From contig OY970192.1 in the NCBI GenBank assembly GCA_963708135.1, positions 1,216,001 through 1,280,000 of the forward strand: a DNA stretch of 64,000 bases. Direction: 5' to 3'. The position numbers and the translations under genes were made by a program. The notes beneath the pieces are model-generated. The model worked only from the letters and a program-made list of their open reading frames with translations, was not told where the DNA came from and did no database searches. Below, piece after piece: positions 1 through 64,000 of the stretch (its first letter is position 1; each line of letters starts with the position of its first letter). The stretch is from an uncultured Gemmatimonadales bacterium (GTDB lineage: Bacteria; Gemmatimonadota; Gemmatimonadetes; Longimicrobiales; RSA9).

Positions 1-1
1 C

Positions 2-736
2 GTGGCCGTCCACGACGTGAGCGGCGAGAGCACGCTGCTCGTGGACCTCGACCTCGAGCTCGGCGGCACCGCGCTCCTGCTCGGGCTGCGCCCGCGCTTC
101 AGCGTGCTCGACGTCGCCCGCAACATCCACCGCCTCGACGCCGGCCTCATCGGCACCTACGTCGAGCGTCACGAGTCCGGGCTGCACGTGCTCGCCGCCC
201 CCATGCGGCCGGAGCGCTCCGATGTGGTGGCGGGCGACGAGCTGGCCAAGATCCTCCTGCTGCTGCGCACCCACTACCGCTACATCATCCTCGACCTGTC
301 GAAATCGCTCTCGCCGATGACGCTGGCGGCCGTGCAGGAGGCCGACCTCGTCGTCGCCGTCACCACCGCCGACCTGCCGTCCCTGGGCAGCCTCAAGCGC
401 CTGCTGCCGATCCTCGGTCGTGGCGCCGGCAAGGCCAACCCGCACCTGCGCGTGGCGCTCAACCGCTACGTGCCCGACGGCCCGGTCACGCTGGACGACA
501 TCCGCACCCTGCTCGACATGCACATCCACTGGGTGCTGAGCAACGACTATCAGGCGCTGATCGGCGCCGCCAACGAGGGCCGTCCGCTCCTGCTCGGACG
601 CTCCTCCTCCCCCTACGCCCGCGACGTCGGCAAGATGGCGGAGGAGATCGTCGGCGAGGGCGCGCGCGTGTCCGAGAACGGAAAGAAGCCGGCGGGCGCG
701 CTCAAGCGCCTCTTCGGCCGCAGGAGCTCGAGCTAG
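2..736 (+). CDS. cpaE: Pilus assembly protein CpaE/TadZ-like (MinD/ParA-type), 5' partial
   Basis: LLVDLDL..G, 'LHVLAAP', YIILD, 'ALNRY', 'SNDY...A.N.G.P' are typical of CpaE; lies directly upstream of cpaF; N-terminus is outside the window. Confidence 0.85.
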
Positions 737-746
737 GAGTCGCGTG

Positions 747-2200
<1,454 letters not shown>

Positions 2201-2204
<4 letters not shown>

Positions 2205-3169
2205 GCGTCTATCTGCCGCTCGGCCTCATCTTCATCGCCGTCATGGTCGGCACGCTCGCGCTCGCGTTCGGCCTCGAGCAGCTCCGCATGCGCCGGCACC
2301 GCCGCTCCCTCGCCGAGCGCCTCGACGACCTCCAGGGCGAGGTTGCCCAGGGCCCCGGCATCGACGTCCGCCGCAGGGCGGGGAACTCGACGCCCCTCGT
2401 CGCCGCGCTCGCCGGCCGCTTCCCGGGCCTGCTCTCCATCGGCCTCATGCTCGAGCAGGCCGACCTGAGCTGGACCGTGCAGACCTTCCTCGTGCTCAGC
2501 GCCGGCTTCGCCCTCGGCCTCGGCACCGTGCTGCTCCTGCTGGGCCGCTCCGTTCTCGTCGGCGCCATCGGCGCGGCCGTTGGCTCGCTCCTGCCGTTCC
2601 TCTACGTGCGCCACGCGCGGGGCAAGCGCATGCGCCGCTTCGAGGAGCTGCTCCCCGAGGGCATCGACCTCATGGGACGCGCGCTGCGCGCCGGCCACCC
2701 CTTCACCGCCGGCATCAAGCTGGTGGGCGAGGAGAGCGCGCCGCCCGTCTCGACGGAGTTCCAGCGCCTGTTCGAGGAGCAGCGCTTCGGCATGCCGCTG
2801 CCGGATGCCCTGCTCGGGCTCGCCGACCGCATTCCCAGCCTGGACGTCCGCATCTTCATCACGGCCGTCCTGATCCAGCGCGAGGTCGGCGGCAACCTGG
2901 CCGAGGTGCTCGACAAGCTCGGCTACACCATCCGCGAGCGCTTCCGCATCCGCCGCGAGATCCGCACGCGCACCGCCCAGGGCCGCATGACCGGCTACCT
3001 CCTGGCCGTGCTGCCCTTCGCCGCCGCGGCGCTGCTCTTCACGATCAACCCGCACTACATGATGCCGCTCTTCAAGGAGCGGCTCGGGCACGTCATGATC
3101 GCCTTCGCGCTGATCCTCCAGATGATCGGCTTCGTCTGGATCAAGAAGATCGTGGACATCGACGTCTAG
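2201..3169 (+). CDS. tadB: Tad pilus assembly protein TadB (T2SS F family)
   Basis: 'LRAGH', '[13 protein letters not shown]', 'TAQGR'; ATGA overlap with cpaF. Confidence 0.93.
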
Positions 3170-3181
3170 GAGATCCACGAG

Positions 3182-4117
3182 ATGATTTACCTCATTGCCG
3201 CGCTCGTCGGCGGCTCGGTTATCCTGCTCACGCTGGCCATTGCGGCCGCGCTGCCCGGCCGCCCGCGCGCCGTCACGCAGCGCCTGGCCGAGCTCCAGCG
3301 CTACGGCAACGACTCCTTCGGCGGCGAGCACCAGCGCCGCCGCGCCGAGCGCCGCCAGCAGCTCGCCGGCCTGCTCAAGGAGCTCGGCACGCGCTTCCGC
3401 CGCGAGGGCGCGGACGATCCCGAGGTCCGCGACCTGCTCGTGCAGGCCGGCTACCGCGGCCCGAACGCGGGCGCCATCTACTGGGGCGTCCGTCTCGGCA
3501 GCGCGGCCGTGCTCGGCATCGTGGTGCTCGCCATGCAGGCGGCGCTCGGCGCCAGCGCGGGCCGCCTGCTGCTCACCGGCATCACGGCCGCCGGGTTCGG
3601 CTGGGTCCTGCCCGCCTACCGGGTGGGGGTCAAGCGCCGCAAGCGCATGACCCGGCTCCAGAAGGCGCTCCCCGACGCCCTCGACCTGCTGGTCGTGTGC
3701 GTGGAGGCCGGACTCGGCCTGAACCAGGCGCTCGTTCGCGTGGCCGACGAGATCCGCCACGTCAGCAGCGAGCTCAGCGACGAGCTCACGCTCGTCAACC
3801 TCGAGATCCGCTCCGGCATCGAGCGCGAGGCCTCGCTGCGCCACCTGGCCGAGCGCACGGGCGTGGACGACATCCGCTCCCTGTCCACCATCCTGATCCA
3901 GACGGAGCGCTTCGGGACCTCGGTGGCCACCGCGCTGCGCACGCAGGCCGACACCATGCGCATGATCCGCCGCCAGCGCGCGGAGGAGCAGGCGGCCAAG
4001 GCCACGATCAAGATCGTGCCGCCGCTCGTCTTCTTCATCTTCCCGGCCATCTTCATCACCATCCTGGGGCCGGCGGGGATCCAGCTGATCCAGTTCTTCA
4101 GGGACCTGAACCAGTGA
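3182..4117 (+). CDS. tadC: Tad pilus assembly protein TadC (T2SS F family)
   Basis: 'LPDALDLLVVCVEAGLGL', 'LIQTERFGTSV', 'AEE.AAK', 'PLVFFIFPA'. Confidence 0.95.
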   Translation: MIYLIAALVGGSVILLTLAIAAALPGRPRAVTQRLAELQRYGNDSFGGEHQRRRAERRQQLAGLLKELGTRFRREGADDPEVRDLLVQAGYRGPNAGAIYWGVRLGSAAVLGIVVLAMQAALGASAGRLLLTGITAAGFGWVLPAYRVGVKRRKRMTRLQKALPDALDLLVVCVEAGLGLNQALVRVADEIRHVSSELSDELTLVNLEIRSGIEREASLRHLAERTGVDDIRSLSTILIQTERFGTSVATALRTQADTMRMIRRQRAEEQAAKATIKIVPPLVFFIFPAIFITILGPAGIQLIQFFRDLNQ

Positions 4118-4491
4118 AGCGCGTTCGCGTCGAGAATCCGGCGAGGGGCACCGTCCTGGGCTCCTCGATCATGCTGGCGGAGTCGTCGTGGAACCGGCTG
4201 CGCGGCATGCTCGGCCGGGCCGCGCCCTCGGCCGGCGAGGGGCTGCTCCTCGCCCCGTGCCGCGGCGTCCACATGTACGGCATGCGCTACCCGCTCGACG
4301 TGCTCTTCCTCGACCAGGAGGGCGGCGTCGTCGCCGTCTATCCCGCGCTTCCCCCCGGCACACGCACTCCGCTGGTCCGCGGCGCCGCCTTCGCCCTCGA
4401 GCTGCCCGTGGGCACCGTCGAGGCGAGCGGCACCTCCGTGGGCGATTCCCTCTCCTGGACGCCGTCCAACGGCGGCGCGCCCGTCCGCTAG
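4114..4491 (+). CDS. DUF192 family protein
   Basis: GTGA overlap with the tadC stop; 'RLRGMLGR..GEGLLL.PC..VHMYGMRYPLDVLFLD..G.V...ALELP.G' matches DUF192. Confidence 0.85.
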   Translation: MKRVRVENPARGTVLGSSIMLAESSWNRLRGMLGRAAPSAGEGLLLAPCRGVHMYGMRYPLDVLFLDQEGGVVAVYPALPPGTRTPLVRGAAFALELPVGTVEASGTSVGDSLSWTPSNGGAPVR

Positions 4492-4505
4492 CGAGCGAGG
4501 AAGTC

Positions 4506-5891
4506 ATGGAGCACGCAGTCGCGACGCCGTACAGGTCCGCCGCCGGGCCGCCCGTGCCGGACTCGGTCGCCGACACGGGGCTGACGCCCGAGGCGATCAC
4601 GGACCTGCTGCTCAAGATCCTCTACGTCCAGGGCGCTCGCACGGGCAACCAGCTCATGGATGTGATCTGTCTGCCGTTCCCGATCGTGGACGACCGGCTG
4701 CTCGACCTCCAGCAGCGCCGCTTCGTCGAGGTGCGCGGCACCGTCGGCGCCGGCCGCGAGGGCTACACCTTCGACCTGACCTCCGGCGGCCGCGAGCGCG
4801 CCCGCGAGGCCATGGAGTCGAGCCAGTACGCGGGGGCCGCCCCCGTGCCGCTCTCCATGTACCGCGAGTGGCTCGAGCGCGAGAGCATCCTGGGCGTGCA
4901 CGTCACCAAGAGCCGGATCCGCGAGGGATTCCCCGACATGGTGCTCGACGAGCACATGTTCGGCCTGCTCGGGCCCGCCATCAACTCCGCCAGCTCGCTG
5001 TTCCTCTACGGCGAGCCCGGCAACGGCAAGACCATGATCGCCGAGACCATCGCCCGCCTGCTCGGCGGCGACGGCGGCATCTGGGTCCCCTACGCCGTCG
5101 AGCTCGACGGCCAGATCATCATCGTCTACGACCCGGTCCACCACCGCCGCATCGAGGAGGCGGGCCAGAGCGATGCGGAGCCCGGCAGCGTGGAGTCGCT
5201 GCTGCTGCGCAGGACCGGCGGCGCGGACCGCCGCTTCGTGCGCATCCGCCGCCCCGTCGTCATCACCGGCGGCGAGCTGACGCTCGAACAGCTCGACCTG
5301 CAGTACGACGCCAGCACGAAGATGTACCAGGCGCCGTTCCAGGTGAAGGCGAACGGCGGCGTGCTGATCATCGACGACTTCGGCCGCCAGCGCGTGCCGC
5401 CGGGGCAGCTCCTGAACCGCTGGATCGTGCCGCTCGAGAAGCGGCGCGACTACCTGACGATGCACACCGGCGTCAAGTTCCCGGTGCCCTTCGACACGCT
5501 GGTCATCTTCGCCACCAACCTGGACCCGAACGACCTCGTGGATGAGGCCTTCCTGCGCCGCATCCACTACAAGATCAGGGTGCCCGGCCCGGGCCGGCAG
5601 TCCTTCGAGGAGATCTTCCGCCGCGTCTGCGGCGACCGCGGCATCCCCTACGACGCGGCCGCGGTGCAGTTCATCTACTCGAAGTACTACGAGGGGCACG
5701 GCATCGAGCCGCGCGGCTGCCATCCGCGCGACATCGCCGACCACATCCTCGACTTCGCCCGCTACCACGAGCGCGATCCGCGCCTCGACAGCGACCTCGT
5801 GGACGAAGCCTGCGAGTCCTACTTCCTCATCATGGCGGCGGATGCCATGAAGCAGGCGGCGGGGCCCGGCATCCACGGCCTGCACGGCTGA
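4506..5891 (+). CDS. AAA-family ATPase with N-terminal winged-helix-like region
   Basis: Walker A GEPGNGKT, Walker B LIIDDFGR, 'FATNL', 'DEAFLRRI'; GAGG RBS before ATG 4506. Confidence 0.85.
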
Positions 5892-5910
5892 CCGGGCGGA
5901 CGAGCCGAGC

Positions 5911-6969
5911 ATGCGTGAACGTGATCTGCTGAGCAGCCGGATCCTGGTCGTCGACGACGACCCGCAGAACCTGCGCTACATCTCGCGCATCCTGGCGGAG
6001 GCCGGCTACACGGGCGTGAAGACCACGCCCGAGCCGCGCCAGGTGCTGCCGATCTTCGCGGAGTTCCGGCCCGACCTCATCCTCATCGACCTGCACATGC
6101 CGGAGATGGACGGCTTCGAGGTCATCGAGGCGCTCCGCCCCTGGATCCCCGAGGAGTCCTTCCTGCCCCTGCTCGTGCTCACCGGCGACGGCTCGCCCGA
6201 GAACAAGGAGCGCGCGCTCGACAGCGGCGCCATGGACTTCCTGACCAAGCCGTTCAACGCCTCCGAGGCCCGGCTCCGCATCCGCAACCTGCTCGCCACC
6301 CGCCACCTGCACCTCCAGCTCCAGGACCACAACCGCGAGCTCGAGGAGAGGGTGGCCGAGCGCACGGTCGAGCTCGAGCGCGCCCGCATCGAGATCCTCG
6401 AGCGCCTCGCGCGCGCCGCCGAGTACCGCGACGACGACACCGGCGAGCACACCCGCCGCGTGGGCGAGCTCTCCGCCGCCATCGGCCGCGTCCTCGGCTG
6501 CCCCGACGACGAGGTCGAGCTGCTCGCCCGCGCCGCGCCGCTGCACGACATCGGCAAGATCGGTATCCCGGACGCCATCCTCCTCAAGCCGGCCAAGCTC
6601 TCCGGCGAGGAGTTCGAGGTCATGCGCTCCCACACCACCATCGGCGCGCGCATCCTCTCCGGCAGCGACGTGGGGCTCCTGCGCCTCGCCTCCTCCATCG
6701 CGCTCACGCACCACGAGCGCTGGGACGGCGGCGGCTACCCCGAGGGCATCTCCGGCGAGGGGATCCCCCTCGTCGGGCGCATCGTCTCCGTGGCCGACAT
6801 CTACGACGCCCTCACCCACAGCCGCCCCTACAAGCCCGCGTGGGCCGTGGCCGACGCCGTCGCCGAGATCCGCGCCCAGGCCGGACGCCAGCTCGACCCC
6901 GGCGTCGTCGAGGCCTTCCTCTACATCCAGGAGCGCCGCGTGCCCGCGGGCGCCAACGGACGTGGCTGA
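5911..6969 (+). CDS. Response regulator with HD-GYP phosphodiesterase domain (RpfG-like)
   Basis: REC (ILVVDD, DLHMP, KP), [16 protein letters not shown]. Confidence 0.93.
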
Positions 6970-9631
6970 GGGGGACCGCATGCGCGACGCCGCCGTCCGC
7001 GACTTCTGGGGACCCGCCCGGTTCTGGAACGCCGTCCTCGACATCGACGCCCGCACGCCGGAGGAGCGCCTGCGCGCCGCCGTCCGCGTGCTCGCCGGGC
7101 CCGCCCTCACCTTCGTCGCGCTCACCGCCGTCGAGCAGACCGGGGCCTCTTTCGCGCCCGGCGCCATCCTGCTGCTCCTGCTCGGCGTGGCGTACGCCTC
7201 GGCCTACGGCGGCCTCGTCTCCGGGCTGCTCAGCGCCGCCGTCATCTCCTGGAAGTACGCCTTCCTGCTGTTCCCGGCGCGCGCGCCGATCTCGGGCGGC
7301 GGGGACCTCCGCTTCCTCTTCACGCTGGCCGTGCTCGCGCCCGTCGTCGCCTTGCTGCGCACCTCGATCCGCGGGCTGCTCGGGCGCTGGGCCCCGGCGG
7401 CCGGCGACAGCCCGGCCCTGGTGCCGGAGAGCGCCGAGACGCGCGCGATCCGCTACGACGCCTTCCTGGCGGAGGCCAGCGCGCTGATCGACATGTCGCT
7501 CGGGTTCGAGGCCATGCTGGAGCGGACCTCCTCGCTGGCCGTCCCCGAGCTCGCCGACTGGTGCGCCATCTACCTCGACCACGAGGGCGAGCTCCGGCGC
7601 GTCCACGTCGGCCACCCCGAGCTCGAGTCCGCGGAGGCGCTCGAGCACGCGCTGCGCAACCTCCCGCTCACGCTCAACCGGCACCATCCGCTGGAGCGCG
7701 TCCGCGACGTGGCGCGCAGCGGCGCGAGCGAGCTGATCCGCTCCATCTCCTGGGCCGCCTTCGAGACCGCCGGCCGGACCCCGGCCGAGCGCAACCTGCT
7801 GCACGGCCTCACGCCGCGGCAGCTCCTGCTCGTGCCCCTCGTCTCCCGCGGCCGAATCACCGGCGCGATGGCCTTCGCCGCCGCGATGCCGGAGCGCGAG
7901 TACGCCATCGCGGAGCGGCGCCTCGCCGAGGAGTTCTGCCGCCGCGTCGCGCTCGCCATCGAGAACACCAGCCTGTTCCAGAGCGCGCTCGCCTCGCGCG
8001 CCGAGGCGGAATCCGCGCGCCAGCAGATGGTCGGCATCCTCGAGGGCTTCTCCACCGCCTTCTTCGCGCTCGACCGGGATGGCCGCTTCACCTACGTCAA
8101 CGGCGAGGGGGAGAAGCTGATCGGCCGCGCGCGCAGCGACATCCTGGGGCGCGAGATCTGGTCCGTGCTCCCCGAGCGTCCGCCCGCCTCGCCGCTCTAC
8201 CGCGCGTTCCGCAAGGCCGCCGAGACCGGCGCCGTCACCTCGACCGAGTTCCGCTCCAGCTGGACCGATGCGCGCCGCTGGCTCGAGGTCCACCTCGCCC
8301 CCACGCCCGAGGGCATGGCCGTCCACTGCCGCGACATCACCGAGCGCCGCGAGATGGAGGAGGCGCTCCGCCAGAGCGAGGAGCAGCTCCAGCACTCCCA
8401 GAAGATGGAGGCCATCGGCCGCCTCGCCGGCGGCGTGGCCCACGACTTCAACAACATGCTCATGTCCATCTCGGGCTACACCGAGCTCCTGCTGCTGCGC
8501 GCGGGGCCCGAGTCCGAGCTCCGCGAGGACCTCGAGGAGATCCGCCGCGCCACCGACCGCGCCATCGGCCTCACGCGCCAGCTCCTCAGCTACAGCCGCA
8601 AGCAGGTGCGCCAGCCGCAGCGCATCAACCTGAACTCCATCGTCACCGACCTGCAGCGCTCGCTGCTGCGCCTGCTCGGCGACGACGTGGCGCTCACTGT
8701 CCGCAGCGACGGCAACGGCGCCTGGATTCACGCCGATCCCGGCCAGGTCGAGCAGGTCATCCTCAACCTGGCCGTGAACGCCCGCGACGCCATGCCCGAG
8801 GGCGGCACGCTCACCCTCTCGATCGACTCCGCCCGCCTCGACGGCAGCCGCTCCTCCGCCTCGCTGCTCGATGCCGTTGCCGCCGGTGACTACGTCGAGC
8901 TCCGCGTGAGCGACTCCGGCGCGGGCATCGACCCCCAGGTCCTGCCGCACATCTTCGAGCCTTTCTTCACCACCAAGGAGCAGGGGAAGGGGACCGGCCT
9001 CGGGCTGGCCACCGTGTACGGCATCGTGCGCCAGAACGGCGGCACGATCGCCGTCGGCTCGGTTCGCGGCGAGGGCACCACGTTCCGCGTCTACTTCCCG
9101 GTCTGCGCGCAGGAGGAGGCGGGAATGCTCGTGAGCCCGCGTCCGCGCCCGAGCGAGGCCGCCGACGCCGACGAGCGGTACGCCCGGCCCGCGCCGCCGG
9201 CCGCCGCGCCCGGGAAGAAGAAGCGGGCCGCGAAGAAGACGCCGGGCGCGGTGATCCTCGTGGCCGAGGACGAGCCGAGCGTGCGCAAGTTCGTCTGCGG
9301 CGTGCTCGGGCGTGAGGGCTACCAGGTGCTGGAGGCCAGAAACGGCCTCGAGGGCGTGGCCGTCTCGCAGCGCCACCAGAAGATCGACCTGCTGCTGACC
9401 GATGTCATGATGCCCGAGATGGGCGGCCGCGAGCTGGCCAACCGGCTCACGATGGCGCGCCCGGAGCTGCGCATCGTGTTCATGTCCGGCTATGCCGAGA
9501 ACGAGATCGCCCACCAGGGCGAGCTCGATCCCGGCTGCGTCCTGCTCGAGAAGCCGTTCTCCGCCGGCGTCCTGCTCGAGACGCTGGCGCGCGTGCTCGC
9601 CGGCGCCCCCGCGCGGGCCGGCGCGTCCTGA
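6962..9631 (+). CDS. Membrane hybrid sensor histidine kinase (TM-GAF-PAS-HisKA-HATPase-REC)
   Basis: N-terminal TM helices, GAF ('LADWC..Y','LLVPL..RG'), PAS, 'AHDFNN', 'NARDAM', '[14 protein letters not shown]', C-terminal REC; start could be ATG 6980. Confidence 0.93.
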
Positions 9632-9639
9632 CCCGCTCG

Positions 9640-10614
9640 GTGCTGGAGGAGACCGTGCCGCCTCGGCTCCCTCTGGACCGCGCCAGGATTCCCGCCCGGG
9701 TCCTCGCGCTGACCGCTGCCGGCCTGCTCGCCGCCCTGTTCGGAACCCTGCTCGTTCCCGGCTCCTGGCTGCAGTACGCCTTCCTGCTCTGGCTCGGCGC
9801 CCTGCTGCCGCCGTTCCTGCTCGCGTACTACCGCGGCCTCTCCGGCGCCGCCATCGGGTTCCTGCTCGGGATCACCGCCCTGGCCGGCGCCCAGGTGCTC
9901 GCCCTCACGCTCGGCTTCACGCCGCCCCGCTGGCCGCTCTTCGTCGTCGTCGCCATGGCGCTCGTGCTCGTGGCCGGCGCCACCGGCATCGTGGCGGAGC
10001 TGCTGCACCGCGACCGCGAGCGCGCCCTCTCGCTCGCCTTCACGGACGACCTCACCGGCCTGCCGAACCGGCGCTTCGCCCGGATGTTCCTCGAGCACGA
10101 GGTCGCCGCCGCCGTGCGCGGCCGGCCGCTCGTGGTCGTGCTCTTCGACCTCGACGACTTCAAGGGCTACAACGACCGCCACGGCCATGCCGCCGGCGAC
10201 CTCGCGCTGCGCGCCTTCGCCGAGTGCCTCTCCCACACGACCCGGCGCATGAACGTCTCCGCCCGCTACGGCGGCGAGGAGTTCCTCTCGATCCTCTCGG
10301 GCTCCGAGGTCGAGGGCGCGCTCACCTTCGTCGAGCGCGTGCGCGTCGCGACGGAGCGGATGGAGCTGGCGCGCGCCGACCACGTCACCGTCAGCGCCGG
10401 CGTCGTCGCCTTCGACGCCTGGATGAGCGGGATGGACGACCTCATCTCCGCCGCCGACCGCGCGCTCTATCACGCCAAGACCCAGGGACGCAACCGCGTG
10501 GTGGTCGCCTCGCCCGACCGCGCGCTGGCCGTCGCGGGCACCCGCCCGGAGCCGGCCTGCGCGCCGCCCGGCGAGCAGCGCTTCAACGTCGAACAGGAAG
10601 AGGTGGAATCGTGA
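9640..10614 (+). CDS. Membrane-bound diguanylate cyclase (GGEEF)
   Basis: About 4 TM helices, 'DDLTGLPNRR', 'DLDDFK.YND..GH', RYGGEEF; I-site position reads RxxN. Confidence 0.92.
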   Translation: MLEETVPPRLPLDRARIPARVLALTAAGLLAALFGTLLVPGSWLQYAFLLWLGALLPPFLLAYYRGLSGAAIGFLLGITALAGAQVLALTLGFTPPRWPLFVVVAMALVLVAGATGIVAELLHRDRERALSLAFTDDLTGLPNRRFARMFLEHEVAAAVRGRPLVVVLFDLDDFKGYNDRHGHAAGDLALRAFAECLSHTTRRMNVSARYGGEEFLSILSGSEVEGALTFVERVRVATERMELARADHVTVSAGVVAFDAWMSGMDDLISAADRALYHAKTQGRNRVVVASPDRALAVAGTRPEPACAPPGEQRFNVEQEEVES

Positions 10615-11288
10615 GCCCCAACCCCGGCCTCGGCGACCGCGGCATCCAGCTCCGCGGCAAGACCGTCGAGGAGCTCGCCCGCGAGTTCGAGGACATCATC
10701 GTCGAGCGGCTCCGCCGCCTGGAGCGCTCCAACCGCTCGCTGCGCGTCTGGGTCGCCGTCCTGCTCGGCCTCGTCGCCGTGCTCATGGCCGGCGGCGCCT
10801 ACCTCGGCTACCAGGTCGTCACCGGCGCTCCGGCCTTCGCCGCCCGGCGCGTCACCGCCCGCGAGTTCATCCTCGCCGATGCCGCCGGCCACGCACGCGG
10901 CAGCTGGCAGGTCGGGCCCGACGGCTCCGCCCGTCTCGTGCTCGACGACCGCGCCGCGCGGCCGCGGCTGCGCCTCAGCGTGCTGGGCGAGGACGGCTCC
11001 CCCGGCATGACGCTCCTCGACGACCACGGCATCCCCCACGTCGTCTTCGGCATCCTGCCCGACGGCACCACGTCCCTCGTCTTCGCCGACGCCGCCGGAC
11101 GCTCCCGCGTCGTGCTCGGCGTGGCCGAGGACGCGGCGAACCTCGTCTTCGCCGACCGCTTCGGCGCCACCCGCGCCAGCCTCGGCGTGGACGCCGGCGG
11201 CCGGCCCGACATGTCCCTCTACGACGAGGCCGTCGATTCCACGGCCGCCGATTCCGCGGCCACGGACACGACGCCCCGCCGCCACTGA
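10611..11288 (+). CDS. Hypothetical bitopic protein with beta-hairpin-like repeats
   Basis: GTGA overlap with the upstream stop, GAGG RBS; coiled-coil, one TM, then repeated 'L.L.D..G..R..L.V..DG'. Confidence 0.7.
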   Translation: MSPNPGLGDRGIQLRGKTVEELAREFEDIIVERLRRLERSNRSLRVWVAVLLGLVAVLMAGGAYLGYQVVTGAPAFAARRVTAREFILADAAGHARGSWQVGPDGSARLVLDDRAARPRLRLSVLGEDGSPGMTLLDDHGIPHVVFGILPDGTTSLVFADAAGRSRVVLGVAEDAANLVFADRFGATRASLGVDAGGRPDMSLYDEAVDSTAADSAATDTTPRRH

Positions 11289-11330
11289 ACGCGGTTCGCC
11301 TTGACCGCCGACCCCGGAGGCAGATAGGCA

Positions 11331-11510
11331 ATGCGCGATACGCTCGTGGTATTCGGCCGCTGGCTGATCCACACCTTCGAGGTCTGGCGCGACGCCTTCT
11401 GGCACGGCGCCACCGCCGTCGTGAGCTGGCTCGGCGTCGGCTGGCTCGTCGTCCTGGCCTTCATCGCCCTGGGCATGGCCCTCTGGGGCCTGAAGGTCCA
11501 CCGCGGCTAG
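11331..11510 (+). CDS. Small membrane protein (59 aa, absent from the ORF track)
   Basis: GGAGG at 11316-11320, ATG 11331, TAG 11508-11510; MRDTLVVFGRWLIHTFEVWRDAFWHGATAVVSWLGVGWLVVLAFIALGMALWGLKVHRG; host-like codons; fills an operon gap. Confidence 0.65.
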   Translation: MRDTLVVFGRWLIHTFEVWRDAFWHGATAVVSWLGVGWLVVLAFIALGMALWGLKVHRG

Positions 11511-11517
11511 CGCGGCA

Positions 11518-12414
11518 ATGTCCGGACGCCCCCCGTATCTCCCGGCGCTGCTCGAGCTCCAGGCCGCCGATGGCGCCTGGCCGGCCGAGCCCGGCGGCCC
11601 CGGCGCGACCGAGGCGACCGCCTGGACGCTCCTCGCCCTGCGCCCCTTCGCCGGCTCCGAGGCCGCCCGCCGGCGCGGCCTCGAGTGGCTCGAGCGCAAC
11701 CGGCTCGCCGGCGGCGGCTGGGCCGCCATGTCCGGGCTCGGCCGCGCCGACGCCGCCACCGCTCCCGCCGTGCTCGCCCTCGCCCGGCTCGGCGGCCACG
11801 ACGTCGCCGTGCGCGACGGCGCCGCCTGGCTGCTCGGCAGCCAGGCGCCCACGGAGCGCTGGGCCAAGCGCATGCTGCGCCGCGTCCTCCAGGTGCGCGA
11901 TCCGACGGGCGTCGATGATTCCCTCGAGGGCTGGAGCTGGACTCCCGACACCATGACCTGGGTCGAGCCGACCGCACTCGCCATGATCGCGCTCCGGGCC
12001 GCCGCGCCGGGCGAGCGCCGCGTCGCCGCCGCCTGCGCGGAGGGCGGCCGGCTGCTCCTCGACCGCGCCTGCCCGGGCGGCGGCTGGAACTACGGCAACG
12101 CCGAGGTCTTCGGCGTCCCGCTTCCCGGCTACCCGGACACCACCGCGTGGGCGCTCCTCGCGCTCCACGCCGATGCCGGCCACGAGGCCGTGCGGCGCGG
12201 CCTCGGCTGGCTCTGGCCGGCCGCGCGCGAGACCGGCTCCGGGCTGGCGCTCGGCCTCGCCGCCCTCGTCGCCCAGCGCTTCGGCGCGCCCGACGAGGAC
12301 CTCCGCGCGCTCGCCCGCGAGGACTACGCCCGCACCGGCTTCTGCGGCGACATCCGCGCCCTCGCGCTCACGCTCCTCGCCGAGGCCGGCCAGTCCGGCT
12401 TCGTGTTCGGCTGA
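11518..12414 (+). CDS. Prenyltransferase/squalene-oxidase-repeat (alpha-alpha toroid) protein
   Basis: 'LQAADGAW', 'GGGW', 'GWSW', 'GGGWNYGN', 'TAWALLAL' QW-type repeats. Confidence 0.75.
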   Translation: MSGRPPYLPALLELQAADGAWPAEPGGPGATEATAWTLLALRPFAGSEAARRRGLEWLERNRLAGGGWAAMSGLGRADAATAPAVLALARLGGHDVAVRDGAAWLLGSQAPTERWAKRMLRRVLQVRDPTGVDDSLEGWSWTPDTMTWVEPTALAMIALRAAAPGERRVAAACAEGGRLLLDRACPGGGWNYGNAEVFGVPLPGYPDTTAWALLALHADAGHEAVRRGLGWLWPAARETGSGLALGLAALVAQRFGAPDEDLRALAREDYARTGFCGDIRALALTLLAEAGQSGFVFG

Positions 12415-12416
12415 GC

Positions 12417-13418
12417 ATGCCGACCCGCCGCGCGTTCCTGCGCACCACCGCCATCGCGTCCGTCGGCGCCGCCGCCGGCCTGGCCGTCCACGAGCGGCGG
12501 CGCGAGCAGCCATGGCGCCCCTCGGCGTACCGCAAGCCGCGCCGCTCCGCCGTGGCCGTCCTCGCCGCGCCTCGCTACGACATGGACCTCGAGGCCGTCG
12601 TCCGCGACGGCTTCCGCCTGTGCGCGCTGGACGTGCGCGGCAAGCGCGTCGTCGTCAAGCCCAACCTGGTCGAGTTCGACCCCGGCGCCGCGATCAACAC
12701 GCACCCGGCCGTGATCGGCGCGATCGTCTCCGTGCTGCGCGAGGGAGGCGCGCGCGAGGTCATCGTGGCCGAGGGCGCGGGGCACCGCCGGGACCGCGAG
12801 TACCTGCTCGTCCGCTCCGGGCTGCACGAGGTTCTCGGCGACCTGGGCGTGCGCTTCATCGACCTGAACGCCGACCGCGCCCGCCCCGTCGCGCGCCGCT
12901 CGAGCTTCAGCGAGCTCGGCGCGCTCCACCTGCCCGCCACCGTGCTGGACGCGGACCTGCTTATCTCCGCCGCCAAGCTCAAGACCCACCACTGGGCGGG
13001 CGTGACGCTCTCGATGAAGAACCTGTTCGGCATCATGCCCGGCCACGTCTACGGCTGGCCCAAGAACGTGCTCCACCGTGCCGGCATCGAAGAGAGCATC
13101 CTCGACATCAACGCCGCGCTGCCCGTGCCCCGCTTCAACGTCATCGACGGCATCGTCGGCATGGAGGGCAACGGCCCGATCCAGGGCGACGCCGTGCCCA
13201 GCGGCGTGCTCCTCTTCGGCGCCGACCCCGTCGCCGTGGACGCCACCGCCGCCCGCCTCATGACCATCGATCCCGCCGCCGTGGGCCACCTCCGCCACGC
13301 GGCAGAATTCCTCGGCAACCTGGACCCCGCGGCCATCGAGCTCGTGGGGGAGGGCGTGGCGCCGCTGCGCCGTGATTTCCGGGTCCTGCCGCGCTTCTCA
13401 CGGCTGAAGTCGGGATGA
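12417..13418 (+). CDS. DUF362 domain protein with Tat signal
   Basis: TRRAFL twin-arginine leader; VVVKPN, KLKTH, TLSMKNLFG, IDGIVGMEGNGP, DPVAVD. Confidence 0.88.
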   Translation: MPTRRAFLRTTAIASVGAAAGLAVHERRREQPWRPSAYRKPRRSAVAVLAAPRYDMDLEAVVRDGFRLCALDVRGKRVVVKPNLVEFDPGAAINTHPAVIGAIVSVLREGGAREVIVAEGAGHRRDREYLLVRSGLHEVLGDLGVRFIDLNADRARPVARRSSFSELGALHLPATVLDADLLISAAKLKTHHWAGVTLSMKNLFGIMPGHVYGWPKNVLHRAGIEESILDINAALPVPRFNVIDGIVGMEGNGPIQGDAVPSGVLLFGADPVAVDATAARLMTIDPAAVGHLRHAAEFLGNLDPAAIELVGEGVAPLRRDFRVLPRFSRLKSG

Positions 13419-14485
13419 CTCTGCGGACGCAGGGCAGGGCGAGCCGTGCACGCGGGCTGGACGGCGCTGGGATTTCCCTGTCCTTGCGGTCCGGCTCGCC
13501 TGGAATGCACGGTGTGGCGCAGTCCACGGGGGATGGCGGAGCTCAGATTGCGGAGGTGCCCCTCGTTCCACCTGTTCTGGTGCTCCTTGCCAGCGCTCTT
13601 CTCCTGATCGCGGCCGGCCGTGGGCCGGATCCGAGAGTGGTGGTCGGATACGCGATCGTCTTCCTGTCCGTCTTCGGCCTCGTCTCGCTCGTGTACGTGC
13701 CCCGCCTCCTCCTGCGCCGGGGTGGCCGCGAGGCGGCCCGACGGCTTGCTCTGGCAAGCGCATCCATCGCCGCCCTGCTCCTTTTTCAATCCTGCTTTGC
13801 GGCCCTCAAGGCCCTGATCGGGTCCACTTATCCATTTCGTTGGGACCCTTTCCTTGCCACTGTAGACCGGGCTCTCCACGGCGGAAGAGCCCCCTGGCAG
13901 TGGCTCTCGCCGCTCGTCGCGGATCCACGGGTGACACGGGCCCTGGTGGTCTTCTACAACCCCGGTTGGTTGTTGCTCACGGCAACCATGATCACTGTCA
14001 CATCGTGGTATGGTAACGCCGTTTGGAGATTCCGTTTCATCGTCGCGTACCTCCTGATCTGGACCATGGGCGGGGCCGTTCTGGCGGCCACGGTGGCTTC
14101 CGCGGGCCCCATCTTCTACGGCCTCGTTGTTCCCGGGCGCGACCCGTTCGCACCATTCGTGTCGGAGCTGCTTTCGGCCTCTCCGCTGCTGAGCGGTCTC
14201 CGGACCGCCCTGTGGCAGGGCCATCTCGGGACCGGCGCGGCGTACGGCATCTCGGCATGGCCCTCGATACACGTGGCGACGAGCACCCTCTACGCCTGTG
14301 CCGGCTGGAGCTGGTCGCGGTTCTGGGGAGTGGTTCTGACCCTGGTCGCGGCCGGGATCGTATTCGGCTCGGTTGCTCTTGGCTGGCATTACGCTGTCGG
14401 GGCTTATGCCGGAGCGCTGCTGGGTATTGGCGCATGGCTGATCTCAAAGTATGTCGCCAGAATTCGTATTGTGTTCCCTCGATGA
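13415..14485 (+). CDS. PAP2/AUR1-like (PAP2_3) integral membrane phosphatase/phosphotransferase
   Basis: 'WD..L...DR.LHGG', 'SAGP.FY', 'ISAWPSIHV', 'LGWHY'; start uncertain (ATG 13506 possible). Confidence 0.8.
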   Translation: MTLRTQGRASRARGLDGAGISLSLRSGSPGMHGVAQSTGDGGAQIAEVPLVPPVLVLLASALLLIAAGRGPDPRVVVGYAIVFLSVFGLVSLVYVPRLLLRRGGREAARRLALASASIAALLLFQSCFAALKALIGSTYPFRWDPFLATVDRALHGGRAPWQWLSPLVADPRVTRALVVFYNPGWLLLTATMITVTSWYGNAVWRFRFIVAYLLIWTMGGAVLAATVASAGPIFYGLVVPGRDPFAPFVSELLSASPLLSGLRTALWQGHLGTGAAYGISAWPSIHVATSTLYACAGWSWSRFWGVVLTLVAAGIVFGSVALGWHYAVGAYAGALLGIGAWLISKYVARIRIVFPR

Positions 14486-15438
14486 ACTACCTCGCGCCGT
14501 CCATGCCAATCGAGCAGGGGCTTTCACCCGTGCCCCGCCGGGACCGGCCTTCCGCGTCATGGAGGCTGCTTGCGCTGGATTCGCTCCCCATCATGCTGGT
14601 CGTGCTGGCGTTCTGGGCCACGACGCTCGTATCCGAACTCCAACACCCGTGGCGCTCCAGCCTCGGATTCTATTGTCGATTCGTCGTCCTTGCAGTCCTC
14701 ATCGCGGTGCTGTTCAGGCTCGTACCGTACGCCTGGCTCGCGCGTCCCGGCGGGCCGAAGAGGCCTCGAGAAGCTCTCGATGAGCTGAGGGCGTTCCTCA
14801 CACCTGAAGGACTCGGTTATTCGGCGCTGATGGCCTGTGCGACGGTGTTGTTCTTCATGTCCTTCGGTGCCTGGAAACAGCATATTGCGGCTGCCGGCGA
14901 CCTGAGATGGGACCTGGCGCTCATGAAGCTGGATCGAGCGCTTCACGGTGGCGTAGAGCCGTGGAGATTGCTGGACCCTCTCATGCATTTTCCGATCTTG
15001 ATCCACGCCGTTGACCACGTCTACTGGTACTGGTATCCGATCACGGGCGTTGTCTTCTTCTGCCATGCCGCCCTTCGCGCCGGCCCCCGCCGGATGCAGT
15101 TCATGCTCTCGTACTTTGTTGCCTGGGTGCTCCTCGGCGTCGTGGTAGCAACCGCCCTGGGCTCCGGTGGGCCGTGCTACTTCCACCAGGTGGTGGGTGG
15201 TCCGGACCCATACGGCCCCCTGCTGCCTCATCTGGGTCGGGTCGGGGCTCGCGCGCGCGTGCTTCAGGCATCGCTCTGGCAGGCCTATGCGGCCAGACGG
15301 TCCGTTGCGTTCGATGGCATCGCGGCAATGCCGAGCATGCACGTGGGGGTTGCGGCGCTAATCGCGCTTTCCCTCTGGTCTCCAACCCGTTCGCCTGCGC
15401 GTGCGCCGGTCCTGGAGCCCGAACACCATGATCGGTGA
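14482..15438 (+). pseudogene. Second PAP2_3-like protein, C-terminally truncated
   Basis: 'WD..L..LDR.LHGG', 'SGGPCYF', 'IAAMPSMHV', but ends about 30 aa later without the last TM or the HYxxD motif in any frame. Confidence 0.6.
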
Positions 15439-17053
15439 GTCGAACCAGGTTCGGTCGCCCGTCGATGCGTCCGCGCGCGAGGTTGGCCGGCGCGCAGCGC
15501 CCGCTGCACGCATCTTCTGGCTTCTGCCCTCCTTTGGCGCCTACCTCTTCGTCGGCGCCCTGCTCGTCACCGTGGTGGTGGCGGGGCAGGGGATCTTCGC
15601 GCGCGACGGCGATGTCGGCCGCCACATCCGGCTCGGCCTCTACATGCTGCGGACCGGCGCCATCCCGCGCGTGGACCACTTCTCCCACACCATGGCCGGC
15701 CGGCCGTTCGTCCCGTACGAATGGCTGAGCGAGGTCGCCTACGCGCTCGCCTGGCGGGGCGCCGGGCTCGCCGGCGTCGCGCTGCTCGCCGCCCTGCTCT
15801 TCGCCCTGGCCACGTGGGTGCTCTACCGGACGACCCGCCGGCTCGGCGTGGCGGGGCCGCTCGCGCTCGTCTTCGGCGCGCTCGCCTTCCGCCTCGAGGC
15901 GCTCCACCTGCTGCCCCGGCCTCACCTCTTCACGACGCTCCTCGCGGCCGTCACGGCCGGCCTCCTGCTGGACTTCTCCCGCACCGGCGCGGCGCGGCGG
16001 CTCTGGCCGATCCCCGTGCTCATGCTCTTCTGGGTCAACCTCCACGGCGGCTTCCTGGTGGGCTTCATGCTGCTGGGGGTCTTCCTGCTGGATGAGGCCA
16101 TGGGGCTCATCTGGCGCTGGCGCGGGCACGAGGGGGAGGTCGGCCTCGCCCCGCAGCATGCCCTCCGCCTGCGCACGCTCCTCGCCGCGACCGGCGTCTC
16201 GCTCGCCGCCACCCTGGCGAACCCGGCCGGCTGGAGGATCTGGGCCCACACGCTCGGCTACCTGCGGATCGACTTCCTCGTCAACGCCACGCAGGAGTAC
16301 GCCTCGCCGGACTTCCACTCCGCCGCGATGCTCCCCTTCCTGGCGGCCGTGCTGCTCGGCCTCCTGCTCGCGCTCGGCGGCAGGGCACGGCCCCGCCGCG
16401 CCGACGCCATGCTGTTCCTCCTGTGGACCGCGGCCGCGCTCTACTCGGCGCGTAACATCCCGATCTTCGCCGTGGCGGCCGTGCCGGTCCTGGCGCTCTG
16501 GACGCAGCGCACCATCGAGGAGCTCGGGGAGGGAGGCGCCCCGGAGCCGTGGGGGAGCTGGCTGCACCGGTTCCGCGCCTGGATGGGCCGGATGTCGCGC
16601 ATCGATGCCGCCGCGGCCAGGTATCCGCTGTTCGTGCTGCTGGGCACCGGCGCCGCCGCCTGGTGGGCGCTCGGCCCGGGGCGGCCACTGCTCACCTTCC
16701 CCGCGGACCGCTTCCCGGTCGCGGCGCTCGAGAGCCTCGGGAACGAGGTGCCGCCCGGCCCGGTATTGAACGAGTTCATCTGGGGCGGCTATCTCTTGCT
16801 GGAGCGGCCTGATATTCCGGTCTTCATCGATGGCCAGACGGATTTTTATGGACCGCGGCTGACGGAACAGTATCTTCGCGCGGTCAACGGCGCGCCGGGC
16901 TGGCGGGACGTGTTGGATCAGTATGGCATCGGGTGGACCTTGACGGCCACGTCGGCTCCTCTTAATCAGTTGCTAGCAGGAGATCCGACTTGGATACGCG
17001 TCTACAGCGATAACATTGCTACTGTTTACCGACACATTCTGACCCCACAGTAA
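15428..17053 (+). CDS. Polytopic membrane protein, putative GT-C glycosyltransferase
   Basis: 'DGDVGRHIRLG', 'DHFSHT', 'YEWL', 'RPHLF', 'WVNLHGGF', 'WGGYL', 'VFIDG.TDFYG'; many TM helices plus a C-terminal soluble domain. Confidence 0.65.
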   Translation: MIGESNQVRSPVDASAREVGRRAAPAARIFWLLPSFGAYLFVGALLVTVVVAGQGIFARDGDVGRHIRLGLYMLRTGAIPRVDHFSHTMAGRPFVPYEWLSEVAYALAWRGAGLAGVALLAALLFALATWVLYRTTRRLGVAGPLALVFGALAFRLEALHLLPRPHLFTTLLAAVTAGLLLDFSRTGAARRLWPIPVLMLFWVNLHGGFLVGFMLLGVFLLDEAMGLIWRWRGHEGEVGLAPQHALRLRTLLAATGVSLAATLANPAGWRIWAHTLGYLRIDFLVNATQEYASPDFHSAAMLPFLAAVLLGLLLALGGRARPRRADAMLFLLWTAAALYSARNIPIFAVAAVPVLALWTQRTIEELGEGGAPEPWGSWLHRFRAWMGRMSRIDAAAARYPLFVLLGTGAAAWWALGPGRPLLTFPADRFPVAALESLGNEVPPGPVLNEFIWGGYLLLERPDIPVFIDGQTDFYGPRLTEQYLRAVNGAPGWRDVLDQYGIGWTLTATSAPLNQLLAGDPTWIRVYSDNIATVYRHILTPQ

Positions 17054-17064
17054 GATAAGGCCGA

Positions 17065-18297
17065 TTGAGCGATCAACCGACTCCGCACGTAAGAAAGCAT
17101 CCCGGGGGGATAATGGCTTGCCGATCGCCTGCTCGGAGGTGGTTGAATCCATTTCAGCGTTGGACGTCGCACGAATACACGAGCGGCCGGTTCCGGACGC
17201 GCGCGGACCTCTGGCGTTTCGGCCTGCGCTCGGCCCTCATTCTCCTCGGCATCGTCGGTCCCGCTCTGTTCGTGGTTGGGAACTGGAATCGACACGCCTG
17301 GGGCCGCGACACGGTCGAGGTATATCTTGCGGCTCAGCGTATCCGGCATGGTGCTCCGCTCTACGCCCCATGGATCGGCCACGGCCCCGATATCCTGTCG
17401 GACCGCTCGTATCCGGTGGAGCGAATGCCGTATCCGCCATTTTTGCCCGCGGCCCTCTCGTGGGCGTCACCGCTTGGTTTCTTCGGATTCACACGTCTGT
17501 TCTACCTGATCGGATTGTCTTGCCTGTTCTTGTATGGATTCTCCTTAGCCCGAATCGCTAGCCGAAGTCCAAGAGCCACGGACAGCTTCGTGTGGGTGGG
17601 CGCAGTGTTCCTTGTGCCGGGCGGGATGAGAGGGCTGGCGATCGCCAATCCCGAGCCTGTTCTGTGGGCGCTTTACGGAATGTCCCTGGCGTTTCCTCTC
17701 TGGCGCGGCTTTGGCTTCGCATCGGCGGCAAGTATCAAGATCTTTGGCGGCTGGCCTCTTCTCTTTGCCATTCGGCGCGAAGGCCGGCGCGTGCTGGCGT
17801 CGGCGGTCGCGGCAGTCGGGATAGCCTCAGCCATTGCCGTGTCCGTTCTCGGTTGGCGAGGCTTCCTGTCCTCGCTGATCGATTGGTTCCGGTTTGCGTT
17901 GCCGGGGGTGTCGCAAGGGTACTTCAGTCCTCAGAACATCTCTCTCAGCATGTTGGCGCTTCGCCTGGCCCGGGTAGCGGGTTGGACGTACGTGGCGGGG
18001 CCGTTGCCTCTTCTTCCACACGTCTGGTTGCTGGCCGCGGGAGTACTGGCTCCTTTGATTGCCGGCTTCGTGAGCCGCCGGCGCTCACCGGAAGTGCAAT
18101 ATGCATCTGTGCTTTGCGCCGCGCTGGCATTCTCGCCCGTCTGTTGGCTCATATATTTGCCTGCTGCTCTCATCCCCTGCGCATTGTGGATCCGGACGCG
18201 CGACCGGGCGCACGGGAGGGCGGGCACCGCGGAGCACGGTACAGCCGACAAGGCGGACCTCGTCCACGGTCGCCTCGAGCGTACGCCTGCGCGCTAG
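17065..18297 (+). CDS. GT87/DUF2029-like membrane glycosyltransferase
   Basis: 'D..VY.AA......G..LY', 'YPPF', 'SIKIF', 'NISL'; start uncertain. Confidence 0.7.
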   Translation: MSDQPTPHVRKHPGGIMACRSPARRWLNPFQRWTSHEYTSGRFRTRADLWRFGLRSALILLGIVGPALFVVGNWNRHAWGRDTVEVYLAAQRIRHGAPLYAPWIGHGPDILSDRSYPVERMPYPPFLPAALSWASPLGFFGFTRLFYLIGLSCLFLYGFSLARIASRSPRATDSFVWVGAVFLVPGGMRGLAIANPEPVLWALYGMSLAFPLWRGFGFASAASIKIFGGWPLLFAIRREGRRVLASAVAAVGIASAIAVSVLGWRGFLSSLIDWFRFALPGVSQGYFSPQNISLSMLALRLARVAGWTYVAGPLPLLPHVWLLAAGVLAPLIAGFVSRRRSPEVQYASVLCAALAFSPVCWLIYLPAALIPCALWIRTRDRAHGRAGTAEHGTADKADLVHGRLERTPAR

Positions 18298-19808
18298 CGG
18301 GGCTCGAGAGTCGGCTTCTCGCACAGCACCGCCCTGCCGCCGGCTGACCTTGCCACCTCGAACTCCGCCAGCTCCCGCGGGCATCCCGCTCCGATCACGA
18401 TGGAGTACTGCGCGCCACGGGCTGAGCGGGCCCACGCGTCCGGAGTCCGGAAACGCACCGGGAAGATCCGCGCGATCGCCTCGTAGTCGTCCAGCAGCGC
18501 CAGGTGCCGCTCGGTGGCCACGTAGGCCGCAACGTGGTCGAGCGGCAGGAACGGCAGTAGCGTGCCGGAAGGCTCGAAGCTCGTGCTCCGGCCGACGAGG
18601 GTCGAGCCCGGAGGGATGCGGCGGCCGAGTGCCGTGCCCTCCCGTGCGGCCTGGCTGATTTGCAGGTAGGCCGGGATCTGAACGCCGAGCAGCAGCAGTG
18701 CGACGGCGGCGCCCGCGAGTCCAGCGCGCGCCTCGAACGTCGGTGCGAGCGGCCGCGCCGCCAGCCACATGATGGCGAAGGGCGGCACGGTCAGGATCAG
18801 CCGCAGGATCAGGATGGAGCCGCCGGCGAGCCCGTCCGGGGCCACGAGCGCGGCGGCCGTCAGCACGAGCACGCCGACCCCGAGGCCGCGTGCGCCCGGC
18901 GTGGCGCCGTCCCGGGCGTGGCGCCGGAGGGCGCGGTAGACGAGCGCCCAAACGAGAAAGGCGAAGCCGGTGGCCAGGACCGCCGACGCCCAGCCGTACC
19001 CCCAGAGCGGCACCATGCAGAGCAGCTCCGCGACGCGGCCGATCGGCCCGAGCCTGGCCACCGGCCCGGCGGTGTGGGTCGGCTGGCCGGCCCACCAGAG
19101 GCCGAATGCGCCCAGGGCGGGCAGCCACGCCAGGACGAGCGGGCCGAGCCGCCGCAGGTCGCGCGCGGCGACGTCGCCCAGCACGGAGCCGGAGAGCACG
19201 GCGAGCGCGCAGGCGAAGGGGATCGGGTGCGCCCACAGCAGCAGCAGCGCCAGCAGGGCCAGGAGCGCGGCGCGCGGCCAGGTCGGCCGCTCGTGGATCC
19301 GGAACCAGTAGCCGACCACCACCAGGGCGAGCGCCGTGCCGATCGTGAAGGAGAAGAACCCCATGTGGAAGGCGAAGCTGCCCGCGAACGGCGCCGCCAG
19401 CGCCCCCAGCCGCGGCCGGCCGAACGCGCCGCAGGCGTAGACCGCCGCCAGCGGGATGCACGCCGCGGACAGCAACACGACCAGCTTCTCGGCGCCGAGC
19501 GGCGGCAGGATGGCCAGCAGGTGCTGGAGGAGGAAGTGCGCCATCCAGGCGGGCTCGAGCGCCGGCTGCACCACGAACCAGCGGCGGAACACGGCACCGG
19601 CGGGCGAGCCCCAGTCCGCCAGGATCAGGGCGTTGTAGAGGTGGGACGGGCCGTCCTTGGTCACGAACGGGGTGATGCTCGCGATCACCGCGGCGTACGC
19701 CGCCACGACCGCGAGCACGGGCCAGGCGGCCGCAGCGCCACGGGCCGGACTCGTCGCCTCCGGCGGCGGCGCGGGAGGGGCGCTGTCCGCGGAGTCGCCC
19801 GGCGTCAT
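18294..19808 (-). CDS. Polytopic membrane protein, putative GT-C-like
   Basis: 'DGPSHLYNA', 'EK.V', 'GFFSF', 'AHP'; ATGA overlap with the upstream gene; real start about 19808 (the 1104 aa ORF is over-extended). Confidence 0.6.
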   Translation of the reverse strand: MTPGDSADSAPPAPPPEATSPARGAAAAWPVLAVVAAYAAVIASITPFVTKDGPSHLYNALILADWGSPAGAVFRRWFVVQPALEPAWMAHFLLQHLLAILPPLGAEKLVVLLSAACIPLAAVYACGAFGRPRLGALAAPFAGSFAFHMGFFSFTIGTALALVVVGYWFRIHERPTWPRAALLALLALLLLWAHPIPFACALAVLSGSVLGDVAARDLRRLGPLVLAWLPALGAFGLWWAGQPTHTAGPVARLGPIGRVAELLCMVPLWGYGWASAVLATGFAFLVWALVYRALRRHARDGATPGARGLGVGVLVLTAAALVAPDGLAGGSILILRLILTVPPFAIMWLAARPLAPTFEARAGLAGAAVALLLLGVQIPAYLQISQAAREGTALGRRIPPGSTLVGRSTSFEPSGTLLPFLPLDHVAAYVATERHLALLDDYEAIARIFPVRFRTPDAWARSARGAQYSIVIGAGCPRELAEFEVARSAGGRAVLCEKPTLEPR

Positions 19809-21391
19809 CGGCCGGGAGGGCCGCTTCCGTCGCCGTCCGGACGCCGCAGCAGGACGGCCACCGAGTCGCTGTAGAGCGGACGCCAGCCGGCGTAGTGCTG
19901 GAGCGTCTCGGCCAGCGGGATCTTCGCGGGCAGCAGCGCCAGGTCGATGTCGCGCGCCCGGAGCTTCTTCTCCCAGCCGTCGGAGAGCCCCACGATCTGC
20001 ATGTACTCCTTTGCGATCTTCGGGCCGTAGAAGTCCGTCGCGCCGTCGATGAAGACCCGCTCCTCCGGCCACGCGTAGATCATGTAGCCGCCCCAGACCT
20101 GGTCGTGGAACGCCCGCCCCGTGATGTGGTGGGCGCGCGCGTAGGCGACGGCCGCCACCGGGAAGCGCTCCGGGCTCACCGAGTCGCGCACCAGCTGGAG
20201 CGGCCCCGCCCGCCCGGCCGTGGCCGCCAGCGCCGCCATCCCCAGCAGGAACGCCGTGCTCCAGACGCCCGGCCGCGCCAGCCGGTCGCCGTTGCGCAGC
20301 GTGCGCGCCAGCCGCTCGATCGACGGAACGGAGCGGTGCAGCGACGGCCAGGCGAGCAGCAGCGGGACGGCGACGAGGCCGAAGAAGGGGATGTCGCGCT
20401 GGTACATCGCCGCGCCCGAGGCCAGCAGCAGGAATACCGCCAGCGCGGCGAAGGGCGGCCGCTCCCGCTTCACGGCGAAGACCGCCGCGAAGAACAGGAC
20501 GCCGATCATGAAGGCCTGCCCCCAGTACAGGTGGAAGTTGGGGGAGAGGAATTCCTCCGTGTTGTCCATGAGGAAGGAGTCCCCGAGCGTCCTGAGCGCG
20601 TGCAGCACCAGGCTCGGGCCCTCGGGCGTCAGCAGCAGCCCCAGCGCCCCGCCGCCCAGAAGCAGCCAGATCCGCCCGGTCCGGCCGGGGAAGAGCGGCT
20701 CGCCGGCAAGCAGCCCCTCGAGCAGCTCCCCGGCCGCGATCGCGCCCAGCAGCGTGAAGCCGAGGAACGCGCCCGGGTGCAGGTTCACCCACACCGCGAA
20801 GAAGACGGTCCCCGTCAGGAACGGCCGCCGCAGCCGCGAATCCAGCAGCCAGAGCATCAGCGCGCAGCCGAGAAAGCTGAAGATGTGCGGCCGCGCCAGC
20901 CAGTGGACGTTCCCCAGCACGATCGCGTAGCCGATCCCCGCCACCGCCGTCCAGTGCCCGACGCCGCGCCCGAGCATCCACTTGAGCACGAGCGCGTAGG
21001 ACGCCGCGATCACGGCCGCGCTCGCGAGCGCCACCGCCGCGAGTCCGCCCACGTGGTGCAGCGCCCCGAACACGACCTCGCTCCCCCACTCGTAGGCCGT
21101 GAACGGCGCCCCGGGACGGGTGAACGAGAACGCATCGAAGCGCACGAGCGCTCCGTGCGCCAGCATCCACTCGCCCAGCCGGACGTGGCGCAGCATGTCG
21201 CCGTCGCTGAACATCAGGCGGTTGTAGTAGACCGTCGGCACCAGCGCGGCGATGATGATGAAGACGAGGTCGGCGATCTGCGGCACGACGACGGTCCGCG
21301 GCTCCGCGACCGCGCGCGCGGCCGCGGCCGCCGTGGCCGCAGACCGCCCGGTCCGCGGCAGGGCCGTCGCCTCGTTCATCGTCGTCGCCAT
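19805..21391 (-). CDS. Polytopic membrane protein, putative GT-C glycosyltransferase (paralog of 15428..17053)
   Basis: 'DGDMLRHVRLG', 'DAFSFT', 'YEWG', 'RPHIF', 'WVNLHPG', 'WGGYM', 'VFIDGATDFYG'; GAGG RBS before ATG 21391. Confidence 0.68.
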   Translation of the reverse strand: MATTMNEATALPRTGRSAATAAAAARAVAEPRTVVVPQIADLVFIIIAALVPTVYYNRLMFSDGDMLRHVRLGEWMLAHGALVRFDAFSFTRPGAPFTAYEWGSEVVFGALHHVGGLAAVALASAAVIAASYALVLKWMLGRGVGHWTAVAGIGYAIVLGNVHWLARPHIFSFLGCALMLWLLDSRLRRPFLTGTVFFAVWVNLHPGAFLGFTLLGAIAAGELLEGLLAGEPLFPGRTGRIWLLLGGGALGLLLTPEGPSLVLHALRTLGDSFLMDNTEEFLSPNFHLYWGQAFMIGVLFFAAVFAVKRERPPFAALAVFLLLASGAAMYQRDIPFFGLVAVPLLLAWPSLHRSVPSIERLARTLRNGDRLARPGVWSTAFLLGMAALAATAGRAGPLQLVRDSVSPERFPVAAVAYARAHHITGRAFHDQVWGGYMIYAWPEERVFIDGATDFYGPKIAKEYMQIVGLSDGWEKKLRARDIDLALLPAKIPLAETLQHYAGWRPLYSDSVAVLLRRPDGDGSGPPGR

Positions 21392-21667
21392 CGCGCGTCC
21401 TCTGAGGAGGGTGGGCAGGGCGGGAACCGCACGTACGCGCCGGTCCTCGCGTCGCGTCCCGCGGGTGCCACGTACGGCGGCCCCGCCTCTGCCCGTGGTA
21501 GGGCGCCGCGCCGGGGGAGCGGCAGGTCGGACTCCACGGGCCGTCGAGGCAAGCGCGGGACCAGCACCAGCGCCGCGCCGGCAGGTGCGCGGAAGATCTC
21601 TGCGGCACAACGAGTTCCGGGCATCACCCGGCCCTTGGGCACGCCCGGGCCGCGGCGCCGTTTGCAT

Positions 21668-21693
21668 CGTTTCGTTACAGCCCGCACGTAACG
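21668..21693. promoter_or_regulatory. Putative operator CGTTAC-N9-GTAACG (copy 1)
   Basis: CGTTACAGCCCGCACGTAACG at 21673-21693 in a divergent intergenic region; 18/21 identical to 33662-33682. Confidence 0.55.
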
Positions 21694-21879
21694 TTTTGGG
21701 GCGTAGCGCGACCCCGGTCCGCCGTGCCGCCTCCGTTTCTTGCCGCCGTCGAATTGGGATAAGGGCAGGTGTGGCAATCGTTTGGGAGCCGCACGGCGGT
21801 GCCGTCGGCGCGCGCCGCGGCCGGGCCGCCCTCTTGCACACCACGCCCCGCATCACCGCACCAGACGAGAGGCGGACAA

Positions 21880-22809
21880 ATGGCGATCGAGGGTGGCGGC
21901 ACGGAGGCGGAGGGGCAGGGCCGGGACGACGCGGTGGCGACGCGCGGCGGCGCGTACGCCGCGGCGCCCTTTGCCGGGACGCTCGTGCACGTGGAGCTCG
22001 GTGGCGTCGCGCTCTCGAGCCCCTTCCGCGGCGAGGCCCGCCGCATGGGCATCGTCGTGCATGCGGGGGCGCCCGAGCAGGCCTGGCCCTTCCTGGGCGG
22101 CAGCGACGGGACCGTCGTGGCGACCGTCGATCCCTACGACCTGCCGCCGGCGCTCGGCTTCATGCGCGAGCTGCGGCGCCGGGGCAGCTCGGCGGGCGTG
22201 CTGGCGGTGGCCGCCACGCGCGGGCTGCGGCGCACGACGAGCTTCCCCCTGCGCCGCGCCGGTGTGGACGAGTTCGTGGCGCTGTCCGCCGACGTGGACG
22301 AGTTCGCGGCGCGCCTCCGCGAGGTGGCCCGCCTGACCCGGGCGCGCCGCGGGACCCGCGTCCGCCCGCTGCTCCCGCTCTGGGCGCAGCCGCGTGACGA
22401 GGACGGCGAGTACCGGCCGATGACGGTCGCGGAGATCGCGGAGGCCCTGCGCGAGCGGCTCGAGCTGGGCGAGGAGGACGACCCCTTCTCGCTCACGCTC
22501 CTGCGGCTGCGCTGGACGGGGGGGGGAAGCTGGCCGCTGCTCAGGCGGTGGCTCCGCCTGGAGGAGGGAGACCTCCTCGCGGACCTGCCGGACGGGACCG
22601 TGGCCATCGCGCTGGAGGGGGTCCCGCCCGGCGCCGCCGGCACGGTGGTCGAGCGGATCGCGCGCTCCCAGCCGGGGCTCGGCGTGGACGCGCTGACGAC
22701 CCTCGAGGTGCCGCCCGACCAGCGCGCGCTCCTCGCCCTGCTCGGGGGGTGGAAGGAAGCTGCGGCGCTACCCGGGATTCAGCGGTCGATCGAGGGGAGG
22801 TCCACCTGA
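21880..22809 (+). CDS. Hypothetical: pseudo-receiver plus degenerate GGDEF-like domain (paralog of 33860..34759)
   Basis: Shares DPYDLP, RTT.S..L.RAGVDE, W.QPRD..GE.R..T.AE and EGDL.A.L.D blocks with the paralog; GAGG RBS. Confidence 0.65.
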   Translation: MAIEGGGTEAEGQGRDDAVATRGGAYAAAPFAGTLVHVELGGVALSSPFRGEARRMGIVVHAGAPEQAWPFLGGSDGTVVATVDPYDLPPALGFMRELRRRGSSAGVLAVAATRGLRRTTSFPLRRAGVDEFVALSADVDEFAARLREVARLTRARRGTRVRPLLPLWAQPRDEDGEYRPMTVAEIAEALRERLELGEEDDPFSLTLLRLRWTGGGSWPLLRRWLRLEEGDLLADLPDGTVAIALEGVPPGAAGTVVERIARSQPGLGVDALTTLEVPPDQRALLALLGGWKEAAALPGIQRSIEGRST

Positions 22810-23429
22810 TGCGTCCGACCCCGGCGCAGGAAGATCCGCGTCCGCACGGTGCGGCCGTCGTACGTGGCGGCGAAGGTCCCCAGCTCGATCGGCGCCGTGG
22901 ACGGGATCTCGAACGTGCCCGACCCCTCCGCCGCGATGCCGCCCAGCTGCAGCGTGCCGCCCGGGTACTCGTACTCCACGGAGACCGGCACCGCGTTCGG
23001 GTTGCGGACCTGTACGATCGTCGCGGCCGCGGGCGTCTCGGCCGCCGAGCCGTCGCGCTCCACGGGCGCACGCTCCTCGTCCTTCTTCTTCGGGGTGTTG
23101 CGGCGCCCGGTGATCCCGGCGTCCCCCGGCGCCCTCGTCGTGCCGCTCCCGACCGTGGCCGCCGCATCCTTCACCGTGGCCTTGAGCTCCGCGTCCGCGT
23201 GCATCATGAAGAAGCCCAGCCCGAGCCCGGCCGCGATGAAGATCCACGCGAGACCGTAGTGCCGGCGCATGAAGTGCTCCAGCGCCGTGCCGCCGCAGAA
23301 CGCGACGAAGCCCGCGCTCAGCACGTCCTTCGCCGGCCAGTCCACCAGCACGCCGGCGATCACCGCGAACGTGGCGAACACCAGCCCCGAGGTTGCTCCC
23401 TGGATCATCCAGCGGTTGCGGTCCCGCAT
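22779..23429 (-). CDS. Hypothetical membrane protein with C-terminal beta-rich domain
   Basis: GGAGGAG RBS before ATG 23429; 3 TM helices, linker, beta-rich tail; host-like codons. Confidence 0.6.
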   Translation of the reverse strand: MRDRNRWMIQGATSGLVFATFAVIAGVLVDWPAKDVLSAGFVAFCGGTALEHFMRRHYGLAWIFIAAGLGLGFFMMHADAELKATVKDAAATVGSGTTRAPGDAGITGRRNTPKKKDEERAPVERDGSAAETPAAATIVQVRNPNAVPVSVEYEYPGGTLQLGGIAAEGSGTFEIPSTAPIELGTFAATYDGRTVRTRIFLRRGRTHQVDLPSIDR

Positions 23430-23799
23430 TCCGGGAACTCCTCCGATTGCGCTTCGCGACGGGTGGGCGTACGGGAAACGACCGGCGTGGCCCGGTCCTG
23501 GGTGCACCTGCAGTGTGTGGATCGCTCGAACCAGAAGTTTACTCGAAACCGCCGGCGGCGCAAGGGCCGCGGCCCCGGGAAAGCCGCCCCCGCCGGTGCG
23601 ATCCGCTTGCACGGACGACGCGCGACCACTATCTTTGTCGGTCGTTCTCTCGTTCGGCTGACTTTCCCCGGCCGGCAACCGACTCCCCGGGTCTCCGGCG
23701 TTTCTTCCTGGATGTGTGGCTTTTGCACGTCGCGCCCCGCCGCCGATGGCCTGGTGAGCGGTGGCGCGCCTTACGAATGGACCCGGGAGGGATGTGAAC

Positions 23800-25128
23800 A
23801 TGCATACGCGTGAGGTGTCCCGCAGGCGAGCGGGCGGCAGGCTCGCGGCGCTCTTCCGGCGCCGCGCGCGGCGGTTCGGCAAGGACCGGCGTGGCGCCGT
23901 CCTGGTCGTGGTCGCGCTCTCCATGGTGGCCTTCGTCTCGATGGTCGCCCTCGTCGTCGATCTCGGCATGCTGCTGCTCGCGCACACCGAGGCGCAGCGC
24001 GCCGCCGATTCCGCGGCGCTCGCCGGCGCGAGCTCCTTCCTGACCTTCGACCCGGCGGTCACGCCGACCGAGGCCGAGGACACCGCCCGCGCGCGCGCCC
24101 TGGATTACGCCACGCGCCACACCATGCTGCACAACGCGATCGTGAACGGCGAGGTCACCATCCAGGTGGTGCTCGACTCCGAGAAGGTGCGCGTCACCGT
24201 CCACCGCCCGGCCATCTCCCTCATCTTCGCGCGCGTCTTCGGCATCAACACCGCGGGCGTCGCCGCGACCGCGGCCGCGGTCGCGGTCGATGCCGGCGCG
24301 GCTCCGTGCGTGAAGCCGTTCGCCATCCCCGACATGTGGGCCGCGAACCCCGCGGAGGACGTCAACAACAACCGCGTCTGGGATCTGTCCGGGTGCACCG
24401 ACAACAAGTGCAGCAACGAGGAGAAGTGGGGCTTCGACCCCGACAACGGCGACTTCTACACGCCCCGCACCGACGACAGCGGAAACGCCAACACGGACCC
24501 CACCGGCTACGGGACCGGCTACCGCAACGGCTACGCCGACGTCAGCGGGAGCGAATACTCCGGCGACTACGGCCGCCGCTTCGCCATGAAGGTGAATGGC
24601 GGCTCGGGCAAGTACATGCCGTCGTTCTGGTTCCCCTGGAAGATGCCGGGCAACAACGGCGCCAAGGACTACACCACCGCCATCGAGGGCTGCAGCTCCG
24701 TGCAGATCGGCGATACGGTCAGCTCCGACACCTCGTGGATCACTGCCGAGAAGGGCAATATCGGCCACCCCACCTATACGGCCATCGAGAACCTGATCCA
24801 CTCGAACTCGACCTATTCGAACGAGACCTGGGACGCTTCCGCCCTGGGCGGCGCGGGTGGGCCCTCCTCTGGAATCAATCCCGGCGACCCGCGCATCATC
24901 ACGGTGGCGCTCTTCGACCCCACGACGTTCGTCTCCTCGAATACCAAGAGCATGGTCTTCGTGGACTTCGCCACGTTCTTCCTCGAGGACCCCGACGTGG
25001 TCAACCCGGGCATGGCCGGCGGCCAGACCTTCAAGGCGCCCATCACCGCCCGCTACCTGGGCCGCGTCTCCGGTTCCTACGGTCCCAACAAGGGCACCAT
25101 CGTGAAGCGGCTGCGGCTGATCGAGTAG
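23800..25128 (+). CDS. TadG-like pseudopilin (Tad domain) with large C-terminal extracellular domain
   Basis: 'RRGAVLVVVAL...ALVVDLG...AQRAADSAALAGA', 'CVKPFAIPD.W'; GGGAGG RBS. Confidence 0.88.
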   Translation: MHTREVSRRRAGGRLAALFRRRARRFGKDRRGAVLVVVALSMVAFVSMVALVVDLGMLLLAHTEAQRAADSAALAGASSFLTFDPAVTPTEAEDTARARALDYATRHTMLHNAIVNGEVTIQVVLDSEKVRVTVHRPAISLIFARVFGINTAGVAATAAAVAVDAGAAPCVKPFAIPDMWAANPAEDVNNNRVWDLSGCTDNKCSNEEKWGFDPDNGDFYTPRTDDSGNANTDPTGYGTGYRNGYADVSGSEYSGDYGRRFAMKVNGGSGKYMPSFWFPWKMPGNNGAKDYTTAIEGCSSVQIGDTVSSDTSWITAEKGNIGHPTYTAIENLIHSNSTYSNETWDASALGGAGGPSSGINPGDPRIITVALFDPTTFVSSNTKSMVFVDFATFFLEDPDVVNPGMAGGQTFKAPITARYLGRVSGSYGPNKGTIVKRLRLIE

Positions 25129-25156
25129 GCTGTGGCTGCAGCAGCACGAGCTCGAG

Positions 25157-25189
25157 GAAGCCGCCCTCCTGTTCCGGGAGGGCGGCTTC
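25157..25189 (+). terminator. Stem-loop after the TadG-like gene
   Basis: GAAGCCGCCCTCC / GGAGGGCGGCTTC perfect 13 bp stem, followed by a weak U-tract (CTCTTGT). Confidence 0.65.
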
Positions 25190-25259
25190 GCTCTTGTGTG
25201 CCGTGGGTTCCGCCCGCGAGCCATCGGCTCGTTCTCGCTGGAGCTGAGGTCATCCAGTC

Positions 25260-25520
25260 GCCGGATGGTCGCCGTCGGCCCCGTCACGAATCTTGGCGGC
25301 CTGGCGCTCGCGCTGGCGCTCCTCCTGCTGATGTCAGGTCGTCGTCCGCCGGCTGTCCGCACCCTTGCATGGGCGGCGCTCGGTGGCTGCGTTGCGGCCG
25401 CCGTCCAGGCAAAGGCGTTCGGCTACCACTGGCTGCCGGCGGCCGGATGCCTGCTCGCGGCGGCCGGTCTGGGACTGGCCCTCGCCGGCGACCGGATGCC
25501 GCGGAGCCGGGCGATCTCCG
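25260..25520 (+). pseudogene. Fragment of a polytopic membrane (GT-C-like) gene
   Basis: Hydrophobic run with 'AVQAKAFGYHWLP'; no credible start and degrades downstream. Confidence 0.35.
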
Positions 25521-25853
25521 GTCGAGCTGCGACACGAATTGCGGGTAGCGCTCGCGCCGGCGCGGCGGCCCGGCGGCATCCGCCCGACCTGGTGCTGGTC
25601 GATCTCGCGCGCGGCACCGCGCCGGACGGACCTCCGCTCCGGCTTTTCCCGGGCGGGGCAGATGCGCGTGGGTTCGAGGCCGGCGCCAAGGGCACGGACT
25701 GTTTCCGGGCGCATCGGCCACGGCCAGGAGCCACCGGATTCGGATTCCGGGGCTACGCCCCTGGATTCGGATTCGTTGAGACAACGGGGCCGCGCGCGCG
25801 CGCCCGACCCCGTGGCTCTGTCAAGTGTGATTGCCGCGCGCGCCCGGCGCGGC

Positions 25854-27659
25854 CTAGAAGGCCAGGCCGCCGGTCACGCCGATGCTCCAGTAGCGGTAGC
25901 CGTGGGAGTTCACGCCCCAGCGCTGCAGGGCGTTGGCGGCGTAGTAGCCGGTGAGCCCGATCTGGGCGCCGGGGGCGATGGTGTAGGCGATGGTGGCCTG
26001 GCCGCGGTAGGCGCCCTGGACGGGGCCGTCGCGCTCGATCTGCTGGAGGCCGGGGGCGACTTCCAGGACGGTGCGCCAGGCGGTGCCGTTGCGCGTCCAG
26101 TTGAGGGTGGCCTCGGCGAGGCCGTAGTAGTTGGGATCGAAGTAGCCCTCGTTCAGGTGCTTCTCGAAGCCAAGACCCGTAAGTGCCATGCCCGCACGGA
26201 TCTGACTGGCGATCGAGCGCGTGATGGTTCCACGCACCAGCAGCCGCTGGTTCTGCTCGGCGCCGTCGAAGATGGCGCCCGCGGTGCGCAGTGTGGCGGC
26301 CCAGGGCGCGGCGGGCGCGGTCTCGATGGAGAGCGCCAGCTCCTGGTACGTGATGCTGTTGTCGGCCAGCAGCGCCGTGTAGTCGAAGAGCGAGCGCTGA
26401 TAGCTCAGCCCGGCCGTGAGCGGGCGGCCGGCGGGCGTACGGATCGCGCCGGTGTAGCGGGCCACCCAATGGTTGTCCTGCGCCACGGTCGCCGCGCCGC
26501 CGCCGGCGGAGAGGGTCCAGCCGCCGGCCACGAAGGCGGTCAGCGTGAGTAGCCCGCCATAGGTGCTGTGGTCGAGGCCGGGCGCGTCAAGCAGCAGCTT
26601 CTTGCGGTAGCCGTCGGCCGCGATCTCCAGGTGGGCGCCGGGATTCCAGCGGAGCACGAGGCGGGAGGTGTTGATGCGGTTGCCGTCGTTGTCGTGCTCG
26701 TAGTTGTTGGAGGCGTAGGCGCGCGGCCCGGCGGCGGCCTCGGCCCAGGCGATCTGGTTCTGCACCTCGGGGTCGTCGGGGGCCAGCCGTCGGGCGCGAT
26801 CGAGCACGGAGAGCGCCTCGGAGGCGCGCCCCTCCCAGCGCAGCGTCTGGGCGAGCCCGACCAGGCCCTCCACGTCCTGCGGCGCCACGGCCAGCACGCG
26901 GTTCCACGCGGCCTCCGCCTCGCGCAGCCGGCCGCTCCAGGCGTAGGTGCGCGCGACGCCGCGCAGCGCCTCGAGGTCGTTGGGCTTCTGGCGCAGGATC
27001 GACTGGTAGACGGCACGGGCGGTGTCCTGTGCCCCGCCGTAGGCGTAGCTGAGGGCAAGGCCGAGGCGGGCCTCCGCCTGGGCGGGATCGACGGCGAGCA
27101 GGTCCTGGAACGCCTGCGCGGCCTCCGTCCGCTTGCCGGACCAGAGCAGCGCGTGCGCCTTGCCGAGCAGCAGCTCCTCGCGGTGCGCCGTGTCGGTGGC
27201 CAGCAGCCGGTCGTAGAGGGGCAGGGCGGTGCGGAAGTCGCCCGACCAGGTGGCGAACTGCGCCCGCGCGAACTCGGCATCCACGTTGTTCGGGTCCCGC
27301 GCCAGGATCGAGTCCACGGCGGCGGAGGCGCTGGCGAAGTCCTTCTTCCACGCGAACACGCGCGCGCGCTCCAGCGCCGCCTTCTCGTCCCGCGGCGTGA
27401 GGCGCAGCAGCCGGTCGAAGAGCGCGGTGCTCTCGTCGTAGCGCCTGGACCAGCCGACCATGAGCGCCAGCCGGTGCAGCGCGACGGTGTCGGTGGAGTC
27501 CGCCGCGAGCATGCGCCGGTAGAGCGGCTCGGCGGTGGCGTAGTCGCCGCGGTTCCAGGCCGCGGCCGCGGGATCCTGGGCATGCGCGGGACGCGCCGAC
27601 CCCAGCGATACGGCCAGGAGCACGGCGGCCGCGGGCATCCAGTGCAGTCGAGTCTTCAT
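25854..27659 (-). CDS. TPR-repeat outer-membrane beta-barrel protein (PgaA/NfrA/YaiO-like export porin)
   Basis: Signal peptide, about 8 TPRs ('A....W.G....A...Y..L...P...A'), amphipathic beta C-terminus, 'GYFDP', terminal Phe. Confidence 0.78.
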   Translation of the reverse strand: MKTRLHWMPAAAVLLAVSLGSARPAHAQDPAAAAWNRGDYATAEPLYRRMLAADSTDTVALHRLALMVGWSRRYDESTALFDRLLRLTPRDEKAALERARVFAWKKDFASASAAVDSILARDPNNVDAEFARAQFATWSGDFRTALPLYDRLLATDTAHREELLLGKAHALLWSGKRTEAAQAFQDLLAVDPAQAEARLGLALSYAYGGAQDTARAVYQSILRQKPNDLEALRGVARTYAWSGRLREAEAAWNRVLAVAPQDVEGLVGLAQTLRWEGRASEALSVLDRARRLAPDDPEVQNQIAWAEAAAGPRAYASNNYEHDNDGNRINTSRLVLRWNPGAHLEIAADGYRKKLLLDAPGLDHSTYGGLLTLTAFVAGGWTLSAGGGAATVAQDNHWVARYTGAIRTPAGRPLTAGLSYQRSLFDYTALLADNSITYQELALSIETAPAAPWAATLRTAGAIFDGAEQNQRLLVRGTITRSIASQIRAGMALTGLGFEKHLNEGYFDPNYYGLAEATLNWTRNGTAWRTVLEVAPGLQQIERDGPVQGAYRGQATIAYTIAPGAQIGLTGYYAANALQRWGVNSHGYRYWSIGVTGGLAF

Positions 27660-27669
27660 ACGGAGCTCC

Positions 27670-30351
27670 TCACCGGAGCGTTAGCGTGGTGCGAGGCAGC
27701 GTATGGAACGCCTCGCGCAGTGAGTCGTAGGCGGGCCGCAGCCGGGCGGTCCACTCCGGCTGCTGCCACGTGGGCCAGGTGAAGAAGGCGCCGTCCGTGG
27801 CCCGCGCGGGCCAGCTGGCCCAGTCGCCATCGGCAGAGCGGGTCGCGGCCAGGATCCGGATCCCCGGCAGGATCTCGGTGGCCAGCGCGTCCTGCTCGCC
27901 GAACTCGGGGCTGGAGGTTCCGCCCGGGATCGGCCGCGCGTGGGCCTGCTCGAGCGCGCGCCTGGCGCTGGCGTCCGTGATGTCGATCAGCATCCACGGG
28001 ATGCGCACCTCGAGGGCGCCCGGCACGGCGCTCCACAGCCCGTCGGGCGGGTTGCCCGCCGGCAGCGCGCCGCGGTCGTAGCCGAGCGAGGGGTACTCCC
28101 TGCCGTCCGGCGTGAAGCGGCGCCCGTCCAGCACGACGTCGAGCGAGTCGTAGCGGCCCGACGAGTCGGCCACCGGCACCGTGGCGCGGCTCATCGTGTT
28201 CAGCACGCGCCCCTGGAACGCGCCGGGCAGCGGCGGCCCGTGCAGCGGAAAGGGCAGCGTCGGGTGTTCCGGCACGGTGTCCGGGATCGGCTGGATGGGG
28301 AAGGGAACCGCAGCCGGCTGCCCCACCACCTCGGCATGGCCGCCACCCGCCGTCACGGCGAACTCGACGCCTGAGGGCAGCGCCGGGCCGGCCGCGTAGC
28401 CGGGCCAGCGGAACGCGCCTCTCTTCGGGTTCCACAGGTCGAGGCCGACGAAAGTCCGGGCGGGCGGGGCCGTGCTGTCGTACTGTACGAGCACCCACAG
28501 GTACGAGGCGTCCGCCGCGGCGCGCACCTCGATGCCGTCGTGCGCCGGCGCCAGCGGCGGAAGCTTGCGCCAGGCCCGGAGACGCGCGGTCAGGTCGTCG
28601 CCTGGAACGGCTTGCGCGGCCTCCATGGCCACGAGCCCGAAGTACTGCTCGGGGTTCATGGCGTTCTTCCACATGCGCTGGCGCTCCAGCGGGATCGTCG
28701 TCGAGACCGCCACCCAGCTGCGCTTGAACCACTCGTCCATCCACTCGAAGGCGACGCCGCCCGCCGCCCCCGCGGCGGAGATCTCGCGCGTCATCTGCGC
28801 CAGAATGGCCGCGGCCTGCGCCTCCGTCAGCCCGCCGTGGTCCCGGCCCTCCGGCTGCACGTGGGCGGCGCCGATGCTGGGCGGGATGCCGTACTCGGCC
28901 ACGACCAGCGGCATGGGCGCGTAGTGGTCGCGCAGCGCGCGCACGTAGCGCTGGTAGCCGGAGCGGTGCTTCGGATCCGGCAGGTTGGCCTCGTGCACGA
29001 GGAAGTCGGGCCAGTACGGGTAGATGTGGTACGAGGCGAAGATGCCGCCCCGGAAGCCGCCCGTGCCCTCGAGCTTCTTCTCGTCCAGCGACACGGCATC
29101 CACGTCGAAGGGCGGCCCCACGCGCGTGATCTTCTCGCCCAGCGCGCGCCGGAACGCCAGCTCCTGCGTCTGCGTGGCCTCGGTGGGATGCGTCAGCGGG
29201 TCGAGCGGCGGCCAGTTGGTGAAGGCGACGGGGCGCTGCTCGTCGTAGCGGTCCATCTCGTGCGACACGAGCACGTCCAGCGCCCGCGCCATGACCGCCT
29301 CCATGGGCGTCACGCTGTCGGCCCGGATGTAGCGGCCCGGCCAGCCGCGCAGCTCGGGGTGCATGCGGTTGAACGACTCGACCGAGTACGGCTCCCACTC
29401 GCGGCCGATGAGATAGGCCAGGGTCCAGCGCGAGACGTCGGCGCGGTAGAAGCCGGAGGCGCGGCCGCGCATCGGCCGCACGTCGGCGCGCCCGTGCACG
29501 ATGTCCACGGCGGTCCGCAGATCCACGTCGAAGCCGTCCTTCCACTGGCTGCCCAGGTAGTCGTCGTCCGCCGGCAGCTCCGCCCACACGCCCTGGATCA
29601 GCCACAGCGGATGGTCCGGGTGCGCCATGTCGTAGGCGCGCAGCGCGCCGTAGAAGGCGGGCGGGTGCAGCGTGTAGACGCGGAGCGCGTTCGCCCCGAC
29701 CGCGCCGATCTTCTCCAGCCACCCCGCGTAGGTGGCGCTGTCCGGGAACTGGCTGGCGAACTTGCCGGGCAGCGCCGCGCCCAGGTCCACGCCCTTCACA
29801 TAGAAGGGGCGCCACGCGCCATCCGGCCCGCGCACCTCGAACGCCGGGCCGTCGGTGCGCGCCCACAGGACGAGCGAGTCGGGACGCTCGAAGCGCGGCA
29901 TGGGCGGGGGCGTGCCCATCCCCTCCGGCATCTCGGCCAGGTACTCCGCCGGCTCGGGACGGCGCGGATCCACCGCGTGCGCCTGGGTGAAGAGCGCGTA
30001 CGACTCGGCGAACGCGCCTACCTGAAACGCAGCAATGCCGCCGCCAACCAGCGCATCCGCGTCCGTGGGCGAGTGCTTGCGTGCCTGCGCGAAGTCGCGA
30101 CGCGCCGCGGGGATGTCTCCCCGGCGCAGCGCCACGAAGCCGAGGCCGTTCAGCGCGCCCACGTGCGCCCGGCACATGCGGTGCGCGTCGCCGAACGCCT
30201 CGCCGGCCGCCTTCACGTCGCCCCTGGCGAACGCGGCCCAGCCCGTCTGCACGATCGGGTTCGCCCCGCGCGGGCAGCGGTCGCGGACACGGATGCCGAG
30301 CGCGGCCACGCTGATGAAGGTGACCAGGATGACCAGCAGCGTCTTCTTCAT
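27670..30351 (-). CDS. Exported TPR plus glycoside hydrolase (GH-A clan TIM-barrel-like) protein
   Basis: N-terminal anchor, TPRs, 'VKGV.LG', 'GANALRVYT', 'GREWEP', 'YHIYPY', 'VAEYG', 'FEW.DEWFK', 'EQYFGL'. Confidence 0.75.
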   Translation of the reverse strand: MKKTLLVILVTFISVAALGIRVRDRCPRGANPIVQTGWAAFARGDVKAAGEAFGDAHRMCRAHVGALNGLGFVALRRGDIPAARRDFAQARKHSPTDADALVGGGIAAFQVGAFAESYALFTQAHAVDPRRPEPAEYLAEMPEGMGTPPPMPRFERPDSLVLWARTDGPAFEVRGPDGAWRPFYVKGVDLGAALPGKFASQFPDSATYAGWLEKIGAVGANALRVYTLHPPAFYGALRAYDMAHPDHPLWLIQGVWAELPADDDYLGSQWKDGFDVDLRTAVDIVHGRADVRPMRGRASGFYRADVSRWTLAYLIGREWEPYSVESFNRMHPELRGWPGRYIRADSVTPMEAVMARALDVLVSHEMDRYDEQRPVAFTNWPPLDPLTHPTEATQTQELAFRRALGEKITRVGPPFDVDAVSLDEKKLEGTGGFRGGIFASYHIYPYWPDFLVHEANLPDPKHRSGYQRYVRALRDHYAPMPLVVAEYGIPPSIGAAHVQPEGRDHGGLTEAQAAAILAQMTREISAAGAAGGVAFEWMDEWFKRSWVAVSTTIPLERQRMWKNAMNPEQYFGLVAMEAAQAVPGDDLTARLRAWRKLPPLAPAHDGIEVRAAADASYLWVLVQYDSTAPPARTFVGLDLWNPKRGAFRWPGYAAGPALPSGVEFAVTAGGGHAEVVGQPAAVPFPIQPIPDTVPEHPTLPFPLHGPPLPGAFQGRVLNTMSRATVPVADSSGRYDSLDVVLDGRRFTPDGREYPSLGYDRGALPAGNPPDGLWSAVPGALEVRIPWMLIDITDASARRALEQAHARPIPGGTSSPEFGEQDALATEILPGIRILAATRSADGDWASWPARATDGAFFTWPTWQQPEWTARLRPAYDSLREAFHTLPRTTLTLR

Positions 30352-30373
30352 CCGGTGTGCCCCCGGGAGCCGG

Positions 30374-30841
30374 TCACCGCTGCGGCCCCGCGCCGGGCGC
30401 GGCCGGCGCCCCGGCCGCCATGCGGGCGAGGTGCTCGCGGATGTCGGGGCGCTCCGGCGCCAGCTCGCGCGCCCGCGTCAGGCGCTCGCGCGCCCGCTCG
30501 AGCTCGCCCAGCTGGTAGCTGGCCACGCCGTCGCCCACGAGGGCGTCCACGGCGTTGGAGTCGTGCGCGAGGATCCACTCGAATTGGGCGCGCGCGCTGT
30601 CGGGGCGGCCCAGCCGGAGCTCGGCGAAGCCGAGGCCGGAATGCGCGTCCAGGTGCGACGGGCAGCTCGCCGCCGCGGCGCGGAAGCGCGCCTGCGCGCT
30701 GTCGATCGCGCCCGTCCGGTACGCGGCCCAGCCCTGCCGGGCCGCCTCGTTCGCGACGCGCGGGCAGGGATCGCGGTAATGCCAGGCGGCAACCGAGAGC
30801 GCGAGAAGCACGGCGCCGAGCACGAGCCAGGTCTTGGCCAT
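30374..30841 (-). CDS. Small exported TPR protein
   Basis: Signal/TM followed by about 3 TPRs; GGAG RBS; similar to the N-terminus of 27670..30351. Confidence 0.8.
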   Translation of the reverse strand: MAKTWLVLGAVLLALSVAAWHYRDPCPRVANEAARQGWAAYRTGAIDSAQARFRAAAASCPSHLDAHSGLGFAELRLGRPDSARAQFEWILAHDSNAVDALVGDGVASYQLGELERARERLTRARELAPERPDIREHLARMAAGAPAAPGAGPQR

Positions 30842-30864
30842 CTTGGGTCTCCTCGAAACCGCGT

Positions 30865-32352
30865 CTAGCGGGCGCGGGCGCGCAGGCCTATGCCGCCGCC
30901 CGCCGTGGCCGCGGCCAGGACGGTGTCCTCACTCTTCGGGGCGGCTCCCAGCGAGCCGTGGCGGTCCATCGCTCCCCAGCCCTTGCGGCCGCGGATCGCC
31001 GAGATCACGCCCTTGAAGCGCCAGAAGGCCAGCAGCTGCCGGTAGCCGAAGTTCTCGGCCACGGCCAGCCAGAGCAGCATGACGAAGTCGCGCATCCGCG
31101 TGTAGCGCCGGAAGACGAGCTCCTCGAGGCCCACGGCCGCCACCGACAGCGCGCTGCCGAACACGAGCGCGACGGCGATGAAGGCGATGATGAAGGGCAC
31201 CGAAAAGAGTCCCAGCGCGAGCGTCACGGCGAACGCGATGTAGCCGAGGAACTCGAGCGCCGGGCCGAGCCCTTCCAGGAACCAGAAGTAGGGGAAGGCG
31301 AGCATGCCGATGCGGCCGAACTTCGGGTTCAGCAGCATCTCGCCGTGATGGCCGAGCGCCTGGACCAAGCCGCGCTGCCAGCGGTCGCGCTGCCGCGCGA
31401 GCCCGCGCCACGTCTCCGGCGCCTCCGTCCAGGCGACGGGGTCCGGCACGAAGCTGATCCGGTACTCCCGCTTGGCCTCCCGAAAGTGGCGGTGCAGGCG
31501 GACGATCAGCTCCATGTCCTCGGCCACCGTGGCGGAGGAGTACCCGCCGGCGTCCACCACGGCCGAGCGGCGGAACAGGCCCAGCGCGCCGGAGATGATC
31601 AGCAGCACGTCCATCGCCGACCAGCCCATGCGGCCGGCCAGGAACGCGCGCAGGTACTCGACCACCTGGAAGCGCACCAGCATCCGCTTCGGCAGCCGCA
31701 CCCGCGAGATGGCGCCGTTCTCGACCACGCAGCCGTTCGCGATGCGAACGATCCCGCCCGCGGCGATGGTCGTGCCGTCCTCCATGAACGGCCGCACCAG
31801 CCGCATGAGCGCGCCCGGCTCCAGCACGCTGTCCGCGTCCATCGCGCAGAAGAGGGGTGTGTGGCAGAAGTTGAGGCCCGCGTTGAGCGCGTCCGCCTTG
31901 CCGCCGTTCTGCTTGTCGATCACCCACAGGTTGGGCAGCGTCTGGCTGCGGTAGATCTCGCGCACCCCCGCCGCCGGCAGGTCGGCCGTGTGCGCCCGGA
32001 TCGTCGGCGCCAGCCGGAACGCGGCCCGCAGCCGGCCCAGCGTCCCGTCCGTCGAGCCATCGTTGATCACGATGATCTCGTACTCCGGGTAGCGCATGTC
32101 GAGCACCGAGCGGACCGACTCGACGCAGTTCCCTTCCTCGTTGTAGGCCGGGATCAGGATGGTCACCGGCGGCGCGCCCGCGGTCCGCACCAGCTCGTCA
32201 ACATCCACCGAGTTCAGGCGGCGCGCATAGCGGCGCAGCGCCCGGAACGCGAAGATGCTCGTGCCCAGGTAGAACGTGTTGAGCACGACGAAGTAGCCCA
32301 GCAGGAGCAGGTTGAAGCCGATCAGGACCGCAATTCCGAATTGTACCCACAT
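30865..32352 (-). CDS. Processive GT2 glycosyltransferase (IcaA/PgaC-like synthase)
   Basis: PAYNEE, NDGSTD, GGKADALN, MDADS, AEDM, QRDRW; N- and C-terminal TM helices. Confidence 0.92.
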   Translation of the reverse strand: MWVQFGIAVLIGFNLLLLGYFVVLNTFYLGTSIFAFRALRRYARRLNSVDVDELVRTAGAPPVTILIPAYNEEGNCVESVRSVLDMRYPEYEIIVINDGSTDGTLGRLRAAFRLAPTIRAHTADLPAAGVREIYRSQTLPNLWVIDKQNGGKADALNAGLNFCHTPLFCAMDADSVLEPGALMRLVRPFMEDGTTIAAGGIVRIANGCVVENGAISRVRLPKRMLVRFQVVEYLRAFLAGRMGWSAMDVLLIISGALGLFRRSAVVDAGGYSSATVAEDMELIVRLHRHFREAKREYRISFVPDPVAWTEAPETWRGLARQRDRWQRGLVQALGHHGEMLLNPKFGRIGMLAFPYFWFLEGLGPALEFLGYIAFAVTLALGLFSVPFIIAFIAVALVFGSALSVAAVGLEELVFRRYTRMRDFVMLLWLAVAENFGYRQLLAFWRFKGVISAIRGRKGWGAMDRHGSLGAAPKSEDTVLAAATAGGGIGLRARAR

Positions 32353-32355
32353 AGG

Positions 32356-33420
32356 CTACTCCGCGAGGACCTGCAGGGCCACGTCCGAGGAGACCGTGCC
32401 CGCGTGAATGGCATTGCGCAGGTACTGCATCTCGCCGTGGGCGCGAAGCCCGCGGGCGGCGTGCAGCGCGACCCAGGGTGAGGGGTCGCGGAGCGCGAGC
32501 TTGAGCCGGGCCACGTCTTCCTCGCCCCCCAGCTGGCCGAGCGTGGCGATCGCCTGGGCGCGTACGGCGAAATCCGCCGAGCCGGCCAGCACCCGCACCG
32601 GCTCCAGGTAAGTCGCCCCCGCGCCGGAGCGGACCAGCCGGAGCGCCGCCGACAGCAGGTCGGCGTCCGTTTCCCTGCCCAGGATCTCCGCTGCGTCCGC
32701 CAGCGCCTCCCGGTCCCCCATCCGTGCCAGCGCATCGGCGCACACCGCCCGCGTCTGCGCCGCCAGCAGCGTGTCGCGCAGGGCCGCCCGGATCAATGAC
32801 GCCGCCCCCGGGCCCATCGAGACCAGCATCGAGATCAGGAACTTCGGGCTCCACTCCTCGAACCGGTCCAGCCGCGCCATCACCGCCGCCGCGTGCCCCG
32901 GCCGCCCGGACGCCGCCAGGTTCCGCGCCGCGATCATGGACACCAGCGGAGAGGGATCGTCCAGCGCCTCCACGATCGCCGCGCCGCTGCGCTCCATGTC
33001 GAGCAGCGCCACGGTCTGGACCGCGCGGGCCCGCCGCTCCGGGTCGCCGCCTTTCATGCGCCGCGTGATCGGCGCCAGGTAGGGCGCGGCCAGGCGCGGC
33101 AGCACCTGGCGCATCGCCAGGTCCGCGTTCAGCGCCGCCTTGTAGAGGAAGTCCACGAAGTACAGCTCCTCGCCCCTGCCGACCCGCCCGAGCAGCGTCT
33201 CCTCGGGCGTGAGCCCCGCGGCCACCTCGGGCAGGAGCACCTCCCACTTCTCCTCGAGCGTCTCCCATCGCCGCGCCGTGCGGATGTTGCGCAGCCGGAG
33301 CAGGATCGCCCACAGCGCGAACACGATCGTGAGCACGATCAGCCCGACCAGCACCACGACCAGCGCGAGCAGCTTCCAGTTGCCCGCCACCGTCTGCCAA
33401 ACCGTCGTCAGTCCATTCAC
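32356..33420 (-). CDS. Membrane-anchored HEAT-repeat protein
   Basis: GTG 33420 with GAGGAG RBS; one TM, then 'ALDDPSPLVSM.AA', 'DFAVRAQA', 'LRDPSPWVA..AA' repeats. Confidence 0.8.
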   Translation of the reverse strand: MNGLTTVWQTVAGNWKLLALVVVLVGLIVLTIVFALWAILLRLRNIRTARRWETLEEKWEVLLPEVAAGLTPEETLLGRVGRGEELYFVDFLYKAALNADLAMRQVLPRLAAPYLAPITRRMKGGDPERRARAVQTVALLDMERSGAAIVEALDDPSPLVSMIAARNLAASGRPGHAAAVMARLDRFEEWSPKFLISMLVSMGPGAASLIRAALRDTLLAAQTRAVCADALARMGDREALADAAEILGRETDADLLSAALRLVRSGAGATYLEPVRVLAGSADFAVRAQAIATLGQLGGEEDVARLKLALRDPSPWVALHAARGLRAHGEMQYLRNAIHAGTVSSDVALQVLAE

Positions 33421-33649
33421 GTGCGCGTGCTCCTCACGGGTGTTCGGCGCGGAACCGCGTTGCCTGGTCTCGCCGCAGGGCCGCACCGACGCGGTGCATT
33501 CTGGCTGTTCCGGGGGAAGACCTGTTCTCGCGTTCGGCGCGGTCAAGGGCAAGCGGCAGGCCAAAACCCGCACTCCGCCCCCCGGCGGGCGCAAACCCGG
33601 CGTTCGCGGCCGTTTCCGGGCGGGGTGGAGCCGGCCCGGTGAGGCCTGC

Positions 33650-33686
33650 GCTGTAACGACGCGTTACAGCCGGCGTGTAACGAAAC
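33650..33686. promoter_or_regulatory. Putative operator cluster (copy 2): GCTGTAACG-acg-CGTTACAGC plus TGTAACGAAAC
   Basis: Three TGTAACG half-sites in alternating orientation in a divergent intergenic region. Confidence 0.55.
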
Positions 33687-33859
33687 CCGCGCCCGACGCC
33701 GGGCGGCGGAGGGCGTCGGAGCCCGTAAGTGCTAGATTGTATCGGACATTGCACTTATTTCCCCTCGTGGCACGCTTCCTTCACCATGGCCCCCCGCTCG
33801 TCCCGCCGCTGCCGTTGCGGCGACCGACTGCGTGATGAGGCGAAAGGTTGGCGTGACGT

Positions 33860-34759
33860 ATGGGGACCAGGCGCACGGAGCAGGGATTGGTCTCGGAGGC
33901 CGGGCTCGCCGCCGCGCAGGCCCGCTGGACGCTCCAGCCGGTTCGCGGCTGCGGCCCCGCCGTCGTGATCCGCTCCGCGCACGCGCCGCTGCCCGCCCCC
34001 GTGTACCGCTGGCTGCGCACCCGCGGCGCCGTGGCGTACCGCTCCGCGGGCGCCGTGGGGGCCGAGGCGCTGGATGCCCTTGGGACGGGCGGCTTCGTGC
34101 TGTTCCACGCCGATCCCTACGACCTGCCCGACGTGCTCGATGACGTGGCGGCGCTGCGCCGGGCCGGACACGTGGGCGCGATCGTGGCGCTCGTGGAAGT
34201 CGGCGGCGTGCGGACCACCACCTCGATCGAGCTGATCCGCGCCGGCGTGGACGAGGTGCTGCTCACGGACATGGCGGTGGCCGAGATCGCCTCGCGCATC
34301 GAGCTCGCCAGCCAGTACGCGGTCCTTCGGCCCGGGCGGCCGAGCACCCGGCCCGCCCTGTTCTGGACCCAGCCGCGGGACCCGCGTGGCGAGCTCCGGC
34401 TGCTCACGGCGGCCGAGATGCGCGAGATCCTGCTCGCCCGGCTGCGCCGGCCCGCCTACTCCGATTTCGTCTTCGTGGTGCTGCGGCTCGGCGATGCGTA
34501 CCTGGACGGGAGCTGGAGAGCGCTGCGCGGCCGCATGCGGATCGGCGAGGGCGACCTGGTGGCGCGCCTCGAGGACCGCGTGCTCGGGCTGCTCTTCGAG
34601 TCCGTGCCCGAGGCCAGCGGCGGAGAGGTGCTGGCGCGCGTGCTCGGGCTGCACCCGGCGGGAGAGGCGGCGGACCGGGTGACGATCTTCCGCTCGCCGG
34701 AGGATCGGCTGGTCCTGCTGGAGTGGATCCTGAGCGCGGGCCCCGCCGAGCCCGGCTGA
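33860..34759 (+). CDS. Hypothetical: pseudo-receiver plus degenerate GGDEF-like domain (paralog of 21880..22809)
   Basis: Same conserved blocks as the paralog; 'RMRIGEGDLVARLEDRVLGLLF' aligns by eye to the GGDEF core but lacks GGDEF. Confidence 0.65.
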   Translation: MGTRRTEQGLVSEAGLAAAQARWTLQPVRGCGPAVVIRSAHAPLPAPVYRWLRTRGAVAYRSAGAVGAEALDALGTGGFVLFHADPYDLPDVLDDVAALRRAGHVGAIVALVEVGGVRTTTSIELIRAGVDEVLLTDMAVAEIASRIELASQYAVLRPGRPSTRPALFWTQPRDPRGELRLLTAAEMREILLARLRRPAYSDFVFVVLRLGDAYLDGSWRALRGRMRIGEGDLVARLEDRVLGLLFESVPEASGGEVLARVLGLHPAGEAADRVTIFRSPEDRLVLLEWILSAGPAEPG

Positions 34760-34773
34760 GAGCGATCCCGATC

Positions 34774-35757
34774 ATGCCGCCGCTCAGCCCCGACGTGGGG
34801 CCCGACCCGATCGACCGGGATGACGCGCAGTCCGCGCGCGAGGGACTGTACTGGATCCTGTTCCAGGCGGCGCCGTCGGGGGTGTTCCGGGCGTCGGAGT
34901 CCGGACGGATCCTCGAGGCGAACGCGGAGCTGAGGGCGCTGCTCGGCTCCGACCCGCGCTCCGACCTCGAGCTGACGCTGGCCGGGCTGTGCGTGAAGGC
35001 GGACGACTGGGAGGCCATGCGGACCCAGCTCGAGCAGACCGGCGCGGTGCGCGCGTACCGCTTCGAGGCCTGTCGCCTGGACGGCTCGCCGTTCTGGGCC
35101 GAGCTCTCGCTGACCGCCGTTTCGCTCGGCGGCGAGCCCGTGCTGATCGGCAGCCTGACCGACGTCTCCGGCTGGAAGGCCCGCGAGGAGGAGCTGCTCC
35201 GGACCGCGCTGCGCGACCCGCTCACGGGCCTCGCCAACCGGCTGCTCTTCAACGACCGGGTCGAGCACGGGCTGCGCCGCGTGCGCCGGGAGCCGAGTGC
35301 GGTGTTCGGGGTGCTGTTCCTCGACATCGACGACTTCAAGCGCGTGAACGATAGCTTCGGCCACCGCGTGGGCGACGAGCTGCTCATCGCCTTCGGGCGC
35401 CGGATCCAGGCATCCGTCCGGCCGCAGGACACCGTCTCCCGCCTCGGCGGCGACGAGTTCGCGATCCTGCTGGCCGACATCTCGACCGCCGACGACGCCA
35501 GCGTCGTGGCCGAGCGCATCCGGGCCGCCCTCGCCCAGCCGTTCGTGGTCGGAGGCAACCGCATGCACCTGAGCGCCAGTATCGGGATCACCCTGTGCAA
35601 CGCCGGCGGCGCCGGCGCGGCCGACCTGCTGGAGGTCGCCGACCGCGCCATGTACGCGGTGAAGAGCGCCGGCGGCAATGCATACAGGGTGCTGTTCGCG
35701 GAGGACCGTCCGCCGGGCGGAGCCGGAGGAGGGGGAGTATCCGCACACGAAGAATGA
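34774..35757 (+). CDS. PAS-GGDEF diguanylate cyclase
   Basis: PAS/PAC ('DGSPFWAELS'), DPLTGLANR, RPQD I-site, RLGGDEF. Confidence 0.92.
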   Translation: MPPLSPDVGPDPIDRDDAQSAREGLYWILFQAAPSGVFRASESGRILEANAELRALLGSDPRSDLELTLAGLCVKADDWEAMRTQLEQTGAVRAYRFEACRLDGSPFWAELSLTAVSLGGEPVLIGSLTDVSGWKAREEELLRTALRDPLTGLANRLLFNDRVEHGLRRVRREPSAVFGVLFLDIDDFKRVNDSFGHRVGDELLIAFGRRIQASVRPQDTVSRLGGDEFAILLADISTADDASVVAERIRAALAQPFVVGGNRMHLSASIGITLCNAGGAGAADLLEVADRAMYAVKSAGGNAYRVLFAEDRPPGGAGGGGVSAHEE

Positions 35758-35764
35758 GGCCGCC

Positions 35765-37423
35765 ATGGACATCCGCACTCAGCCGCCGTCGGGATCGAGT
35801 GACCTGACGCGGCGAGCTCTCGCCGCCACGGTCGCCACGCTGCACCGCTCAGCCGCCCGCATGGATGCGCTGGCCGGTCGGCTCCACCGAACGAGCGTCC
35901 ACCTGACCGTGCCCCGGCACCGGATCGGGCGGACGCTTCGCCACGCCTGGTGGCGCTATGCGCGTGTGCCGGATGCGCTGCTGCTGCCCACCCTCTACCG
36001 CCTCGCCCGGGCCCTCGAGCGCGGCGGCGGACCCGCGCCCGCGCGCTCCGGACGACGCCCCCACGCCACCACCACCACGCCGGAGGCGCACCCCGGCGGC
36101 CACCTCGTGCTCTGGCTGTTCCTCACCGGCGCGCTGGCCGTCGTCGGCGTGGTGGACGTCCGGCTCCTGGCCAGCGTGCTCCCGGGCTTCGCCCGCGAGG
36201 CGCTCCCCAGCTCGATGGGGACCTGGGCGGCACGACCCGAGCTGCCCGCCGTCGCGCTCGTCCTGCCCGCCCTGGCGGGTGTGCTCGGAATCCTCACGGC
36301 CGCGCTCGACCGCTACAACGACGACTCGCTCGCCGTCGGCCTCGTGCGCCTCGTGCCGCTGCTGCTGCTCGTCGCACTCATGGCGGTCCACGGCGGCGCG
36401 GTCGCGCTCTGGATCGGCGACCACGCCCTGCTCGATGCGCTGCACCTCCCCCCCACAGGACCGCTCCGGCCCACGGTCGAGTACGCGGCACCCGCGCTGG
36501 CGGCGATGGTGCCGATGCTCGTCATGGGCTTCGCCTACGGCGCGCTGCGGGCGTTCCTGGCCTTCGTCTCCGATGCCCCGTCGGCCGTCCGCGCGCCGCG
36601 GCTCGACGGCCTGGATCCCGCCGAGACCGAGTTGCTCGACGCGCTGCGCGCGACGCTTGCCGCCCGCGGCTACACCTCCGTCCATCGCTGGGGGGAGGCC
36701 GATCCGCACCGCGGCGGCGCCTGGTCCACGCCGGCCGCCGAGCCGCCGGAGGACCGGCCCGCGTGGCCCGTCCAGGCGTGGGTCCACGCCGTTCCGCAGC
36801 TCGCGATCCAGCTGCTGCTCGCCGCCCTCGGAGCGGGCGCCGTCTTCATCGTCGCCGCCACGCTGTCGGGCTCTTTCGCGAGCCGCGTCGCCGCCGGCGG
36901 CCTGGCGCGGCTCGTTCCCTGGGCCGTCGCGCTGGCGACGTACCTCGCCACGTTCGTCGCCGGCGATGCCCGCTGGTCATCCCAGAGCGCCGTCGTCGCC
37001 GCGCTCGGGCTGCGGGAGGGCCGCGGCCGGGGCGTGGTCGGCGGGGTGGCGCTGCTGCTGGCCACCGTCGGCTGGGCCGTCTTCGCCTGGGCGACCCTCA
37101 CGGTCCGGCCGCTGGGGCCCTCGATCCCCGTGGCCATCGCCGTCGCCGTGCTGGTGATCCTGACCGGCGTGCTCTCCGCGCTCCGGCTCGATCGGGCGCT
37201 CGCCTCGGTGCTGTGGCTCGCGGCATCGCTCCCCATCGCGCTCCTCTGGGCGGCTGCGGCCGCTCCGGCCGTGGTCGTGGCCGCCGGCGCCGGCCTGGTC
37301 CTGGTCGTGCGCTCCATCGTGACGGTCATCGGCTGGCCCGTGCGCCTGCTCGCCGGCCTGCTCGGCGTTCCCCTCGACGCCGCCGCAACTCAGGCCCTGG
37401 AGGTCCCGCCGGCCGGCCCCTGA
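35765..37423 (+). CDS. Hypothetical polytopic membrane protein
   Basis: GAGG RBS; two hydrophobic clusters separated by a polar loop; no recognised motif. Confidence 0.55.
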   Translation: MDIRTQPPSGSSDLTRRALAATVATLHRSAARMDALAGRLHRTSVHLTVPRHRIGRTLRHAWWRYARVPDALLLPTLYRLARALERGGGPAPARSGRRPHATTTTPEAHPGGHLVLWLFLTGALAVVGVVDVRLLASVLPGFAREALPSSMGTWAARPELPAVALVLPALAGVLGILTAALDRYNDDSLAVGLVRLVPLLLLVALMAVHGGAVALWIGDHALLDALHLPPTGPLRPTVEYAAPALAAMVPMLVMGFAYGALRAFLAFVSDAPSAVRAPRLDGLDPAETELLDALRATLAARGYTSVHRWGEADPHRGGAWSTPAAEPPEDRPAWPVQAWVHAVPQLAIQLLLAALGAGAVFIVAATLSGSFASRVAAGGLARLVPWAVALATYLATFVAGDARWSSQSAVVAALGLREGRGRGVVGGVALLLATVGWAVFAWATLTVRPLGPSIPVAIAVAVLVILTGVLSALRLDRALASVLWLAASLPIALLWAAAAAPAVVVAAGAGLVLVVRSIVTVIGWPVRLLAGLLGVPLDAAATQALEVPPAGP

Positions 37424-37554
37424 GCCGTCGGCGCCGCACCACCCCGTCTCCGCCGCCCCCGCCTCTTGCGCGCGGGGGCGGGCCGCGCCACACTGTTCCC
37501 TCATACAAACAATCCGTCCGGCACGATGGCGTGCCCACAGCCGGAGCATACGCG

Positions 37555-38316
37555 ATGCGCGACTGGCGCCAGCAGGTGGCCTCGGCCCCACGAGGGACCG
37601 GTGCAGGCGAGTCTCGCGGCGGAGCCACGCGGCCCGAGTCCGGCCGCCCGCGCGCTGCCGCGCTCTGGGACAGCGTCACGTCGCTCGAAGCGAGCGGTGC
37701 CTCCGAGCGCGGCCGCAACCGCGCCCGGCGCCTCGCGGAGGCCGGCGACCTGCTGGCCCGCGCCGGCCTGCCGGGTGCCGCGGCGGTGCGCTACGGTGTG
37801 GCGATCGACTGCTACCTCGAGGCGGGCTACTTCAGCTTCGCGCAGCGGCTCTGCATGCGGTTGCTCGAGGCGGCGCCCAGGGTGGTTCGGGCTCGCGCCA
37901 CCCTGATCCTCATCATGATCGGCCGGGGCTCGCGCACGGAGGCGGAGGCGCTCCTCCGTGAATACGCCGACGCCAGCCGCGAGGCGGGCGACGTCGCGTT
38001 CGCGCTGCGCCGTCTCTGCCTGATCGCCCAGGTGGTCGCCGACCCCGCCCTGCGCGACGCCATCCTCGGCCATCTCGACCGGCTGCGCGAGAATGCCCGG
38101 ATCGAGCCCAACCCCTGCCTGCGCTGCGGCGCCCTGTGCCAGCGCGCCGAGACGCGCTCTGCGGCGCCGGGCGTCTACTGGGAGCGCCTCGTCAACATCG
38201 GCGTGCGCGGGCCCCGCGAGCTCGCCGCCGCCACGCCGAACTGGGACGCCGCGGCGCGTCTGAGCCCCGGCAGCCTCGCCGCCTGGGCGGCCCTCGGCCC
38301 CGCCTCCCACGCCTGA
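37555..38316 (+). CDS. Hypothetical TPR-like protein
   Basis: GGAG RBS; helical 'AGD.....G....A...YG.AID.YLE.G....A..LC' segment; followed by a hairpin. Confidence 0.55.
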   Translation: MRDWRQQVASAPRGTGAGESRGGATRPESGRPRAAALWDSVTSLEASGASERGRNRARRLAEAGDLLARAGLPGAAAVRYGVAIDCYLEAGYFSFAQRLCMRLLEAAPRVVRARATLILIMIGRGSRTEAEALLREYADASREAGDVAFALRRLCLIAQVVADPALRDAILGHLDRLRENARIEPNPCLRCGALCQRAETRSAAPGVYWERLVNIGVRGPRELAAATPNWDAAARLSPGSLAAWAALGPASHA

Positions 38317-38359
38317 AGCCGCGTCGGCCTCCGCCCCTGCGGCGGCACCGTCAGACGAG

Positions 38360-38397
38360 ACGAAGCCCTCCGCGCTCACGAGCGCGGAGGGCTTCGT
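38360..38397. terminator. Long stem-loop between convergent genes
   Basis: ACGAAGCCCTCCGCGCTC / GAGCGCGGAGGGCTTCGT perfect 18 bp inverted repeat. Confidence 0.7.
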
Positions 38398-38460
38398 TCC
38401 GTCCGGCAGGGCCGGGTGCGGCACCCGCCGGACCGGCCGGCGGGCGTCGGAGAGGGGAGC

Positions 38461-38553
38461 CTACTTCAGAACCTCGAAGATGGCTACGAGAACGATGAAC
38501 GTCGCCACGGACCACGTCACGACACGGACCCAGTTCGTCTTCTTCTCGCTCAT
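38461..38553 (-). CDS. Small single-TM protein (30 aa)
   Basis: MSEKKTNWVRVVTWSVATFIVLVAIFEVLK; GAAGGGG RBS; host-like codons; upstream sigma70-like promoter. Confidence 0.55.
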   Translation of the reverse strand: MSEKKTNWVRVVTWSVATFIVLVAIFEVLK

Positions 38554-38679
38554 ACCGTCCCCTTCGCTCGGGTGACGAGAATGCGAGGGCTTCGTTGCCC
38601 TCGCGGCTGGTACCACCGGCCGACGGTGATTTCGAATTTTTTTCTGAAGAGTGCGGCGGCGTGGGCGCCCCGCCACACC

Positions 38680-38708
38680 ATTATGCGATGCGACGGCGCG
38701 AGGTGCAA
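38680..38708 (-). promoter_or_regulatory. Sigma70-like promoter TTGCAC-N17-CATAAT
   Basis: Minus strand: -35 at 38708-38703, -10 at 38685-38680, exact 17 bp spacer. Confidence 0.5.
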
Positions 38709-38825
38709 CATTGGCGATTGTTCCTTTTTGAGAGTGCGGCATCGGGGGCCGGCCGGTGGAGGCGCCGCGCCGCGCCTCCACCGACGGGGGGGGACCGGAC
38801 GTGGCGTCCGGCCCCCGTGGAGCGG

Positions 38826-39671
38826 TCAGTGCCCCGGTACGATCCGGATCGGCTCGAGGTTCAGGCAGAACGGCGTGCCATCATACGTGCCGGTCAGGGA
38901 CAGCCCCGTCGTCGCCGCCGTCAGGTCGTTGTCGGTGAGCATCGCGGGCTGGCTGAACTTGACCGCGAGATCGAGGATCCCGTCCACGCCCGACCCGTTG
39001 TCCACATCCTCGTAGCTGAAGAACAGCGTGCCGTTGTTCTTCGTGTCCACCGCCGTGCCCGCGCCGCCGTCGTTCCCCACCAGCCGGAGCGACGCGACAT
39101 CGACCTTGGTGACATCGAAGTACAGGGAGCCGAAGATCGCGACCGGGATCTCGGCGCTGGTCGGGTCCGTCAGGCCCATCGGATCGATGTCGCTGCCGTT
39201 GCCCGGCTTCACGTCCCACGCCACGTCCACGCAGCTCTGGATCGTGAGGAGCGGCACGCACGCGGACCACGCGCTGTTGTTGAGGTCGTTGTTGTCCGGG
39301 CCCGTCGGCGCGTTCGCCCTGACCTTCACGCAGTAGCCCGTCAGGTCGGAGATCCCCGAAATGTCGCGCGTGAGGCTCAGCGCCGCCGTGTTCGGCCCCG
39401 CGGCGATCGCCGTATGCCCCGACGGCACCTCGAACACCACGTTGTAGTCGACGGCGCCCAATACCGCGTCCCACGTCACCGTGAGCTCGCTGCCGGAGAC
39501 GCCCACCTGGATGTTGCCGGGAGGCGTCAGGTCGGTCGGTCCGCTCTGGACGTGGACGCCCTTGCTGAGCTCCGGCCTCAGGGCCGGACCCGTTGCGGGT
39601 GCGGGATCGCAGCCCGCGAGGATGGCTGCCGCGCCCACGGCGCACAGCGCACCTCGGAGTACGTGCTTCAT
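38826..39671 (-). CDS. Lipoprotein with FN3-like and Asp-rich beta domains
   Basis: Lipobox ILAGC; 'LTVTWDAV.GAVDYNV' FN3-like; 'DVKPG...IPVAIFGS..FD...VD...DVD...DG.LDL..KF'. Confidence 0.7.
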   Translation of the reverse strand: MKHVLRGALCAVGAAAILAGCDPAPATGPALRPELSKGVHVQSGPTDLTPPGNIQVGVSGSELTVTWDAVLGAVDYNVVFEVPSGHTAIAAGPNTAALSLTRDISGISDLTGYCVKVRANAPTGPDNNDLNNSAWSACVPLLTIQSCVDVAWDVKPGNGSDIDPMGLTDPTSAEIPVAIFGSLYFDVTKVDVASLRLVGNDGGAGTAVDTKNNGTLFFSYEDVDNGSGVDGILDLAVKFSQPAMLTDNDLTAATTGLSLTGTYDGTPFCLNLEPIRIVPGH

Positions 39672-40056
39672 GCTCTCTCTCCTTCCAACGCGTTTGCCGG
39701 AAATCGTTCCGGCATCGCCTTCTTCGGCAGCCCGACGGTCTCGGCCTCGAGACTCGCGGCTTTGCGGACCGGCCTCGCGGCCGGGGTGCCATTCTCGGAA
39801 GGAGCCTGGGTGCACCGGAATGCTCGGTACGCACCAAATCGGGCGCGCTCAGACCCGAGCGATCGGCGGCCGCCTACGGGAGACGGTGCCGACGGGCCGA
39901 GCGCCCCGGAGAGAGAGGAGGCGGGAATCGACGCATCGGTCGTGTGACTATCCGGCGGGGGCGCATATTACAGGAAGCGGGCCGCAATCGGCCCGCCGCG
40001 CAACCACTTGTTATCATTGAAGTTGACCAACATCGGGAGGGTCGCGAGGGAGGGCC

Positions 40057-40090
40057 GCTGTAACGAAACGTTCGGCCGCGCTGCAACGAC
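40057..40090. promoter_or_regulatory. Putative operator half-sites (copy 3): GCTGTAACGAAACG ... GCTGCAACGA
   Basis: 40057-40070 is the exact reverse complement of 21668-21681. Confidence 0.45.
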
Positions 40091-40131
40091 TCGTTCCGCT
40101 CCGCCGTCACGGGCCGTGCCGGCGACCCGCT

Positions 40132-41011
40132 TCAGCTCCCGCCGGCGACGACGGTGCCGTTCACGCTCGCCGGCGCCACGCGGACGCAGTTCCTGCCGTC
40201 GGCCTTGGCACGGTAGAGGGCATCGTCGGCAACGGCGAGCAGCTCATCGACCGAGTGGATGCCGCCCGAGAAGGCCGCCACGCCGGCGCTCACGCTCAGC
40301 CCGTCGCCGTTGTGGTGGCGCGCCGCGAGCCGCTCGCGCACGCGCTCAACGAACACGAGGGCACCCTCCACGTTGGCGGAGGACACGACCGACAGGAACT
40401 CCTCGCCGCCGTAGCGGGCGGAGAGATTCATCTTGCGCGTCGTCGCGGCGAGCACCTCCGCGAACGTCTGCAGCGCGGCGTCGCCGGCCGCGTGGCCGCG
40501 CGCATCGTTGTACGCCTTGAAGTGGTCGAGGTCGAAGAGCACCAGCACGAGCGCCCGGCCGCGTCGCGCCGCCTCGAACTCCTTTTCCAGGAACAGCCGT
40601 GCGTAGCGACGGTTGGGCAGCCCCGTCAGCTCGTCCGTGAACGCCAGCCGCTGGGCGTCCTCGCGGGCCCGATGCAGGAGCTCCGCCACCCAGCCGATGC
40701 TCAGCGAAAGGGTTACGTAGAGCGTCACCAGCGTGAGCAGCATCGGTCCGCTGGCCACGTGCCGGCCGAGGATCGCGCACACCGCCTGCGTGATCGAGAG
40801 GACCGCCATGCCGGCCGCGAGCGCCGTCGCCGCGCCGATCCAGCCGCGGTAGTAGGAAAGCAGGAACGCGGGAACGAGCGGCGAGAGCCAGAGCAGGAGC
40901 TCGTACTCGCTCGGCCCGTTGTGGAAGGCCGTGGCATGAGCCACCGGCAGGGCCAGCGCGGCCAGCGAGAATGACCAGCGCGCGGACCGGTACGGTTCGC
41001 CGTGGGAGCAT
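40132..41011 (-). CDS. Membrane diguanylate cyclase (GGEEF), paralog of 9640..10614, apparent frameshift near 40970
   Basis: RYGGEEF, 'DELTGLPNRR', 'LL.YYRG'; the first TM is split between two frames. Confidence 0.8.
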
Positions 41012-41271
41012 GGGCAGCGCTGCCCTCTTCAGTTGTGAAGCGATCGGATCCCGAGCCATCGACGACGCCACGCGGCCGGCACCAGCAACCGCCCCGATCG
41101 GCCGTCGAATCGAGAAAATCTAGGGCAATCGCCTGTCCGCGCGCAAGATTGGCGACGGGCGCAGGGGCGCGCGAACGCCGCCCACCGGCAGGCCACGCTG
41201 ATCATTGCCCTTGACCCGGAGCGCGCGGCAACACAAATTTTGCCAAAATATCTGCAAACGGATCGGCGATG

Positions 41272-41586
41272 ATGCCACGATCGAACGGCGGCGCAGCAAT
41301 GCGGGAGGGGCAGAGCCTGGCCGAATACGCCGGGCTGCTCGCGCTCATCGCGGCCGCCCTGCTGCTTGCCATCCTCGCCCTCAACGGCTCGGTGGCCAGC
41401 GCTTACTCGCGCGCGGCGTACCGGCTGTCGGTCGCCGCGGACGCGGCAGCTTCGCCCGCGCACCCCCCCGGCACCACGAGCGATCCGGTGGGCGGCGGCA
41501 CCGGCGGGGGATCGGGCGATCCTTCTGGCGGCGCGCCGGGCAATTCCGGCGGTCACCGCCAGAACCCCCCGGGCCACGGCCACTGA
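41272..41586 (+). CDS. Flp/Fap-type pilin with Gly/Pro-rich C-terminal extension
   Basis: G|QSLAEY prepilin motif (E+5, Y+6) followed by a hydrophobic helix; start may be 41269, 41272 or 41299. Confidence 0.7.
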   Translation: MPRSNGGAAMREGQSLAEYAGLLALIAAALLLAILALNGSVASAYSRAAYRLSVAADAAASPAHPPGTTSDPVGGGTGGGSGDPSGGAPGNSGGHRQNPPGHGH

Positions 41587-41617
41587 TCGACCCTCCTTCT
41601 CCCGATCCATCCCCGAC

Positions 41618-42478
41618 CTACGCGGCGACCTCCTCCCCATCCTCCTCCGGCGCGTTCGCCGCGTACGGCAGGCGCACCCCGCTCCGCACCGCCGATCGGA
41701 TGTAGAGCACGAGCGGCGGCAGCAGGACCAGCAGCACCAGCGCCGCCCAGGGAAAACCCCGGCGCAGCTGGGCGAGGTCCGGCCCGTGCGCCGGCGAGCC
41801 CGGCAGCGCCGGGATCGCGCCCGCCAGCACGGCGGCCGCGTTGTTCACCGCATGGATCCCGATCGTGAGCCACAGCGAGCCGGTCCGCAGGTAGATCGCG
41901 CACAGCGTGAGCCCCAGCAGGAAGGCGCCCGGCTTGTTCGCGTGCAGCAGCGAGAACCCCAGCGAGCTGAGCAGCACGGCCGGCAGCACACCCCACCGGC
42001 GCGCCCACCGGTGCAGCAGCACCCCGCGGAACGTCAGCTCCTCCAGCGGCGGCGCCACCACCAGGATCACCGTGCCGAGCAGGATCGCACGCAGCACCGG
42101 GAAGGACCGCCCCAGGTCGAACATCGCGCTCTCGCGCGGGATCGCCCCGAGCACCGCCCGCACGTACCCCGGCGCCACGAACGATAGGCCGCCGTATACC
42201 CCTACGAACGCCGCCAGCGACAGGATCGGCAGCCCCGCTCCCACGAGCAGCACCCGCCACGCGCCCGGACCCGGCATCGGGCCCAGCAATCGCGATGTGT
42301 CCAGCCCGTAGCGCCGCTCCAGCCAGAGCAGCCACGCCGCCAGCGTTCCCTCCAACAGGAACGCGAGCCCCACCGCCGCCGCGTGAATGCCGTACAGCAC
42401 CACCCCGAGCACGAGCGTCCCGAGCCACCACCAGACCAGGTGCCGGACGCGGATGCGGTCGAAGACGGACACGGGCAC
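41618..42478 (-). CDS. CPBP family intramembrane glutamic endopeptidase (Abi/CAAX)
   Basis: 'PPLEELTFRG', 'FSLLH', 'GSLW..I.IHAVNN'. Confidence 0.88.
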   Translation of the reverse strand: MPVSVFDRIRVRHLVWWWLGTLVLGVVLYGIHAAAVGLAFLLEGTLAAWLLWLERRYGLDTSRLLGPMPGPGAWRVLLVGAGLPILSLAAFVGVYGGLSFVAPGYVRAVLGAIPRESAMFDLGRSFPVLRAILLGTVILVVAPPLEELTFRGVLLHRWARRWGVLPAVLLSSLGFSLLHANKPGAFLLGLTLCAIYLRTGSLWLTIGIHAVNNAAAVLAGAIPALPGSPAHGPDLAQLRRGFPWAALVLLVLLPPLVLYIRSAVRSGVRLPYAANAPEEDGEEVAA

Positions 42479-42611
42479 GCTCCAGGAGGGCGAGTCGAAA
42501 AACTCGCAATATACGCCGGCTGCGTCTCAGCGCTCCTCCGTCCCTCTGCGAGAGATGGTTACGCGATGCAGCCGCGGCCTCGGCCGACTCATCCGCTCTC
42601 CAGCGCCGCGG

Positions 42612-43064
42612 CTATGACCCCCCGCGCACCAGCCGCTCCACCAGGGCCGCCGATCGCTCCAGCTGGCGCAGCTCCGCCGGCGCTGCGGCGGCCAGCAGAT
42701 CCGCCAGCCTCGCCACCCGCCGCGCCCGACCCGCCTCCAGCACGCGCCTCCCCTCCGCCGTCGCCCGCACCCGCACCACTCGCCCATCGTCCGCGCCACG
42801 CTCCCGCGCCACCAGCCCCTCCGCCTCCAGCGCGCTCACCAGCCGACTCATCGTGGGGGCGCGCACCTGCTCCGCCGCCGCCAGCTCGCCCAGCGCGCGA
42901 GGCCCCCCGAACACCAGCACCGACAGCGCCGACAGCCGCGCCGCCGACACCCCCGCCGCCGCGTCCTCCCGCCGCACTGCTCGCAGCAGGTGGATCGCGG
43001 CAGAATGCAGCCGGTCCGCGACCTCGCGCGGCTCCGGCCCCGAAGTGCTTGGCTCCCGTCCCAT
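42612..43064 (-). CDS. MarR family transcriptional regulator
   Basis: 'LGELAAAEQVRAPTMSRLV..LE..GLV.R....DGR'; probably leaderless (TATAAT 5 nt before the ATG). Confidence 0.9.
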   Translation of the reverse strand: MGREPSTSGPEPREVADRLHSAAIHLLRAVRREDAAAGVSAARLSALSVLVFGGPRALGELAAAEQVRAPTMSRLVSALEAEGLVARERGADDGRVVRVRATAEGRRVLEAGRARRVARLADLLAAAAPAELRQLERSAALVERLVRGGS

Positions 43065-43069
43065 GCCGC

Positions 43070-43089
43070 ATTATAGTTAGCGCAGCTAA
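43070..43089. promoter_or_regulatory. marR -10 box and probable MarR operator TTAGC-GCA-GCTAA
   Basis: ATTATA (TATAAT on minus) at 43070-43075; palindrome at 43077-43089 between divergent marR and VOC genes. Confidence 0.6.
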
Positions 43090-43191
43090 TGAAGTCCACG
43101 GCGCCCGACGGCTGCCGCAGGCGACGCGGCCGCCGCGCGCCCGTCGCGTGCCGCGGCTTCGTCGTCGCCCGACCCCAGGAGAGGAGGGGAC

Positions 43192-43575
43192 ATGTCCACG
43201 ACTCCGGCAGGGCCCTCGCGGATCGGCCAGATCTCGATTCCGGTGAAGGAGGTGGAGCGGGCGGTGGGGTTCTACCGCGACGCGCTGGGGCTCACGCTGC
43301 TCTTCGAGGTGCCCGGGATGGCGTTCTTCGACTGCGGCGGGGTTCGCCTGATGCTCTCGCGGGCCGAGAGCGCCGAGTTCGACCACCCGGCCTCGGTGCT
43401 CTACTACCGGGTCGCGGACATCGGGGCCGCGCGGGGTCGCATGGCGCAGCGCGAGGTCGAGTTCCGGGACGAGCCGCACAAGGTGGCGGAGCTGCCGGAC
43501 CACGAGCTCTGGATGACGTTCTTCGATGACACGGAGGGGAACGTGGGGGCGCTGATGGAGGAGCGGAGGCGGTAG
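43192..43575 (+). CDS. VOC/glyoxalase family protein
   Basis: 'IGQI.IPV..VERA..FYRD.LGL', 'FF.D.EGN...L'. Confidence 0.9.
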   Translation: MSTTPAGPSRIGQISIPVKEVERAVGFYRDALGLTLLFEVPGMAFFDCGGVRLMLSRAESAEFDHPASVLYYRVADIGAARGRMAQREVEFRDEPHKVAELPDHELWMTFFDDTEGNVGALMEERRR

Positions 43576-43662
43576 CGCGGGCGCTTCAACTCTCGTCGCG
43601 GCGATCTCGCGCGCCGATGCTGCCGGCGTGCCTCTCTCTCGCAGAGCCGCCGCGAGAGAGAT

Positions 43663-44547
43663 TCACGCGATTGAGCCGGCGGCCTCGCCCGGCTCCGCGT
43701 TCCGGGGGACGAGCTGCTCGGCGGGCGTGAAGAAGGTCCGGCGGTACCAGCGCACGACGAGGGCGGCGGTGGTGGCGACGGCGCCGGCGAGCATGAAGGC
43801 GACGACGATCTGGTAGCGCACGGCGAGGACGGGGGATGCGCCGGCGAGGATCTGGCCGGTCATCATGCCGGGCAGCGCGACGAGCCCGACGACGGCGAGG
43901 CCGTTGACGGTGGGGATGAGCGCGGCGACGAGCGCGCGCCGCTCCGGCCCCTGCGCGGCGCGGGCGGGGCTTGCGCCGAGGGCGAGCCAGGCCTCGATCT
44001 CCGGGCGCCGGCTCTCGATCTCGCCGGCCAGGCGCTCTGCGGCGAGGGCGGCGCCGTTCATGGCGTTGCCGATGATCATGCCGAAGAGCGGGATCAGGTA
44101 CTCCGGGTCGTACCACGGGTGGACGCGCACGACCACGGCGCCGACGTAGGCGAGCGTGAGCCCGGCGCCGATCAGCATGGCGGCGCCGCTGATGGCGAAG
44201 AGGGTGCCGCCGCCGCGTCGCTGCCGGTCCGTGGCGGTCTTCGTGGCGGCGAGGAGCATGACGAGCAGGGCGAGGAGCACGAGGTACCAGCGTCGCACGG
44301 CGAAGAGGTAGAGCAGCACGTACCCGACGGCGGCGAGCTGCACGACGGCGCGCACCGCGCCGATGGCGAGCCCGCGGCCGAGCCCGAGGCGCTGCCAGGC
44401 GGAGATGGCGATCGCCGCGAGAACGAGCGCGGCGGAGAGGGCGACGCGGCCCCAGCCGACCTCGATGGGCGGCCGGCCGACGGCGGCATGCGCGGCCTGG
44501 AGCGTCACCGCGGCGGCGTGGAGCGCTGCGAAGCCGGCGGCGCCCAC
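43663..44547 (-). CDS. fetB: ABC transporter permease, FetB/YbbM (UPF0014) family
   Basis: 'RAVVQL..VGYVL', 'Y.IP..GMIIGNAM', 'GLV.LPGMMTGQILAG.SP..AVRYQI'. Confidence 0.85.
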   Translation of the reverse strand: MGAAGFAALHAAAVTLQAAHAAVGRPPIEVGWGRVALSAALVLAAIAISAWQRLGLGRGLAIGAVRAVVQLAAVGYVLLYLFAVRRWYLVLLALLVMLLAATKTATDRQRRGGGTLFAISGAAMLIGAGLTLAYVGAVVVRVHPWYDPEYLIPLFGMIIGNAMNGAALAAERLAGEIESRRPEIEAWLALGASPARAAQGPERRALVAALIPTVNGLAVVGLVALPGMMTGQILAGASPVLAVRYQIVVAFMLAGAVATTAALVVRWYRRTFFTPAEQLVPRNAEPGEAAGSIA

Positions 44548-44550
44548 GGC

Positions 44551-45291
44551 TCAGCCGCTCGCCAGGTACGCGCGGGTGCGCGCCTGCCGGGCCTGCCGGA
44601 ACAGCGTCTCGGTCGGGCCGGCCTCGACGACGCGTCCCGCCTCCAGCATGACCGTGTAGCGGCTGGCGGCGCGCGCCTCCGCGAGGCGGTGCGTGACCAT
44701 CACGATGGTGAGGCGCTTCGCCCGCGAGAGGCCCGTCACGGTGGCGATCAGGTGGTCGGCGACCTCGGGGTCGAGGCCGGAGGTCGGCTCGTCCAGGAGC
44801 AGGGCGGCGGGGCGGGTCATGAGGGCGCGGCCGATGCTCACGCGCTGCTGCTCGCCGCCGGAGAGCACGGCGGCGTCCCGCGAGGCGAACGACGGATCGA
44901 GGCCGACCTGCGAGAGCACCTCCTCGACATCCGCGCGGCCGCGCGGGCGCTCCTCCCCCGGCGGCACGAACTCCAGGCCGGCGCACAGGTTGTCGGCCAC
45001 CGTCCCCGCGAACATCGTGGGCTGCTGGAAGACGAAGCCGACGCGGCGGCGGAGCTCACGCACCGGGAGCTCGCCGATCGGACGCCCGTCGAGCTCGATG
45101 GTGCCCGACACGGGGTCGTCGAGGCGGTTCAGTAGCCGGAGCAGCGAGGTCTTGCCGCCGCCGGAGGGGCCCACGAGCGCCGTGACCAGGCCGGCCGCGA
45201 TGGAGAGCTGGATGCCGTCGAGCAGCGTCCGTCCGCCTCGGCGCTGGCGCACGTCACGGAGCACGAACAGGTCGCTTTCGGCGTCTCGCAC
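44551..45291 (-). CDS. ABC transporter ATP-binding protein (FetA/YbbL-like)
   Basis: GPSGGGKT, LSGGEQQR, LLLDEPT, VTH; start about GTG 45291. Confidence 0.85.
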   Translation of the reverse strand: MRDAESDLFVLRDVRQRRGGRTLLDGIQLSIAAGLVTALVGPSGGGKTSLLRLLNRLDDPVSGTIELDGRPIGELPVRELRRRVGFVFQQPTMFAGTVADNLCAGLEFVPPGEERPRGRADVEEVLSQVGLDPSFASRDAAVLSGGEQQRVSIGRALMTRPAALLLDEPTSGLDPEVADHLIATVTGLSRAKRLTIVMVTHRLAEARAASRYTVMLEAGRVVEAGPTETLFRQARQARTRAYLASG

Positions 45292-45412
45292 GGCCGTCCA
45301 CGCTGGGGGAGAGGGACTGGAGGCTCGCCGCGGCGCGTCCGCTGGCGCGCTCAAGATAGGCGACGCGGGACGCTTTCGCGCCACCGGTCCGTCTGCTACC
45401 CTTCCGTCCCCT

Positions 45413-46153
45413 ATGGAACATGCGCTCGAGGTGCGGAATCTCTCGGTCACCTTCGGCAGGGACCGCGTGCTGCGGGACCTCAGCTTCTCGGTGGAGTCCG
45501 GGAGCACGGTGGCCATCATCGGCCCGAACGGGGCGGGGAAGACGGTGCTCTTCCGCGCGCTGATCGGCACCGTGCCGTACGACGGCGAGGTGCGCTGGGC
45601 GCCGGGGACCCGCATCGGCTACGTCCCGCAGAAGCTGGACATCGAGCGCGACCTGCCGCTGACCGGGCTCGACTTCCTGCGCGCGAAGGCGGAGGTCTCC
45701 GGCACGCCGGCGGGCGAGATGGAGGGCGTGCTCGGCGCGGTCAACCTGCCGCCAGAGGCGGCCGCGCGCCCGATCGGCACCCTGTCGGGCGGGCAGTTCC
45801 AGCGCCTGCTCGTGGCGTTCGCGCTCATGGGCTCGCCCAGCGTGCTCCTGTTCGACGAGCCCACGGCGGGCGTGGACCAGCCGGGCGAGGAGAGCATTTA
45901 CGCGCTGTTCCGCGAGCTGCAGCGGCAGCGGGGATTCACGCTCCTGCTCATCTCGCACGAGATCAACCTGGTCTACCGCTATGCGGACAAGGCGCTCTGC
46001 CTGTCGCACAGTGCCGTCTGCTTCGGCCCGCCGCTGGAGGTGGTGACGACCGATCTGCTGCAGGAGATGTACAGCCCGGGGGTGAAGTTCCACGAGCACG
46101 GCCAGGCGCGCGGCCCCGTCGAGCCCCTCCACGGCCACGGCCATTCGCAATGA
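45413..46153 (+). CDS. Metal (Zn/Mn) ABC transporter ATP-binding protein, ZnuC-like
   Basis: GPNGAGKT, IGYVPQ, LSGGQFQR, DEPTAGVD; His-rich C-terminus. Confidence 0.88.
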   Translation: MEHALEVRNLSVTFGRDRVLRDLSFSVESGSTVAIIGPNGAGKTVLFRALIGTVPYDGEVRWAPGTRIGYVPQKLDIERDLPLTGLDFLRAKAEVSGTPAGEMEGVLGAVNLPPEAAARPIGTLSGGQFQRLLVAFALMGSPSVLLFDEPTAGVDQPGEESIYALFRELQRQRGFTLLLISHEINLVYRYADKALCLSHSAVCFGPPLEVVTTDLLQEMYSPGVKFHEHGQARGPVEPLHGHGHSQ

Positions 46154-46926
46154 GCGCGGGCGCTGACGTCCTGAGCCGTCTCGTCCTGCCGCTCGGGATG
46201 GCCGTGGCCGCGGGCCTGGTCGGCTCGGTGGCGGTCATGCGGCGCATGACGCTGGCCTCGGACGCCATCTCCCACGTCGCGCTGCCCGGCATCGGGCTCG
46301 CGCTCCTGCTGCGCGTGAACCCGGTGCTCGGGGCACTGGCCGCGCTGTTCGTCGGCACGTTGCTGGTCTGGGTGGTCGAGCGGCAGAGCCGGATCCCGAC
46401 GGAGGCGGTCATCGGCGTCGTCTTCTCGGCCGCTCTCGCCATCGGCAGCATGATGGCCTCGGGCGACGAGCTGATCGAGGCGCTGTTCGGGGCGCCGCAG
46501 TCGCTCGGCCGCGTGGAGCTCGTGCTGGGCGTCGTGGGCTCGCTGCTGGTGATCGCGTTCATGCTCCGGGCGAGGAGCCGGCTCGTCCTCTCGCTCGTCT
46601 CCGCCGACCTGGCCCGCACCGCCGGCGTGGATGTCGCGCGCGTGGACCTGCTCTTCCTGATGGCTTTCGCGCTCACCGTCGCACTCGGGCTCCGCTACCT
46701 GGGCGTGCTGCTCATGGGCTCTCTCATCATCATCCCCGCCGCCACCGCCAGGCAGCTCGCCCGCAGCCTGGGCGGCATGCAGCTCATCTCCGTCTCGATC
46801 GCCGTCGGCGCCACGCTCGCCGGATCGCTGGCCGCTCCGGCGCTGGGGCTGGAGACCGGCCCGGTCATCATCGTCGTGGCCGCCGCGGCGTTCTTCCTCG
46901 GCCTCGCGGTGCCACGCCCGGGCTGA
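46150..46926 (+). CDS. Metal ABC transporter permease, ZnuB-like (ABC-3)
   Basis: 'RRM.L.SDAISHVALPG', 'LFG', 'LG.LL..SL.IIPAATA', 'GP.II'. Confidence 0.9.
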   Translation: MSAGADVLSRLVLPLGMAVAAGLVGSVAVMRRMTLASDAISHVALPGIGLALLLRVNPVLGALAALFVGTLLVWVVERQSRIPTEAVIGVVFSAALAIGSMMASGDELIEALFGAPQSLGRVELVLGVVGSLLVIAFMLRARSRLVLSLVSADLARTAGVDVARVDLLFLMAFALTVALGLRYLGVLLMGSLIIIPAATARQLARSLGGMQLISVSIAVGATLAGSLAAPALGLETGPVIIVVAAAAFFLGLAVPRPG

Positions 46927-46952
46927 CCCCGCACCCCTATCCTGGAGGCACA

Positions 46953-47543
46953 ATGGACGGCTACCACATCGCCCTCTTCATCCACCTCTTCGCCATCCTC
47001 GCCGCAACGGCGGCCACGGCGGTCGTTGAGGTCGCACAGACGAGAGGCCGCCGCGCGGCCACCGTGGCCGAGGCGCTCGAGTGGCACGCCTCTGCCGGGC
47101 GGGCGGCCCGGACCTTCCCGGCCGCGGTACTCGCCCTCGTGCTCACCGGCGGCTACATGATCCGGGCGGGCGGCGCGTGGTCGTGGCAGATGGGCTGGGT
47201 CCAGGCCGGACTCACCGGCGCCGTGCTGCTGCTCGCGAGCGGCGCCGTGCTTGGGCCGCGCGCCCGCAGGCGGGGCGACGCGCTGCGCGCGCTGCCGCCG
47301 GCCGCCGCGCCGCCGCCGAACCGCGATGCCGTCATGGGTGCCATCGGCTCGGCCAACCCCGGTCTGGCGCTCGGCGTCGTGTTCGTCATGGCGACGAAGC
47401 CCGCGCTGGCCACCTCGCTTGCGATCCTCCTCATCGGGGCCGCCGCGGGCATCGTGCGGGGCCGCGCCCGCGCGCGCGCCGCGGCCGGCGCAACGGCTCG
47501 AGGTCCGGAGAGGGAGGCGGTCGAGACCGAGCCGGCCTCCTGA
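46953..47543 (+). CDS. Hypothetical 4-TM membrane protein (DUF2269-like)
   Basis: GGAGG RBS; 'LF.H', 'L.LTG.YM', 'VFVM.TKP'. Confidence 0.6.
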   Translation: MDGYHIALFIHLFAILAATAATAVVEVAQTRGRRAATVAEALEWHASAGRAARTFPAAVLALVLTGGYMIRAGGAWSWQMGWVQAGLTGAVLLLASGAVLGPRARRRGDALRALPPAAAPPPNRDAVMGAIGSANPGLALGVVFVMATKPALATSLAILLIGAAAGIVRGRARARAAAGATARGPEREAVETEPAS

Positions 47544-47749
47544 GCCGCGGCCCGGGAGCGCGCGGCGGGCCGCGCCGCCGGCCCGCCGCTCCGCCCTTGC
47601 CGGACCACCGGCTCCCGGGCATCTTGCGCCGCCCGGATGGCGGTGGCACGTGCCGCGCCTCCGGAATGCACGCGGGGCGGCCGCTCATGGCGGCCGCCCA
47701 CCCTCGAATGCTCGCCCCCGGCGGCGCAGCCCCGGGATCGGGAGGTACC

Positions 47750-48046
47750 ATGCGCAGGAGCCACACGCACCGCCCCTTCCGCCTCGGCTCGGCCCTCGCC
47801 GTGGCGTTCGGCGCCGCCCTCGCGGCGGCGGCGTGCCAGGAGAGCCAGCCGCCGGCCCCCGCCCAGCCGGCCGGCATGCATGCCGTGCCGCTGCGCTCGG
47901 GCCAGCCCCAGCCCGGCGGCGGCGCCCCCATGGCGGCCGGCCCCGCGTTCCCCGCCGGAAGCCCCGAGCAGCCCGCCGCCGACACCACCCCGCGGGCCGC
48001 TTCGACCCGGCCCGCGTCCGATACGACCGGCGGCGCCCGCCGGTAG
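47750..48046 (+). CDS. Small Pro/Ala-rich lipoprotein
   Basis: GGAGG RBS; lipobox AAAAC; low-complexity tail. Confidence 0.5.
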   Translation: MRRSHTHRPFRLGSALAVAFGAALAAAACQESQPPAPAQPAGMHAVPLRSGQPQPGGGAPMAAGPAFPAGSPEQPAADTTPRAASTRPASDTTGGARR

Positions 48047-48061
48047 CCGCGCGGCGGGTCG

Positions 48062-50521
<2,460 letters not shown>

Positions 50522-50600
50522 GATTTCCTCTCCTCTCGAGGCTCGGGAGCGCCAATGCTCCCGGACGCAACTTAGGGCGGTGGGATCCGGCGGCGCGAGG

Positions 50601-50682
50601 TGCGGGACGCGGGACGCGGGATGCGCGATGCGGGATGCGGGATGCGGGATGCGAACCCCGCCACGCATCCCGCGTCCCGCAT
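50601..50682. repeat. 7-bp tandem repeat (YGCGGGA) x7 plus inverted copies
   Basis: Seven units at 50601-50649; CGCATCCCGCGTCCCGCAT at 50664-50682. Confidence 0.85.
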
Positions 50683-50696
50683 TACCGCTCGGGGCG

Positions 50697-51428
50697 CTAC
50701 GCGCCGGGGTGTCGGGATTCAGCCTCCTCCAGCTTCTCCGGCCGGCCTTCCCGCCGCGCCGGCTCGAGCCGCGCCAGCGCGCGCAGGTTGCCCGCGACCC
50801 GGCCGAGCAGCAGCAGGATCATGCCGAGGGCGACCGCCACCCCGATCACATCGAACACCGTCATGCCGATCCCCGCGACCGTGAAGGGCAGGGGCCCCCG
50901 GATGAGCGCGGCCGTGTTCAGCGCGATGAGGATGAGGCGCACCTCCGTCGGCCCGAGCCGTCCGTAGCTCGCGGCGAACTCGCCGAAGGCGTGCGTCTCC
51001 AGATAGACGTTGATCGAGAGCACCAGGTACGCTACCGCAATGCCCAGCCCCACCGAAAGCAGCATGTACGGCGAGAAGCCGAGCCCCAGCCCCACCGCGA
51101 GCGTCGAGTAGGCGTCCGTCAGGTGGTCCAGGTAATAGCCGTAGCGCGGCCGCTCGATCCTGCGCACCCGCGCGAGCGTCCCGTCCAGGCTGTCGCCGAA
51201 CCAGTTCGCCACCAGCGCGCCGTTCACCAGCCACAGCCACGCCGCCGAGCGGTTCGTCAGGATGTAGCCGACCGCCACGGCCGTGGAGGCGGCCAGCCCG
51301 AGCAGCGTCATGTGGTCCGGCACCACCCAGGCGGGCAGCGCGTTCGCCAGCGCCGGCAGGACCCGCCGCTCGAATCGGGCGAGGAGGAACTCCGAGGTTC
51401 GCTGGTGCTTGCCGGCCGGTGCGCTCAT
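50697..51428 (-). CDS. CDP-alcohol phosphatidyltransferase family protein
   Basis: 'DSLDGTLAR......RYGYYLDHLTD' signature. Confidence 0.92.
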   Translation of the reverse strand: MSAPAGKHQRTSEFLLARFERRVLPALANALPAWVVPDHMTLLGLAASTAVAVGYILTNRSAAWLWLVNGALVANWFGDSLDGTLARVRRIERPRYGYYLDHLTDAYSTLAVGLGLGFSPYMLLSVGLGIAVAYLVLSINVYLETHAFGEFAASYGRLGPTEVRLILIALNTAALIRGPLPFTVAGIGMTVFDVIGVAVALGMILLLLGRVAGNLRALARLEPARREGRPEKLEEAESRHPGA

Positions 51429-51529
51429 CGTCACGCGCTCTCCGCATCGAGGGATGCCGAAGTCTCGCCACGGCGTCGCCGCGGGTCAACGCCACGCGTC
51501 GTCACGGCGCGTGGCATTGGTGGAAATCC

Positions 51530-51575
51530 ATTGATGCGCAATGAGTTGCAGCCACGGATCCGGCATGGAAGGTGC
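51530..51575 (+). promoter_or_regulatory. Possible sigma54 promoter (CGGCATGGAAGGTGC) with an upstream IHF-like AT-rich box
   Basis: GG-N10-GC at 51562-51575; CAATGAGTTG just upstream. Confidence 0.35.
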
Positions 51576-51673
51576 GCATTGCCGCACGCGAGGGTGATTT
51601 GGTATCCCCCTCGATGATGGAGTGGACGGGCGCCCGGTCGCGGGCGCCCTTCTTACGTTCAGGGAGGGGCGGG

Positions 51674-51841
51674 ATGACGAGCAAGATCACCGGTCTCCGC
51701 GCCGCATTGCTCGCTGCCGCGGCGGTGGCGGCGTGCGGCCCGGCCGTGCAGCAGAGCAGGGGGAGCGGCTTCGACGGCCCGCAGTCCACCGCCGCCGGGA
51801 GCCGCGCCTACGTGCAGGTGTCCTACCGCGTGCTCTACTAG
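51674..51841 (+). CDS. Small putative lipoprotein (55 aa), possibly truncated
   Basis: GGGAGG RBS; lipobox VAAC. Confidence 0.4.
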   Translation: MTSKITGLRAALLAAAAVAACGPAVQQSRGSGFDGPQSTAAGSRAYVQVSYRVLY

Positions 51842-51967
51842 CCTTTCACGCCCAGGCGACGCCGGGGCCCGCGCGCGCCCGCGCCCGCCGCGTCCGGGGG
51901 TGCGAACGTCCAGCGCACGTGCTCGTACGCGCCGGGGCGGCCGGCCGCGGCACCTCCCGCCTGGCGG

Positions 51968-52264
51968 TCAGTACGTCCCGCTGCCTGTTCCCCCGGTCGT
52001 GGCGGGCGGTGTCGTCCCCGGCGCCGGGGTGGTCGCTCCGCCGGGCGCCGCGGGCGCCGCGCCCGGTGCCGGCGCGGTCGCCGGAGCCGTCGTCGCCGGA
52101 GGCACGGTCGTCCCACGCCGGCCCCACCAGTTGCCCCAGCCCCACCACAGGATGATGATGATGATGATCGCGATGATCACCCACCACCACCACGCGCAGC
52201 CGGCGCGATCCGTGGTCGTCGGCCCGGTCGGCCCACCGGTCGGCGGATTGTTCCTCGTTGCCAT
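51968..52264 (-). CDS. Small bitopic protein with Trp/Ile-rich TM and Pro/Thr/Ala tail
   Basis: GGGAGG RBS before ATG 52264; WWWWVIIAIIIIIILWWGWGNWW. Confidence 0.65.
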   Translation of the reverse strand: MATRNNPPTGGPTGPTTTDRAGCAWWWWVIIAIIIIIILWWGWGNWWGRRGTTVPPATTAPATAPAPGAAPAAPGGATTPAPGTTPPATTGGTGSGTY

Positions 52265-52515
52265 CTCTTCCTCCCAACCTTTCCCCGAACGATTCGGACG
52301 CCGAACCGACGCCCGGTCCGCCGCTGCGGACGCTCTGGTCCCCTCGCGCAACGGGCATGCCGCCGGCGGCGGCAGGACGGGCCAGACGAGAGAGTCTGGT
52401 CGGCGCGGCGCAAGCCGGGAACGGCCATGCTCGGGGCAGTGGGCCGGCAGGCAAGGCGCGGCCGATTGGCCCGCGGCGCCGCCGGGCGCTACCATATCGG
52501 GAGCAGGGAGGTGGA

Positions 52516-53493
52516 ATGGCGGGAGCAGCCGACGGCGCGCTGACGCTGGGCGTGGATCTCGGGGGGACGAAGGTGCTCGTGGCGCTGGTCAACGCGGCGG
52601 GCGAGATCGTGGCATCCTACCGCCATCCCACGCGTGCCGAGTCGGGGTTCGGCCAGATCGTGCAGGCGATCGTCGAGTCGGTCAACGCGTGCCTGGCCAA
52701 GGCCGGGGTCGAGCAGGCGGCGGCGCTGGGGGTGGGTGTGGCGGGGCAGGTGGAGCGGCACACGGGGGTGGTCCGCTTCGCGCCGAACCTGGGGTGGCGC
52801 GAGGTCCCGCTCAGGGCCGAGCTGGAGCACCGGCTGTCCCTGCCGGTGGCGGTGCTGAACGACGTGCGCGCGGCTACCTGGGGCGAGTGGCGGCACGGCG
52901 CCGGGCGTGGGGTGCAGGACCTGGTGGTGCTGTTCGTGGGGACCGGCGTGGGTGGCGGGGTGGTGAGCGGCGGGCGGGTGCTCGAGGGGTGCGGCAACAG
53001 CGCGGGCGAGCTGGGACACATGACCATCGTCGTCGATGGGCGGCGCTGCCGCTGCCGCAACCTCGGCTGTCTCGAGGCGTACGCCGGCGGCTGGGCGATG
53101 GCCGACCGGGCGCGCGAGGCGGCCGAGGCGGACGGCGCGGCGGGGCGGGCGCTGGTGGCACGGGCCGGCGGCATGGAGAAGATCACGGCGGCCACCGTCA
53201 CGGAGGCGTGGCGCGAGGGCGACGGGCTCGCCGCGCGCCTGGTCGAGGAGACCGCCGGCTACCTGGCGGCGGGGATCGTCGCCATCGTGAACGCCTTCAA
53301 TCCCTGCACCCTGGTGCTCGGCGGCGGCGTGCTGGAGAAGGTGCCGGAGTACGTGACACGCGTCGAGCCGCTCGTGCGGGAGCGCGCGCTCGGGGCGGCG
53401 GTCGAGCCGCTCAGGATCGTGCCCGCCGCGCTGGGCGGGAGCGCCGGGGTGATCGGCGCGGCGGCCGTCGCCCGCGCGCGGCCGAAGACCTGA
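52516..53493 (+). CDS. ROK family sugar kinase (glucokinase-like)
   Basis: GVDLGGTK, NDV.AA..GE, GTGVGGG, GELGH, CRCRNLGCLEAY. Confidence 0.92.
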   Translation: MAGAADGALTLGVDLGGTKVLVALVNAAGEIVASYRHPTRAESGFGQIVQAIVESVNACLAKAGVEQAAALGVGVAGQVERHTGVVRFAPNLGWREVPLRAELEHRLSLPVAVLNDVRAATWGEWRHGAGRGVQDLVVLFVGTGVGGGVVSGGRVLEGCGNSAGELGHMTIVVDGRRCRCRNLGCLEAYAGGWAMADRAREAAEADGAAGRALVARAGGMEKITAATVTEAWREGDGLAARLVEETAGYLAAGIVAIVNAFNPCTLVLGGGVLEKVPEYVTRVEPLVRERALGAAVEPLRIVPAALGGSAGVIGAAAVARARPKT

Positions 53494-53530
53494 ACCGAAG
53501 ACCCTGAACTGAACCGAAGAGCTGAACCGA
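53490..53530 (+). repeat. Short direct repeats CTGAACCGA(AGA) x3
   Basis: At 53490, 53509 and 53522, between the ROK gene and tkt. Confidence 0.6.
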
Positions 53531-53550
53531 CTGGAGAGGACGTCTCGGGA

Positions 53551-55563
53551 ATGAATCGGATCGATGAGCTCTCGATCAACACCATCCGCTTCCTCGCCGC
53601 GGACGCGGTGGAGAAGGCCAACTCGGGCCATCCCGGCATGCCGATGGGTGCCGCGGCGATGGCGTACGCCCTCTGGCGACGCTTCCTGCGCCACGACCCG
53701 CATGCGCCCCACTGGCCCGACCGCGACCGGTTCGTGCTCTCCGCCGGGCACGGCTCGATGCTGCTCTACGCGCTGCTGAACCTGACCGGCTACGACCTGC
53801 CGATGGAGGAGCTCGAGCGCTTCCGGCAGTGGGGCAGCCGCACGCCCGGCCACCCGGAGTACGGGCTCACGCCGGGCGTGGAGACCACGACGGGACCGCT
53901 CGGGCAGGGCTTCGGCAATGGCGTCGGCATGGCGCTCGCCGAGCGCTTCCTGGCCGGCACCTTCAATCGGCCCGACCACACGGTGATCGACCACCGCACC
54001 TACGCGATCGTCTCCGACGGCGACCTCATGGAGGGCGTCTCCTCCGAGGCCGCCTCGCTGGCCGGCCACATGAAGCTGCACAAGCTGACCTACCTCTACG
54101 ACGACAACCACATCTCGATCGAGGGCTCCACCAGCCTCGCCTTCACGGAGGACGTCGAGGAGCGGTTCCAGGCCTACGGCTGGCACGTGCAGTACATCGG
54201 CGAGGGCAACGATGTCGAGGAGATCTCGCGCGCCATCGAGCGTGCCCACGCCGAGACCGGGCGCCCCTCCCTCATCATGGTGCGCACCCACATCGGCTAC
54301 GGCAGCCCCAAGCAGGACAGCGAGAAGGCCCACGGCGAGCCGCTCGGCGCGGACGCGCTGCGGGCCGCCAAGGAGAAGCTCGACTGGCCGCAGGAGCCGC
54401 CGTTCTACGTGCCGGAGGAGGTGCGCGAGCACATGGAGGAGGCGGTCGAGCGCGGAGCCACGCTGCGCGCCGGATGGGACGAGCGAATGGCCGCCTACCG
54501 CGAGGCGCACCCCGAGCTCGCCGCCACGCTCGAGCGCGCGCTCGCCGGAGAGCTGCCCGAGGGCTGGGACACCGCGCTGCCCCGATTCGGCGCCGATCAG
54601 AAGCCGATCGCCACGCGTTCCGCGTCCGGCAAGGTGCTGAACGCCCTCGCCGCCGCGATCCCGACCCTGGTGGGCGGATCCGCGGACCTGTCGCCCTCCA
54701 CCAGGACCACCATCGAGGGCTCCGGCGACCTGGCCACCGACCCCGCCGGGCGCAACATCCACTTCGGTGTCCGCGAGCACGCCATGGGCGCCATCGTGAA
54801 CGGCATGGCCGCCCACGGCGGCGTGCTCCCGTTCGGCGCCACCTTCCTCATCTTCTCCGACTACATGCGGCCGCCGATCCGGCTGGCGGCGCTCTCCCGC
54901 TTCCGCTCGTTCTTCATCTTCACCCATGACAGCGTGGGGCTGGGTGAGGACGGGCCCACGCACCAGCCGATCGAGCAGCTCGCCTCGCTTCGTGCCATCC
55001 CGCACCTGACCGTGCTGCGCCCCGCGGACGCCAACGAGACGGCCGCCGCGTGGGCCGCCGCCATCCGCCGCGGCGAGCCCGTGGCGCTGGCGCTGACCCG
55101 GCAGAACCTGCCCGTGCTGGACCCCGACAGCCACCCCATCGCGGAAGGCGTGCCTCGCGGCGCCTATCTGCTCCAGGAGGCGGAGGGCGGCGACGCCGAC
55201 GTGGTCCTCGTTGCCACCGGGTCCGAGGTCTCGCTCGCGCTCGAGGCCGCCGGCCGGCTGGCCGGCGAGGGGATCCGTGCCAGCGTGGTGTCGATGCCCA
55301 GCTGGGAGCTCTTCCAGGAGCAGCCCGAGTCCTACCGCCGCACTGTCCTGCCGCCCGAGCTGCCGAAGCTCGCCATCGAGGCTGCCAGCCCCTTCGGCTG
55401 GCACCGCTGGGTCGGCGATGACGGCGACATCATCGGCATCGAGCGCTTCGGTGCCTCCGCGCCCGGGAAGGTCGTCCTCGAGAAGCTCGGCTTCACGCCC
55501 GAGAACGTCGTCGAGCGCGCACGCGCCCTCGTGGCCCGTCGTGCCGCGCGGCAGGAGGCGTGA
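53551..55563 (+). CDS. tkt: Transketolase
   Basis: [42 protein letters not shown]...GEDGPTHQP. Confidence 0.98.
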
Positions 55564-56330
55564 GCGTGGACTCCGCGCCCCCGGTCCTGCGTGTTTTCGC
55601 CGACACCGAGGAGGCTTGCCGCGCCGCCGCCGCCGCGATCACCGCGACGGCCCGCCGCCTGGCTCTCGGCGTCGGCCGCTTCTCCATCGCGCTCTCCGGT
55701 GGCTCCAGCCCACGGCGCCTGCTCGAGCTCCTCGCCCAGGTCGACGGGGGCGCCTTCCCCTGGGAGGCCACCCACGTCTTCTGGGGCGACGAGCGCTGCG
55801 TCCCGCCCGACGACCCCGCGAGCAATTTCGGTATGGCCGCCGCCGCGCTCCTCGACCACGTCGCGCTCCTCCCCTCCCACATCCACCGCATTCCCGGCGA
55901 GCTCGATCCCGCCCAGGCCGCCATTGCCTACGGCCATGAGCTGACCGCCTTCTTCGGCGCCTCCAGCCCCCACGCCCTCGCCATGGGCCGCGCCACCGCC
56001 TTCGACATCGTGCTCCAGGGCATCGGTGCCGACGGCCACACCGCCTCCCTCTTCCCCGGCTCGCCCGCCCTCGATGCCGTCGGCTGGGCCGCCGCCGTGG
56101 AGGCCCCCCGGGGCACCGAGCCGCGCCGCCGGATCACGCTCACGCTGCCCGCCCTCAACATCGCCGCCGAGGGCCTCTTCCTCGCCTTCGGCGCCGCCAA
56201 GCGCGACGCCGTGCGCGCCGCCACCACCCCCGAAGCCGATGCAGGCACAGCGGCCGTCCCCGCCGCCCTCGTCCGCCCCGCCGGCGGCACCACCTGGTTC
56301 CTGGACGAGGCCGCGGCGCCCAGCACCTGA
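55560..56330 (+). CDS. pgl: 6-phosphogluconolactonase
   Basis: [33 protein letters not shown]. Confidence 0.93.
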
Positions 56331-56528
56331 CGCTACGCCCGGCCCGGCCACGCCGACGGCTCCATCCCGCGAATCGTCTCTGGCCGGGAATGCGGTTCCG
56401 GCCGACGCCGCAGACCTCGCCGCGTGAATCATCTATCGCAGAGCCGCGGAGGTTCGCGGAGACGCCGGACCGGTGACGATGATCCTCGCGCGCCTCCGCG
56501 AGCCTCGGCGCCTCCGCGAGAAGAGAAG

Positions 56529-56700
56529 CACGCCGGCGGCAATCGGCGGGCGATGTGGCCATGCGAGAGCGATTCACGCCGGCGGCACCGGCGCGCGATG
56601 TCGCCCTGCGGGAGCGATTCACGCCGGCGGCATCGGCGCGCGAGGTCGCCCTACGAGAGCGATTCACGCCGGCGGCACCGGCGCGCGAGGTCGCCCGCGG
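56529..56700. repeat. 45-bp tandem repeat, 3 near-perfect copies plus 1 degenerate partial copy
   Basis: GAGAGCGATTCACGCCGGCGGCACCGGCGCGCGATGTCGCCCTGC starting at 56565, 56610 and 56655; partial at 56529. Confidence 0.85.
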
Positions 56701-57139
56701 GAGATGAAGCAGGCCGGCCGTACCAGCTCCGTCGCCTGGTCCTGCGCCGCGCCCTCCACGAGCGTCGCGAATCGACTCGCTGGCCTTGCCCGCCTGCTTG
56801 TTGAGGCGGACGTCCGACCGCAGGACGGGCCGGACACGCCAGCGGGTGGGCGGGACGTGCAGAACTCGCCGATCGTCGCCCCCTCGCCGACGCGTGCCGA
56901 CTCGTGCACCCATAGCGGTCACAACGCGCCACTCGATCTGCCTCGGAGCACCGCGCGGCGGGTTGTGCCGGCCTGCGGAGTAAAACCCGCCACCCGAGCG
57001 CCCGCCTCGCGCCACCGGTGGGTTCCGCACTCCCAGCCGCCCGCAAACGCGCCGGTCTCTCGCCACCCGGAGCTCTCCCCGGTGCCGCCCGGTCCGCCCA
57101 CCCCATCCCGCCCGGTTCCTTCGCCCGCCGCCTCGTTCT

Positions 57140-57225
57140 CGCATCCCGAACGCCGCGCTCCACATCCGGCATCCCGAGTCCCGAGCTCCGAACCCCGCAT
57201 TCCGCATCCCGCATCCAATCCCGGT
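57140..57225. repeat. Degenerate heptamer repeat (CGCATCC-like)
   Basis: Runs of GCATCCC/CCGCATT/CCGAGTC; same family as 50601, opposite strand. Confidence 0.6.
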
Positions 57226-57267
57226 CACTAGATTCCCCCGCGAAGGCCGGCCCCCGCATCCCCATCC

Positions 57268-57295
57268 TGCAACCCTCCTCTCCCTTCCCGTGTCA
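57268..57295 (+). promoter_or_regulatory. Possible ECF-type promoter TGCAAC-N17-TGTCA
   Basis: AAC-type -35 and GTC-type -10 directly upstream of the ECF sigma gene. Confidence 0.4.
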
Positions 57296-57337
57296 GATGC
57301 AGTTGAGAGCGGCAACGACCTTCGCGCGCAGGTGGTG

Positions 57338-57880
57338 GTGGACGAGCGAGAGCTGATCTCCCGGGTGCTGGCGGGCGATGCCGGCGCCGAGCGGGCGCTG
57401 TACGAGGCGCATGTGGAGCGCGTGTACCGGCTGGCCTATCGCCTGGCCGGACGGGAGGATCTCGCGCAGGACTTCACGCAGGAGGCCTTCCTGCGGGCGT
57501 TCGGCCGCCTGGCGACGTTCCGTGGTGACGCGGCGCTCTCGACCTGGCTGCACGCCATCACCGTCTCGGTCTCCCTCAACGGGCTGCGGCGGGTGAAGCG
57601 CCAGCGGGAGCGGGAGCGGCCGCTGGACGACGCGGCGCCGCTCGGCCGCGAGGCGGTGCGGGCCGAGCCGGACCTGAAGGATCGCCTGCACCGGGCGATC
57701 GACGCGCTGCCGGACCATTACAGGGTGGTGTTCGTGATGCACGACGTCGAGGGATACACGCACGAGGAGATCGGCGCAGCGCTCGAGGTGCCGGAGGGGA
57801 CGTCGAAGGCCCGGCTGTCGCGAGCCCGGGCCCGCCTCCGGAAGGACCTCGCCGCCTTCGCGGGAGAATGGGTGTCATGA
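57338..57880 (+). CDS. ECF RNA polymerase sigma factor
   Basis: 'A.DFTQEAFLRAF..L.TFRG....STWL', 'DVEGY.HEEI...L..P.GT.KARLSRAR'; start could be GTG 57290, 57332 or 57338. Confidence 0.93.
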   Translation: MDERELISRVLAGDAGAERALYEAHVERVYRLAYRLAGREDLAQDFTQEAFLRAFGRLATFRGDAALSTWLHAITVSVSLNGLRRVKRQRERERPLDDAAPLGREAVRAEPDLKDRLHRAIDALPDHYRVVFVMHDVEGYTHEEIGAALEVPEGTSKARLSRARARLRKDLAAFAGEWVS

Positions 57881-58800
57881 TGGATGACCAGCTGGACGAC
57901 TTCATCCGCCGCCACGCCGCGGACTACAACACGCCGACGGACGTGCCGACGGAGCTCCTGTGGGCCCGCATCCGCGCCGCCCGGCGTGCTGCGGTGGACG
58001 GGGGGGCACCCCTTTCAGGCGACGTTCCGACCACCGCTTCCGCCGCGCCCTCCGCGGGCCGGGTGCCGGAGGCACCCGTGGTCCGGAGCTGGCGCCGCCG
58101 CCGTGCCCGCGAGCTTTCCTGGGGCATCGGGTTCGCGGCCATGCTCGCGCTCGGCATCGGCATCGGCCGCCTGACCTGGACCGCCGCCCCCCTGCGGCGC
58201 GGCCCGGCCGCGGTGGCGGAGCGCGGCGCGGCGGCCACGTCCGCCGGTGCGCCGCCGACGTTGCCCGGAGGCCCGACCGTTCCCGCCACTGCCCCGGCCG
58301 GGGGCGAGGCGGCCACCGGCGTCGCCTCGCGGCTGGCCGCCGGCCCGGCGGCCCGGACCGAGCCGTCCGTCCGCGACCGGTCCGCCGCCGCCGCGGCGGG
58401 ATTCGGCGGGCCGGACGGGACGGCGGTCCCCACCCCCGGCGAGGCGTCGCGGCGCATCTATCGGCTGGCGGCCAACGCGACGCTGTCCCAGGCGGAAGCC
58501 GTGCTGAGCGCCTACCGCGCGCAGGCGGCATCGCGCGGCGTGGACCGCGAGCTCGTTGCCTGGGCGAGGGACGTGCTGTCGAGCACGCGCCTGCTGATCG
58601 ACTCGCCCGCCGGCGCCGATCCCCGGCTACGGCCCCTGCTCGAGGACCTCGAGACCGTCCTCGTGCAGATCGTTCAGCTCCCGGCCGGCCCGTCCGCGTC
58701 CGGTGAGCGCAGGATCATCGATGACGCGATCCAGCGGCGGGACGTGCTGCCGCGTCTGCGCACCGTGATTCCGGCCGGCCCCGACGTGGCCGGAACCTGA
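57877..58800 (+). CDS. Putative single-TM anti-sigma factor
   Basis: Overlaps the sigma stop; 'P...LWARI', one TM ('AAMLALGIGIGR'), helical C-terminus 'LL.DLE.VL.QI.QL'. Confidence 0.65.
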   Translation: MMDDQLDDFIRRHAADYNTPTDVPTELLWARIRAARRAAVDGGAPLSGDVPTTASAAPSAGRVPEAPVVRSWRRRRARELSWGIGFAAMLALGIGIGRLTWTAAPLRRGPAAVAERGAAATSAGAPPTLPGGPTVPATAPAGGEAATGVASRLAAGPAARTEPSVRDRSAAAAAGFGGPDGTAVPTPGEASRRIYRLAANATLSQAEAVLSAYRAQAASRGVDRELVAWARDVLSSTRLLIDSPAGADPRLRPLLEDLETVLVQIVQLPAGPSASGERRIIDDAIQRRDVLPRLRTVIPAGPDVAGT

Positions 58801-58812
58801 GGAGAAACCACC

Positions 58813-60201
58813 ATGCCCGCGAGCCGTTTCCTGAGCGTTTCTGCGCTGGCCGCCCTGACCCTGGCCGGCGCCGCCCCCCAACCCCCGACGCGCCCGGCCC
58901 CGCCACAGGCGCCGCACGCGGCCGCCCCGAGCGCGCCGCTGCTGCCGCCGGCACCGTGGGCGCAGGCCGACCCCGCGGACTCGATCTACCGCGCCGCCCG
59001 CGCCGCGCTGAACGGTGGCGACTACGCGCGCGCCGCCCGGCTGTTCCACTCGATCCCGGAGCGCTACGCCCGCTCCGCCTACGCCCCGGACGCTCTCTAC
59101 TGGGAGGCCTTCGCCCTCTACCGGAGCGGCGGGAGCGACGATCTGCACCGCGCCGAGAGCGCGCTGGTCCGCCAGCGGGAGGCGTACCCGAAGGCGGCCA
59201 CCCGCGGCGATGCGGACGCCCTCCTCACCCGCGTGCGCGGCGCGCTGGCGCGCCTCGGCGATGCGGACGCGGCGGCGAGCGTCACCCGCGAGGCCACGGC
59301 GGGAGCCGGCTGCGCGACGGATGACGACAACGACCTGCGCGTGGCGGCGCTGAACGCGCTCCTGCAGATGGACGCCGACCGCGCGCTCCCCGTGCTGCGC
59401 CAGGTGCTGGCGCGCCGGGACAGCTGCTCGGCGCCGCTGCGCAGGAAGGCCGTTTTCCTGGTCTCGCAGAAGCGCACGCCGGAGACGGAGGACATCCTGA
59501 CCGGCGTCGCGCGCAACGACCCCGACCCCGAGGTGCGTGAGCAGGCCGTGTTCTGGCTCTCGCAGGTCCCGACGGACAAGGCGGTGAGCGCGCTCGAGGA
59601 CGTGCTGCGCACCTCCAGGGATCCTTCGCTGCGAGAGAAGGCGCTCTTCGCCCTCTCGCAGCACTCGAGCCCCCGCGCCAGCGAGCTGCTCCGCTCCTTC
59701 GCCCAGGACGACGCGCAGCCGCAGGACATCCGCTCCAAGGCCATCTTCTGGATCGGCCAGCGGAGCTCGGCGGAGAACGCCCGCTTCCTGCGCGCTCTCT
59801 TTACCCGGCTCCAGCAGCCGGAGCTGAAGGAGCGCACCCTGTTCGCGCTCTCGCAGATGAGCGGCGAGGGCAACGAGCGGTGGCTGCTGGACATCGCCCG
59901 CGATGGACAGCAGGCGATCGAGGTGCGGAAGAAGGCGCTGTTCTGGGCCGGGCAGTCGCACGCCCTCCCCGCCGCGGACCTGGCCGGCCTCTACGACAGC
60001 CTCGCCGAGCGCGAGATGAAGGAGCAGATGATCTTCGTGCTCGCCCAGCGGCCGAACGGCGAGGGGCTGGACAAGCTGATCGACATCGCGCGCCACGACC
60101 AGGACGTGGAGCTTCGCAAGAAGGCCATCTTCTGGCTCTCGCAGTCCCACGATCCCCGCGTCGTGAAGGTGCTCCAGGACATCATCGGAGGTGGACAATG
60201 A
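58813..60201 (+). CDS. Exported HEAT-repeat protein with N-terminal TPR/BamD-like region
   Basis: Signal peptide; 'YARA...F...Y..S.YA.DALYW'; repeated 'VR..AVFWL.Q' / 'ALFALSQ'. Confidence 0.8.
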   Translation: MPASRFLSVSALAALTLAGAAPQPPTRPAPPQAPHAAAPSAPLLPPAPWAQADPADSIYRAARAALNGGDYARAARLFHSIPERYARSAYAPDALYWEAFALYRSGGSDDLHRAESALVRQREAYPKAATRGDADALLTRVRGALARLGDADAAASVTREATAGAGCATDDDNDLRVAALNALLQMDADRALPVLRQVLARRDSCSAPLRRKAVFLVSQKRTPETEDILTGVARNDPDPEVREQAVFWLSQVPTDKAVSALEDVLRTSRDPSLREKALFALSQHSSPRASELLRSFAQDDAQPQDIRSKAIFWIGQRSSAENARFLRALFTRLQQPELKERTLFALSQMSGEGNERWLLDIARDGQQAIEVRKKALFWAGQSHALPAADLAGLYDSLAEREMKEQMIFVLAQRPNGEGLDKLIDIARHDQDVELRKKAIFWLSQSHDPRVVKVLQDIIGGGQ

Positions 60202-60974
60202 GCCAGGCGACGACGCTCCTCGCCACGCTCGCGCTCCTCGCCGCCACCGCGCCCGCAGCCGCCCAGGGCGGCGGGCAGGGCGCAGCCCTCGCTGCCCGCG
60301 TCGCCGCGGTCGGGAACGGCACCGCCCGCCTGAGCTTCACGGCGCACCCGGGCGTGTGCGGCGATGGCGAGCGCGTGATCTCCACCGGCTCGAGCCATGA
60401 ATGGACCAGCGACTGCGAGGACGGCCCCGTCCGCGTCGCGCTCGACGTCCATGGCGGCCGCGTCACCGCCGTGCGCGCCCACGTCGGCGGCCGCTGGCTT
60501 CCCGGCGACGCCTCGACCACCGACCTCGGCCGCGTCCCCGGCGCCACCGCCGCCGACTACCTGCTCGGCCTGGCCGGCTCGGCGCCCGAGGGCGTGGCCA
60601 AGCACGCGATCCTCCCCGCCGTCCTGGCCGACAGCGCCGTCACCTGGCCCGCGCTCCTCCGCCTCGCCCGCGACGAGTCCCGCCCATCCGGCGTCCGCCG
60701 CGACGCCACCTTCTGGGCGGGCCAGCAGGCGTCAAACCGCGTGGCCCCCGCGCTCGAGGGACTGGCGGACGACGAGGGCGTGGACATGCAGATCCGCAAG
60801 CAGGCGGTCTTCGCGCTCTCGCAGCGCCCCGCCGACGAGGGCGTCCCCGCGCTGATACGGGTGGTGCGGACCTCGACGAGCCCCACACTCCGCCGCACGG
60901 CGCTCTTCTGGCTCGGCCAGTCCGGCGACCCGCGTGCCCTCGACCTCTTCAAGGAGATCCTCTCCGCCCACTGA
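60198..60974 (+). CDS. Exported HEAT-repeat protein
   Basis: Signal peptide; 'VRRDATFWAGQ', 'IRKQAVFALSQ', 'LRRTALFWLGQSGDPRA'. Confidence 0.8.
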   Translation: MSQATTLLATLALLAATAPAAAQGGGQGAALAARVAAVGNGTARLSFTAHPGVCGDGERVISTGSSHEWTSDCEDGPVRVALDVHGGRVTAVRAHVGGRWLPGDASTTDLGRVPGATAADYLLGLAGSAPEGVAKHAILPAVLADSAVTWPALLRLARDESRPSGVRRDATFWAGQQASNRVAPALEGLADDEGVDMQIRKQAVFALSQRPADEGVPALIRVVRTSTSPTLRRTALFWLGQSGDPRALDLFKEILSAH

Positions 60975-61022
60975 GCCCCACGGTCGGGCCGGGGAGGTGC
61001 GGCGGCCGTGTCGCCCCCGCGC

Positions 61023-61064
61023 TGTTGCCCCGCGTCCCCGCGGTGTTGCCCCGCGTCCCCGCGG
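61023..61064. repeat. 21-bp perfect tandem duplication
   Basis: TGTTGCCCCGCGTCCCCGCGG x2. Confidence 0.8.
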
Positions 61065-61503
61065 CGGGCGGGAGCGGGGAAGGGCGGTATCCGCCCGCGC
61101 CGCGCGTGGCAACCGGTCGGAGCGCGGGGTGCGCGGCGCCCGGTCCGCCCGTGGCGCGCGCGGAGAGGTGCACAGCTCGCCACTCGCCGCCGCCGCGCGA
61201 GCGGCGGTCGGGTTCTGCAGGCCTGGCCCGCACAAGCCGCCACTCGTCCGGGCACCGGAAATCGAGCGGCGGCTCAGGCTCGTGGGGGCGTTCGAACCCA
61301 CCACTCGCTTCCCGACCGGCCCCGAGCGGCGGGGTGTGCCGCCTCCCGCCGTCCGGGGCGCACGCTCGGGTGCGGGACGGCGCGGGGCGGCGCGGGGGCG
61401 GACGCCTCCATCGCGGAAAGCCCCGGCTCGCTCGGCCGCCGTCTGGGTCACCGCATGACCGGGTGCTTCCACCCCGGCGCTCACCCCTGTAAGTTTAAGT
61501 CCA

Positions 61504-63723
61504 ATGGGCCGCCGGCGCGGGCGGCCCGGGGGGGAGACCGACGTCGTGGCTACCAGCGAAGCCGTTCCCGCCGCGCCGGCGCCCCATGCGCCGGTCGGCG
61601 GATCTCCGCAGCAAGAGCACGCCTTCATCTCGACCGTCCTCGACACGATCGGGTCGCTCGTCATCGTCCTGGACAGGGACGGCCGCATCGTGCTGTTCAA
61701 CCGGGCCTGCGAGGCGCTCACCGGCTACACCTCCGACGAGTTGCTCGGCCGCGTCTTCTGGGAGGTGCTCGTCCTGCCGCGGGAGCTGGCCGGCGTGCGC
61801 GAGGTGTTCTCGCGCCTGACCGCCGGCCAGTTCCCGAACCAGCACGAGAACTTCTGGATCTGCCGCACCGGGGAGCTTCGGCTGGTGGCGTGGTCGAACA
61901 CGGCGTTGGTGAACGAGGCGGGGGACGTCGCCTACGTCATCGGGACCGGGCTCGACATCACCGAGCAGCGGGAGGCGGAGGAGCGCAAGCAGGGGCTGAT
62001 CCGGGAGCAGGCGGCGCGCGCGGAGGCCGAGGCCGCGGCCCGGCGGATCCACGAGACGCTCGAGAGCATCACCGACGGCTTCTTCGCGGTGGACCACGAG
62101 TGGCGGCTGACCTACCTGAATGGAGAGGCCGAGCGGCTGATGCGCAGGCGGCGCGAGGAGGTCCTGGGTCGCGACGTCTGGGACGTGCTCAGGAACGCGG
62201 CCGGCTCGCGCTTCTTCTACGCCTGCCACCGCGCGCTGACGGAGGGCATCACCTGCCAGGTCGAGGAGTACTATGCGGCCACGCACCGCTGGTTCGACAG
62301 CCGGATCTATCCGTCGAGCAACGGCCTTTCGGTCTTCTTCCAGGAGGTCACGCAACGAAAGCGGACGGAGGACGCGCAGCGCTGCCTGGTCGAGGCCGGC
62401 AACCTGCTGTCGGCCTCCCTCGACCACGAGGCGACGCTCAAGAGCGTGGCCCGCCTGGTCGGGCGCAGCATGGCCGATATCTGCATCGTCGATATCGTCG
62501 AGCCGAGCGGCGAGGCACGCCGCCTCGAGGTCGCCGCGGCCCGCCCGGAGCAGGCCGAGGTCGCCGCCCGGCTGGCGCGCTATCCGCTCCGCGGCCGCAC
62601 CCGGCACCTCGTCCTGAAGGCGCTCCGCACCGCTCGCTCTCAGCTCATGCCGCACGTGGAGGAGGACTACGTGCGCAGCATCGCCCAGGGACCCGAGCAC
62701 CTCGAGCTCCTGCTCTCGCTCGACATCCGCTCCCTCATGGTCGTCCCGCTCCTCGCCCGCGGGCGCATCCTCGGCGCGCTCAGCTTCCTCCGCTCCGAGG
62801 GCGCGGCCCCCTACGACGCCCAGGATCTGCTGCTCGCCGAGGAGATCGCGCGCCGCGCGGCCGCGGCCATTGACAACGCCCGCCTGTACCGCGAGGCGCA
62901 GCAGGCGGTGCTCGCCCGCGACGAGGTGCTGGCTGTCGTCTCGCACGACCTCGGCAACGCGCTCCAGGGCATCATCATGGGCGCCAACATGCTCGCCGGC
63001 GCGGTGGACGCGGAAGGCAAGGCGCCGTACTACGTCGAGGCGATCCGGCGCTCGGCCGACCGCATGGAGCGCCTCATCCACGACCTTCTCGAGCTGCACC
63101 GCCTGGAGGCCAGGCAGTTCTCGATCGAGCGCCGCCCGGCCGGCCTGCTGCCGCTCCTCCACGAGGCGTGCCAGGTGCTCGCGCCGCTCGCCTACGCCAA
63201 GTCGATCGAGCTCGTGGTGTTGCCGGAGATCGGCGTGGTCCCCGAATTCCCGCTCGATGCCGGCCGCATCCTGCAGGTCCTCTCCAACCTGATCGGCAAC
63301 GCCATCAAGTTCACGCCCGAGAACGGACGGGTCACCGTCGCGGTCGAGCCGCTGGGAGAGGTCGTGCGCGTCTGGGTCCGCGACAACGGGCCCGGCATCC
63401 CGGAGGACATGAAGCCGCACGTGTTCGACCGCTTCTGGCAGGCGCGTCGCACCCGCCGCAAGGGCATCGGCCTCGGGCTCGCCATCGCCAAGGGGATCGT
63501 CGACGCGCACGGTGGACGGATCGGCGTGGACAGCGAGGAAGGGAAGGGGAGCGCCTTCTGGTTCACCCTCCCCCGCGCCGCCGAGCTCCCCCGCTCGACG
63601 CCTGTCGCGCAGGTGCTCGGCCGCCCGTCGGCTCCCGAGTCGGCTCCGCGCGCCCCCGACGAGGATCCGGCTGGCGCCCAGTCCGGCGCGAGCCCCGCCA
63701 CATCAGGCCGGGGCCCGCGTTAG
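61504..63723 (+). CDS. Cytoplasmic PAS-PAS-GAF sensor histidine kinase
   Basis: Two PAS domains, GAF, 'VSHDLGN.L', 'NLIGNAIKFT', 'DNGPGI', 'GLGLAI'; start uncertain. Confidence 0.92.
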   Translation: MGRRRGRPGGETDVVATSEAVPAAPAPHAPVGGSPQQEHAFISTVLDTIGSLVIVLDRDGRIVLFNRACEALTGYTSDELLGRVFWEVLVLPRELAGVREVFSRLTAGQFPNQHENFWICRTGELRLVAWSNTALVNEAGDVAYVIGTGLDITEQREAEERKQGLIREQAARAEAEAAARRIHETLESITDGFFAVDHEWRLTYLNGEAERLMRRRREEVLGRDVWDVLRNAAGSRFFYACHRALTEGITCQVEEYYAATHRWFDSRIYPSSNGLSVFFQEVTQRKRTEDAQRCLVEAGNLLSASLDHEATLKSVARLVGRSMADICIVDIVEPSGEARRLEVAAARPEQAEVAARLARYPLRGRTRHLVLKALRTARSQLMPHVEEDYVRSIAQGPEHLELLLSLDIRSLMVVPLLARGRILGALSFLRSEGAAPYDAQDLLLAEEIARRAAAAIDNARLYREAQQAVLARDEVLAVVSHDLGNALQGIIMGANMLAGAVDAEGKAPYYVEAIRRSADRMERLIHDLLELHRLEARQFSIERRPAGLLPLLHEACQVLAPLAYAKSIELVVLPEIGVVPEFPLDAGRILQVLSNLIGNAIKFTPENGRVTVAVEPLGEVVRVWVRDNGPGIPEDMKPHVFDRFWQARRTRRKGIGLGLAIAKGIVDAHGGRIGVDSEEGKGSAFWFTLPRAAELPRSTPVAQVLGRPSAPESAPRAPDEDPAGAQSGASPATSGRGPR

Positions 63724-63837
63724 TCCGGCAATCGCCGCGAGCAGGCCCGTGTGCGGGCGCACGAACTGGAGCGCCCGACGGCCGCCGCTGGCGCTCGCAT
63801 CGGCGCCGCTCCGGGTTCACGCCCGAGACGCCGCGCC

Positions 63838-63999
63838 TCAGCGCGCCGCCGCGATGATCCCGTAGCTGCGGACCGCGAGCGCGCCGTCGGCGACGGGACC
63901 CACGATCCAGACCTTCGCGCCCGTCCAGCGCGCCAGGTCCGCGGGCGCGCCCTCCAGCCGCAGCGTGTCCGCTCCCGCCAGCAGCAGCGTGCCCCCGGC
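63838..63999 (-). CDS. Hypothetical protein, 3' end only
   Basis: Open frame with host-like codons: ...LRLEGAPADLARWTGAKVWIVGPVADGALAVRSYGIIAAAR*. Confidence 0.5.
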   Translation of the reverse strand, partial: AGGTLLLAGADTLRLEGAPADLARWTGAKVWIVGPVADGALAVRSYGIIAAAR

Positions 64000-64000
64000 C

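Follow-up and report, generated by a model that had tools for sequence, protein, structure and literature searches.

Until now, BcsE has been regarded as an accessory protein in the secretion of cellulose by enterobacteria. PelD of Pseudomonas aeruginosa, another c-di-GMP receptor of a synthase-dependent polysaccharide system, is membrane-anchored, carries a GAF domain, and binds its ligand via an intact RxxD motif. In the synthesis of PNAG by Escherichia coli, c-di-GMP control acts on PgaC-PgaD.

For BcsE, three reports describe two ligand sites, I-site I (R415TGD) on the degenerate GGDEF domain and I-site II (R306ATD) on the pseudo-receiver domain (PMC7840130). They also describe a contact between the pseudo-receiver module and the GT domain of BcsA, seen by cryo-EM (PMC11470070), and BcsE-BcsQ binding that is independent of c-di-GMP (PMC7439463). 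Oligomerisation and membrane targeting are assigned in these reports to a BcsE domain which the short proteins described below do not have (PMC7439463, PMC7840130, PMC11470070).

Here, we report on two genes, paralogs A and B, and on their surroundings in the window, which is the whole stretch of 64,000 nucleotides that was analysed (Table 1). The encoded proteins are cousins of BcsE which probably link a sugar-polymer synthase of a soil bacterium to the biofilm signal c-di-GMP.

Table 1. Paralogs A and B and neighbouring features of the window
Feature	Coordinates	Strand	Description and support
Tad core: TadA ATPase, TadB, TadC, DUF192, conserved 461-aa AAA+-like gene	744..5891	+	Pfam T2SSE, T2SSF x2, DUF192
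Second polytopic membrane protein of pair	18294..19808	-	Frame plot, hydropathy
Polytopic membrane protein, divergent from A	19805..21391	-	Paralogous to 15401-17053(+); weak lead to GT-C
Paralog A (P0001)	21880..22809	+	309 aa from ATG 21880; ORF open from 21769; pseudo-receiver and degenerate GGDEF, no ATPase domain
TadE/G-like pilus-assembly protein	23761..25128	+	Pfam Tad E 2.8e-10; downstream of paralog A
601-aa TPR protein	25854..27659	-	Pfam TPR_19 E 2.4e-25
893-aa protein	27670..30351	-	N-terminal signal-like segment and TPR, then ~750 aa without family
Small TPR protein	30374..30841	-	Pfam TPR_16 E 8e-13
GT2, processive-type	30865..32352	-	Pfam Glyco_tranf_2_3 E 3.8e-24; QRxRW present; nearest PgaC/IcaA
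HEAT-repeat protein, one N-terminal TM segment	32356..~33486	-	Pfam HEAT_2 E 5e-14, hydropathy; first gene of operon divergent from B
Paralog B (P0002)	33860..34759	+	299 aa; pseudo-receiver ~residues 30-159, degenerate GGDEF ~165-296
PAS-GGDEF diguanylate cyclase	34723..35757	+	Pfam GGDEF E 1.1e-46 and PAS; RPQD...GGDEF intact
Polytopic membrane protein, same direction as B	35678..37423	+	No family match
Soluble protein	37432..38316	+	No family match; GC3 frame plot, gene call; start uncertain 37432-37786

Domain architecture of paralogs A and B

Paralogs A and B are 39% identical (83/215 residues, E 5e-32, BLASTP), and their alignment includes the blocks DPYDLP, RTTS..L.RAGVDE, QPRD..GE.R, and EGDL. 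The first-pass annotation had noticed that the two genes share blocks in the same order and had proposed that they were duplicated together with their promoter. Both ORFs were recovered at the positions given there, and the paralogy is confirmed by the pairwise comparison. The promoter part of the proposal is not, as the 5' intergenic regions share words at chance level only (best blastn E 0.025). Identity remaining at the DNA level is only ~67% over 215 nt, and the duplication is thus old.

No family of Pfam or NCBIfam matches either paralog. In Pfam, this includes the receiver domain (PF00072) and the GGDEF domain (PF00990), and BcsE itself (PF10995, GIL domain) is without a match even at E<=10. 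Structural comparison was more informative. When an AF2 model of paralog B (pLDDT 71.5 for the whole protein) was searched with Foldseek, residues 217-523 of BcsE came first (6tj0, 9fnn, 9fo7; E 3e-9 to 5e-9), followed by PleD, DgcR, and WspR.

The N-half (residues 29-159) adopts a CheY-like fold, with Z 12-13.9 to many receiver domains and 1nxo as best match (Z 13.9, rmsd 2.2 Å, 111 residues). The receiver-like fold suggested for it by the first-pass annotation is thus confirmed, specifically as a pseudo-receiver. Alignment to a canonical receiver domain of the window (hhalign) places T136 at the position of the receiver Lys and V112 at that of the Thr/Ser. By our own reading of the model strands and the family alignment, S39-A40 follows beta-1 without an acidic pair, and D85 after beta-3 is kept.

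The C-domain of paralog B, modelled alone (AF2, pLDDT 85.5), was compared with 48,161 chains using VIA. The degenerate GGDEF domain of E. coli BcsE ranked first (Z 12.2, rmsd 3.2 Å, 119 aa), and only GGDEF-domain proteins occupy ranks 1-37. Foldseek also placed this BcsE domain first (E 9.4e-4); the match to PelD has a lower Z of 8.2 (Foldseek E 0.013). Among the language-model neighbours, a PF10995 BcsE cluster is found at rank 2 (0.93). The domain comprises ~130 aa compared to 161 positions of the Pfam GGDEF profile. The GG[DE]EF motif is absent from the C-half, where its position reads EDRVL / PDGTV, or LEDRV one residue earlier, which agrees with the earlier view of a catalytically dead GGDEF. 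Each paralog consists of a phosphorylation-incompetent pseudo-receiver and a catalytically dead GGDEF-like domain with a helix between them. The same tandem makes up the c-di-GMP-sensing part of BcsE.

Long forms of the family and their operon

A profile search returned 44 proteins at E<=1e-3 among 1.84 billion representatives. Of the 32 members covered by the domain scan, 23 have at least 469 aa, and 20 of these 23 carry an N-terminal KaiC domain (PF06745). The Walker A motif is intact in all 24 long forms examined. Two of the scanned members, both distant relatives, have marginal PF10995 matches (E 0.002 and 0.004) that fall short of the 25-bit cutoff. The family, with its KaiC/RecA-like ATPase, pseudo-receiver, and degenerate GGDEF domains, was found almost only in Gemmatimonadota. 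Paralog A is matched by the two-domain HMM of the family with E 1.2e-82 and by the degenerate GGDEF HMM with E 3.9e-37. Paralogs A and B are an ATPase-less branch of this small, unnamed BcsE-like family. The unnamed effector family postulated by the first-pass annotation is unnamed with respect to Pfam and NCBIfam, but it is not free-standing, as it belongs to a distant BcsE-like lineage which usually has an N-terminal KaiC/RecA-like ATPase.

The eight short forms are a single clade in the tree (support 99/94). Paralog A groups with P0007, and paralog B with P0003-P0006, which are orthologs from other metagenomes. Among the 73 family genomes (17 with a match) and also among the 401 phylum genomes (21 with a match), short forms occur only in the genome of the window (G000). 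This genome has the two short forms, no long form, and no canonical operon. Missing the ATPase domain in a genome devoid of the long form, the short forms might be taken for decaying, functionless remnants of a long-form gene. We regard this as very improbable, because the frames are intact, with a GC3 of 0.93-0.95 for both ORFs that indicates coding (0.95 for paralog A), the models are confident, and a search for KaiC remnants upstream of A and B found none. Also, equally long proteins from other samples, 46-76% identical to paralog B, belong to the clade of eight.

The gene immediately after the long form codes for a TPR protein in 24 of the 31 loci with a downstream flank (11/15 plus 13/16 further phylum loci), and the two genes abut or overlap. 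The TPR gene is followed by a GT2 (7 + 12 loci) and a CE4 deacetylase (6 + 10 loci). The GT2 is nearest to PgaC/IcaA (E 1.2e-63, under the cutoff). The long form comes first in a four-gene operon for a synthase-dependent exopolysaccharide, which codes for the regulator, a TPR protein, a PgaC-like GT2, and a CE4 deacetylase. Homologs of the paralogs are thus strongly enriched beside a GT operon and, in closer kin, beside Tad genes.

The latter association raises the question of whether the pseudo-receiver and degenerate GGDEF domains act on Tad pilus assembly, for example via the TadZ/TadA ATPases, rather than on a polysaccharide, the adjacency of the GT2 then reflecting co-regulated surface structures. 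In 7 of 11 closer-kin loci, a Tad block (TadG-like ... TadB, TadC, conserved 480-aa gene) is found directly upstream of the long form, and in two of these (L033, L034) no exopolysaccharide genes follow. It is the block that is also present in the window, where weak AAA matches were obtained for the 461-aa gene and custom HMMs support the block. In relatives, the Tad locus upstream of the long form begins with homologs of the TadE/G-like gene; in the window, a small convergent gene (22779-~23400(-)) separates this gene from paralog A. In addition, the N-domain of TadZ is among the structural matches of the pseudo-receiver (4lda, Z 12.3). We nevertheless consider a Tad-directed function unlikely. 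Our own TadBC model detected no Tad genes within ~9 kb in the 16 further phylum loci (0/16), whereas 13/16 keep the TPR-GT2 operon. The abutting or overlapping long-form and TPR genes also argue against it, as does the co-fold with the GT2, which passes its controls (see below).

Gene neighbourhoods and a predicted contact with the synthase

Paralog A is divergent from a pair of polytopic membrane proteins for which neither Pfam nor NCBIfam has a match. A language-model lead to PMT_2/Dpy19/STT3 clusters (0.92, 150/256 shared features) provides a weak hint at GT-C, and a GT87 gene adjoins the pair at 17065-18297. No homologs of the pair were found near the family in relatives, the memA and memB models matching the window only. 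The first-pass annotation had envisaged a self-contained new effector family with a co-duplicated promoter, each copy being dedicated to an unrelated glycan machine (the GT-C pair and the HEAT-GT2 operon). Both copies are indeed head-to-head with membrane or glycan genes, named-family matches are lacking, and the GT-C lead and the adjoining GT87 gene fit the first partner. This picture is improbable all the same, since long forms and a BcsE-like architecture exist in the family, the upstream regions share nothing above chance, no relative links the family to the membrane pair, and the GT-C assignment is without Pfam or NCBIfam support.

Paralog B is followed by a PAS-GGDEF cyclase with intact motifs, as had been stated before. 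The likely start of the cyclase (ATG 34774) is 15 nt past the stop of paralog B, and the two genes are probably co-transcribed. On the other side, the GT2 of the divergent operon matches NCBIfam PgaC_IcaA with E 1.2e-40, under the family cutoff, and has no PilZ match in Pfam. It shows 31-33% identity to the GT2 from the operon of relatives, with Q320, R321, R323, and W324 being invariant, and is the best match to that GT2 in its own genome. With a custom HMM (TPRbig), the 601-aa TPR protein gave a weak match (E 4.9e-21) to the TPR gene located downstream of the long form in relatives. A counterpart of the HEAT protein was not found in the related loci scanned with our own HEAT model, and a single query detected no deacetylase in the window operon. 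The polymer may therefore differ from that of the relatives.

Paralog B (residues 30-299) was co-folded with the neighbouring GT2 in three runs, with three controls. The median ipSAE is 0.63 (runs 0.74, 0.63, 0.22), compared to 0.00 for the best of the 3 controls. The ipSAE mark is reached by 116/157 solved complexes and by 2/215 mismatched pairs, a calibration which is only rough here because the alignments were our own. At least 78% of the contacts are shared between the runs, and the partner has a pLDDT of at least 71. The predicted interface involves residues 117-161 of paralog B and residues 53-61, 89, 162-166, 188-194, and 261-262 of the GT2. Invariant residues at this interface (3/35 on B, 4/~20 on the GT2; own count) are near expectation on both sides. 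The prediction may lean on the solved Bcs macrocomplexes, in which the BcsE pseudo-receiver touches the BcsA GT domain (PMC11470070, excerpt). The pairing with the GT2 is the only one that has cross-genome support.

Across 24 diverse family members, residues R118, R227, G231, and D232 do not vary. R118 aligns to R306 of BcsE, and G231-D232 to G417-D418, in an hhalign alignment that is collinear over 210 columns (E 0.016). The probability of this register-fixing alignment is low (2.9%), as is that of the one to canonical GGDEF domains (2.4%), and the two differ by one residue. At the position of I-site I, the window proteins have GEGD / EEGD, with no RxxD in either alignment register; within the family, the G-D pair is invariant and the Arg position is variable. 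At the position of I-site II, they have RTTT / RRTT, a Thr replacing the Asp, so that RxxD is not intact here either; more distant long forms have LRxxDR at this site and thus an intact RxxD. Because the canonical RxxD sites are not intact, we can only infer that the paralogs bind c-di-GMP. The 64-kb window codes for three GGDEF cyclases and one REC-HD-GYP protein, and contains a c-di-GMP-I riboswitch (53.6 bits).

We thus favour, with a probability of roughly 0.55, the reading that A and B are paralogous ATPase-less BcsE-like proteins, of which B docks on the GT2 and tunes polymer synthesis by c-di-GMP, while A does likewise elsewhere. Paralog B would act post-translationally, the alpha4-beta5-alpha5 face of its pseudo-receiver docking on the GT2 at its cytosolic GT domain according to the co-fold, in analogy to the contact of BcsE with BcsA seen by cryo-EM (PMC11470070, excerpt). 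Docking would tune synthesis to the c-di-GMP made locally by the adjacent PAS-GGDEF cyclase. The putative ligand site, as judged from the alignments, would combine R118 (R306 of I-site II in BcsE) with R227/G231/D232 (at or next to R415TGD of I-site I) rather than being a canonical RxxD. Paralog A would probably serve another envelope machine in the same way.

It is possible, though clearly less probable, that the paralogs are blind to c-di-GMP. They would then be scaffold or assembly factors on the synthase or another envelope complex which kept the BcsE-like fold and lost sensing, and any regulation by c-di-GMP would reside in other components. The degeneration of both RxxD positions is in line with this, and the conserved pseudo-receiver patch that includes R118 is located in the predicted protein-protein interface, not in an open pocket; BcsQ, too, binds BcsE independently of c-di-GMP (PMC7439463, excerpt). 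On the other hand, the four residues R118, R227, G231, and D232 are invariant in diverse members, and some of them align with the two ligand sites of BcsE or beside them. Paralog B is also closely linked to a cyclase with intact motifs, and c-di-GMP turnover genes are frequent at the locus, which has the riboswitch as well.

Comparison with known systems

A literature search found no report of BcsE-like regulators in Gemmatimonadota or in systems other than Bcs. If the favoured reading is true, the tandem of pseudo-receiver and degenerate GGDEF would be an older and portable means of regulating synthase-dependent exopolysaccharides. The family would also offer a natural series (ATPase-competent long versus ATPase-less short forms, RxxD intact versus replaced) in which the roles of BcsE domains and I-sites can be dissected, and a testable handle on biofilm matrix control in a soil phylum that has been little studied and for which genetic tools are few. 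A more far-reaching and tentative proposal, which we rate as rather doubtful, is that the long form is an ATPase-competent sister of BcsE and the cytosolic regulatory subunit of a PNAG-like secretion system (GT2, CE4, and TPR), so that "vestibule" regulation of the BcsE type would be general to synthase-dependent machines and not peculiar to enterobacterial cellulose. In the lineage of the window, the module would have lost the ATPase and been duplicated, leaving a stand-alone plug on the GT domain that would bind c-di-GMP via a non-RxxD site (R118/R227/D232), possibly completed by the synthase.

PleD, WspR, and DgcR share the order of receiver and GGDEF domains with the paralogs and are high Foldseek matches across both. 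They are, however, active cyclases that possess GG[DE]EF and an RxxD I-site as well as a phospho-acceptor pocket, whereas the paralogs have a replaced GGDEF motif and receiver Lys. PelD (PDB 4euv, 4dmz) is similar in being a degenerate GGDEF protein that serves as c-di-GMP receptor for a synthase-dependent polysaccharide; the paralogs differ by carrying a pseudo-receiver, by having no GAF domain (Pfam), and by the lack of RxxD. With the PgaCD / Ica PNAG synthases, the operon of the relatives shares a TPR protein, a GT2 nearest to PgaC/IcaA, and a CE4 deacetylase. In contrast to these, PgaD was not recognised, the regulator is cytosolic and BcsE-like, and the window operon includes a HEAT-TM protein, with no deacetylase detected.

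BcsE (PDB 6tj0, 6ybb, 9fnn) is the closest described protein. The window proteins differ from it in having neither a PF10995 sequence match nor the N-terminal domain, and in that RxxD is intact at neither site. Walker A is intact in the long forms, whereas the N-domain of BcsE is characterised as a degenerate NTPase without catalytic competence (PMC7840130, PMC11470070, excerpts). The partner is a PgaC-like GT2 without a PilZ match, with a CE4 deacetylase beside it in relatives, rather than BcsA/BcsB; BcsF, BcsG, BcsQ, and BcsR were not seen, and the hosts are Gemmatimonadota rather than enterobacteria. The likeness to BcsE extends from the domain tandem, with BcsE giving the best structural match to both the whole protein and the C-domain alone, to the tripartite order of RecA/KaiC-like, pseudo-receiver, and degenerate GGDEF domains in the long forms. 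It also includes the leader position of the long forms in a synthase-accessory operon (for BcsE: PMC7439463, excerpt) and the alignment of the invariant R118 and G231-D232 with the two BcsE I-sites. Finally, the pseudo-receiver of BcsE contacts the GT domain of the synthase (PMC11470070, excerpt), and the same kind of contact is predicted for paralog B by the co-fold.

The two paralogs and their family

Within a hitherto undescribed family of BcsE-like proteins from Gemmatimonadota, whose genes lead PgaC-like exopolysaccharide operons, paralogs A (product P0001) and B (product P0002) form part of a short branch that lacks the ATPase. No account of a family of this kind came up in the literature searched. 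Both paralogs are real genes, and both reading frames are coding as judged by third-position GC in a window with ca. 73% GC. The first-pass annotation considered them to be paralogous, which is borne out by an alignment of the products over 215 residues with 39% identity (E = 5e-32); the listed sequence blocks are common to both. At the DNA level, ca. 67% identity is left, over 215 nt only. A word-index homolog search yielded three relatives only and did not recover the paralog. The genome (5.45 Mb, one contig) carries exactly two copies of the short form (degenerate receiver, REC*, plus degenerate GGDEF domain, GGDEF*), namely A and B. Co-duplication of the promoter had also been proposed. 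The upstream regions (21392-21879 and 33421-33859) share chance-level words only (best E 0.025), so there is no recognisable trace of a promoter duplicated along with the genes. An Rfam search (E<=1) of both 5' intergenic regions gave no match, and remnants of a KaiC domain were not found 5' of either paralog (best E 0.39).

Neither paralog has a match in Pfam (best GlnR_1st, E 0.13) or in NCBIfam. A profile made from paralogs A and B together with three close relatives retrieved only 44 proteins from 1.84 billion representatives (E<=1e-3). Most of these have ca. 500 aa, with the match confined to the C-terminal 260 residues. A Pfam scan covered 32 of the 44, including 23 of at least 469 aa, and 20 of these 23 carry an N-terminal KaiC/RecA-type ATPase domain (PF06745). 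Weak receiver and GGDEF_2 matches occur among the scanned proteins, and two graze CBP_BcsE (PF10995; E 0.002 and 0.004). The "unnamed effector family" of the first-pass annotation is thus indeed unnamed, but it is not without kin, given the BcsE-like long forms (ATPase, REC*, GGDEF*). In the N-domain of long forms (loci L022-L037 and L144-L158 from related genomes), a Walker-B-like strand (hhhhD[ST]) is seen besides Walker A. No long form is present in the genome of the window, whose other PF06745 genes are double-domain KaiC-like and far from the paralogs.

A maximum-likelihood tree was computed from 55 of 64 family sequences, nine with a coverage below 220 columns being left out. The paralogs and six other short proteins form a single clade (99/94), which indicates that the ATPase domain was lost once. 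Paralog A groups with P0007 and paralog B with P0003-P0006 (short-form proteins from other metagenomes), so that the duplication is older than the divergence of the source organisms. The remaining short sequences in the tree, positioned beside near-identical long forms, are read as fragments. Two scans of metagenome contigs for short-form relatives found none.

Among the species-genome loci found by pattern, full two-domain matches are restricted to MAGs of Gemmatimonadales, Longimicrobiales or Gemmatimonadota and one MAG labelled Gammaproteobacteria. Another 63 loci from Myxococcota and others (L039-L101) match in the receiver part only and were dropped from all family counts; two of them, when scanned, proved to be ordinary REC-HisKA-HATPase hybrid kinases. 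The family is sparse, occurring in 10/61 relatives, 17/73 genomes of the window's family and 21/401 genomes across the phylum (the window's own genome being counted in each). Outside this genome, full matches in the 73 family and 401 phylum genomes lie in open frames of at least 447 aa, with three exceptions: one of 312 aa is cut by a contig end, and two are partial matches of 225 and 235 aa. An open frame of 225 aa at L159 (G461:C1, 10001-10675) covers the linker and GGDEF* only and lies ahead of a TPR-GT2 pair; either another truncation arose independently here, or the gene is broken. One in-frame stop (TGA, TAA or TAG) was flagged in each of six long-form matches (genomes G169, G251, G379, G315, G195 and G166).

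Fold of the two domains

The AF2 model of paralog B (pLDDT 71.5) has its top matches to residues 217-523 of BcsE, the c-di-GMP regulator of cellulose secretion from E. coli (E 3e-9 to 5e-9), followed by the REC-GGDEF cyclases PleD, DgcR, and WspR. Residues 29-159 superpose on receivers (best 1nxo, Z 13.9, rmsd 2.2 Å, 111 residues). The C-terminal 135 residues were modelled separately from 17 sequences (pLDDT 85.5, pTM 0.81). With Foldseek, the top match of this domain is the GGDEF* domain of BcsE (6tj0_B, E 9.4e-4), followed almost exclusively by GGDEF domains. A search of 48,161 chains by a method independent of Foldseek also placed BcsE first (9fnn_E, Z 12.2, rmsd 3.2 Å, 119 residues; 6ybb_E, Z 11.9), ranks 1-37 being GGDEF-domain proteins throughout; PelD reached Z 8.2.

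The receiver is degenerate: when aligned by hhalign with one of the window's canonical receivers, it has T136 at the Lys position and V112 at the Thr position, and no acidic pair follows beta-1 according to our reading of the model strands and the alignment. The GG[DE]EF motif is absent from the C-domains of both paralogs, as judged by hhalign and motif reading. The initial proposal of a receiver-like N-half and a dead-GGDEF C-half is therefore correct. A hand alignment that equated 'EGDL' with the GGDEF motif was rejected, because hhalign, run against BcsE as well as canonical GGDEF domains, places GD on the I-site or beside it and the GGDEF-motif position 5-6 residues further on. A profile search against PDB sequences was topped by de novo TIM barrels (E 1e-5), which were taken as composition or repeat artefacts; all real leads (GlnR-type and other receivers, PA0861) had E>0.03.

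Gene neighbourhood in the relatives and in the window

Neighbour HMMs were built from five long-form loci, and every fetched locus was scanned. Of the 15 loci of the first set that have downstream flank, 11 carry a TPR gene of 720-870 aa directly 3' of the long form, the two genes abutting or overlapping (the exceptions are L032-L035). GT2 comes next wherever the sequence reaches far enough (seven loci), and six loci have a CE4 deacetylase. The second set, drawn from other families within the phylum, has 16 loci; of these, 13 have the TPR gene, 12 have GT2, and 10 have the deacetylase, and the long form stands alone in L145, L147, and L150. By Pfam and NCBIfam, the operon genes are assigned to TPR, Glyco_tranf_2_3, and Polysacc_deac_1, and GT2 comes closest to PgaC/IcaA (E 1.2e-63), remaining below the equivalog cutoff. 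Tad genes (TadG-like, TadB, TadC, DUF192, and a conserved 480-aa AAA+-like gene) are located upstream of the long form in 7 of the 11 loci of closer kin for which 8 kb of flank or more is available, but in 0/16 distant loci, as judged with a TadBC model within about 9 kb. Because the TPR-GT2-deacetylase arrangement is kept across the phylum and Tad only in closer kin, the stable association is that with the polysaccharide operon.

The corresponding features of the window are listed in the table. They include its c-di-GMP context, which is made up of three GGDEF cyclases, a REC-HD-GYP protein and a c-di-GMP-I riboswitch. Its GT2 is the genome's best match to the GT2 of the relatives (34% identity); their deacetylase was not found in this genome with a single protein query. 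Homologs of the membrane protein pair divergent from paralog A were not found beside family members in any relative (locus scans of both sets). For the first protein of this pair, a language-model search gave unnamed clusters as nearest, and the GT-C families PMT_2, Dpy19, and STT3 scored 0.92 with only 150/256 features shared; its assignment as GT-C is a weak lead.

Features of the window that bear on the two paralogs, with further observations
Feature	Position	Strand	Remarks
Tad block	744-5891		also found in relatives
Conserved ~460-480-aa gene	4506-5891	+	homologs in L022-L025, L029, L033, L034; faint AAA+/sigma-54-activator matches only; in closer kin, always between TadC/DUF192 and long form; may be an ATPase linked to Tad or EPS
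Post-Tad cluster	5911-10614	+	directly 3' of Tad block; REC-HD-GYP protein, GAF-PAS hybrid histidine kinase, membrane GGEEF cyclase
REC-HD-GYP protein	5911-6969	+	HD...GYP present
GGDEF cyclase 1 of 3	9640-10614	+	the post-Tad membrane GGEEF cyclase
Low-GC region	13500-18300		GC 0.66-0.67 vs ~0.73; may have been acquired horizontally
Membrane protein	15401-17053	+	in low-GC region; paralog of 19805-21391
GT87-family gene	17065-18297	+	in low-GC region; weak GC3 signal
Two polytopic membrane proteins	19805-21391, 18294-19808	-	divergent from paralog A; no family match
Paralog A	21880-22809	+	
Operon divergent from paralog B		-	TM-anchored HEAT protein, GT2 with QRxRW, three TPR-bearing genes
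893-aa protein	27670-30351	-	signal-like N-terminus, one or two TPRs, then ~750 residues without Pfam match; in place expected of deacetylase/hydrolase in synthase-dependent operon
GT2	30865-32352	-	
Paralog B	33860-34759	+	
PAS-GGDEF cyclase (2 of 3)	34723-35757	+	3' of paralog B, co-directional; RPQD...GGDEF; likely ATG 15 nt past B stop; followed by polytopic membrane protein, then small protein of no recognised family
281-aa protein	38826-39671	-	no family match save faint fn3
c-di-GMP-I riboswitch RF01051	39723-39800	-	53.6 bits, gathering score 35, E 1e-7; just 5' of 281-aa protein gene
GGDEF cyclase 3 of 3	40132-40944	-	near-duplicate of post-Tad membrane GGEEF cyclase
M1 peptidase with HEAT repeats	48062-50521	-	
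Second HEAT-repeat cluster	57290-60974	+	ECF sigma factor, gene of no recognised family, two HEAT-repeat proteins

Candidate ligand sites, predicted contact with GT2, and comparison with BcsE

According to PMC7439463 and PMC7840130, BcsE binds c-di-GMP as an intercalated dimer, which sits between I-site I (GGDEF*, R415TGD) and I-site II (REC*, R306ATD). A 24-sequence family alignment is collinear with E. coli BcsE over 210 columns at a low hhalign probability (2.9%, E 0.016). In this low-probability alignment, R118, which is invariant in the family, falls on R306, and G231-D232, likewise invariant, falls on G417-D418. In a set of 64 sequences from the family, Gemmatimonadota-type members have LRxxT[RS] at the REC* site, and long forms that are more distant have LRxxDR, in which RxxD is intact. 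All 64 keep G-D at the GGDEF* site, together with an Arg (R227) lying five residues further upstream, but the canonical Arg position varies, with G/E in the window proteins and K/R in many long forms. In the alignment to canonical GGDEF domains (probability 2.4%), the register is shifted by one residue. From the site alignments and residue conservation, c-di-GMP binding by the window proteins is plausible, but it cannot be canonical. The main rival explanation is that the proteins are an adaptor blind to c-di-GMP. The degenerate RxxD positions of the window proteins speak for it and the invariant residues against it; we consider it rather unlikely.

Paralog B (residues 30-299, 24-row alignment) was co-folded with GT2 (8-row alignment). 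The median ipSAE was 0.63 (runs 0.74, 0.63, and 0.22), the best of three controls being 0.00; contact agreement between runs was at least 78% and partner pLDDT at least 71. The mark applied is reached by 116/157 solved complexes and 2/215 mismatched pairs, counts which are rough as our own alignments were used. Paralog B contributes residues 117-161 to the predicted interface, from its alpha4-beta5-alpha5 face and its linker helix, and GT2 contributes residues 53-61, 89, 162-166, 188-194, and 261-262 of the cytosolic GT domain. The co-fold supports a predicted binding of paralog B to GT2. In the saturated Bcs macrocomplex, the REC* module of one BcsE copy touches the GT domain of BcsA (PMC11470070), and because this complex is already solved, the co-fold result may mirror the likeness rather than provide independent evidence.

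In our view, the likeliest role (probability roughly 0.55) is to control the adjacent GT2 at the post-translational level, probably in response to c-di-GMP. The order ATPase-REC*-GGDEF* of the long forms equals the tripartite NTPase*-REC*-GGDEF* of BcsE, as described in PMC7439463 and PMC7840130. The N-terminal domain of BcsE is described as a degenerate, catalytically incompetent NTPase (PMC7840130 and PMC11470070), whereas Walker A (GxxGxGK[ST]) is intact in 24/24 long forms examined.
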